From positions 139,383,741 to 139,447,740 of the forward strand of contig CM041465.1 in the NCBI GenBank assembly GCA_023213395.1: 64,000 nt of DNA, written 5' to 3'. Shown here one piece after another: positions 1-64,000 of the stretch. Position 1 is the stretch's first letter, and each line of letters begins with the position of its first letter. This stretch comes from Cycas panzhihuaensis (taxonomy: Eukaryota > Plantae > Cycadophyta). Made by a program: the position numbers and the translations under genes. Under the pieces are notes generated by a model. It was not told the origin of the DNA. It saw only the letters and a list, made by a program, of their open reading frames with translations, and ran no database searches.

Positions 1-2893
1 ACTTTATACTTGTCAATGGAGCCATCTAAGCAAAACTTGGTCTTATAGATCCATTTTGTACCAGTAATCTTTTTCTTTGGAGGTAAATCAACTAGCTCCC
101 ATGTGTCATTCTTAACAATGGAGTTGTATTAATCTTCCATAGATTTTTTCCAACATTCATGTCAATTGGCCTTAGCAAAGTTTTTAGGCTCACGAGTCTT
201 CAATACCTTGCTCATTAGGGTAAAGTTAACCCTATGTCAGTATGTAGATCTTTGATTATTATCCAAGATATTGCCCAAGTCATGATTTCAATGAACCCAT
301 TTTGGTAAGTTTTGTGGTGGAGGTTGAGATGAAGTTCCCTCACCACTAGGTTCATTAGTGCTTCTCCTAGAATCAAACATAGAAGGTACATATTTAGTTT
401 TGGTAGATGTATCAAACTTTATTAGAACCTCCTTTTTCTTTTCTTAAGGGTCTTGATAGTAGGTATCTTCTTGGAACTTAACATCCCTACTTAACATGAC
501 TTTCCTTGATTTGGGATCATATGCCTTGTACGACTTGGAAGTTTCACTATAGCTAAGGAAAATACATTTGACATTGTGATCATCTAGTTTTGATCTTTAT
601 TGATCAGGGATGTGAGCATAGGCAAGACATCCAAATACTCTAAGATGATGCATGCTTAGTTTGTAACAAGTCCAAGCTTCTTCTAGAGTTTTCCACCTAA
701 GAGCTTTGGTGGAGCACCTATTGAGTAAATAAATAGCTGTGTGTACTGCTTCAACCCAAAACACATGGCCCAAATTCTTGTCCTTAAACATATAGCTAGC
801 CATTTTGACTATAGTGCAATTTTTCCTCTTCGTTGCACCATTTTGCTATGGGATGTAGGGATTAGTGAACTGTCTTCTAATTCCATGATGTACATAATAA
901 TATTTAAATGCATATAAGATAAACTCTCTCCCATTATCCAATCTTAGGGATAAAAGTTTGTATCCACTTTGTTGCTCCACAAAGGTTGTGAAGTCAACAA
1001 AGTGTTGGAAGGCATTTGATTTATACTTGAGGAAGAACACCCATGTCTTCCTTATAAAGTCATCGATGAATATAATGAAGTATTTTACACTTGCTAGTAA
1101 AGGAGTGTTTATAGGACCACAAATATTTATGTATACTAATTAGAGAGGAGTTGATGCTTGATGACTATAATCTAGAAAATTTTCCTTATGGTGTTTTCTA
1201 GGAAGGCGCCCTTCACATAAATTTTTATTCACCTCAATATGTGGTAAACCATTGACCATATCCAACCACTTCATAAGGGTCAAACTATTGTAATTGAGAT
1301 GGCCAAACCTTTTATACCACAACTCACTATCCAAGTTAGCTAAAGTTCTCAAAGCACATGTATCTAAAGGAGTAAGTATATATTTGAATAAGTGATCCTT
1401 AGTCATTTTCCCTTTAACAATAATAGCTTTATTTCTTCTTTTATCTTTATGACACACTCACTATTGTTAAGAATGACTCTGTAGTCCTATCCCATTATCT
1501 GCCCTACTAATAATAAGTTTTTCCTTAGAGATAGGATATACAAGACATCATCTAGATGTCTGTATTCTCCTATATCCATCATCAAGGCTATATTACATCT
1601 ACCAATTGATTCATGGGAGGTATCATCTACAAACATAATGGATCATTTTCTGCTTTTATTCAAAGTTTGAAACAAGTGTTCTTTATATATCATATGAGTT
1701 GAATATCCTAAATCAATATATTAGCTATTGTATTCTTCCTCCTTAGTAGTGAATCTAAATAGAAATAACCTATTATTGTCCCTTGATTCAGTTGTATTAT
1801 GTGCATGCTCTCTAGTGGGTGGTCCATATTTTGAGAATTATTTATCTTCAAAATGGCCACTTTTATGGCAATATAAACAATATAGGGGATCTCTCCTTTT
1901 ATATCTTAAGCTCTTACTTCGTGGATAAGATCGATCAACATTGGAGGATCTCCCCCTTTCTTCATAATGTTGAGGATGATTTTCTCTTGATTTATTGTCA
2001 TAGTAATCTTGATTGGACCTTAAGTATTGAGGGTTGCCTTGATAATTTAGATAATAAGTACATCCTTCAAACTATTTTCTTTGGTTTGTATACTTATGAG
2101 GGTTCTCATTTTGTTGGTGTTCTCCTTGCCTCCTTTGATGAGGGGCTTGATATTTGGGAGGATCTTGCCTAACTTCCCTTTTAGGATTCCCAACCCTTCT
2201 TTTTGGAGGTGATTCTTTGGACCTTGAAGTTCCTACTTGAGAATTGGATTGGATTCATGCCTTTGTAGCAAAAGTATGTTCAAATGACTAATTAGCATTT
2301 TGTTGTTCTTCCATTGACATGAGAATAACACTAAGTTGTTCCACTTTTAATGTGCTTAGGTCTCTTGATATACTTATACTTACAGTGACCATTTTAAAAT
2401 ATCTAACTGCACTAATACATCTTAAGATCTGTTCAACCACCCTTTGTTCTGTTAAGATATCTCCAAGATACCTCATTTGATTGACTATATCTTATACTTT
2501 TGTCATGAATTCTATTATATTTTCTGTGGGTAACATGCACAAGTTTTCAAACTTACTTCTAAGATTTTAGAGTTTAGAAGAGGCAGCTCCTTCGTATATT
2601 AACTGAAGTGTATCTTAAGCTTCCTTTGATTTGATGGACTTACTAACCTGAAGGAATACATGATCTTCAAGTGCACAAAAGATAAGTATCAAAGCTTCAT
2701 TATCCTTCTTAACATTTTCTTTGTAGGTAGCTTTCTCCACATCAGTTGGATTTGGACCTAATTCATTGTACCCTGTTTTCACAATCTCCCACATCTCATT
2801 AGCTATGAGGATGGGTCTCATCCTCCTACTCCAATTTAAGAAATTATTCCCATCAAATTTTGGAATGATCATGTTACTGAAACTTGAGGCCAT
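1..2893 (-). mobile_element. Degenerate Ty1/copia gag-pol remnant (gag, GAG-pre-integrase, integrase, RT N-terminus); continues beyond the left edge of the window
   Basis: Minus-strand fragments: gag 'IPKFDGNNFLNWSRRM..LIANEMWEIV' (2615-2893), 'LWYKRFGHLN' (1140-1457), integrase 'LRLDNGREF' and 'FWVEAVHTAIYLLNR...LRVFGCLAY', RT start 'NDTWELVDLPPKKKITGTKWIYKTK' at 1-120. Many stops. Confidence 0.92.
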
Positions 2894-4251
2894 GTTGAAC
2901 TAAAGTTTTTGTTAAAAAAATTGACAAATAAAGATGAAGTTTATAAGAGTTTTAAATTTGAAGTTCAAAAGAGTTTAAATTTAAAGTTTGAAAAGGTTTT
3001 GGATTTGAAGTTTAAACCAAGTTTCAATAACCCAAGTTTTACTCAAAGTTTGAAAAGTGAACTAGTACCTAATAAGGCAGTAGGCTCTAAATTTAGGGGT
3101 CTCTTAGGGAAACTAGGCAAACTAAGCAAACTCCCTCTCTTTACTTCTTACTTTCTCTTTTTATTTATTTATTTTTTTCTTTTAGATTTAAGAGGGCATA
3201 TACATATATAATCACTTGAGTAGTGTGAGTAGATATAGAGGCAAGTTAGACCATAAAGAAACTAAAATAATTACTACAACAATGATATTTTTAATAAAAC
3301 CAAGACCAAACAATGAGCGCCTAGTGAGGAGGTTGAATCGTGGCATTCAAAGGACATGTCATGTGACAATCCTGAGCATTAGCAGTGGGACATGCATGGA
3401 GCAGGGTCCTTCGATCAGTGATCATGGAGAACTAAGATATCTACTACAACTAGGGGCATGTAAAAATCATTATAGGTTCCATTATTTAAGTTGTAGGTAT
3501 GACAAACAAAAGCCCTAGTAAAACTAGGGTGAAGAGATGATAAAACAATTAGCAAAATATCATTGGATACAAATGGTACACAAGCTAGTGAAAGGGGAAC
3601 CAAAGGCACCTAAGAACTTAATAGGATGAATAAGAGGGTATCACAAAGTACTAAGAGTTGAAAATGTGGTCAGAGCATGTTAGAAAGCTATAAAAGACTA
3701 TGTTGAAGGCATGAATAAAGCATAGGAAATAAACAGTAAAGGCAATAACAATAGTGAAAAATGGGAGGTCAAATAGTATCTGATGCATAATGTGGTGACA
3801 TAAGTAGTAAATTGATAATCAAGGTGAAAATACAATTCCATGGGCTATAAACACCTAAAGGAGATGAGATAGATGATTTGGGGGCAAAAAAGGCTCACCT
3901 GGGGAGAAAAGGGCCATCAATGCTATGCTTCAAATGGTAATAAAATAGAATCCAGGTGCAAGAAGGGTCATTGACCTAAATAGATATGATAAGAGTATCT
4001 GGGATGGCCATGTTGATAATGAAGCCATAAGGAAATAAATGGGAGTTAAAACAACACCCAAATGAAGGGTGAGAGGCCCTTTATATATTTAAGTTTCTTA
4101 AGAATTTTGAATTTATTTTCACCATCACTCATACGATTTCTATAGAAACCTTCTTTGCTACCAAATTTTCCTTTGCCTTTGTGAGCTTGCTGTGGGAGAT
4201 TTAACCATCATATTACTAAGCCAATAGAGCCATTGGGACCGTATCAATGCC

Positions 4252-6600
4252 ATGGCCATAACACACTAAGATCTAATGAGTGGATCTAATTTATTACTTG
4301 TATTTTTTGGCATTTTGTGAATATTTATTTTTTGTAGGTAGGTTGTGCCTATTTAGGTGGAATGAGGCTAAATGGGGCCTATTTAAGGTATTATTTTAGG
4401 ATAGACTAGGGCATCTAAGTGCCCTAGTCTTGATGGGATAGCTATTAGGCCTGGAAAACAACCTTTTAATTTATTTTTTGTAGTGTAGGATTGATTTTCT
4501 ACATATCATAGTAAACTTTATGGTACTACAAGTATTATAACACTATTGTAAATACTCTTAGGAAATTTTTATGGTATCACAAAGGTGTCTCCAATACTAT
4601 AGAGATATTTGTAGTACCATAGAGATATTTATGGCACCACAAATATATTTGTAGTATAAACATGATTAAAAAAAAATATTTTACTTTTAAAAATTTTATT
4701 ATATTTATTATTGTTATTATTATTATTTGAATTATTAGTCATTGAGATGTAGACCTTAGGCTCTAATGATTGATTCGTGTGATTTTTTGTGTGTGTTTTT
4801 AGGTTGTTATCATGATTAATAATTACAAAAATATTAGGATGCCTATGTTAGGACTAGTAGATCTAATAATAGCATGAGATTGAGAGGTGTTATGGAGGTG
4901 TGGGCTACTAAGAGTCATCACAATGCATTAGTATGTATTAGATTAGGCCCTCCTTATAGACACTATATCATACTAGGACAAGAGGAGGCAAATTTTTTAC
5001 GTGCCAATGGTAGGGGTTATAATAATCACTGTTAGTGATATCAAGAGGATCCCAGGGCTATCTATGAGAGGAGTGCCACCTAAGATGGGGGTTTTACCTA
5101 GTACTTAGGATACCAATTAGGCAATTGTAAGGTATTTTTGTGGTAGGGTGCATTAGGATTAGAAAGTAGGAAAGGTGAGGAGGACCATGACAATGGCCAT
5201 TCCTCATATGAGAAAGCTCATTAAATTCACTATTCTATTCCATATATCTCAATGATAGAACTATTACAAGGTGCCCAGAGGTTGAATGGGCATCATACAC
5301 TAATACAAGGATGGGGAGAGGTTGGATTGGGTAGCCCTTATAATGGCTAACATGTAGGCCTAGTTGCACTATATCCAAGTAATAGGGCATGGTGGATTCT
5401 CTTATTGCTATATTTTGCAGTGCTAGTTCTTTGATAACTTTCATGGAGTGGGACCTATAGTAGGGCCACAACTAGTAGCATCGAGTGGGCCACTAATTCA
5501 TAGGTGGTCATCATGGTTCTATAGTTTGGAAGAGTTAGAGCATGTTTGTTAATCAATAGATATGACTTCCTTAGATCTACTAACCCTTGATGACTATATG
5601 AGGCATCCCTATTAGGGTGTCCATTAGGACAATAATGAGGAGGGAGATGGAGAGACAATAAGGTAGGTAGTGGAGGCCAGAGAGGAGTAGGGAGAGGGAG
5701 ATGAAGCTACCAGAGGGGATGAGGACAAGGTACAGACTGCTAAAGATGAGGAGGCACATGATGCCGTTATGGGGGTAGGTTAGGGAACATGCCAAGAGGT
5801 TGCACTAGCTCTAGAGGATGTTTCTCAGAGAGGTATTACCCTTTGCCTTTTGATTTTAGCCTATTTTAATTGCTCCTATTATTTGATTATATAATAAGTT
5901 TTTATAGATTTATTACTGACATCCAAACTTCTTAATTGGTAGGAAAGGGTATTATGGTAAAGATTGTTAGTAGGGTTATTGTTGAGCTATTTCTTATATT
6001 GTATACAAAGGGCCAACCTCCCATAGTGGATAGTGGGGAGCCAGTATCAGTGTTCCCTTATATAACAACATTTTCCCCCTTATTGAGGGTAAGAGAGATG
6101 TGGAATGTAGAGGTCCACTAGCTACAGTCAGACCAAGACTAGATCCAGGCTAAGAGGAGCCAACACTATATAGAGAGGAACTAGTTGTAGGACTAAGTGA
6201 GGGAGTTAAAGGCATGAGGTATGAGGATCTTACCTCTAGTTATAATGGCACCCATACAAACAACTCCTATCATAGAGGTATAGATTTCTATACTTGAGAC
6301 TCAACTTCAGGATATCTAGGAGGAGTGGGATCAACTCCATTCTAGATATGATTAGTTGGTGGAGCAGATGATAGCCCACTTGTCAAGGACATATACAATG
6401 ATAATGACATAATGATGCTAGAGGGAGGAGGATCACTTATAAGATGAGGAGAGTGAGGCCAAACCATCACAGTAGCTAAGGAGGAGCTTTGGGGGTACAT
6501 GAACCCCCCTTCCCCTAGAGTAGAGGAGACAACAACTGAGGGACGACACCTCCTGAGGGTAAAGGGAATAGTTGCATTTTATATTTTGTAGAGAAAAGTT
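4252..6600 (+). pseudogene. Decayed three-exon plant mobile domain (PMD/MAIN-like) gene of the old Tat copy
   Basis: Exon 1 4252-4275 (MAITH*DL, donor mutated to ATGAGT); acceptor TTTTTAG at 4802; exon 2 4803-5832 'LLIDTISY*DKRRQIFYVPMVG', 'LDWVALIMAN', 'ILQC*FF'; GT-AG intron 5833-5942; exon 3 'YTKGQPPI...FSPLLRVREMW'. Colinear with the young copy. End approximate. Confidence 0.82.
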
Positions 6601-6700
6601 AGGCCTATAGGGATATGGAGTTTATATATATGATTGTACACCCTTATAAGGGTTGTGACTTCCTCATAGGATGTTGTATCCCTTATCTACCTTGTACTCT

Positions 6701-8582
<1,882 letters not shown>

Positions 8583-8910
8583 GGGGGCACATTCATACCC
8601 GACCAATATTTTGTATCTTTTATATATTAGTTGTATGGATATATCTTTATATGTTTTATCATTCCCATGTGTATATGTGCTTTATCTATGTATGTTTAGG
8701 TTGATATCTCTCTTATGTATGGCAGCATAGCTTATACACAAAGCACATACATACTATCCACATGAAATGACATCATGTGATTGACCACCAATTTATGCTC
8801 TTGGAGGAGTCCCGTACCCTATTATGGGGATAATTGCATCACTGGCTAGGAATGGTAAGAGATGACCTTGATGAGATGCCTTTTGAAGAGGTGATAACAT
8901 CTAAGGTAGG

Positions 8911-9080
8911 GATAGTTTAGACTCATTTGAGAGTGAGAAAGGGAATGGGAATACTTTAGTGCCATGCACCCTTTATGGGGGATGCTTAAACTCATGGATG
9001 GGGGTAGTTTAGGCTCATTTTAGAGAAAAGTAATAGTTTAGGCTTGTACCAGAGCAAAGTAGCATTTTAGGCTCATATTG
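8911..9080. repeat. Short degenerate repeat array (core TAGTTTAGGCTCATTT, about 30-bp period) just 3' of the old integrase stop
   Basis: Copies at about 8913, 9004, 9034 and 9064. Confidence 0.65.
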
Positions 9081-9121
9081 AAGCATTTTTTAGCTACCCC
9101 CTACATTGGAGGGCTAAGAGT

Positions 9122-10511
9122 TCAACTATAAAAACCTCTTAAGGAATTATTAATTGATGACCTTTTCAAATTCAAGGCCTTCTAATGTAGCAATTCAGTA
9201 TATGCCATTATTAAGAGTTTAAATGACCACAAAATATCCAACCCATTTGAGGCCAATTTTAGAAAGGCAGTCATATAAATATTATAGTTTAAGGACTTGG
9301 TTCTCAGGGAATAGAGGTCACATTCATGGCTATTTGTCATGTGTCTTTTGGGATTTAGCCTTAGATATAGGGTTGGCTTGGCATGTAATGAGGAAGTTTT
9401 CATCTAATGCTTCTAGATCAAGAAGATGGGCTTAGTTACACCACTCTTTATCTACAAATTCCTTAAGGGAAACCCTTAAGGAAGGGATTTCAACTTCAAG
9501 AGGTAGCACTACTTTCGATCTATAGACCAACAAAAATAACATCATACCTATGGACATCCTAATAAATGTGCAATAAGCCCATAAGGTTGAGTGGAGTTGA
9601 AGGTGCCAATCCCATTAGGATTAGATAATGGTGTTCTTAAGAATATTAATCAAAGTCTTGTTAAAAGTCTTGATATGGCTATTATTTTGGGGATAATAAG
9701 GAAATGAAGTTTTGTGAGGGATTTTGAATCTCACAAAGTTCATCCATCTTTTTATTGTAAAAAAGAGTTCCATTATCCATAATGAGGACATCCAGGAGCC
9801 CAAATCAATAAATAATGTGTTGAAAGCTAAAAGTGGTGACTATTTTGCCTGTTGTGGAGGATAAAAAGATAGCCTTGGCCCATTTGGTGAAGTATTCTAT
9901 GGATGTGAGAATGAATTTGTGTTGGGCCACGGATGAGAGAGTTATGACCCTAATGAGATCAAGACCCCATTAGGAGAATGGCCATGGTGACATTATCATG
10001 TGCAATGCCTTAGAAGGTTGGTGGATTATATTGGCATGTTCTTGAAATATGTGACAACATTGAGCATATGCATGGGCATCTTTGAAAAGAGTTAGCCAAT
10101 AAGAGTCCATGCATAGGATTCATTAGGCCATGGACTAGCCTCCAAAATATCCACCATAAATGTTGTCATGGCATTCATGAAGGACTTGATCAGTTTCGTT
10201 CAAATTAATACAATGAAGGAGGATGCCATCAAATGATAACTTATATAATACTTTTTCAATGAGGAAGTATTACCACACAATGGCCTTTATACATTGTTAG
10301 ACTTTATCACTAGCATCTGTAGGGTACTTTTATTGAGTTAAATAACTCACAATGTCAGCATACCACTTTCTCTTAGTGAAGGGATGCCTGTTAGTCTGTT
10401 GGAGAGCTAAGATAGATTCATCAGGTAAGGAGTCATCATATTTACAAAATTGAGAAGGGGGGTGTTAGTGAGTTACTCTGCCATGACCATCCCCTTCTTT
10501 GATTTGCAACT
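9122..10511 (-). pseudogene. Degenerate Tat-type integrase of the old copy
   Basis: 'SPWPFS.WGLDLI', 'EYFTKWAKAI', 'SFPYYPQNN', 'VLPLEVEIPSLRVSL', all colinear with the young pol. Confidence 0.88.
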
Positions 10512-13500
10512 TTCATACTAGTATTATTTAATGATATCTTAGTTTATAATAAAATATATGAGGATTATTTGACCTACTTGGACCAAGCTTTATAACTTTT
10601 GAAGGAAAATTAAATTTATACTAAGTGTTCTAGATGCTCCTTTGGCACCAATGAAGTGGGAAACCTTAGATATATTATTTTAATAAAAAGCATGAAGGTG
10701 GACCTAAAAAAATTTGAAGACATATAAAATTGGCTAAATCCAAAGTCCCATTAGAGTCTTCATGGATTTTTAGGTCTCACAAGTTATTACCATAAATTTA
10801 TCAATGAATATGATAAAAACACAACCCCATTAACCACATTTGATCCAGAAGGATCTACCATATGTTTACAGGATGCGGAAAATGCTAGGCATTGGAATAA
10901 CTAAAGGAGATATGGCCAAATGGTATCAAAATTATATGAAATTTTGTGTAAAGGTATAAGACACATCCCACTAGATGTGTAAAAAAGGTGGGGTTTAGAA
11001 AATATCATTTGATTAGAGTTCAAGCCTTGTTTTTGCATAAAATTAATCCCACAACTAGCAGAAAAAACAACAAATATATATTATAATTAAATGAATAAAA
11101 ATATAGGTAAATGACATCCAAATGAGCTAAAATTTTGAGGAAGCGGAGGAGACATGTGTTCCTATATGTGTACCAAATTTAAGCTAAATTAGAGTCCGTT
11201 AAGGTTATTTATAAGCCATAATTTTTAAGAATTTCATGAAGGCCACTTGGATAGCAGAAAAATAACAAGTACATATTATCATTAAATGAATATAAATGTA
11301 GTCAAATGACATCCAAATGAGCTAAAATTTTGAGGAAGCGGAGGGGACATGTGTTCCTATATGTTTACCAAATTTTAGCAAAATTAGAGTCCGTTAAGAT
11401 TAGTTACAAGCTACAACGTTTTAAGAATTACATGAAGGCCACTTGGACAACATGCATTCTGGTGGTTAGTGGTTATACTTGCATGATTGCCACTTGTTAA
11501 ACATGCAATTTTGGTTTCTTTATATAAATTGAGCCCTAATACAGGTTGGAGAGGTGGTTCTTGGAGACTTGACTTGGGAAGCATCCTTGGAGAAGCATTT
11601 TGGAGGGTTGGAGTCCCCCTTATGGATCTCAAGGAGAAAAGGTTGATAATTGACTTCTTCACCAACTAAGCTCTTTTGGGATCAACATTAGTTAAAACAA
11701 TTCTTTATAATGGTTAGGATTGTAGAGCATGCTTTTGAGATTCTTAAGGAGGCCATGTGATGTATACATGTACTAGCCATGCTTAATTTTTCTAAACCAT
11801 TCATCATTGAAAGCAATGCCTCTAGGGTCAAAATTAGTGTAGTCTTAATATAGGAAGGATGGCCGCTAGTACTCTCTAGTAAGGTACTTGCTAGCAAGAG
11901 TATGGGAAAATCCATATATGAGAAGGAGGTGTTAGCTATCATTTATATTGTTAATCATTAATGGCCCTATCTTTTAAGATATCATTTCTACATCAAGACT
12001 AACCATCATAACCTCAAATATTTCTTAGAGTAATGGGTATCATCACCTAGATAGTAAAAGTGGTCCATTAAGTTATTAGGCTATGATTATGAGATTATCT
12101 ACAAAAAGGAGAAGGAAAATATGGTGGTCGATGTATTATTATTCAAGTTTAAGGACTAAGGTGTATTGTGTGTTTTATTCTTACTAAGCTTAGATTAGTT
12201 AATAGAAATTATATAAGAATGGCAACATGATGTGTAGGTATAATAACTAATTCAATTATTAATAGTTGATTCTATGGGTAAACCTAAATACTCTTAGGAG
12301 GGCACTATTTGTGCTATAAGGAACATATTGTGCTTTCAACTAAATATAATCTTTTAGATAAGTTATTATAAGAACTATGTATAACACCTTCTATAAGTCA
12401 TTCTAGTTTCTTAAAGATATATAAATGTGTTGAACAAAATTTTTTCTAGCTTGGAATAAAAATTGATATCAAAGGATCATGGAAAAATATGTACTAACAT
12501 CACAAAGGGAAAACCACTAAGGCTTTGGGAATATTACAACCACTACTAATTCCAATGACAATATGGTAGGATATTTATATGGACTTTATTTAAGGGTTGC
12601 CTAAATTAGGGGGTAGATTAGTTATTTTTATGGTAATGGATCATCTTTCCAAGTATGACCATTTTTGTTTATAAGCTTACCCATATAAGGGCACTACTAT
12701 TGCCCAAGCTTTTCTTAATAACATTTTTTGCCTATATGGTAAACCAACCTCTATTATTTACAACTGTAATCCCACCTTCACTAGTTATTTTTAGTAAGAA
12801 ATTTTTGAGATGTAATGAATATAGTTAAAAATAAGTTTGACTTACCATCCATAAACTAATGGTTAGACCAAAGTGGTTAATAAATACTTAGAAATAAATT
12901 TGTATTATTTTGCCTTCAAACAACAAACTTATTAGCTAAAGTGGTTACCTCTTATTGAATTGTGCTACAACACCTCTTATCACTCAAAAACAAAGATAAC
13001 CCTATATAAAGTAATTTATGCTCAACCTTTGCCATCTCTCCTATTATATCTTCTATGTAGCTCTAAGGTATAAGTTATTAATATAACTATTAATAGCTGG
13101 GAGAACCTAATTTGCACCCTCAATGACAAATTGGCACAAACTTAAAATAGGATGAAATAGGAGATTGATCAATACCATTTAGAGTGCTTATTAACTAAAT
13201 GAGATATGATCTTCTTGAACTTCTAAACTTAGAAATAGATATCATTAAAGCATAAAGGTCAATAGAAACTTGTTTCAAAATTATATGGCTTATATTATGT
13301 GATATAAAAGATTGAAAAATTTTCTTATAAGTTAGACCCACCTCTGTCCTCCAAGATACATTTAGTTTTGTATGTGTCTTGTTTCAAGAAGGTTTTAGGA
13401 TAATAGATGCACATGTAATCATGACTGCCTAAGTTAGATGATGAATGATTTATCATGCTTATGGCAAAAGAAATCCTATAATGTCAAATGTGCCAACTTT

Positions 13501-13926
13501 AAAAGCATGCTACTATAGAAGTTTTAGTTCAATGGAAAGGGATGTAATCAAAAGATGCAACATGGAAACCTCTTCACAAACTCTAATAATAGTTTTCAAA
13601 TTTTAAGTTTGAAGGGAAATGCTCTTCAAAGACGGAAGGCATATTAGGACCATTATGTCCTAATTATCTATTGTATAGAGGCATGCAATAGTCATAATAT
13701 ATAAATCATTGTAAACGTCATATAACTCATGTATTTATTTTTGTATATAATGAATCATCTTATATGCACCACTTAATAATATAATTAGGATAAGTCTCTC
13801 ATTTATATTTGTAATTTTTGTAGTCTGAAGGATATATTTGAATCTCTTGTAATTGAGATTTGCTCTTAAGGAGGTTGCCCCTTTGAAACAACTTATGATT
13901 GTTAGTGATTCCTTAGAATATTAACA
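10512..13926 (+). mobile_element. 5'-truncated degenerate chromovirus-type Ty3/gypsy (RT, RNase H, integrase, chromodomain, short 3' LTR at about 13642-13926)
   Basis: 'FILVLFNDILVY' (FFDD motif), 'GFLGLTSYYHKF', 'PFIIESNAS', 'KSIYEKEVLAI', 'YHP.TNG.TKVVNK', chromodomain 'VLVQWKG...DATW' at about 13520-13570. Confidence 0.85.
10841..11684 (+). mobile_element. Solo LTR (844 bp) with an internal tandem duplication of about 195 bp
   Basis: Termini TGATCC...GGATCA; 5-bp TSD ACATT (10836-10840 and 11685-11689); interrupts the host pol between 'PLTT' and 'KNNS'. Repeat units start at about 11086 and 11281; TATATAAA at 11521 suggests + orientation. Confidence 0.85.
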
Positions 13927-14034
13927 TACTCATGAATTTGGTAATCCTATGATTTTATTTATATTTTTTAATATATTATTATTTTTAATATTCATAATTA
14001 TAATTAGTATGATATTAATACTCCAACATGGCCT

Positions 14035-15133
14035 TGTTGGTTTTAGTTAGAAGCAATGATAATAGACATAATAATAGATAAAGAATAGATGCTAAGGTTA
14101 GTGTAGGATAAGTAATAAGGCATAAAAGAGATGAAGTATATATGAAGATGAAACATAATGAATTAGAAACTTTAAATTTTTAGAAAGAATTAAGTACATA
14201 CTTATAGAACATCTCATCATATGTGAGAACCCTCAAGGTTAACCTTTATGTGTTGGCATATTTATTAAAGTGGCACACATGTTAATATGACTATGAATAT
14301 AAAAATTAAATAATACATGAAAGAGTGTTAATAAGGTTAGAATATAATTAGATATTATATTTAACATTTCCTCCTATTACATGTAGTTATATCAAATGAA
14401 ATGTCATGTTAAAAGCATAAATCTTGTTTTCAAATCTTTGTTAGATCAAGTTATTTCAATAATCATAAAGTATTATTAACATCTATATAAAGTGAGCTCC
14501 ATCCACTAGACCATATGGGTAACCAACTACTATGACTATCAGTTAACTAGGTCATTTTGTTGTGTATATAGTTATATTAGTGCTAGGTTTGCTATATTTT
14601 AGGAACATATTATCCTACATAGTCGAACAAGTGAGCCTAAAAGTCAAATACAAGAGTAGTAAAAAGGATGTCCCGACTCTTGCCAAATTGGACTTAAGAG
14701 GAATTGTCATTAGTTATGATGGATAGAAATACATCATAAAGGGCTTTATGACCTCATATAAGGGCTTTATAGCCTCCTCAATTACCTCTAAGGGCTTAGA
14801 AATATCTCTATGGGATTATAATTGTCACTATGGGATATCAAATATCTAATAATATAATATAACATTAACTTAAAATGACATGAAAAGAGAATGTGACTCA
14901 ATACATTAATTAATGACTCTCTAAATGATAAATTTAACAAAATTTAAATGTAAAGTGGGGTCTCTAAATCCTAAAAAGAGCTTATATGATAAAGTTTATA
15001 TTTACACCCTTATTTTGGGATACATTACATTAATATAAATGATATCAAATAGTATGAAACCTTTGAAAATGAATAAATATGCCTAAATATAATAAAAATT
15101 CATTCATTCATATCTATCTATCAATCTATTTAT

Positions 15134-15203
<70 letters not shown>

Positions 15204-17275
15204 ACTTACACATACACAACCTAAAATTTCTACATCAAACTAGCTCTAATCTACTTTATATAACCTATTAAATCAAATAGGGTTAAGCTAGCTTTCTAGT
15301 GTAATTTTTAAATCTGATATCCAAGTTTATATGCTCAAGATATGGCCAAAAAGGCAAACCCATGCCTTTATAAAATAAAAGGGGATTAAAAAAGAGGGAC
15401 TTATCCCATTTCATATTAAGTTGTTGGTTGCCTGGTACCTTTACATAACTAGGGGTTGATCCACTAGAGGCTAGTAAATTTTAAATATTATTAAATATGG
15501 TTAATTTCATTTCTATAAATGCAAAAGAAATTAACCATTTCTAATAAAATTTTAGGTCTACCATTGTAAAGAATTTACTTGTTTGAAATATTATATTGAA
15601 ATATTTATCGAAAAAATTTTGATGTCATCTAATTTGTTTATGATTTTGCTATGAATTTGTAGGTTTTATAAAAAAAATTGTATTATTTAGTATTGCTTCA
15701 CTTCATGTATACCTAACTTTTCATTTTATTTATTTCATCTCATTTGGGACTTTGACTACAAGATTCAACATCCTTTGTGATGTGTTTGTATCCTTGTCAT
15801 TTCTCATTCAGGCCTGTTCCATCTATTTCACGATAGTATATATCTAGATCTACATCATATGAATCATCTTTGTCTTCTATGCCATAGATGTTGTCATTGC
15901 TTCCATATGATATTTGGATCCTCTTCTATATGCCATGATCTATATTTGGGGATATAATCACTTTCCTTTGCATGCTTTACATCCTTCTTCATTTTTTCTT
16001 CATTGTCTATATATAGGAGTCATGGGGTATTTTGTTCTTTTTGACTATTTTTCTTTGAACTCTATGCTTCTAATACAAAATTTTTAATGATGTCTACTTT
16101 CATGGCAAGGGTTTCATCCCCCATAATGAGACCTTTCTTTAACACCTACATGTCTAAAGTATTTTTAGGTGAATATGTGGTTTTGTTCAGTCTCCATAAT
16201 CAATAATAGAAAAGAAAAAAAAAATCATATATTAATCTTTTCTTTTACCCTTATTTATAAATCTAACCCCTTGAGATTTATATAAGTATCATATCAACAT
16301 TGTGATACACATCCTTGAATATGTTAATAAAGAGATTTATAAGGCTAAAAGAGCTTCTAACAACATAAAAGCACTTATGCAATAGATAACAAAATAAAAG
16401 AACAACATTAAAACTTCATAGATAAAGAAATATGCTCTATTTTCTAATTCAAAAATATTATAGTTATAGCCTTGACAAAACATTTATCTATAATATTATT
16501 ATTGGCCTACATGGATAAAAATATAGATTACAAAATATGTATCAAAATCCATAGTTTTTCATATAAATATCCTCATTTTATAGCTTCATAAAATGGCTTT
16601 TCATTAACTTCGAAACAATCTTTAACATGACTTAAAACCAATAATAAATTAGTCCCAAAAATATTTTAAAAATAGTAGTAAAATAACCCTTAAATTTTGC
16701 ATTTATAACATTGTAAAAAATCCCAAAAAATGCATTGAAATATAACTATCTAATATCTTTGAAAACTCTTTTAAAAAAAGAATATTTTAATAGATTAAAT
16801 TAAGAATAAGATGGTTCCTAAAATCACCAAAAAATGTTGTAAATGACAACAAAGAATAGGCTTTAAAAATTAAAAAAACATGGCTCTATAACTATCCTAC
16901 CCAAGTATTGAACCTTGGGATATGATAACACAATGTTGGTTTTAGATGGAGGCATTGGTAGTAGACCTAATAATGAATAAAGAATATATAATGAGGTAAG
17001 TATAAGATAAGCAATGAGACACAAAAGAGATGAAGTATGTCCATGGATGAAGCACACTAAATTGGGATGAATGGGCAACCTTTAGATTATTAGAAAAAAT
17101 TAAGTGTATACTTATAGAATATCTCAGCATATGTGAGAACCCTTAAGGTCAACCTTTATGTGCTAGTACACTTATCAAAGCAGCACACATGTTAATGTAA
17201 CCATGAATATAAAAATCAAATAATATATAAGAGAATATGAATGGTATTAGAATGTGATTGGATATACATCCAATA
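14035..17275 (-). mobile_element. Old non-autonomous LTR element (about 3.2 kb; LTRs 14035-14366 and 16934-17275)
   Basis: Two diverged direct repeats of about 335 bp starting TGTTGG; flanks GGCCT/GGCTT (TSD with one mismatch); decayed iMet-type PBS next to the right LTR and a purine tract next to the left LTR on the minus strand; no recognisable pol. Confidence 0.72.
15137..15199. repeat. (CT)n microsatellite
   Basis: Directly visible in the sequence. Confidence 0.97.
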
Positions 17276-17387
17276 GGCTTTATAAAATAACCAATCTTAG
17301 GGAAGGCTAATAAGTAGACTATAGTATCAAGAACAAATGGAAAAACATCAATTCAAACTATTATTTTTAGTGGTATATTTTGGAATA

Positions 17388-19962
17388 TGTTTCTCGGCTT
17401 CCAGGAATGGATACAGAATCACCGACTCAGGTAAGTACAGGTATGTCTCTAGCATTATCATCACTGTTATTTACTGATTGTTTGCTTGCGTACCCGCATG
17501 TGTATGACTTTGTGGGCGGCCTGGTAGCCGTCCACACCTATTTTTAGCCTATGACGACTATAGCAGGGGCACACTCCTAGCGAGTGTGGCACCCTGGTGT
17601 CCATATTGCTTCCCGTGATCCGCCTCCTCGCCTGGATCCACTAGGTTCGCGCCACCTCCACCCGTGTGATGTCTCATCGTCGTTTGGTTAGCTTGCCACC
17701 TCATTTGGGGTCCTATTTCTGCTCCCGTGGGCCCGTTTGTTGGCTTGTTTGCTCCCAGGTGGGTGTCCTGGTTATCCATTAGTCCTTTCGGCTGTCTGCC
17801 CCCAGCCTGGACTGGTTGGTGGGCCCCATTTGTCGCTCAGTGCGTATCAATGAATTTTTATCTGGCCGGAATATCCGCAGATCTGCTAAAGTTTTGCCAG
17901 ACGACTGTCTCTGCTTGTTTTTTAAAATCCGTCGTGGCAATTTCGCATTTATTGTGAAACTGCCACGTGGTTCGCGCCTTTTCTCTCTTCCAGCTGTGCC
18001 CTAATCGCACGCTTTAGGGTTTTGCTTTAGTACTTAAACACTTTTTGGCTCATTCTCAAGGATTTTTTTGCTCACTTTTGGATTGACTCTCAGGAAAAAC
18101 ACTCTCCTGCTCTGCTCTCCTCTCTGCCATCGCAATCGGACTGCACTCTTCATACTGATGACTCTCCTTTGGCTTGGCTGAGACATTCTCCCAGCCCCTC
18201 AAACGCCTTGGAGAGGGCTCCTTTGAAGCGGTTTCCAGCTGTTTTCTACCCAGGCAGTCCACGAGCTCCCCGTTTGCAGGTGTTTCTGGTCCCGTCTCCG
18301 TAGCAGGGTCTCTAGCCTGCTCTATTCCAGATCTGGGTTGTTCTTTCAGCCCTCCTTCGCTGTCCTTTGGCTGAGGCAAATCCCTTGCCTCCCCTTCCCA
18401 GGTATTCTTCACTTTGTATTGGTTTTTTTGTGATATTTATACTTCAGCTCATTTGTTCCTATTTGTGGCTTGAGAGTTGGTTTTCCTCCCTCTTGAGGAC
18501 TGCTGTACCACTCTCTCGTGCTTCTTGCCTGCGTTTGCTATCGAAGGCAGCGGTGTGAGGGGTTGCATAGGCTTTGGAAGAGGAGCTGGGTGGATTCCGT
18601 ACCACCTTCCACGCTCCCCAAGTGGCTCTAAGCCCTCCAAAGCCTCCCTCTCGCCTCGTGCTGCCCTTGGCTCCCAAACGAGGGTTTGAAGGCTCCCGTG
18701 GGTTACCCAAACCAGCGCTGTCACAAGTTGCAGCGCTGATTTGGGACCCTTCATTCAGGTTTGGGTGCCTTCCATAGGTCCCAACCGCGGGTCCTTGCTT
18801 TGCCTTTGCTCCCCGGTCACCCAGTTTGCTCCCCATAGCATCCCGGTACCCCATGGGTATCCTTGGGTCTCTCTTGCCCTTGTTGCAGCCGTTTTCCAGC
18901 CTTGGTTCTTGACTTTCTCCTCGCTGCCTCATGGCTTTTGGGGGGAGGTTTGGGCACCATTTGCGGGAGGTAGGTCACTCCGAGGCTTGCCTTGTTGTTT
19001 CCTTTTACTTGGGTCATTTTCCTTTGGTGTTTTCCTTATTGGACTCACACTAACGCATATATATTTAGGCTCTTGTTTATGTTGCTAGACCTATATTGTT
19101 AGATCTTCGTGTCGCATGTTAGCCCTCTTCTTTCAGGAAGAGGGAGACCCTTTGTTGCTTGCAGGTACCTGAGACGCGCGGAGAACGTTGCCCGTTGGCC
19201 TCTCTACCGGTAAGTGCTCTTGCATGTGTCATGCTTTATGCTATTTCATTTACTAGCTAGCGTTTCCTTCTTTCCTTTGGTATCGCATTTACTTTCCGAG
19301 GAAGGTAAGGAAGCCCCCTTTCGCCAGCATTGCATCTCGCCTCACTGCACGTCACAAGTGGTTGAGTGTTCCTCGCGAAGGTCACGTCATCTCGCATGCC
19401 TTCGGCCCAGGTGCACACTTCATTCCTCTTCGCTCCCCTTGATTTGTTTCCTTTTATTCCTTCCTTAGTAATTAAGACATTGAAAGATTAAAAGGGAAAT
19501 TACTTTTGTATTCGTTCGCAATTTGTTTGCTTTACTGCATGTACCTTTTGTTATTCATAGGAAAGGTTGTAGGAGTTCTTCCCCCTTTTACCTTTCCTTC
19601 CTCCTCCTTAACCGTGCGAGCGCCACCGCTCAGACGCTCATACACCCGGTTAGGTTGCATAGGTTTGCCCTTGGCCTATCTCTATTAGGCTCTGTCTCTC
19701 TCCCTTCTGGCCATCCAAGGGTGGGAGGGTCCTACTTCCAAGCCAACCCCGGTTCGTCCTGCGTACCTTCGCCCCTTGCTCAAGGTGGCAAAGGGTCACC
19801 CAATAGTAGCTATACTCCATTGCAGATCCCGAACTCGCGCTCCGGTGTACGGGGCGCTCTGCGTGGTAGTTGCTTGCCTTATAGGTTCCACTTCCTGTCA
19901 TTTCATCGTTTTCTCTCCCCCGCACCTATCAGTCAGGTGGTTATCCCGTAGCAGCGCATCCA
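17388..19962 (+). repeat. 5' LTR (2575 bp)
   Basis: TGTTTC...ATCCA; direct repeat of 31370-33935. Confidence 0.96.
17962..18038 (+). promoter_or_regulatory. Candidate LTR core promoter: G-box GCCACGTGG (17962-17970), telo-box TAGGGTTT (18015-18022), TATA-like TACTTAAA (18031-18038)
   Basis: Motifs present in both LTRs and followed by a pyrimidine-rich leader. Function is inferred. Confidence 0.5.
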
Positions 19963-19963
19963 C

Positions 19964-19981
19964 TGGCGACCATACTGGGAT
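19964..19981 (+). other. Primer-binding site TGGCGACCATACTGGGAT (resembles the tRNA-Arg-type PBS of Tat/Ogre elements)
   Basis: One base after the LTR terminal CA; a decayed version is at 41358-41375 (minus) in the old copy. tRNA identity is from resemblance only. Confidence 0.85.
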
Positions 19982-20134
19982 CGCCAAGAAGGGAGCTAGT
20001 CTCGCTCTCTTCGGTTGGTTTTGCTACTCTTGTGTGATCCTTTCTATACCTATCCCGATCTCCACGTTGGGCAGCCCCCAACGCGTGCATTTTTCCATTC
20101 CTTCTCTTTTCCTAACATCGTTGGTTGACCTTGC

Positions 20135-23100
20135 ATGCGACGTTTCTTGCGTCGTTTGCGCGGCCTACCTCCTTTGTTAGAGGATCCCGAGTATAGCCTT
20201 CTTGCCTCATCAGATTCTGATCCGACTATGGAAGGGTACTCTTCCGAGTGGACTTACCACACTTCAGCCATGGAGACTCATGCTTTCCCTTCTGCTATTC
20301 CTGGGTCCACCCAAGAGGGTGAGGACCCCCTTTACTACCCAAATAACCAACACCCTTCTTTTGCTCCCCATCCTTCTACCCACGCTGTAGAAGGATCCGT
20401 TCCTCCTGAGGATTGCCATGCGATGGGCAATTTTTATGAGGAACTTTCCGATGGACATGTCTTGTTCGAGGTCCCGATCACCTCCTATGGGTATGTGGGG
20501 ACTCCTCCTGTTGACATGCTTGAGGCTCTTAATGAGCGCCGCCGTGCGACATGCGCTCAACCACGTCCCGGGTGGCTTGAGGGTGTCCTTCGTGGAGGAG
20601 CCTCTTCCTCCTCTGCTCCTCCACCTCATGCTTTGTCCTCATCCACCCTTCCTATGACAACAAACCCCTTCGTGCCTACACGTGCATCCCACTCATTTCC
20701 TGCAGTGGGGGCACGTGTGACACCTTCCATCCCTCATCAAGGTCCCAATACCTTAGGACCTTCTCACGGTGTGTCTTTCCCTCAATTGGGGGTTAGCATA
20801 CCCGCTCCCAATCCAACCAATGTGCCATCCCCTAACGTGGCACATGCTGCTCCTAGTAGGCCCATTGGCCCTACTAGCTTTCCAGTCACTAGTCATGTGG
20901 GATCTGCTCCCACGCATCCTCTAACCCAGCATGTTGGGGCTTCTTTCTATGCTCCTCCAGGGTATACTTCTCAACCTTGGGGGCAGGGTAGAGGAATCCG
21001 TCTTCCTGTTTATGGGGTGGATCCGCTACACCCATATGGAATTGCCCCACCTACGGGTGGCCCATATGGGCAAAACCCGGTTCCGCATCCCGTTTGTCCA
21101 TCCACCACTGTAGTCACATCTGTTGTGCCTTCGCAAGGGAACCTGGCTCCTTTCCAAGGCACCTATCCTCATGCCTCTTTTCAGCAAGGGGCGCTTCCTC
21201 AAGGAGGGGTGGGTGTTCCACCCCCACCCGTTCCTTGTGCGTTGCCTACTTTGACTTTCGTTGACCCTACGGTTCAGGCAAGGGCACGTCCCTTTATGGA
21301 CTTTAGGTCGACCCCTCTTTCAGTTGAGGCGTTGCGAACCAACTTGCCGCCTCATCCCCCTGAAGTTCCTCGGTTTGATGGAACTTGGTCGCAAGACCCA
21401 ACGGAGCATGTCCGTAGTTTCTCTATGGCATGCATCGATTACTAGGCTTACGACCATATTTTGATGAAGCTCTTTCCTCGATCCCTGCAGGGTGACGCCC
21501 TTAAATGGTTTTATCATCTCCCTGCCCACTCAATTCATTCATTCCAGCAATTGGTGGACGAGTTCATCAACTACTTTGATGTAGCTCGCCCATTCGAGAG
21601 CGGAATGAAATCCCTTCTTTCGCTCAAACAAGGTCACGATGAGATGAATCGTGACTTTGTGCAGCGATTCCATGACTTGCTTCACTCCACCAAGGCAACC
21701 TTGCCCGAGGAGTTGAAGCGAGACCTGTTCGTTAATGCACTTCGTCCCGAAGTCCACGTGGAAGTCCTCAAGATGGGGGTGACCACGTGTGATTCCGCGA
21801 TCGCTAAGTGCTTGGCGCTGGAGGCTATTGAGATCCAAGCGGGTCTCAAGAAACCTCTTAAGCCCTCACAACGTCGTGAGGCGCCACCCCCTACCAAAGA
21901 TACTAAACCTTCCCAACCGACGCGGTTTTCCTCTCATCCTACCGAGAGGACCCTAGATCCCCTCACATCTGCTATATGCTCGTTCGAGCGTACTATGAAG
22001 GAGCTCAAGCTTCAAGGCCCTTCATCTCCTACTTCAAACAAGCAAGTCCAACAAACTACTCAAGCTCTTCCCAGGAATGCGAACGCCCAGTCCTCTCAAG
22101 CGAGAAGGTCCGACCCTCCGCTTGAGAAGAAGTGGTGCTCCATTCATGGGGACTGCTTCCATGACGATTCGCGTTGTAGGGCCCAGCACCCAAAGGATGC
22201 CCCTCGGCGCGATTCCTCTCCCAAACGGGCCTCAAGGCCTAATTTGGATCAACCTGTTCACAAGGATCCGTTCCCTAAACACGGGGAACGTGATCGCAAC
22301 TCCCAACCTAAGAACAACCGTAACCGAGGAAGATCGCCTGATCCCCGTCCTTCCCGCCACAAAGGGAAGGGCGCTCAGAACTCTTCTTCCTCTTCCCGTT
22401 CTCCTAGCCGTCGTACCCCATCGCCTTCACGACCCCGGAACAGGGGGAAGAAGGTGATCCAGTTGCTTGAAGCAACTCCGACCTTTGCCCTTACACGATC
22501 TCAAGCCGCTAAGGAAGCGGCGGGAGCTGCTGGTCCTTCCGCTCCTTCTGACCCTCCTCCGGAGACCCTTCCTCCGGAAATCCCTCTCTTTCCCAAGGCC
22601 ATTCCTGTACGCCCGGGATGTTACGACTTTCGAAGGGCACTTACCCAACCTACCGGGAAGGGTAAGCCTTTCTCCGTCGTGGACGAGCTCCATACGGTGG
22701 CTGCAGGAATGTCCTTGATGGACGTTCTGAGGAGTTGTCCCAAGCAGCGGGCCCTCCTCCTGGAAGCTTTAGGATCGGGTGATGTACCTATCCACACTTT
22801 GGGTGTCGCCCAGGGTGGTGGGCCCGCTATCTCTTTCGATCCTAAGGATCTTCCTCTCGTCGGTGAAAGGGAACGTCAGTGGAACTTCCCATTCACCATC
22901 ATGATCGATACACCTGATTGTACCCTCCGAAGAACTGTTGTCGATAACGGTTCTTCTGTTAATGCCATACCCCTGCACGTCATGCAGGAGCTTGGTATTT
23001 CTGCCTTGGAACCCGTTCCGTGGCGATGCCAAGGGTACGACGGTAGCGAGAAGACCCCTCTGGGATCTGTCGCGATCCCGCTCACCCTTGAGGGCAAGAC

Positions 23101-26100
23101 CATTCTTGCCGATGTTGTAGTCCTCGACGTTGATATGGACTACAACCTCCTTCTAGGTCGTCCATGGCTCGACCAAATGGGGGCCGTGTGCTCGACCCTT
23201 TGGGGACAACTTAAATTCGTCCACGACGGACGGATGAGAGTGGTTTCCCGTGAACGTCCTTTTCCTAAACAAACCCGTTCCGCCAATTCAGCAAACCAAG
23301 GTCCATCTACTCATGCCTCGGCTTACTCTATTGCTATACCTAATCCGTCTGAAGAAGATCCCGCATCTTCTCCTTCTGGTCTCACGCGTTTTGCCCCTAT
23401 TGGTGTTGGGAGTTACGGGTACCTTGCTTCATTCAGCGATGACGAGTCGCTTGATGAAGACGAGGGTTGTCCTCACCCTGTCTCTTTCCTTCGCGCCAAT
23501 AGGTTGCACCTGCCTTGTTCTAGATCCCCGTCTAGGACCCCTCTTGTTAGTGAGGCTAGTTCCTCGTGCGTGTCGCACGTCATCGCTCGTGTTGACCCGC
23601 CCATTGCCAGTTCTTCTTTCTCATTACCCCCTGTAGGTGATGGTTTTGAGGAATTGCCTTTCACTCCTCCCGAGGAGCTCCTTTCTGGTTTCCCTTCAGA
23701 TCCCCGCAAAGGAGTCGAGCACCCCGACAGTCATCACAGTCCCGTTGCTCCTACTTCTTCTAGCGCTTCTTCTACTCGAAGTAAGGTCATCCATGGGGTG
23801 GATTATTTCGAGGATGACGAAGCCCTGCTTGAGCATCTAGCAGGCCTTGCGCCCAATTTGTCTTCTGGTCACCACCGGCTTGGTCACCAGAAGATCCTTG
23901 CGATCGGATCCACTCTCGCCGATCCGATCCCGTCTCCTATTCCTCCTCTTCCTGTTGATCTTGCCCCTCTCCACTTCGAGGAGGGCAATGCCATGTGCAC
24001 GGGGGCAACCCAAGACATAGTCTTGGCCTCGGGCAAGATCATTAAAGTTGGGTTGGAATGTTCTCCTGATGAGATAAGGGAATACTCCCTTCTGTTCCAG
24101 GAGTTTCGAGACATTTTTGCGTGGGATTATGCTGACATGAAGGGAATCGACCCCTCGATTGTCACTCATAACCTCACCACCCTTCCTGGCGCTCGCCCTG
24201 TGCGCCAGAAGCAGCGTCCTCTTCACCCGAAGCTCTCTGCCGCCGTCAAGATGGAGGTCGAGAAGCTCCTGGATGCTGGGCTCATCACTTCTATTGACTA
24301 CCCCAAGTGGGTCTCTAACATTGTTCCCGTTGCCAAAAAGAATGGGGTAATCCGTATATGTGTTGATTTTCGCGACATCAACAACGCTTGTCCTAAGGAC
24401 AATTTCCCGTTACCCTTTCTGGATCAGATCATTGATCGCACTGCCGGATTCGAAGTGATGTCCCTAATGGACGGCTTCTCCGGTTACAACCAAATTCAGA
24501 TCTCTCCCGAAGACCGCCATAAGATGGCCTTCACTACCCCTTGGGGCACCTTCGCCTACAAGGCGATGCCCTTTGGCCTTAAAAATGCAGGTGCTACCTA
24601 CCAGAGAGCCATGCATTTCATTTTCCACGACCTCATCAACGACACGTTGGAGGTCTTCATGGATGACATGATGGGTCTTTCCCGTGCGAGGGCCCATCAT
24701 CCTTCCGACTTGCGCGCCATCTTCTCACGATGTCGCGAGTATTACGTCAGTTTGAACCCACTTAAATGTGTGTTTGCCGTTACCTTGGGTAAACTCCTTG
24801 GATTCCTTGTATCCAAACAAGGAATTCAGATCGATCCTGACAAAGTCAGGGCGATCCTCGACATGCCGCCACCTAGAACTCAACGGCAGATCAAGTCGTT
24901 TCTAGGCAGGCTCAGTTTCCTTAGGCGCTTCTTAGCTGACTTCGCTGTGAGCGCTAAGCCCCTCACGAACCTGTTGAAGAAGGGAGCTCCTTTTGCCTGG
25001 TCTGACAAGACCCAAAAGGCCTTCGAAGGACTCAAGGAAGCCCTAGCTTCCGCTCCTACGCTGGCGCCTCCCCGATTCGATAGGCCCTTCGTCCTGTATA
25101 CCTCAGCGACTGACGAATCCCTGGGCGCTATGCTCGCTCAGGAGGACGATTCAGGAACTGAGAGAGCCATTTATTTCATCAGTCGCACCCTTGTGGCTGC
25201 CGAGCTTAACTATTCCCCTGCCGAGAAGGAATGCCTCTCCTTGGTCCACGCGACCAAGAAGTTTAGGCACTACTTGCTCGGTAACACTACCAAGGTGATC
25301 GTTCAATCCGATCCCTTGAGGTACTTGCTGACTCGTCCAGATTTGACGGGTAGGTCTGGCCGTTGGGCCGTCCTGCTCCAAGAATTTGATCTCCTTATCA
25401 TCACCCGGAAATCGAAGAAGGGCATGATAGTGGCCGAGCAACTCGCAGACGCCCCTATCCCTAACTCCTTCGATACTCCTGTTGACGACTCTCTCCCTGA
25501 TGAGGCTATCTTGGCGATTCAGGGAGCTCCTCCCCACCCACTCATCGATAATGAGTGGTACGGCGACGTAGTGCGGTATCTCACGCAGCAGCAATACCGC
25601 CTCGACGCTAGTAGCAAGGTTAAATCTCGCATCCGGACTTCTGCCAGGCAATACCTCCTCATGGATGAGGTATTGTACAAGAGGTCCTTCGATGGGATCC
25701 TTCTCCGCTGCGTCACTGCTGACGAAGCCGACCAGGTGCTTCGCGAATGCCACCACGGCATTTGTGGGGGTCACTTCGGGGGCCAGTACATGGCTCAAAG
25801 GATCCTTCGCATGGGCTACTTTTGGCCGTCTCTTTTTAAGGACGCTCACACCTTTGCTCTGAAATGTCGGCGATGTCAAGAGCACGTCAACGTTTCCCAT
25901 GTGCCTTCCGAGGCCTTACATCCCATTGTCTCGCCATGGCCCTTCGCTTAGTGGGGACTAGACCTCATTGGGGCTATCTTCCCACCTTCGTCGTCGCAGC
26001 ACAAGTTCATCTTGACTGTCACGGAATATTTCACCAAATGGGCGGAGGCCATCCCTTTGATCACTACTCCTAGCAAAACGATTGCCACGTTCATTTATGA

Positions 26101-26800
26101 GCATATCATTTGCCGTTTCAGGATCTCGGATGTCCTAATCACCGACAACGGAACCCCTTTTTGTAATAAGGAGGTGGATGAGCTTTGTGAGAGGTTCAAA
26201 ATCTCTCATAAGACTTCTTCCCCTTATTAGCCTCAGGCAAATGGCCAGGTGGAGTCTTTTAATAAGACTCTGGTCAACATTCTCAAGAAAACCGTCGCTC
26301 AATCCCAAAGGGATTGGCACTTTCAGTTGCCCTCCGCTTTGTGGGCTTATCGCACCTCTGTCCGTTCCGCCACGGGAATGACCCCGTTCTCCCTGGTCTA
26401 CGGTACTGAGGCGGTACTCCCGCTGGAGGTGGAGATTCCTTCCTTGCGGGTCTCCCTTCGAGGTTTCATCGACGACGAGTCGATCCGCCAGGCCCGCCTG
26501 CTGGACCTCGAAGCTTTGGATGAGAGACGCTTAGCCGCCTACCAGGCTAACCTAGCATCCAAAGCCCGCTCACAAAGGGCCCACGATAAACGCCTGCGTT
26601 CCCGCCCTTTGTTCCCTGGGGACTATGTCCTCAAGCTCGAATATCTCCATGACCGTTTGACCAAGTTCAAACCCCGGTGGGTTGGTCCTTTCATCATTAT
26701 CGAATCCCTCGATAATGGTGCTTACAGGATAGCCACCCTGGAGGGGCTCGAATTTGAGAAAGCCGTTAATGGGATGTTCCTTAAGAAGTTTTACGCTTGA
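20135..26800 (+). pseudogene. gag-pol: Single-frame gag-pol polyprotein (2222 codons) with three in-frame TAG stops and no frameshift
   Basis: ORFs 20135, 21461, 26012 and 26249 share one frame; stops at 21443-21445, 25949-25951 and 26228-26230. Gag 'RFDGTWSQDPTEH..KLFPRSLQGDALKWF', knuckle 'CSIHGDCFHDDSRC', protease 'VVDNGSS', RT 'ICVDFRDIN..MPFGLKNAGATYQR..FMDD', degenerate RH 'LYTSAT', integrase 'HHGICGGH..CRRC..WGLD..TDNG..PQANGQVE', C-terminal 'WVGPF'. Confidence 0.95.
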
Positions 26801-27440
26801 CCCTTCGGCGATTCCTTCGCCTCGCTCCGAAATGAGCCTAAACTACCATCTTAGGTTATCCCCATTCTTCCCAACCGCGGGTAGAATGGTAACTTAAGAT
26901 GGATCCTGTTTTGTCTTCCGGTTCCTTCCGCGGAACCCGCGTTCCCGTATCCTCTCGGGGACTCTTTTGTCGTCTTGTTTGGGCATCTCCCAATCAGGAG
27001 GACGCTTGGGGGCATTGTCGCTCCCCCTTTCCTGCCCGCGTTTCCTTCGCATATCCCGCTATGCTCTCCTATAGACATGTATGCCGCCCTGCTCCCTAAC
27101 CTCACACTTCTATATCGTCCCGCTCACGGCGTGTGTGTGTGCCCCTGTTAGGTGTGTGGTCATACATGGAAGGAAACGTGTGTATCACACAACAAAACAT
27201 CATAACATAAATCACCAACATAACATAACATAACACTCATTACACAAAAACAAATATGCATATCATCCACACATCATGCACAGCATCTCATATCCGAATG
27301 GGGTTCCAACCACCCCATCCATATATATATACATATCAAAATCATGTCATCATACATCCTGGGAAGCCGGTGTCCTTGCAGGGGGGGTACAATCATATGG
27401 CCCTATATATGACCCCCTGGAGGCCCGTGCTTTCCTCCGC

Positions 27441-29858
27441 CTAAGCTATATGCATGTCCCTCTGCCTGCCCCGCCTCCCGGGTGCCATCTCTGGTCTCTG
27501 TGATCCCTCTCCTGGGGACCACATGCCTCCGAGGCTCCTCCACAGGCCTCTGCGAGCCGCCCGCCCGCTCTCCTCGTCCCTAGGTCATCTCGGGGTCGCC
27601 ACCGTGTGGGTCCGTGTCCTGCTCCGGCTCGACCTCGAGACCATCTGTGCGACTAGTTGATCGTATCTGGCCTGGATACGATCCCGCTCTCCCCGGAGAG
27701 CCTCCTCTGTCGTCCTGAGACGCTCTGTGATGATTATCAGCTGGGTCCTGCTCTCGTTGTCTCCGCCTGCACCACCCTGTGCCTCTAGAGCCTGCACCCA
27801 TCCTCGCAGCTCGTCTCTCTCGCGTCATCCCGCTCGCGCCTCGCGCTATCTCTCTCCTGCTGCAGCTGTCTCTGGGATGTCACATGCTCTTGGGACTCTG
27901 CAACCCATATGTCCCTCGCCCTTACCAACGGGGCGAATTCCTCTCTGTGGGCTCCTGCCGCTCTAGGCTCATCACCTGCCTGGATGGGCGGTTGCGCCTC
28001 TGCATATACCTGAGGGAATATCTCCCTCGCCACAGCCTCTACCAGCCTCCTAATCTCTGCTGCACCTGCCAATGCCACATGCCATATGTCAGTCTATATC
28101 CCATCATATATGCTATGATCAAACCAAGCCAAACTTCTATTTGGATGCTGAATGACTCTGGAGGAGGTTAGGTCTCACCTACTGTGGGCCCGGGTCCCTC
28201 GGTCGCAAGATCCTCTCCTCCTGGCTCTCCGCCAGCTGCAGGTGCCTCATCCTCGGGCACCTCCTCTGCCTGGGTCCCTCTCCTCGTGGGGGTGGCCCCA
28301 GCTCTCGTCCCTACGGATCCCATCACGATCCGTAGCCTCCGGGCCCTAGTCACGGGTCCCTTAACCTCATCCTGTGCTCCAGATGGGCTTGCCTCCTCCC
28401 AGCCGGATGGACCCCTCACGGCCCCGCCTCTGCAGGTCGTGACGGGCCGGCCCCGCTATCTCCACTGTCTCCATCATCCCCGTCATCACTGCTGTCATCT
28501 CCCGCGGGCACTCCTGCTCCGCCCGCCTCGTCATCGCTATCCCACCTCACCGTCCTGTAGGGCTCAGCTATATAGTCTGGGAGGGTGAGGAGGTCTAGTG
28601 ATGTGGCCTCCACCGAGCGTCTGACATGAGCTCTATCCTCTGTCCCCCTCAGTTGAGTCTGCCACCTGTGGACCATCGGGGCCTGCTCTGTAATGGGGTG
28701 TGGTCCCCCTGCTGGTGCCACTGCAGTGAAGTGATAAAAAAACTAACACTGTAGCAGTGTGCTGTAGGATAGCCCCCCTCTGCCGGATGTCCTGATAGTA
28801 TCCAGCTATGCAACCAGGTTCACCGCTATCAGGGCAGCCCAGTCCATCCTCTCGCTGGCTTCGCAGCGGCGAACTGCATCCATCCATCCTCCTGGTACTT
28901 CCCTATAGTTCTGTCTCTGGGAAATCCGGAACAGAATGCACAGTATGACCATCTTCCTCACTCAAGGAATCCCTGACAACAGAACTGTCTGGAGGAGTGC
29001 TCCCCTCCGGTCCCATCTGCCAGCCTCGTGAAAATGTAGCCGCCTCTGTGTCTTTGCCTGCAGGCCGGGGCGTCCCGAGTCTCACCGGCCTCCCTGTCGC
29101 CGGAACCCCCAGTATCCGCCGGATGTCCCTCGGTGTGACAGTCACATCCCCCACCTGTGGTAGGTGGAATACATGCCTCCTCCTGTCCCAATGGGACACT
29201 ATATCCACTAGCAACCTCTGGTCGGACGTGTGCTGAGGTGTCCTGAGGGCCTTATACAGGCCGCACCTCTCCAACATGTCCCTGTCCTCCTGAGTCGTCA
29301 TCTCCAGGCAACTCAGCATGGCCATACCAATGTTCTCGCGGTTATCTACCGTGAGGACAGCCTGTTCACACCAAAAAACACTTCAGGTCAGTCTCATGTT
29401 AGCTATTGTCCTCTCTCTCTCTCTTGAATCTCTCTCTGCCTGAGATTTGGGGCCCTTTTGGCCCTCATGCCTCTTTTACGCCTTTGCCAGATCAAGACCA
29501 AACTTAGCGACTGCTTAAGTTTGCACGGTCCCGCGGCGACGCCCGGCCAACCATGATCTTGCACCGCGATCATTCTTGCAGATGAATCAGCGACCAAAAG
29601 GGGGTTTTACCCAAAACAAAAAAAAGTTTCTTCTGGTGGACCCCGTGGGGCCCATCGGGACCAGGGCCCCCTAATGTCTAGGTCTCCGCCTCTTTCTGGG
29701 TCCTATTCAGATCCCGGGAAGCCTTCCGTTGCCCATAAGGGGCACTAAAACTATGCAAATCACTCTTAAAAAAACTTCAAAAACCTTCAAACTTTGAACT
29801 TTATTTTGGGTCAGGTTTAGTGATATCCACTCACTGGATCTGGTCTCGCTATCGCCAT
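27441..29858 (-). pseudogene. Antisense three-exon gene encoding a plant mobile domain (PMD/MAIN-like, PF10536-type), an acidic linker and a coiled-coil C-terminus
   Basis: Exon 1 29858-29835 (MAIARPDP), intron GTGAGT..TGAACAG 29834-29362 (phase 0), exon 2 29361-28179, intron GTGAGA..TGGCAG 28178-28066 (phase 1), exon 3 from 28065 to about 27441. PMD-like motifs 'LLVDIVSHWDRRRHVFHLPQVGDVTVTPRDIRRILGVPATGRPV' and 'MDWAALIAVNL...LLQC*FF'. About three frameshifts and several stops as assembled. Confidence 0.85.
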
Positions 29859-29988
29859 GTCGTCTAGTCGGTCGTGCTGGCTCTCTCTGCTCTCCGATCC
29901 GACGGCCCGAGCTCCCTCTGCGTGCCTCCAAAGTTGGGCGGCGCTCCGCTACGTAGGGAAATGGCTCTGGTTTCTCACGAGAGCCGGT

Positions 29989-30053
29989 GAAAATGAATTC
30001 ATTTTCTCGTCGATTTCCTTATATAAAGTGGGCCCCAACGGGCACTTCCTCCG
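29989..30053. promoter_or_regulatory. Candidate bidirectional internal promoter
   Basis: Palindromic TTATATAA (30019-30026); perfect 18-bp palindrome GAAAATGAATTCATTTTC (29989-30006) placing an Inr-like TCATTTT about 31 nt downstream on the minus strand; TGGGCC next to the TATA; homologous TATA and TGAATTTATTTTCACC at 4082-4123 in the old copy. Confidence 0.62.
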
Positions 30054-30542
30054 TTTTTGGTCCCGCGCCAGTCGTTGGGACCGTCTCGTCGCCTTGGTCG
30101 CCTTTGCCTTGGGCCTACCGCTGCCGACAGTTCGTCGATGCCCTTGCTGTCCGCCCTCGTGGGGGCATTTATGGTGCCTCGTTGTCGCATTTTTTTTGCC
30201 AGGGCCCCTTCTGCGCCGCTTTGCGCGCTGCTCCCGAGCCTACCCGAGTTTATACTCGTTTGGCTCGTTTCGCCGCCCCGGACTCATTTCCGTGGTCCTT
30301 TTCCGCTCCTGGGATCCCCAAAGGGAATGCCCCCGCCTGGGGGCATGTTTCGCTCCCTGGAGTGACCTTTTGGCATCCCAGGAGGGTTTTCCCTTCCGAC
30401 CACTCTCCGCGGGTGATCGGATGGCTTGTCCTCGCCCTGGGTAACCTCATTGCTAGGTCCTCCTACCCTTCACGGCCACTCTGTGTTTGCCTTTCGAGTA
30501 TTGCTTTCACCCCCCATTGACTGCTTGGATTCTGTGTCGCCG

Positions 30543-30966
30543 ATGTCTGTCTACATCTTTACCGACGGCGGAAGCCGCGGTAACCCTGGACCTTCTGCTG
30601 CTGCATGGATTCTCTGCAGCCCGTCTGGACATGATCTCCTCCGCTCTGGGATCTTCCTCCCAGAGGCTACCAACAACGAAGCCGAGTATACAGCTGTTAT
30701 CGAAGCCCTTACCGATGCTCTCCGTTTTCACCATGGACCCATTGTTTTGCTTTGCGACTCTCAAGTTGTGGTGTCTCATCTCACCCAGGTTTACCAGGTG
30801 CGATGCCCTCACTTGAGGACTCTTGCTTCTGCCGCCAAATCCCTCCTGGCCAATTTTTTCTTCTGTTGATATCTAGCATATCCCTCAGGCCCTCAACGCT
30901 GAGGCAGATAGTCTTGTTCACCTCATCCTTGAGCGCTGCCTTTCTCTCCTTGCCGACCGCCCCTGA
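30543..30966 (+). pseudogene. Stand-alone archaeal/bacterial-type ribonuclease HI (aRH) ORF; frame may originally extend to 31272
   Basis: 'IFTDGGSRGNPGP', 'ATNNEAEY', 'CDSQVV', then, after a 1-nt frameshift in the T-run at 30854-30859 and a TAG at 30874-30876, 'HIPQALNAEADSL'. All four acidic catalytic positions are recognisable. Confidence 0.92.
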
Positions 30967-31359
30967 GGCTTGCCTGGCCTTCCCGTCGCCCAAGCCCCAG
31001 GTCGTCTGCCACTTCGCTTCGCGATCTGCTCGCACCTCCGAAACTGGGTTACTAATGAGGTAAAACTATGGTACCCACTATTTGCTCTCTATGTGACCAT
31101 GCATGCTCCTTTGCATTCATTGTGGTGGGGGCAGCCCCCTCGCCTGACTCTTTCTTCCGCCCGGTTCCTGGTGGCTCATAGCGGCCCTATGTTGTCTCCA
31201 CCACCGCCAGATCCACGCTGCCCGCCACGACACTCGCCCAAGACCCTTGCCTACTGTTATGATCTTGATTGATATATCTATATACACATATGCTACTGAC
31301 AGTTGTGTTGCCAGCATTCGCCATCGCACCAGGCTTCCGAGCCGTGAGGCTCTACTGCC

Positions 31360-31369
31360 AAGGGGGCAG
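31360..31369 (+). other. Polypurine tract AAGGGGGCAG
   Basis: Immediately upstream of the 3' LTR TG. Confidence 0.88.
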
Positions 31370-33935
31370 TGTTTCCTGGCTTCCGGGAATGGATACGGAA
31401 TCACCGACTCAGGTAAGTGCAGGTATGTCTCTAGCATTATCATCACTATTATTTACTAATTGTTTGCTTGCGTACCCGCATGTGTATGACTTTGTGGGCG
31501 GCCTGGTAGCCGTCCACACCTATTTTTAGCCTATGACCACTATAGCAGGGGCACACTCCTAGCAAGTGTGGCACCCTGGTGTCCATATTGCTTCCCGCAT
31601 CTGCCCTCCTCGCTCCTGGATCCACTAGGTTCGCGCCACCTCCACCCGTGTGATGTCTCATCGTCGTTTGGTTAGCTTGCCACCTCATTTGGGCTCCTAT
31701 TTCTGCTCCCGTGGGCCTGTTTGTTGGCTTGTTTGCTCCCGGGTGGGTGTCCTGGTTATCCATTAGCCCTTTCTACTGCCCCGCCTCACTGGGTGGTTGG
31801 TGGGCCCCATTTGTCGCTCGGTGTGTGTATCGGGGAATTTTCGCCATCACGGAATATCCGCCAGATCGCTAAAGTTTCAAAGAAGACGACTGCCTCGCTT
31901 GTTTTTAAAATCCAGGTGGCAATTTCGATTTATCAAAAGCGCCACGTGGTTCGCGCCTTTTCTCTCTTCCAGCTGTGCCCTAATCGTACGCTTTAGGGTT
32001 TTGCTTTAGTACTTAAACACTTTTTGGCTCATTCTCAAGGATCTTTTTGCTCACTTTTGGATTGACTCTCAGGAAAAACACTCTCCCGCCTCCTCATCTC
32101 ATCTGCTCACTACAACCGACCTCACTCTTCATACAAGGCCCGACTCTCCTTTGGCTTGGCCGAGACATTCTCCCCCTCAAACGCCTTGGAGAGGGCTCCT
32201 TTGAAGCGGTTTCCACTGCTTTCTACCCAGTGCATCCACGAGCTCCCGCTTGGTGTGTTTCTCGTCCCGTCTCCGTAGCAGGGTCTCTAGCCTGCTCTAT
32301 TCCAGATCTGGGCTGTTCTTTCAGCCCTCCTTCGCTGTCCTTTGGCTGAGGCAAATCCCTTGCCTCCCCTTCCCAGGTATTCTTCACTTTGTATTGGTTT
32401 TTTTTGTGATATTTATACTTCAGCTCATTTGTTCCTATTTGTGGCTTGAGAGTTGGTTTTCCTCCCTCTTGAGGACTGCTGTACCACTCTCCCGTGCTTC
32501 TTGCCTGCGTTTGCTGTCCAAGGCAGCGGCGTGAGGGGTTGCATAGGCTTTGGAAGAGGAGTTGGGTGGATTTCGTACCACCTTCCACGCTCCCCAAGTG
32601 GCTCTAAGCCCTCCAAAGCCTCCCTCTCGCCTCGTGCTGCCCTTGGCTCCCAAACGAGGGTTTGAAGGCTCCCGTGGGTTGCCCAAACCAGCGCTGTCAC
32701 AAGTTGCAGCGCTGATTTGGGACCCTTCATTCAGATTTGGGTGCCTTCCATAGGTCCCAACCGCGGGTCCTTGCTTTGCCTTTGCTCCCCGGTCACCCGG
32801 TTTGCTCCCCATAGCATCCCGGTACCCCGTGGGTATCCTTGGGTCTCTCTTGCCCTTGTTGCAGCCGTTTTCCAGCCTTGGTTCTTGACTTTCTCCTCAC
32901 TGCCTCGTGGCTTTTGGGGGGAGGTTTGGGCACCATTTGCAGGAGGTAGGTCACTCCGAGGCTTGCCTTGTTGTTTCCTTTTACTTGGGTCATTTTCCTT
33001 TGGTGTTTTCCTTATTGGACTCACACTAACGCATATATATTTAGGCTCTTGTTTATGTTGCTAGACCTATATTGTTAGATCTTCGTGTCGCATGTTAGCC
33101 CTCTTCTTTCGGGAAGAGGGAGACCCTTTGTTGCTTGCAGGTACCTGAGACGCGCGGAGAACGTTGCCCGTTGGCCTCTCTACCGGTAAGTGCTCTTGCA
33201 TGTGTCATGCTTTATGCTATTTCATTTACTAGCTAGCGTTTCCTTCTTTCCTTTGGTATCGCATTTACTTTCCGGGGAAGGTAAGGAAGCCCCTTCGCCT
33301 GTCCGCATCTCGCTCCCGGTACGTCGCGCGAAGTGGTTGAGTGTTCCTCGCGAAGGTCACGTCGTCTCGCACGCCTTCGGCCCAGGTGCACACTTCATTC
33401 CTCTTCGCTCCCCTTGATTTTTCCTTTTATTCCTTCCTTAGTAATTAAGACATTGAAAGATTAAAAGGGAAATTGCTTTTGTATTTGTTCACGATTTGTT
33501 TGCCTTACTGCATGCACCTTTTGTTATTCGTTGGAAAGGTTGTAGGAGTTCTTCCCCCTTTTACCTTTCCTTCCTCCTCCTTAACCGTACGAGTGCCCTG
33601 CTTCCCGCATCGCTCATACACCCGGTTAGGTTGCATAGGTTTGCCCTTGGCCTATCTCTATTAGGGTCTGTCTCTCTCCCTTCTGGCCATCCAAGGGTGG
33701 GAGGGTCCTACTTCCAGGCCAACCCCGGTTCGTCCTGCGTACCTTCACCCCTTGCTTAAGGTGGCAAAGGGTCACCCAATAGTAGCTATACTCCATTGCA
33801 GATCCCGAACTCGCGCTCCCAAGACGGGCGCCTCAATGGTAGTTGCTTGCCTTATAGGTTCCACTTCCTATCATTTCATCGTTTTCTCTCCCTCGCACCT
33901 ATCAGTCAGGTGGTTATCCCGTAGCAGCACGTCCA
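31370..33935 (+). repeat. 3' LTR (2566 bp)
   Basis: TGTTTC...GTCCA followed by TSD GAATA. Confidence 0.96.
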
Positions 33936-34329
33936 GAATAATTAAATACATTCTATTTATCCTATTTTGGACCACCATGGAAGTTTTATAAATAATGCTT
34001 TTAATATTGTAGAAGAATCTAGGACCTATTATAAGAATAGAAATAAGAATCATATAATAGTGACTTGTAGTAAGGTCATGGAGCTAAATAACCAATTCAC
34101 TTAGTGTTAATAAATCCTTTGGAGTCTTTGTTAATCATGTAATATAAGATACTTGATCATTTATTTATATTCCATTCTATTTATACTTTTCATATTATTA
34201 TTAGTTTTAGATAAATTAATGTATTAATACAATTTATCAATTATTATTCTACATTTTTGTTATGTACATACATATGTTTTTTTATTTTTATTTATTTATT
34301 TTGTTTTGTGTGCTCATGAGAGAGAGAGG

Positions 34330-35010
34330 TATTTAGATATAGGTCAAAATCAAAACTTGCAAGAAACCTAAGGTAACTAATATAGTTAAGTAAGTTAACT
34401 AAGCATTAAAGTTAAGATAAGCTAGAAAGAAATTTAGATTTAAAAAATAAGGAATGTAACTGAAATCAACTAGTACAGTAAGCAGTGTTTCGATTTAAAA
34501 GTAATAGGTATTAGATAGTAATTATGGCTATGGACAAGTTTTATGGCAAGCCAAAACTTAGGTAATGAAATAAATTTATGAATATTTAAATTAGTTATAG
34601 GGATAAAAGAAATTCAAATTCAAAAAATAAGCTCATTTTACTCTCAAAGAGTATAGAATAGGAGAGAACATCTCTAAATAATAAATTTGATGATAATGGT
34701 ATTTTATATACCACTATTTAAATACTAATATGTGTCATTTAGTATATGTTGACTCCTTTGTCATGGTGGGTCTACAACATGCCCTTCCCTTTCAAGAGAA
34801 ACACTATACCCACAAAGCTCAAGATAGTGATCAACAAACTCTTAGGACTACCAAGTCACATCCTCTAATAACAATCCCTTCTACTTAATGAGGTATCCTA
34901 TCATTATTTTGGATCAAAGTCTCTTACGTCATATCTCAAGGATGATCTATGGTTCTAATTGTAGAAGTTTAAAGCATGGAGTAAACTATGTGAGAAGCAT
35001 AGACCAATGC
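34330..35010 (-). mobile_element. 3'-end fragment of a chromovirus-type Ty3/gypsy (chromodomain remnant, PPT, start of LTR at 34779)
   Basis: Minus strand 'K*KGLLLEDVTW' at about 34850-34890, then GAAAGGGAAGGG and TGTTGTAG. Left boundary uncertain. Confidence 0.55.
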
Positions 35011-35039
35011 TACTTAGACCAAAAGGATTTGACTAAATT

Positions 35040-35405
35040 ACGAATAACATCTCATTCTCATAAAATCTTTTTTGTTTATAATACATGATAAGCACTTATG
35101 TAAAATCCTAAAAGGAATATTAATTTCCTTATGATTGACACATTTAAGGTGGGTGGTGTAACCCCCAATGACACACCAAACTCACATTCTAAAGAATTAA
35201 TAATCATTAGAATATAATAATAAAGTGGAGAGGCTAAAAACCTAAGTTATGAGAAACATAACCATTAATTATTAACACTCCCTAGTAATTTTTATTACAT
35301 TTACTCTAACATATAAATCATCATTGAAAGTCTAAAAGGGGTAAATGTTAGTGGTTTGGTAAAGATATTAACTAATTGTTCTCCTATAAAACCTCTTTAA
35401 TTTGA
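35040..35405 (-). mobile_element. 3'-end fragment of a Ty1/copia element (RNase H C-terminus, PPT, LTR start near 35277)
   Basis: Minus strand 'EQLVNIFTKPL', then AGGGAG and TGTTAA. Left boundary uncertain. Confidence 0.55.
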
Positions 35406-38400
35406 AACTAATAAGCTTTAGGTAGTATTCTGGGATGACAATGGTCCATTTTCCTATTCTCCCTATTAAGTCAGACTAGGCCATCAAATAACACAATGGG
35501 CCTAATTGAACTATAATATGTGTAGTATTACCAAGGAGTTAATGTTGTAGATTCTTCATGGTAAACACCAATACTAGGCATTCCTTCTTAGCTGGGGGAT
35601 AGTTTAACTTAGCCATTATGAGAGTACAACTTATGAAGTAGATGACTCTTTCAACCTTAAAGTTGTCTTCTTAAGCAAATATGACACCAACAGATTCATC
35701 AATGGTTAAGGTATAAAGGATAAAGGGTTAATCAAATAAAGGGGGGCCAAAATGGGGGCTAAAATGAGAGCTTTCCTAAGCTCTTGAAAGACCACTTGGG
35801 CTCTAGCGGTTCTCTTTTTAAACAAGTTAGTTAGTGGTTTTTCATTGATAATGAAATCTGCCAAAAAGTGTTGTAAGAAACATAATTACCTAAAAAATGA
35901 CTAGATTTATCATTGCATCTTAGGGGGAAATGTCTTAATTATGGCTTTGAACTTATTTGGTTCAACATTGATTCCTTCTTATGATATGAGGAATCCTAAA
36001 AGTTTGCTAATTATCACTGCAAAGACATATTTAATCAGATTTAGGCTAACATGGTATTTGTCACACCTAGTGAAAATATTCCTTAGGTCTACAAGGTGAT
36101 TGGCCCTCTTATGGGAAAGGCCTATTAGGTCATCCATAAAGACCCTAAGAATCTTATTAATAAGGTCATGAAATATGAATCACATGTCCCTATAATAAGT
36201 TACCCTAGTATTCTTTAAGCCAAAGGGTATTGCGTTATATGCAAATGTTCCCTAAGGAGTGGTAAAATGCCATTTTGTGGTGATCCTCGAGGGATATTTA
36301 GATTTGATTATATCTAGAGAAGCTATCCATTAAGGACATGACCTCAAATCCTATTGTATGATCAATAATTTAATTGATAAATAATAATAAGAAGTTGTCT
36401 TTAGGACATGCATTATTGATATCCTTAAAGTCAATATAAATCCATATGGTCTCATTCCTTTTAGCAACCAGAACTATGTTGGACACCCACTTCAAGTAGT
36501 CAATAAAAGTGATGAGACCCATATTATGTAGCTTCTCCACTTCCATCTTGACCATGGCTAATATTTTAAGGAATAATAGATGTTATTTTTGTTGGACGGG
36601 TCGAGCATCTAGAACTATTGTAAGATTATAGGTGATAATATTAGGGTTAATGTCCTTCATATCAAAGTAGTCCCATGCAAACACATCATGAAACTAATGG
36701 TAGAGTTTTGTATACTCCTTAACCTCCTAATATGAGTATTCGACACCAATCTTGATGATCTTATCAAGGGAAAGGATAACATCCTTATCCATCCCCACAC
36801 ACAAGACATTCCCTTCTTAAAAGTAAGGGGGAGCTTGGTTAATAGGTAGATCATGTGGGATGATTACTTTGTTAGGATCAACTAAGGAAGAATTGATGGA
36901 TAAACACTTACAGAAACCCAGCTTGTGATGATTGAAATGTAATTTAGGTAAGGACCCTATTAAATGCTCTAATAATGCCTCATCATTCTCAAAGCAATCT
37001 ATCGTATATATAGTCTTACTAGTAAGAGGTTATAGAGGTGTAATAGGTTAATAGTGATCAAACAACTAATCTACATAATAAGGTAATACCTCTAATAATT
37101 TAGAGTGCACTCTCATTATAAGCCTTCTCTTTGTTTGGGCTAGAGAATGTCAAGGGGGTTTAGGGTTGCAGATGATGGACTCATCATGAGAGGAGATGGA
37201 TTATAAATCTTTTTTATTATCACATATTAATAGGGATTGGCTAGGTCCTTTGGACAAGGGATTGTGTGCTAATTGGTTTCCTATATACCTAAGCAAGTTA
37301 ATGGTGCATGGTAGGTGGGGTAAGATTGAAGGGGAGTCTAACACATATCCTAAAGATCTGTCATCTCCACCCCAGGGGATCCTCCCTTAGAATGTGGCTT
37401 GGATCAAAGGAAGGGTGGGATGCCCCCCAAGCACATCTTTAGAAGAAGTTGGACTCACTCAATCGAGGTGCCTATTATATATGATTTGGGATGAATGGTA
37501 AGCCATCCATGCCCTAAGGTAAGGGGATTCCTATCTTAGAGGGAAAGTGGGTGATTATAATGGGGAAACACTTAAAGCATATGAATTTGGGCCAAATTGA
37601 GGAGGGTGTCAATTAGTAATAATTGAGGGGTGTCAATTTGTAATAATTCCCTTCTTGTAATGTTGAGGAAGGAAACTTGATGTGGCGGTTCCTCATACCT
37701 ATCGTTAGACTCCTTATTACTAAGAATGACTAGAAAGTCATAACTCCCAACCCTGATGGGAGAAAAGTGTATAAGGTTCAATTAAGAGGGAGGAACTCCT
37801 TCCCTTTCATAGGGTACTTCATCCTCAAGAACCCCATGATAGATGGATCGAAGGGATCTTCCTCCCTATCTATGGCTCTAAAAATTGCTTGGCATGGTTG
37901 GTGAGATGGGTACATAAGTGGTGGCTCTTAAGTAACAAATTTATTTTTCCCTTGGTGGATAAATTTAAGTTGGCCTTATCATAAAGAGTAAACTGCTTCC
38001 ATTTGGTCTAACCAAGGCTGACCCAATAAGATGTTATAACTGGGATCAATGTCTAAGACAATGATGTTTGTTCATATGGCTTTATCTTAGAGGGAAAGAG
38101 GGAGGGTCACTATCCCCAAGGGTACCTTCTTACTCCTATCATACCCTTTGCATCTCCAAGGGATGGGTTTTAGGGCCTCTATGCCCAACTTTCCTAACAT
38201 ACACACTAGCATAGCATTAACTAAGGAATTGTTATCTACAATAGTCCTCTTTAGGGCAAAGTTAGGCATCTTAATTATAATTATGAAAGGATAGTACCAA
38301 TGGAGTTTCCTATCCTTAGTCGATGGGAGGTCATGAGGGTCAAATATAATGAGAGTGGACCTTCATGATGAAGAAGTACCTATGGTATAGATGGGTGTAT

Positions 38401-41400
38401 CATTGCACCCTAAAGTCTTCAAAAGGAGGGATCTCTAATTAGGACAACTCTTGAGGATGACCAACATGGAAATTCTTATAGAAATAATATGGAGTTCTTT
38501 GATTATCGAGAATACCTTCCCTTTTCTTATAGGTTGGGGAATAACATGCCTAAAATCATACCACCTTAAGCACATGGGTATGGTCTTCAGTGCCATGGGA
38601 ATCTCTACTGGAGGATTTTTTGCAAGTTGTTATTGTAAAGTGGAGGCATTGCCAACCTCCTTCGTAACTTAAGACCATATAACTAAGGACACTTGAGTGG
38701 TCTCAAGCAATTAAATGATCCTCTTACTCTTATTTTTAGGTTGAGAGTATATTACATGTTGAGTTATTGGGCTTAGAGGGGATGAAGTATTAATAGGTTC
38801 TTTGCTCTTGGATTGGTCTGATGGGGGAGGAGGAGGAGGAGAAGGATCTCTCCTCTGATTCCTTATTTGCCTATTTTATTAGTTTGCCTCTTGATCTTAT
38901 TCCTCATGGTTGGAGAGTGGATCTTGGTGGATTGGATACTCCAAATTAGGTTTGGAAGTGCCTTAGGATGGGGAGTCATGTGGTAGTGTAAGTTTAGGGT
39001 GTTGGGTCCAATACCATAAATCATCATGCATGCACTCACCATGGACTAAGTACCACTTCTTTTTAGGAGGAGGTCTTGTCATTTTCCCTTAATAAGATTA
39101 GGTGCCTTCATTTTTGGAAGGTGGGGTTTGGGTAGTTTGATGAACCTGTTGATATCTTTGTTGTGGAGTGGGTGGCTTATCCATAGGTTGAGCTAGTTAT
39201 AACTTTAGGTCCTTTATCATTCACTTAAAAGAGAAAATGATAAAAGTGAAAGGGTCTAGGGTTTTATCAATTATACTAACAGAAGGCCTAGAGGGTTATT
39301 GGGGTCCCTTTTGATCATGCACAGGAGGTAGTACCTCATGGAATTATATGTTTTTGAGAATCTTTTTGAGACATACTTGGATCTTGATTGATTCCAATGC
39401 TAGGCACTTGGGGATGTTATATTCACATATAATTTCTCCTATTTTGAGGACCTCCATGTGTACTTCAATATGTAAGGCATTGACAAAGATATCCCTCTTC
39501 AACTCTTTTAGCAATGTGGCCTTAGAAGAATGGAGGAGGTCATGGAACTATCAGATGAAGTCACGGTTCAAACCTCATGGCCTTGTTTGAGAAAAGGTAG
39601 GGCCTTAATCCCACTTTCAAAGAGATCAACCTACATCAAAATAGTTGATGAAAACATCAACTAATTATTGAAATGTAGAAATAAAATAGGTAGGAAGATG
39701 GTAAAACCATTTTAGTGCATCCCCTTAAAGTGACCTAAGGAATAATTTCATTAAAATATGATCGTATGCCAAGTAATCTATACATGCCATGGCAAAAGCC
39801 TTGGCATGGTCTATAGAGTCTTGGGAAGAAGTGCCATCAAATCATATCACTTTAGGTAGATGAGGAGGTAAGTTAATTTGTAGTACCTCTACAGATAGTG
39901 GGGTCAATCGATAATTAAAGAAGGGGTATACTCCTGGTTGGTTTAGTGGATCAATTAGGGAATTAGTTGTCACGGAGTAAGCATACCCCTCTCTAGCATA
40001 TGATAAATATAAAGGGGATGGATAAGGAGTATGTCCCTACTAATAAGGGATGTAAGTGGAAGGGGAATATGGGGCTCCTCTTAATTGGTAGGGAGGAGTG
40101 AGTCTTGAATAAAGGTGTGTCACATAGGGAGGTGGGTGAGGGGGCCTCAATCCATCTCGGGGACATGTCATGTAAGTGGGTGGGATATGGGCTTGTGTCC
40201 TTAGAGGAATGAGGGCATATTAGGGCAAAATATGTGGGGGAACATGTCTTCCTTAGCAAGGGCCTACTTATGGCATACAGTAAGGGTTTTAAGATGTAGG
40301 GCAGGGTAGTATATTTTGTCCAAAGCATCCTCCAACATGAGGGGTAATCCCATAAGGGTAGAGGGAGTCCACCCCATAGGTATAAAGGGGTTCTAAACTC
40401 CCATGCCCCCAAGGTTACAATGTATACCCTAGGGGAAATATATAAAGATAGATCTATTGAATATAGACATGGATGAGTAGGGGATAAGCTTCCTTGCCTT
40501 GGATAGTAAGGGCATAAAGGTATGGTAGAAGAAAGAGGCAAGACGAGCATTATAATAGGATGAGGGATTGTTATTTAGAGAGGAGGAGTGCTTGTCCTAA
40601 CATGGAGAATTTGTGCACCTTATGATGCTTCTTGATTTGAAGTGGTACCTATGATCATTGGTTTAGATGTACCCTCTTAGAGAGAGGACGCAACAAAGTT
40701 TGAGGAGGTGAGGGGTGGGATTATAGTAGAAGTTGAAGTCAAAGTAAAGAGATGCTAATGTAGCCACCTTGAGGGTGTTGACTTATTGCTACCTCAAAAT
40801 ACTTTTGCAAGGCTACCACATCCCTAGGTGGAGTATTAATAGGGTCTTAAGAAGAGGAATGCTCTCCTTGGTGACCAAAATAGATGGGAAAGGGGGTAGG
40901 AGCTTACTCAAAATATTGAGCAGGATCAATAGGTTGAGCTAATCCTATGGCATATGCAAGGGGTCCTAAAGGGTCTTGATAGACCCCTAATTGCTCAATA
41001 ACATGGTAGGATGAGCCCCTTCCAATATGGGGGGTGGGGGGGGGGGGGGGGGAAGTCCTCATATGGGTAAGAGGCCTTATTATACAAATTATAATCCTAG
41101 TATGATGGACACCCCTCTATTAGTAGCTCTTAGTTGATAGATGTGATGGGGGAATAGGGTGGTTCTACTTCCAAGGGAGGCAAGCCATATAAGTGATGAG
41201 AAAAATATTGCATTCATAGTATGGTCAAAGTCACTTAGAAGCATGGACAAGGATAGGAATAAGACATGCATGGATTACTAACACCCTAATGAGCCCTAAC
41301 TGTAAAGAGGTTGTGTGAGGAATGCCTAGAATGATTAAAGAGCTTCCTACTAATGAGTCCCCAGTATGGTTGCTAATGAAGCATTCCTTATGGTTGAGGT

Positions 41401-43380
41401 CATAAGATGTTCATACTAGAATTAACTGTGAAGCCTATGGTACATAACTTCTACGAGTGTGAATGAGTCCTATGAGACTAATGAAGGGCACCCTTGTGCT
41501 ATTTAAATACATATGCAAGGGGAGTGTTTCTTCCTATCTAATAGGCTAAACTAAGGGCATCTAAATAAGTGAGAGTATGAATCAAAGGGAATGTATAACC
41601 CTTGAATGCCAAATGATACCTATAAAAAAGGGGGAGGCATAACATACTCCTAAAAATGTAACTATGTACTCTTTCAATTTGGATAAATCCACCTAGCTTA
41701 TTCCTAGTAGGGATTATGTTGTACCCTTACAGATTTGAGACTTGCATTAGCACAATCCTTTCTCATGTTTGGGCTTGAAATCTAGTATGTAATCTATTAA
41801 TTCAATACCCTACTTGAAAATGTGATGAAATGTAAATATAAATGTAAATAAAGAAGATGCAAAACAAATAGTCCTTTTCTTTTCTTTGATATGAAAGAAA
41901 AGAGAAAATGGAGAAGAAAAGCTAGGTAAGCTAAAGAAAATCCTTCTCTTTACTTCTTTCTTTCTCTCTCTCTTTTTTTTTTTCTTTGTTTTTGAAATGA
42001 AAGAAAAAGAAAGAGGGGAAAGTAACTAGGTAAACTATGGAAACTCCCTTGCTTTATTTCTTTCTTTCTCTATTTTTTTTTTTTTTCATTTGTTTGTTTG
42101 TTTTTTTTTAAGGGAAACAAGGGAAAAGAAAGTGATAAGAAAAATAAAGAAATGTTTTATACTTTCTCTTTTCTTCTTCTTTCTTTTCTTTTAAAAGCAT
42201 CAAATAAAAGATAATGAACTAAAAGAGGTGATGTGTACCCAAAAAAAGAATAGATTGATGCATTAATAGCTCCCTTCTAATGAATTGTAGCATCCTTGAT
42301 GTGGTAGGAAGGAAACGAAGCTAATACTTACCCATTCGTAGAAGGATTTTTGCAATATTTCTGCTTGTTGAAAGCTCTTATGATAAAGAAAATAATATAA
42401 GAGTTACAAAAACTTAGAAGGAAAATTAAAAAAAGGGGGGTGTACAACTTACCTTTCTAATGACAATTGATATGGTAGTTGTTACAATGTTTGTGTTATG
42501 GAAATTGGTTGAAAGTTTTACCAACTTCTATCTCCTTCCTAAAAACATACTAGTTTCCTTGCAAAAATAGCAAGCTTATTATATCTTTGATGTAAATGAT
42601 CATACATAACTTGCGTAAGCTTAAAACATAAAGGAAATAATCCTAAATATATGTGCAGTAAAGAGAAAAATGGATGGGTTTAGGGTGCCTCAAAATGGTA
42701 ACTGTCCCCCAAATATGTGTCCCTATACTTGCAACTTGCTCCAAAGTATTAGTTAAGAGAAGGCACAAGAATCAAGAAGAGACTTTATTCATAAAGTAAA
42801 TAAGATGATAACAAATAAAAGAAACCACTAATAAATCACCATCAAGAAAATCACACAATATGGCATGACCAAGATGAAATAAATGGAATCAAAGTTATCT
42901 CAAGCATGGATAAATGGATCACCTATACCTTAGTGAAGGAATAATGGCCAATGGCTACTAAATTTTCCCTCCAATAACTCTTGGGTGTTTACTCCAAATC
43001 TCTCAAATGAAAACTAGTTGTATGCTCCAAATTCTAGAGTTCTAGCCAAATTTTAGAGTTGGTGGTTTTTTACCCATAATATGAGGAAAACCATCAACCA
43101 AAAAACCATGAGTCTTTCTCATGGTTTGATGAATCTAACTTTGAAATAGGCAAACACTGTATGGATTAAGGCATGTTTAACCTCCTAATACTATTGCAAA
43201 TAGACCTAGGACTGATGTGGCCCACCAAGTCTAACATTCAACCATTAATGAGCTAAATGTCACTATTAACCTAAATCTAGGTTGGTGATAGTCATACCAT
43301 AAATCTGTTTATGATATCATGAACATATTTATGGTACCATAAAATAGTTTGTTGTACACTAATGTAGTTAAAAATTAAAG
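35406..43380 (-). mobile_element. 5' half of the old Tat-type element (LTR from 41377 to about 43380, PBS 41358-41375, decayed gag-PR-RT-RH from about 41213 to 35406)
   Basis: 'AMACIDYLAYDHILMKLF', 'KRTIVDNNSLVN', 'KWVSNIVLVAK..DFKDINNACPKDNF', 'VFMDDLIG', 'LYTLTIDES'; PBS TAGCAACCATACTGGGGA. Outer LTR boundary uncertain. Confidence 0.88.
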
Positions 43381-43389
43381 TAATAAAGT

Positions 43390-45795
43390 AACAAGGTCTA
43401 TTTTCCACCAACTTTTCATTATACAATCAAGTAGACTTACCAAATAATAGACTAAAGGTAGGAACCAATTAACTTTGAGTGGTGATAAAGCAAAAAGAAG
43501 GCCAGATAAGAAAAAATGAGGTAATAATCGATAGGGAAACAAGTTGCAAGTGGATGAGGAGGTACCTTTTCTAACCCAAGAAACCTAACAAGTAGATACC
43601 AAAGCCATGGACCAAAATCCTAATCATCATTAGCATGCAAAAGGCACATAAATCAACTATTAAATAAGTAATCTATCATGCATCAACCAAACAACCTCAA
43701 ATATAAATTAATAAAGAGTGAAAAGGTGTAGAGAATATAACTTTACTTACCTTACTTGGTCAAGTGTCTAAATCCCATTCACAAAAACTAAGAAACAAGT
43801 ATTTACAATTGATGAAGGATGTACGTTCTCCTCCTACTACTCCTAAGAGAGAGTCTAGCATGAGGCACTCCATAAACCATGCCTTAATGGCATGAGTCCT
43901 TGATACTCCTGAGCCTTTCATATTTGAGGAGGTGGTTAAAGACCAAATATGGAAAGATACAATGGATGAAGAAATGAACTCAATCATCAAGAATGATACA
44001 TAGGAGCTAACTAATTTACCACTTGAAAAGAATCTAATTGATTATAGATGGATTTATAAAATAAAGTTTCATGCCAATGGTACCATTGAGCATCAAAAAG
44101 CTCATTTGGTTGCAAAACGTTTTAAACGATAATAGTAGATTGATTATGAAGAGACCTTTTCACCCATTACTAACATGACCGTATTCCATCTAGTTATGTC
44201 ACTTGCGACCTAATTCAACTAGCTTGCATACTAGATGGATATGAAGAGTGCCTTCATAAATGAAGAACTCATTGAAGAAGTTTTCTTGAGGCAACCTATC
44301 AGTTATGCTATTCTTGGAAAAGAATACTTACTTTGTAAGCTCAAGGAAGCCCTTTATGGATTAAAGTAAGCACCTCATTCTTGGTATGTAAAAATTAACG
44401 CCTTCTTTATATAGTATAGATTCACTCATTCATCCTCTGATCCTAATCTATACATTTATGTTAGAGGCTATTTGATCGCTATCACAGTTCTTTATGTGGA
44501 TAACTTAATAATCATTGGAAATGATGATGATGACATAGATTGTCTCCAAATAGAACTCAATGGTAACTTCAAGATGATTGACATTGGCTTATTATATTAT
44601 TTCCTTAGTATTGAGGTATAGTAGGAATTTGGTCATAAATTGCTATTATAATCTAAATATAATAATGAACTTTTATAGTAATTCATAATGGGCAATTGAA
44701 AACCATCACTTATACTAATGGAAATGGGAACTAATCTCACTCTAGATGAATAAGGTAAGCCCTTTAATCTCACCTTGTATTAATAGGTAATTTGGAGTTT
44801 GATCTACTTTACACTCAACTAGATATCTCCTATATAGTTAGGATTTGTTCTAGATACATATCATAGCCCAAAGCATCTCATTGGAAAGTTTCCACTAGAA
44901 TCCTCAAATACATCCACGTCATGATTTAGATTGGCCTAGATTATAACCAAGTTGATAATCCTATATTAGAAGGATATATAAATGCTAATTAGGTTAGCTT
45001 CCAAGACTCATGCCATTCCATGTCAGGGTATTGCTTTGATATGAAATGAGTTATAGTCTCTTGGAGCTATAAAAAATAACCAAATATTGCTCTCTCCTCC
45101 ATAGAAGCTGAATATAAAGTAATTGTTCATGTCACTACTAAGGTGATTTGGATTCATGGAATTTTTATTGAACATGGACTTCAATAGACTCATGCCATTA
45201 CTCTCTATTTTGACAATTAAAGTGAGTTAAAGATGACCAAGAATCCTATCTTCCATACAAGAACCAAACATATAGAGTCCCATCATCACTTCATCCATGA
45301 GTATGTGCAAAATGGAGAAGTTAACCTTGTGTATTGATGGATTGAGGACCAAGTGGTAAACATCTTCACTAAAGCACTTGGAAGACCAAAGTTTGAAAGG
45401 TTTCGACATAACCTCAACATCAAGACAAATGAGCTATCATTAAGGGAGTGTGTTAAAACATTAAAGACATCATATTTGTAAATGTATCTTATGTAACTTT
45501 GTAATATAATGTTATACCAAATTAAAATTAATTCATAATGTAATATATTGTTAGGTCTACCCCTTATCGAATAATAAGCTAATAATATTAGCTTGTTATG
45601 TTAGCCAATGAGATTAATCTTTGAGGTATGTCATGGCCTATAAATTACACTCTTATTTACACATTGGATTATTAGATATAGCAAAGCTCTACCAAATCTA
45701 GGATTGATGGTGCCAACTAATTTGGTAGTCTCAGTTTTGTGTAAATAATTCTTAATGATCTATTGTTTACTTTGGTTTATCATTTAATTTTTACA
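43390..45795 (+). mobile_element. 5'-truncated degenerate Ty1/copia (RT, RNase H, PPT, 3' LTR from 45451)
   Basis: 'WKDTMDEEMNSIIKNDT', 'DYEETFSP', 'MDMKSAF', 'KLKEALYGLK', 'LYVDN', 'RTKHIE', 'IFTKALG'; AAGGGAG then TGTTAA. Confidence 0.88.
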
Positions 45796-46872
45796 TGCAC
45801 ATAAGTTGTTGAGATCTTATCTTGAATTTTTTGGTATTAAATAAAAAGTAAAAATAGAAATTAAGAATATTACAAGAATTACATCAAAAAAACTTAAATA
45901 AAAGTTATAAAGAATATATAGATAAATTTGTAAGGCATGCAATTGAGGATGACATACTTATATTAAAGAATAATAAAGTACAAGATTATACAACACCAAA
46001 GAAAAAAGGGTCTATAAACATTAAGTAATTCACAAGGGAAATCATAATCCCACCACTTGCTTTTAGTATGAAGGAAGAAAAAAATAATAAACAATAAGAA
46101 ATAAGGATGAAATATTAATAACTGACAAGGACAAAAACCCTACTCCATTTCCAAAAGAACATATGTCAATTTATAATCAAAGGGTTATTAAGTAGACACT
46201 AGAAAGGTTACTAATGCTAGTGATAATGTTCTCATCCCTTAATCTATTTGAGAAGAACCAAGTACTATAAACAACATCTTATGATCAATCTAAGCAAAGT
46301 TATTAGCACTAGTAATAACAAGTTCATGTCCTAATCAATTAGGGTAGAATCCAAAAACCAATATAAAATCTTATACCTTACATTAATATTGTCATGTTAT
46401 AACACCAATAATGACTTTTTAGAAAAGTATATTTAATGATTTTAGAAAATATGACCATTCACAACTCAATATCAATCTAGAAATTGAATTCAGAGCTAAA
46501 GGGAGGATATCTTGGTAATAATCTTTGGAGATCAACTTAGAGAAGAAAGAAATCTCATAATCTTTGAGTCAACATCTATTAAAGGATTCTAACTAGTTTA
46601 CAATAACATCAACTTGTCCAAGTTTTTCCTTGCTTTGTATTTATTATTTTTTTAAAGTTTTAAGAATTATAACTTAAGGATATAGACCAGATGATTATGA
46701 CATGCTCTTATCAATAAGAGGCAATATTTAGCCATCATTTTAAAATATACTTCATGGGAAAAGCATTTTGAGAAGGGGATATTGTAATGACCCTAATTAA
46801 TAATGATTAATTATATAATTATTATCAAATGGTATATTTGAATAGTTGAATCCTTTCATTAAGGGATATTAT

Positions 46873-46945
46873 CTCTCTCTCTCTCTCTCTCTCTCACATG
46901 CACACACACACATACACATACACATACACATGTGTGTGTGTATGT
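46873..46945. repeat. Compound (CT)n/(CA)n/(TG)n microsatellite
   Basis: Directly visible in the sequence. Confidence 0.9.
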
Positions 46946-49329
46946 ATGACCAGTGTAACATGTATCATTATTTATTTATTAATTAATTATTTGGTCTACC
47001 ATTAAACACTTTATATATTTGCTTATGCTCATGCATTCTCTTCTTGTACTTGAGCTTTTATCCTCAAGTTATAAACTTAGGTTCATAACAAGTTACTTTT
47101 TACCTTTTTATATTTTCTTCTTATTTACTTATCATATTTAATGACTTATTAAGTATCTATTGACCATACTTATATATAACTTTATCCCCATCTTTAGGTA
47201 ATCCCTTTTTCATTCTCATATAGGTTTCCTTTTAGAAAGTTTCATATTAATGGTTATATAAGAGATTGGTAGTAGTTCTCTTTTGACATCATTTTATAGG
47301 AAGAAGATTAAAAAGGAGAAAATATTTTTGCCACCAGAGTGAGAAATGCTAATCAATAAGAATCCATCTTTAAGAAATAAACTTGTAAGAGGCACTCATA
47401 TACTTAGTCTGATTATTTTAGCAAAGGAAAGAATAAGAGGTTGTAATAAAAAAAAATCCAAAAACTCTTTCTAAAAGAAATTTTATTGTATATATATAAA
47501 TACATTCATCACCCATAAGGATACATGTTTCTTATATAATGAGTTTTATTCCTTTATTCTAGTATATATCCTTACTCTAGGTATTTCCTTAGATTAGAAG
47601 AATGAAGCCCCCACCCAAATAAAATATTTTGGCAGCTACATTGGAGAATGTAATTGATTCTACCATGATTTCCATCACTATGGCAATCATACTTAGAGCT
47701 TTCTTTTTCAATCTCACTTTAGAATAGATACTCTTTTGTTTCCTTTACCTTTGGATTTTGATTTCCCTTTATTTGTCTATTTAGAATTCACTTTACATAA
47801 TCATGTTTCTCTTTTGTGGCATGATTCTTATAAAAACCTAAAATTTATCCTAAAATATTTTGTACTATAATAAATAATATTGATCTTCTTACTAAAATGG
47901 TAACTACCAAAAATATTCTTGAAGAAAAGTGCACTTTCTCCTACTACTTCACCTTTTCCAAAAGTTGAAGTTGGTTTAATCATCATGAATTACTTGATCT
48001 GGCTCTTTGCCTATCATACAACCATTGGTACATTCCCCACTTTTCTTACAAAATATTGATAACCCACTCATAAGGCCCTGATAATCATATTTTTATTTCT
48101 TTGATTAGGCTTCTATCATTCTCATAATAAAAGCTTTGGAAAATACACTCCCAATATTACCAAGTATAGTTATCTCTCACGAGGCCCTACCTCAAAGGCC
48201 TTTTACATCATCTTTTTCTTCTATCTAATAAGATCAAAAAATGAATATTGATGCTAATATTCAACCTAGAATCTCACATGACTAAAACCATGCAATTAAT
48301 ATTGATCTACCAATGTGGATGCTATCATTAATATTTGATATTTTAAAAACACAAGTAATAAAAGTAGGGTATGGTTTTTTCTCTCAAGTTGATTCACTAA
48401 ATCATAAGAGGGGAATCTCATCCTCCAACACTCCCTCATACTTATGACAATCTTTAACCTTTCCAAATACCATAATTATAGTCTCAATTTGGACATACTC
48501 ATATACCTTCATATCCCAAAGGGTCATCTAGTATGAAACCCATTTCTAATGGGTGTTAGTCTACTTTCCTACCCACTTCCACCACCATAATACAAAATTA
48601 GTCTTGGTCAATGTCCATCATATCTTATGTAAGAAATTTGGTAGTCTAAGATCCCCCTATATGAAAAACCTTTACTCCCTATAAGTTAAACATAAGTGTA
48701 ATAATGAGGATAAATAATGATCCCCTCCATAATGAGAATAAACTATAACTTTATAATTTTAAACTGCTAAATAGCATAAACTACTATAAGTCCCATATAT
48801 ACTCTAACATAGGTATCAATTTTCTCATATGCATATAAATGTATTAAAATAAAAAGTCACATATTTTAAAATAAATATTTTGGTAACCATATAGTTGTCA
48901 CACTCATAATGTAATTTATATACAAGTTAACATGATCTCATACTCCTCTAAGATTAGATGATAATTACTTTACATAGATATTACATATGTTAGTCTAAGT
49001 TTGAATGGTTAGTAACCCTATTATTATGTATGTCTCTCCCCCCCAAGCTCTCACCCTAATTGACTTTAATTCTAACTCTTTTACATATTATGATAAGTCC
49101 ATAGAGTGTAATACTTTCACACATCCTATAAATAAGGTTTTCAACCCCTCTTTCACAACCAATGACTTGCCTTTTTTAATACCCTTTTTTAGGTAGGAGG
49201 CTTGGACATCATGACAACTTCTTTAAGGAGTCCTTGTGATTTATAGTCTAGTCTTATGAGAATGGTGACAAACCTCATCTTATGACCCCAATGAGGGCCA
49301 AAACCATTTAGGGGCTTGATTACTTTAAA

Positions 49330-52300
49330 AATGATAAAGTACTTTATGAACACCTAGTTAGCAATGTCCTTTATCACCCCCTAAATCTCCATAAGTTAGG
49401 GTTTTAAAAATTCTTGACCTTTGGTTCTTACTTATCTAATATAAATTCACCCAATGAAATCTAAGTCACTCCTATTTAGGAGGCACCACTTCACTTTAAG
49501 AAAATATATGTTTTGCTTATGGGTGAGACCATTGATATTCACATAACTAAGGGAATGGCTATAAAAGGGAGGCCAAAATGTAATCCCAAGGAGATTGCCT
49601 AATACATAGAACCCTTTTGAGAGTTTTAAGATATCATTGCTTAGGATTATTTAGATATGATTGGTACCAATCTAAATATTATCATTTATAATCTCAGGGC
49701 ACTCCCAAGTAATAAACTGATTAGGAAAGTGTAATGCCCTATCCACCGTAAACTTTTAGCCATAATGAATATAGAGGTTGAAGTACTATTTAATATTGGC
49801 CTAATTAAATCTATGAATTATATATATTGAGTCTCTAATATCGCCCCAATTGTGAAGAAGAATAGGGTAGTATAAATTTATCTTATTTATAGAGATATTA
49901 ATAATGTATGCCCTAAAGATAATTTCTCCTTATTATTCATAGATTAAATTATTGAGAGGATATGGATATTTAAGGTAATGTCATTAATAGATGATTTATC
50001 GAGGTACAACCAAATCTAAATCTATCTTGAGAATTGTGTGGTACATTTTCACCAAGTGTTTGAGTGTTAATAGGTTAAGGAGGTTAAGGTTAGGAGTATA
50101 TAATAATAGGGGAAATGTATGATTAGTTAGCTTAGTAATAGAATAATATCCTCCTATAAATACAATACCCCCATATTATGTGAGTTTATGTTGGTTAATA
50201 TAATTCTATTGGTATCCACTTCTTTATCATTTGGTTCTTATTTGTTACTCTTTACATCCATCATCAGTTCCATCCACCTCCATCTATTTTTTTGTTTTCT
50301 TGCTCTATTTTTATATGTTAAAGAGATAACAAGGCCAAACTAATTATGTTTGGTATCAGAGCAAGATTATTTAGCAAAACAAATTCACTTTTCTACTTTG
50401 ATGTAGGTTTTGAAGGCATTTTTAGAAGTTTAATTACTAATATTTTCAAAAAATAATGAAAACTTTTATACAAAATGACTCATTATGCAAATTTTGAGTG
50501 GTTACACTATATGTTTTAAGGTAAAAGTACAAAAATTATTGTAGATTTAATTTTGGCCTACTTTCCATCACTAACTTTAGAGCCAAATCTACTACTTCAA
50601 CCTCAAATGACTATAACTTTGGTTATGGTTATCAAAATAACCTTTATTTCATTTTTTAATTTTTATTTTATGCATTTTGAAGTCTACTTTCCAATGGAAG
50701 TAGACTCAAATTGATTAGAGATTTGATTAGAAAGTTATAAATATTTTATCAAAATATATTATTGGTCTTAAAACCCTTAGAAGTAATCATTCTTTAAATG
50801 TATATATCTTTTGATATAGGTATCATACTTTGATTACATCTAAACTATTAGAATTGTAATTCAAATGATATTATTTTATGCTTTTTGGAGCTATTCTATT
50901 TTAGATATTAAATATTAAAGTTAATACTTTATAATTATAAAATATTTTATATTATACTTTTACTTTATAATAGAAGTTATTTAGAATTTAGCTGAAATGT
51001 CATTGCTCTTAAGGCTCTAATACTTCCCTATAATCAAAATCCTCAAAATAGGAGGAAGAAAAAAGGGGATTATAATAAGGGGACTAATAAACTATAAACA
51101 CCCCCTTCCTCTATTATCCTTTACTCCACTACTAATTTATTTCAATAATGATAGAGTCTTCTTTTGCTTATCAATCAAATGAGATTGCCAAGTTAGTATC
51201 CCAATTAGTTGCATAAGTGTCCTAGGTGGCTGCTCAAAATTAAGAGATCATCATTGCCCATTTTTTTCCAAATATACGCCCTTGCATTGTACAAAGGTAG
51301 ATTGACTAGATATAAAACTTTTTCAATTGCCACCCATATTCCATAACAAGCTACTTGACTTTGATTATAATCATACTATTAGTATCACTGGTGGCAAATC
51401 AGAATCCTAGTATCATTAGTGGTTATATAATTTCATTGACCACTCATGGGACTCATTTATACGATGATTCCTAAACTAATATGAAGATACTTTGTATAGT
51501 GAATACTTTTATCCTTGATCTACAATAGTTAGAGCATACACTAAGGAATTCAAGGTCACACTTAATCAATAGTTTATACCTTATAATCAATAGTCTCTTA
51601 TTGATCTGTATGTATTTAGCCTCAAAGACCACATTCAAACACAACTCTAGATGGTATCTCCAACATATCTAGCAACAACCATATCCATGGTAAAGGCAAT
51701 ATAAGCAAAATAAGAAGTAAAACCAAAAGGAGAAGAAGAAGAAAAAGGAGGAGCAAATCTAAAAGAAGAATAAACAAAAGTAAAAGTAGACTAAGAAGAA
51801 GATGAAGAAGAAGAAGAAAATAAAGAAATAATAATAGAGGATAAGCATGCCAAAGTAACTTTGCTTATATTCCTTCCACATATCAATGTCCTCAACCCCA
51901 TCACCTTGCTAGAAGATAACACATTTCAAGGTAACCTAGTGCATGACAAATAAGACCTTTCAATAAATATTGACATCAATAAGGAGGTTCCAGCATCCTT
52001 GTCCTTTCTCTAGGAGTATTCAAGGCCATATTTTTATAGATCCTCATATTACTACACTATGGCCCTTAATTTATTTGATGATGTTATCCATCCAAAGGGG
52101 TCACTCTTCTTTAGGACCTATTCCCACCTAATGGGAGATGTCCTAGTAGTAGTTTCTTTATTATGTCATAAAGATAATATATCTACCTATGACATTCTCA
52201 AAGTAGTAGGTGGTGGACATATGCATTTTTATATTAAGATACTTTGAGGGCAAAGCATCTCAAGGGGAATGACATGTGGAGAGCCTTCACCACATGTTAG

Positions 52301-54776
52301 AGGATTAATAGGTTAAAGAGATTAAGGGTTAAGGAGGTTAAGGTTATGGGCATTTAATAATAGGGGAAATATATGACTGGTTATCTTAGTAGTAGAATAA
52401 TATAATAATGAGGTGATCCTACTATAAATAATGACACTCCTATATCATGTAAGCTTATGTTGATTAATATAATTCTATTAGGCTACACTTTGGTGTTCTT
52501 TAATTCTCATTTGGTTCTCTTCATATCCATCATCCACTCTATCCAACTCCATCCATTTTCTTGTTATCTTGCACTATTTTTATATGTTAAAGAGGCAATA
52601 AGACCAAGCTTATTATAAACTACCACAAGATAGAATTCACCATACCATAGAGTACGTTTTCCTATAGGATGATGCCCTTTCACCTAAAAAATATAAGCAT
52701 AACCTATTAATATACCATACAATTTATCTTCCATGACATCATCGATAAAATAATTAAGGTATAAGTGGATGATTTATTAAGAGTCTCCCATAATTTAATA
52801 AACTATATCATGAATCTTAGGAGGATCTTCTTGAGGTTTTGTATATACCATATTAGATTGAACCCCTTAAATATATTTTTATCATCAATGTTAGTAAATT
52901 ATTATGGTTTATCATCTCCATGGATGGCATTCAAGTTAATATTAATAAAGTGAAAGCTATTTTAGAAATTCCACCCCCTAAAATATAAATATAGACCAAG
53001 TCTTTCATTGGGAAGTTTGTCTTTCTCCATTACTTTCCAGTAAATTTTACCTTGAATGTCAAACCACTCATGAATCTTCTTAAAAAGGGGGTTCCTTTTG
53101 TTTAGACCCCGAAAGCCTAGGTTTTACTTAATAAAATTAAGTAGGGGCTTATTTTATCCCCTATATTTATAACATCATATTTTAATAAGCAATTTATCCT
53201 TTACTCTTCTTCCACGAAGGAATCCTTTAGAGCCATGCTAGCTTAGAAGGATGACTTAGTTGTTGAAGATGTTATCTATTTTATTAGTCTTGCCTTAATC
53301 ATCATAGAACTCAATTATATTGTAGCGGAAAAAGAGTGTTTGGATTTTGTTTTTACTATAAAGAAGTTATACCACTACTTGCTTGGGAATACAACTGAAG
53401 ATATCATTTTGTTTAACACCTTATAATTCCTCTTAACCAAGTTAGATCTTAGAAGACAGATAGGAAAGTGAGCATTTTTACTCTTAAGAATTTTACCTTC
53501 AAATAGTTAATAAGAAGTTAAATAAATGAGTGGTTATAGTTGAAGAACTTGCCCATATACCTCTCCTTAAAGCAAATCGTACACCAGTTAATGATTTATT
53601 ATATGATAAGACTATTTTGTCTCTTCATATTATTAAGGGTAACATATAGTATGAGTATGTTATTTGATGATTAACTCACAAGGTTTTCTCTAAAGAGGCA
53701 TCTTAAAAATAGAAATAGTGTATCGAGACTATGACATATGAATATTTCCTAATCAATAAAATATTGTATAAAAAATCCTTTAATAGGGTACTCCTATGCT
53801 ACCTAAATCTTGAAGAGGCCTTCATCATTCTATGTAGATTCATGATGGCATTTGTATCAGGTATTTTAGATGGGAGCCTATTGCCCAATAGATTTTTCAT
53901 ATGGAATATTACTATCCAACTCTCTTCAAGGATGCACATGTGTATATTTTTAAGTGTAAAAGATGCATAATTTATACTAATATTATCTTCCAACCATTTG
54001 GATCTCTCTATGCCATTATAACTCAGTTTTTTCTCCTAATAGAGATTAGACTTGATCATGATAGTTACACCTCCATCTTTATTACAACACAAGTTTATCC
54101 TAACTATAATTGAATATTTATCTATAAAAGTAAAGGCAATCGCATTAACCCCTACAACTTATAAACTTGCTACCCATTTTATCTTCTAACATATTGCTTA
54201 TATATTTGGGGTTGTTGATGTCCTAATCACATATAACAAGACCATATTTTGCAACAAGGAGGCAGATAAACTATGTACCAAATTCACATCATTCATAGGG
54301 CATCATCCCCATACTATCTATGGTCTAATCCCTAAATTAAAGTATTAAATAAAATATTGGCTTGTATTTTTATAAAAAATGGTATCCTCATTCTAAAAGG
54401 ACTAGCACATCTATATTTTCCTTACTTTTTAGGCCCATTATACATCCATTCAAACTACTACAAGTATGATATCATTTTTATTTATGTATACCTTAGAGGC
54501 AATACTACCCCTAGAAGTGGAGATTCCCTCTTTAAAGATCTCAATCAAGGAATATACAAATGAAGAGTAGTGCAACCAAGCTTGTCTACTTGAGCTTGAA
54601 GCAATGGAAAAAATATACTTAGTAGTATACTAATGTAATATCACTTTAAAAGCTAAGTCAAAGTTCACTTATGATCAGAGGTTATGCCCTCATTTATTCA
54701 TACTTAAGGAAAAGTCCTCAAATTAGATTATTTACATAATTAGTTACGTAATTTTACTCTTAGATTAGGATGATCT
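49330..54776 (+). mobile_element. Third, heavily decayed Tat-family pol remnant (RT, RH, INT), interrupted at 50037-52617 and truncated at 54776
   Basis: 'RDINNVCPKDNF', 'YNQI', resumes as 'HKIEFTIP*STFSYRMMPF', 'LYSSSTKES', 'YYLLGNTT', 'ILYKKSF', 'LPLEVEIPSL', 'VLKLDYLH'. May extend left to about 47500. Confidence 0.82.
50037..52617 (+). mobile_element. Short non-autonomous LTR element (TR-GAG-like, about 2.6 kb; LTRs 50037-50348 and 52275-52617)
   Basis: Direct repeats of about 310-340 bp; perfect iMet PBS TGGTATCAGAGC at 50351-50362; purine tract at about 52262-52270; decayed TSD AATTG/AACTA; the host RT reads through when the element is removed; no pol motifs inside. Confidence 0.82.
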
Positions 54777-57700
54777 TGACTAGTATTCCTTTAAAATATT
54801 TATCATAAAATAAGAAATGAGAGTATAAATGGGACAGAATAATATTCATTTGATTGTAGTAATGGATTGATTATAGAAATATGAGTTCAAGAGACTAATA
54901 ATAGAAATAAGATCACCAAAATATCACCATAGTATAATAATTACTAAATCTAAATTATATAATAATAATACCTATAACATTTAATGATGCCTCATATAGA
55001 AAAATGAGGCTACTTGGATGAATCCCATTAGCAAGAGTAAGTGGCCCAGCACAAATGTTAAGAGCTAGCACTAACAGTCAAATTCCATAGTCACATATTC
55101 TAGTAGTTAGGTCCCATAGTAAAAGGTAGCTATATAACAAGTCCCCTCCCTTGAAATGTGAAGCTATTAAAGCTAATAAGCTGTGGATGTTGATAGAAAA
55201 ACTCTATGGATCCCATGTTACTTCTTTCAGTTCATAATTGACCCACTATAAAGGTACTTAAAGATGATTTTATTATAAATGTAGTGTTGACATTTGGACA
55301 AGATATAACCATGACAAATAATAGGGACTTGCTCTTCATTAGGCATAGAGAGGAAATTTAGAAGGTGGTGGATTTACCAAGGTGCTTTTTAAGGTAGGAA
55401 ACATGGGAATTTTGGTTTTAGGGAGGAGTTCAAGGGCATATGAAACTTTTGTAATAAACTAGAGGATTTTGTATGGACTATAATAGTGGGGTTTAAGCTT
55501 GTGATTTTTAATTTACTTTTAGAATTGTTGTTTATATGGTTAGAGGCATAAAAATACAAGATCACCTTAAAGGAATGATTAGAGTGGTACTAGTCAGTAA
55601 GTTATTTCATGTGGTTCTTAGTGGTGGATAGGTTCTACTTGGTAGTATGGAGAATTTGGTTCATACCTTGGAGATTTTATTAAATAATAACTATATATTA
55701 GTTGGTAGTAAGGGTGTGGTAGGATGGTAGGGGATAACTATAAAGGGCCATGAATAGGAATATATAAGTAAAAGAATGGTGAGAAGAGTTGTACAAGTAT
55801 TTAGTGAGGATTAACCAAAAGGTTTACTTACTCTAGTGTTTCGAGGTAAAACAATGCAAGTAGGTTTCTAATATTTTATTAAGGACCTATAACTAACCAT
55901 TGGTCTATGAGTGATATGATAAACTCATATCGAAAGAGGTTCTTAACATGCAAATAATTTCTTTCTAAATTAAACATATAAATTTGGGGTCTCTATCCAT
56001 GGAGATAAAAAATTAATTAGATATATATATTAGTAAGTTGTAGGGCCTTATAAGAGATGTCAACTACTAAGAAGTTAGCATATATAGTTAACTTATCAGT
56101 GATAACTAAGATGCAACCAAAATCAATGGTTGATGGAAGGCTAGAGATAAAGTCCATGGTAATGTCCTTCCATTTATTTAAGGGAATATGTAAAAGTTGG
56201 AGGATTGTTAGCTATACAATTATCTTAGGTTTGTTACACTAACACATGCTATATTTTGAGATAAAAGTGAGGATATTATATTTTGTGTATGATTAATATA
56301 AATTAATGTAGACACAATAGTAAATGTTATTAAATCCAAAGTTGCCTCCTAAGGGCATGAAAGGGTACTTAAAAAGGATGTAGGGAATGAAAGAGGGTGT
56401 GGATTGGACAGAGATATAATTCTTATAGAGGATATAATTAGCACATAAGGACTAATCATTTTGAGTATGGACTATTGAGAGTAATCATCATGGGATTGAT
56501 TAGTAGAGGCTAACTTAATTAACCAAGTGGGCTTAGGTTAAGAGATAGTATGGAGGGAAGATTCAAAGGGAAGATGAGAGAGAGTGTTAATAACATTGTT
56601 GCCTTACCCTTATTATAGTGAAGTCAAACACCTAAAGTTGATCAACCCACTTAGCTTGTTCTTATTATATGAATCACTAGTTAAGAAGGTGACAAAGGCT
56701 GTGATGATTAGTAAGAATGATGAACTTGGAACCAAATAGGTATTGGTGCCATTTATCCAAGGCATGTAAAATGACTCTTATCCCTTTTTTATAGGTGGAG
56801 AGTTGAAACTCATGTTCTTTAAGCTTATAACTCTCAAATATAATAAGGTAAAAATTTTACATAAGTACTACAACCAAGATAAAACCAAAGGTACTATATT
56901 TAAGTTGAAATGGTTGAGAGAAATCTACTATGGTCAAGACAAGAGTGGAAGTTATAGTTACTTTAAGAAGGTTAAATGATTTATTTGCAATAGGGGACCA
57001 TTGAAATAAGCCTTTATAAAGTAGAATGGTTAGGGGGGTAGTAAGCGAAATGTAATTTTTATCAAAACATTAGTAGAAGCTAGTAAGTTTAAGGAAAGAT
57101 CATAGCTGGCTAAGGTTTTGGAGGGCCAACTAAGTGACAATAATAAATATTTTGTCCAGGTCAACTTCAACACCCTTAGAGGAAATAATGTGGCCAAGGT
57201 ATCATAGTTTGGATTTCCTAAATTTGCACTCTGAAAGTTGGCATACAATTGTTATTAAGTGGGGATTTGAAGGATGGATTCTAAGTGCTAGAGATATTGG
57301 GCTAAGCAGAAACTATAAATGAGTAAATTATTAAAAATGATAATGGCAAATTTTAGAGATATAATGAAAATATTCTATTCATTAGATCTTGGAATATGGC
57401 AAGTTAATTAAACAGACCAAAAGTTATAGTACATATGGAAAGTAATTTTATGGCAGCCCTCAAGTGTGATGGGGATTTGATAGTACCTAAATTAGAGGTT
57501 AAGTTTAGAGAATACTAAATCACTATGGAGTTTGTCTAATATATCATTCATCCAAGAGGTTAAAAATTTATTTTTTATTATGATTTTATTAAGTTCTTAG
57601 TAATTAAATTATAATAACGTCTAAGGCTAATTAGGTCATGAGGGAATTTAAGTTTGATGGTATAGTAAAAGCCATAATATGGTGGAGGACTAAAAAGAAG

Positions 57701-59040
57701 ATGAGTAAAGATAAACTATTTTTAGTAAAAAATATATTGGATACTAAGGTGGATAATGGGATGGGCTTTAATGTTATTAATATGAACTATGTAACCCATG
57801 CTATTCTTTAATTATTTATGTGTCTAATTAAGGGAGATAAAATTATTAAGGGAGGGGGGTATTGGATACCATAAAGTTTATGTGTTTTCTTAAATTTATG
57901 ATTAAATAAGATAAGGGGGTTAGTAGGAGAGTTGTTTATATTATATGTGCCTAGGGTTTGAATCCACTATACACTCAAGATGGTGTATGATCCTCCTATT
58001 GATAGATCATAGAAATTAAATATTAAATAATAGGTGTTGATTTACATATGTAAATTCTAGATTATCCCTATATAATGAAGAATATGGTATCCTAGTCAAG
58101 AGTAAGTGAATCTAGGCTTAGGGATAATAAATAGGTTGATTTATTTGTGAAGTGATATGTTAATGAAGTTGAGTGATATGCCATTATCAATCAGGATGGT
58201 TATGGTGGTTTTACAAAGGGCACTTTTGACTATAAGGGATTCATGGCATGATGTAGAACAAATAACTTCCAAGGAGGCTTTAAGTTTGGGGTTAAGGAAG
58301 GAATCTGAGGGTGGGTCATCACTTAGCTCATACTTTGAATTTGAGGTTGGCGTCAATTATGAAAACCATACATGTAGTTGTATACACCTTTCCATGAGCA
58401 TAGGACTATTTTTTTAGTACCTAATATAAAGGCCATCATCTCAATGTCTATTCACTTCAACTATAGGAATACATAAGGGATCTGAAGGTTGCTCCAATTC
58501 TACGCATTATGGATCATCCATGTAACAAAGTTGTTGATATGTTAGGTAAGGATATGGGTAGAAGGGAGGGTCTTAATATCTACTATGAATTATACTTTGA
58601 TTATTTTTTCCATGGATATGATCTCTCTAAAAGTGGTCTAGGTAACTACCTTAAGGTGCATTTGAATATAGTTTTTAGTATAGAAACATATATACTAATG
58701 ATAGTTTACTAATCAGGAGTTTGGAATACTTGATTTTGTAGGGCCTAAAACTCCTTGGTGTTTATTTTGACTTATGATATCTACTTAAGGCAGGTGAGAA
58801 TAACCTTATAATGTTGAAAGAGGGGAGTTCTTTTATTGAAGTGAGCTTCATAATTTAGGGTATATACTCTATAATGAGTGTAACTTAGTTGGTACTCCAA
58901 AATAAGTATAAACTAAATCTCCCCCAAGACATGCATTTGGGGCACTACACTCTATAATGACTATAAACTAACAGAGACTTTGCAATGAGTATAAGCTAGC
59001 TAATACTTCATTCATAGTGTAAACCACCATATCAATATTA
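54777..59040 (-). mobile_element. Degenerate chromovirus-type Ty3/gypsy (PR, RT, RH, INT, chromodomain; 3' LTR at about 54777-55139)
   Basis: Protease 'ILIDNGISLNFI' at about 58190, RT and RH remnants at 56600-57800, chromodomain-like 'WVNY..KEVTWDP' at about 55210-55250, minus-strand PPT at 55142-55153. Confidence 0.7.
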
Positions 59041-60544
59041 TTCCCCTAAAATTTAAAAAAATTTAAAAGATGAAACAAATTTGAAACATAAACTCTATGA
59101 TAATTATAAATTAATTGAATACTCTATGATAAGTATAAACTATATATACATGTTATTTACAAAAACTCATATATATCTTTGTGCGTGTGTGTGTAATACC
59201 AAAAGCATGGTCTAAAATGAGGGTAACTTATTTTTAGACACTCCATTAGTTCATTGAATTCTATATATTATCAAGTATATGTGTCCATTTAAATATCAAT
59301 GACTATATAAGACTATTATCATCTAATATAAAGTAGCATAAGCTTCAGTCATATAGCACATACCAATTGCATAGTATCATATAAAATAAATATAACTAAA
59401 TCATGTGTGATAGGTAGATAGATGTTATCATATGAAATAAAAACACATAAGAAAATAAGAATATTAGGCATATGCAAATCAAAGGAGAGCTTAATCAACA
59501 TCTCAGATGTATATACATGTACAAAGAAGATACAAAATTTGTATGCATACAAGTGTCTAGAAAGAACCTATCCTTATATAAGTATATATAAAATAGTCAA
59601 ATAAGATAATTACAACTCACCCAAAACTCACATAATGGGCTTATGTCTCCTTGAAACCCCCCCATACTCTAGTCTCTTATCCTAATCAGAAGTCCCACCA
59701 TCATGTTGTTAGTGACTCTTTTTATGATCTTAATAGGTTGTGGAGGTATAACTAGCACTATCCCAAATCCTCATATCCTCTGAGTGAGTCCTCTTAGTTT
59801 AAGTTTGGGTAGAGAACTTCTAACTAACCATTAACCCCTTTAATAACTAATCTTACTCTTCCACCAACCAATCCCACTTAATTGTTAGATCCTTAATTTA
59901 AATAGATGTAACTTGTAAATGTGATACCTTAACTACCACCTAAACCTCTAGCTATTATAGTCTTGTGATATCCCCTAAATCCAAAGATAACTTTATAACC
60001 CCCTAAGGGGTTTATTGATTCTACATTATCCCTAGATAATCTTATATATCACTCATATTTAGGTGGCCCTCACTAAAGTATAAAAGGCAATAATATAAGG
60101 CAAAGCTATAGTTGAATCCATAGTATCCACCACCAAACACTATCCATCTATATGCATCTCTAACACTAGAGTGAGAATCGCTTATCATACTAATTCAGTA
60201 GTCAATATGTTTGACTCTATTAAGCAAGGAGAAAAGATCAAGATTAACTACTAGTATAACAAAGCAAAATAAATAAATAAGTTAAGTGTTACCTCTTTTA
60301 GGTGTAACAATAAAGAAAATTTTTGAGCTTAACATTAAGGTGATCTCAATAAGACTTACTCTATATATAATGTCTATTTAAGAGTTTTATTACTTAGTAG
60401 ATTTTATGACATTCTTCATGTTTCAATATATAGATCATAAGATTTTTTTTATATGTACATGATATAGTTTATATAATTTTCTATTATATACTCTATTGTA
60501 CTGTAATATAGTAACACACATACACACACACACATACACACACA

Positions 60545-64000
<3,456 letters not shown>

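What the first reader, a model, noticed from the sequence alone, without database searches (positions are those of the whole stretch)
25080..31272. Retrotransposon with a split RNase H system: dead RNase H in Pol, stand-alone RNase HI gene 3.7 kb downstream
Seen: the Pol RNase H reads 'LYTSAT' where Ty3 elements have LYTDAS, and 'VIVQSDP' where they have V.TDH. It is followed directly by integrase, with no second RNase H between RH and INT or between PR and RT. Both older family copies show the same ('LYTLTI' at about 35710, 'LYSSST' at about 53200). A complete D-E-D-D RNase HI with its own ATG (30543) lies just before the PPT, separated from pol by an antisense gene. Established: Tat elements carry an extra archaeal-like RNase H whose position varies by lineage; Ogre and Retand have it fused between RH and INT, and basal Tat lineages differ, so a post-INT position alone may not be new. 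Inference: an essential replication enzyme is supplied as a separate polypeptide from a separate transcript, so it would need its own route into the particle. This may represent a pre-fusion stage of the dual-RNase H architecture.
Basis: partly seen in the sequence, partly recalled or inferred. Interest (0 to 1): 0.88.

Follow-up and report, generated by a model that had tools for sequence, protein, structure and literature searches.

The report
Known Tat retrotransposon, stand-alone RNase H
This is a slightly decayed copy of a plant Tat-type LTR retrotransposon whose own RNase H has lost its catalytic residues and whose working-type RNase H sits as a small separate gene after integrase; the layout is real, but it is already described for gymnosperms as TatIII or "post-integrase".

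Summary
The sequence features are real. A 16.5 kb LTR retrotransposon (17388-33935, 5-bp target duplication) carries gag-pol in one frame. Its native RNase H reads S-E-Q-E where Ty3 has D-E-D-D. No second RNase H lies inside Pol. The only archaeal-type RNase H (aRH) in the 64 kb starts at its own ATG (30543), 3.7 kb past the pol stop and beyond an antisense PMD gene.

Two corrections:
- The aRH is not complete here. A frame change near 30856-30869 and a TAG at 30874 cut off the fourth catalytic Asp.
- gag-pol has three premature stops, so this copy is dead.

The architecture is published:
- Gymnosperm TatIII (Neumann 2019).
- "Structure #3", with native RH degraded whatever the aRH position (Biryukov and Ustyantsev 2023).
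- "Post-integrase", with a solo aRH ORF (2026).

- The start Met is conserved in three relatives.
- Every + frame between pol and aRH holds 26-32 stops.
- Three RNA-like public runs have contigs on PMD, aRH and U3 but none on integrase. This hints at expression separate from pol.

"Pre-fusion stage" cannot be decided here.

This scan noted the same cassette on other DNA of this genome many times, and one follow-up also judged it already described.

The parts
17383..17387 (.). Target-site duplication GAATA (left); the right copy is at 33936-33940
   Evidence: Flank comparison
17388..19962 (+). 5' LTR (TG...CA), 95.8% identical to the 3' LTR
19964..19980 (+). Putative primer-binding site TGGCGACCATACTGGG next to the 5' LTR
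   Evidence: Read from the sequence. The tRNA type was not tested
20135..26800 (+). gag-pol in one frame (Retrotrans_gag, protease, RT, native RH, integrase). Premature TAG at 21443, 25949 and 26228; natural stop TGA at 26798
24998..25387 (+). Native Ty3-type RNase H domain with a degraded catalytic core (S-E-Q-E in the D-E-D-D columns). LYTSAT at 25094, VIVQSDP at 25295
   Evidence: Pfam RT_RNaseH/RT_RNaseH_2. Alignment to Ty3 structures. Alignment to relatives
25718..26800 (+). Integrase (H2C2 zinc domain, core, SH3-like end), interrupted by two TAG codons
27441..29858 (-). Antisense accessory gene with a Plant Mobile Domain and a charged, coiled-coil-like tail. It is decayed or intron-containing. 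Conserved coding blocks are colinear with old copy B
   Evidence: PMD hit for 28903-29325. tblastx colinearity of 27603-29383 with 6409-4781. Outer limits are taken from scan note s1-836477 and the contig cover
29990..30028 (.). Palindrome GAAAATGAATTCATTTTC followed by TATATAAA, between the PMD and aRH genes. Candidate shared promoter region
   Evidence: Sequence. Function not tested
30543..30966 (+). Stand-alone archaeal-type RNase HI (aRH) gene, about 140 codons. D, E and D motifs are in the ATG frame. There is a frame change near 30856-30869 and a TAG at 30874. The fourth Asp motif is at 30877-30915. Natural stop TGA at 30964
   Evidence: Pfam RVT_3 7e-13 and RNase_H 4e-12. Halobacterium RNase HI 4E19 5e-18. 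HMM 4.7e-40. Breaks
31360..31369 (+). Polypurine tract AAGGGGGCAG
31370..33935 (+). 3' LTR

Best explanation
This is one dead, moderately young copy of a Tat-lineage Ty3/gypsy LTR retrotransposon. It has the 'post-integrase' architecture (REXdb TatIII; structure #3 of Biryukov and Ustyantsev).

In this lineage the native RNase H next to RT is retained only as a non-catalytic, tether-like domain. The catalytic RNase H is an acquired archaeal-type RNase HI, encoded as a ~140-codon gene of its own in the 3' region. It lies head-to-head with an antisense PMD gene.

Inferred mechanism:
- The aRH is translated from its own ATG on an mRNA distinct from the gag-pol message.
- That mRNA probably starts in the roughly 0.7 kb spacer between the two genes.
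- The aRH then has to join the reverse-transcription complex in trans.

Shown: domain content, order, catalytic-residue status, the separate ORF and the conserved start codon.
Inferred: the separate promoter, trans-assembly and activity.
For: Element anatomy:
- LTRs, TSD, PBS and PPT.
- Gypsy domain order.

RNase H status:
- Native RH has lost three of four catalytic residues against Ty3 structures.
- Relatives show the same loss.
- There is a single aRH in the whole window, outside Pol. It matches archaeal and bacterial RNase HI at 5e-18 with D, E and D aligned.

Separate ORF:
- Each + frame between the pol stop and the aRH ATG has 26-32 stops.
- Met sits at the same position in relatives P0004, P0010 and P0070.
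- Full-length solo relative P0009 is 142 aa.
- One run's contig regains similarity to this copy exactly at 30543.

Relatives:
- The Pol relatives that are colinear over 96-100% of the query lack RVT_3, whereas most angiosperm Tat polyproteins listed carry it.
- The RT-RH tree puts the element in the Tat group, outside the angiosperm dual-RH clade.

RNA hints:
- Three RNA-like runs hold contigs on 26800-31800 but none on 26000-26799, while DNA-like run X5 covers everything.
- A 473-nt skip in the PMD 5' part is seen in X2 only.

Literature describing exactly this class: PMC6317226, PMC10508981, PMC13468544, PMC4408406.
Against: - This copy's aRH is broken, and the two old family copies in the window show no recognisable aRH. 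Function therefore rests on relatives and the literature.
- The runs are only guessed to be RNA. They are contigs without strand or ends, and they come from coded organisms.
- No labelled TatIII or Tat H/I reference sequences were available, so clade membership rests on architecture plus an unlabelled tree.
- The host organism is not identified.
Confidence: 0.85

Rival explanations
1. The aRH is not a free protein. A spliced subgenomic mRNA joins a gag or pol exon to an acceptor upstream of 30543, so aRH is made as a fusion that enters the particle with Gag-Pol.
For: - The 2015 description placed the aRNH at the very C-terminus of a putative Pol (PMC4408406).
- The 2026 paper calls the point controversial (PMC13468544).
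- The aRH frame is open for 42 codons upstream of the ATG.
- From my own knowledge, splicing is known in related plant elements: the Ogre intron and spliced env-class transcripts.
Against: - No joint from at or before 26800 to 30417-30543 appears in three RNA-like runs. Joints near 30435-30438 lack AG ends.
- Family variants diverge in 30477-30542, and one contig regains similarity exactly at the ATG.
- Met is conserved in relatives.
- No contigs lie on integrase in those runs.
- Contigs cannot prove absence.
Confidence: 0.1
2. The aRH cassette is a dispensable or decaying passenger. RNase H activity for replication comes from the host or from residual activity of the native domain.
For: - aRH is broken in this copy.
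- It is undetectable in old copies B and C although their PMD remnant is detectable.
Against: - The native RH lacks three of four catalytic carboxylates.
- aRH keeps 45-50% identity to cellular RNase HI with the catalytic motifs aligned. That is hard to keep without selection.
- The lesions here match the neutral decay seen in gag-pol of the same copy (three stops).
- The literature finds aRH throughout the lineage (PMC10508981).
Confidence: 0.04
3. The aRH belongs to an unrelated insertion, for example a LINE fragment with an RNase H, that landed in the 3' region of this copy by chance.
For: Plant L1 elements also carry archaeal-like RNase H (cited in PMC10508981).
Against: - No RT, poly(A) or target duplication surrounds it.
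- DNA-like run X5 holds the block at high copy number together with the rest of the element.
- Scan notes report the same PMD/aRH pair in many other windows of this genome (unchecked leads).
- The position matches the published structure.
Confidence: 0.01

Closest known systems
TatIII (REXdb, Neumann et al. 2019) = Tat lineage III (Ustyantsev et al. 2015) = structure #3, clusters Tat H/I (Biryukov and Ustyantsev 2023) = 'post-integrase' structure (Plants 2026)
   Same: - Ty3/gypsy Tat element with the aRH after integrase.
- Native RH with a degraded catalytic core.
- Antisense PMD extra ORF in the 3' region.
- aRH treated as a solo ORF.
- Long LTRs and a long internal region.
   Different: Nothing essential. 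The texts I could read do not spell out the order integrase, antisense PMD, aRH, or the head-to-head spacer with a TATA palindrome. Figures were not available. Clade membership by RT tree against their references was not tested.
Angiosperm Tat (Ogre, Retand) with the retrovirus-like dual RNase H
   Same: - Same degraded native RH motifs (LYLS.S/T..., E kept).
- Same archaeal-type aRH.
- RT-RH about 50% identical.
   Different: There the aRH is fused between RH and integrase inside Pol (RVT_3 in the polyprotein). Here it is a separate gene 3.7 kb downstream. The window element lies outside that clade.
Retroviral RT (polymerase, connection/tether, RNase H)
   Same: Analogous division of labour: an inactive RH-fold tether next to RT, and an acquired catalytic RNase H.
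   Different: - In retroviruses the two are one polypeptide.
- The acquired RH comes from a different RNase H clade (PMC10508981).
- Here the catalytic part is unlinked.
Archaeal/bacterial type 1 RNase HI (Halobacterium 4E19, LC11-RNase H1 3U3G, Rv2228c N-domain 3HST)
   Same: - About 140-aa single-domain enzyme.
- Aligned D, E and D motifs, and a C-terminal (R/Q)..N..AD motif.
   Different: It is encoded inside a retrotransposon, and in this copy it is interrupted.

Membership tests
Tat lineage of Ty3/gypsy LTR retrotransposons | Gypsy domain order PR-RT-RH-INT between LTRs with a TSD | tested here: met
Tat lineage of Ty3/gypsy LTR retrotransposons | An additional archaeal-type RNase H (aRH) is present | tested here: met
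   RVT_3/RNase_H. PDB RNase HI hits. HMM hit 4.7e-40
Tat lineage of Ty3/gypsy LTR retrotransposons | Native RH catalytic core degraded | tested here: met
   S-E-Q-E in the DEDD columns
Tat lineage of Ty3/gypsy LTR retrotransposons | RT groups with Tat elements in a phylogeny | tested here: inconclusive
   It groups (SH-aLRT 100) with 116 Tat-like polyproteins, away from four canonical gypsy sequences. No labelled reference set or Athila outgroup was available
TatIII / structure #3 'post-integrase' | aRH downstream of integrase, and not between PR-RT or RH-INT | tested here: met
TatIII / structure #3 'post-integrase' | aRH is a separate ORF rather than part of Pol | tested here: met
   26-32 stops per + frame between the pol stop and the aRH ATG. 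The antisense gene lies in between. Met is conserved
TatIII / structure #3 'post-integrase' | Antisense PMD extra ORF in the 3' part (lineage III, PMC4408406) | tested here: met
   PMD hit on the minus strand. Conserved in old copy B
TatIII / structure #3 'post-integrase' | Host is a gymnosperm; RT clusters with Tat H or Tat I references | not testable with these tools
   Organism names are coded.
Type 1 RNase H (active enzyme) | All four catalytic carboxylates D-E-D-D in one intact reading frame | tested here: not met
   D, E and D are in the ATG frame. The fourth D is only in a shifted frame, behind TAG 30874. This copy cannot encode an active enzyme

The most novel reading that the evidence does not exclude
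The solo aRH and the antisense PMD gene form an internal, divergently transcribed two-gene unit with its own promoter, around the TATA palindrome at 29990-30028. It is expressed independently of the LTR-driven gag-pol RNA. The catalytic RNase H of a retroelement would then be supplied in trans from a subgenomic message. That would settle the published 'part of pol or separate ORF' disagreement, and it would pose a packaging problem with no known parallel among LTR retroelements.
Probability: 0.45. Interest if true: 0.5.

Novelty: already known. Interest (0 to 1): 0.27.

Why it matters
The class matters because it is a natural case in which the catalytic RNase H of a retroelement is uncoupled from RT. 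The authors who described it say openly that they do not understand how a separate-ORF aRH can work (PMC10508981).

This window adds no new kind of element. It gives a clean anatomical example showing that aRH cannot be part of Pol by simple translation, and a hint from public runs that the 3' cassette is expressed without pol. Either point is a reason for a targeted transcript study, not a discovery in itself.

Tried and rejected
- aRH in the old copies. tblastn at low stringency, six-frame reading and an HMM with filters off found nothing in copy B (expected near 4030-3600, minus strand) or copy C. Only a 36-aa, 28% tblastx trace lies at 3849-3742. These copies are too decayed to say whether aRH was there.
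- Complex prediction of Pol RT-RH (24248-25480) with the intact 108-aa part of aRH. It gave no verdict (score 0.00), which is no evidence either way.
- The look-up of encoding contigs for the closest aRH relatives (P0004, P0070).
- Selection test on aRH. Only the best-supported differences are listed: two synonymous, one non-conservative (Cys to Arg) and two milder replacements. That is too few for dN/dS, and no DNA of other copies was at hand.
- Pfam on the other antisense ORF pieces and on the PR-RT spacer returned nothing useful.
- Supplementary text of the 2015 paper is not held, so the drawn order of aRH and PMD in lineage III could not be checked.
- Joints near 30435-30438 and the 27441-to-30435 skip were considered as splice sites. 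They were rejected because they lack GT..AG ends and carry replacing letters. They look like differences between family variants.
Full report
**Anatomy**

The window holds a GC-rich block (54% GC, CpG observed/expected 0.72) inside AT-rich, CpG-depleted DNA (30-32% GC, CpG o/e 0.09).

The block is an LTR retrotransposon:
- LTRs at 17388-19962 and 31370-33935. Both are TG...CA and they are 95.8% identical; most differences are transitions.
- A 5-bp target duplication, GAATA.
- A primer-binding-like site next to the 5' LTR, and the polypurine tract AAGGGGGCAG next to the 3' LTR.

From 20135 to 26800 one reading frame carries Retrotrans_gag, a weak Ty3 protease match, RVT_1, RT_RNaseH/RT_RNaseH_2 and the integrase zinc domain and core. 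It is interrupted by premature TAG codons at 21443, 25949 and 26228. This copy is therefore no longer coding-competent.

At 4.2% LTR divergence it is roughly 2 to 10 million years old. The range depends on whether a grass-like or a gymnosperm-like substitution rate is used; both rates are from my own knowledge.

**The native RNase H**

LYTSAT lies at 25094 and VIVQSDP at 25295. In the HMMER alignment to the Ty3 RT/RNase H structures 4OL8 and 7Q5B:
- the first catalytic Asp column is Ser,
- the Glu is kept,
- the third column (TDH in Ty3) is Gln.

In a MAFFT alignment with canonical gypsy RH (CDAS, TEKE, TDHA, VADHLSR) the fourth column is Glu (IVAEQLA). The core therefore reads S-E-Q-E.

The two older family copies read LYTLTI and LYSSST at the first motif. 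Unrelated gypsy remnants in the same window keep D, or the N expected from deamination.

The same alignment shows that this degradation is not special to this element. Angiosperm Tat polyproteins with an internal aRH have it, and so does a clade of 12 polyproteins without an internal aRH.

**The acquired RNase H**

Pfam finds RVT_3 (7e-13) and RNase_H (4e-12) in the ORF that contains ATG 30543.

The 108 residues from that ATG match Halobacterium RNase HI (4E19, 5e-18), LC11-RNase H1 (3U3G) and the Rv2228c RNase H domain. The Asp of FTDGG, the Glu of NNEAEY and the Asp of CDSQ are aligned.

An HMM built from 57 solo RNase HI relatives, run with filters off on all six frames of the 64 kb, hits only this place (4.7e-40). 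It also gives a weak continuation in another frame at 30856-30933. So there is no aRH between protease and RT, none between RH and integrase, and none detectable in the old copies.

The ORF is not complete, contrary to the finding:
- The ATG frame ends at TGA 30867.
- The C-terminal motif with the fourth Asp (HIPQALNAEADSL, 30877-30915) is in a different frame and follows TAG 30874.
- The natural stop is TGA 30964.

These two lesions fit the neutral decay seen in gag-pol of the same copy.

**Is aRH a separate gene?**

Several points say it is.
- Between the pol stop (26798) and the aRH ATG, each + frame has 26-32 stop codons.
- The interval contains an antisense gene. It has a Plant Mobile Domain match (28903-29325), and its coding blocks are colinear with the old copy B (27603-29383 against 6409-4781).
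- The closest aRH relatives in the protein libraries are short decayed ORFs whose Met sits at the same place: MSVYIFTDGG here, MALFIYTDGG, MTLLIFTDSQ and MVFLIFTDGS in the relatives. One relative is a full-length solo protein of 142 aa.
- Pol relatives fall into two classes. Polyproteins that are colinear over 96-100% of the RT-RH-integrase query lack RVT_3. Most of the angiosperm Tat polyproteins listed carry RVT_3, and their best local alignments cover only about 74% of the query.

**Public runs**

No run is on record as RNA.

Three small runs, guessed to be RNA, come from three studies and three coded organisms. They hold contigs across 26800-31800, which covers the PMD gene, the aRH and the start of the 3' LTR. 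They hold nothing on 26000-26799, the end of integrase. The DNA-like run X5 covers every bin.

The similarity classes of the laid contigs are distributed alike in all four runs. The integrase gap is therefore not explained by divergence.

A 473-nt skip (29351 to 29825) at the highest depth in X2 is absent from X5. This fits an intron in the 5' part of the antisense PMD message and fits the run being RNA.

No joint connects pol to aRH. In X2 a contig loses similarity at 30476 and regains it exactly at 30543, the ATG.

These are contigs without strand or ends. I take them as a hint, not proof, that the 3' cassette is expressed apart from gag-pol.

A palindrome plus TATATAAA at 29990-30028 lies between the two genes. 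Its function is untested.

**Comparison with what is known**

- Ustyantsev et al. 2015 (PMC4408406) described gymnosperm Tat lineage III, with the aRNH furthest downstream and an antisense PMD extra ORF at the 3' end.
- Neumann et al. 2019 (PMC6317226) define TatIII as gymnosperm elements with aRH after integrase.
[quoted passage not shown] They report that native RH is degraded in all aRH-bearing structures regardless of aRH position. They remark that it is unclear how aRH works from a separate ORF.
- The 2026 Plants paper (PMC13468544) names the structure 'post-integrase', draws a solo aRH ORF, and notes conflicting reports on whether it is part of pol.

The finding's central claim is therefore already in print.

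**The 'pre-fusion' idea**

- The 2023 paper favours the fused form as ancestral.
- The 2026 tree puts post-integrase clusters at the base of the seed-plant branch that leads to fused forms.
- In my RT-RH tree of 121 sequences the window element is its own deep branch inside the Tat group, outside the 104-row clade of mostly angiosperm Tat polyproteins, all but one with an internal aRH.

This is compatible with either direction of change.

**Limits**

- The organism is coded. A gymnosperm host is inferred only from the architecture and the literature.
- The complex prediction gave no verdict.
- The scan's notes list many windows of this genome with the same PMD/aRH cassette. One earlier follow-up reached the same 'already described' verdict.

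Noticed in passing
window 9132-10505 and 35392-40486 (minus strand), around 10506-17387 and 33936-35391: Three-level nesting. Old family copy B runs from gag to RH at 40486-35392 and resumes at the same Pol residue (about 1317-1320) at 10505. All 24.9 kb in between is therefore inserted. The young element sits inside a further, different element whose gypsy RH remnant lies at 11722-12129.
   Followed up: partly
window 1-17387 and 33936-64000 versus 17388-33935: Extreme contrast in base composition. The young element has 54% GC and CpG o/e 0.72. The flanks, including older copies of the same family, have 30-32% GC and CpG o/e 0.09. This is as expected from long-term deamination of methylated cytosines.
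   Followed up: partly
window 29351-29825: In run X2 a contig at depth 461 skips 473 nt in the 5' part of the antisense PMD gene. The skip is absent from DNA-like run X5. It is a possible intron, but the exact ends as laid are not CT..AC.
   Followed up: no
window 27441-30435: One contig in run X3 joins 27441 to 30435 with 36 other letters in between. This suggests a family variant lacking the PMD gene but keeping aRH.
   Followed up: no
window 49294-54708: Old family copy C (+ strand) has a 2.6 kb insertion inside RT (50034-52618). Unrelated gypsy remnants lie on the minus strand downstream (56611-57198, 62472-63460).
   Followed up: no
window 15105-15203: (CT)n microsatellite with TCTA-type units at its start.
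   Followed up: no
proteins P0156-P0158, P0174-P0178: A highly repeated clade of about 2150-2200-aa polyproteins from JGI contigs, with up to 980 members per cluster. They have a degraded native RH but no aRH in the polyprotein. This may be another Tat group with aRH outside Pol. Their source organism is unknown.
   Followed up: partly
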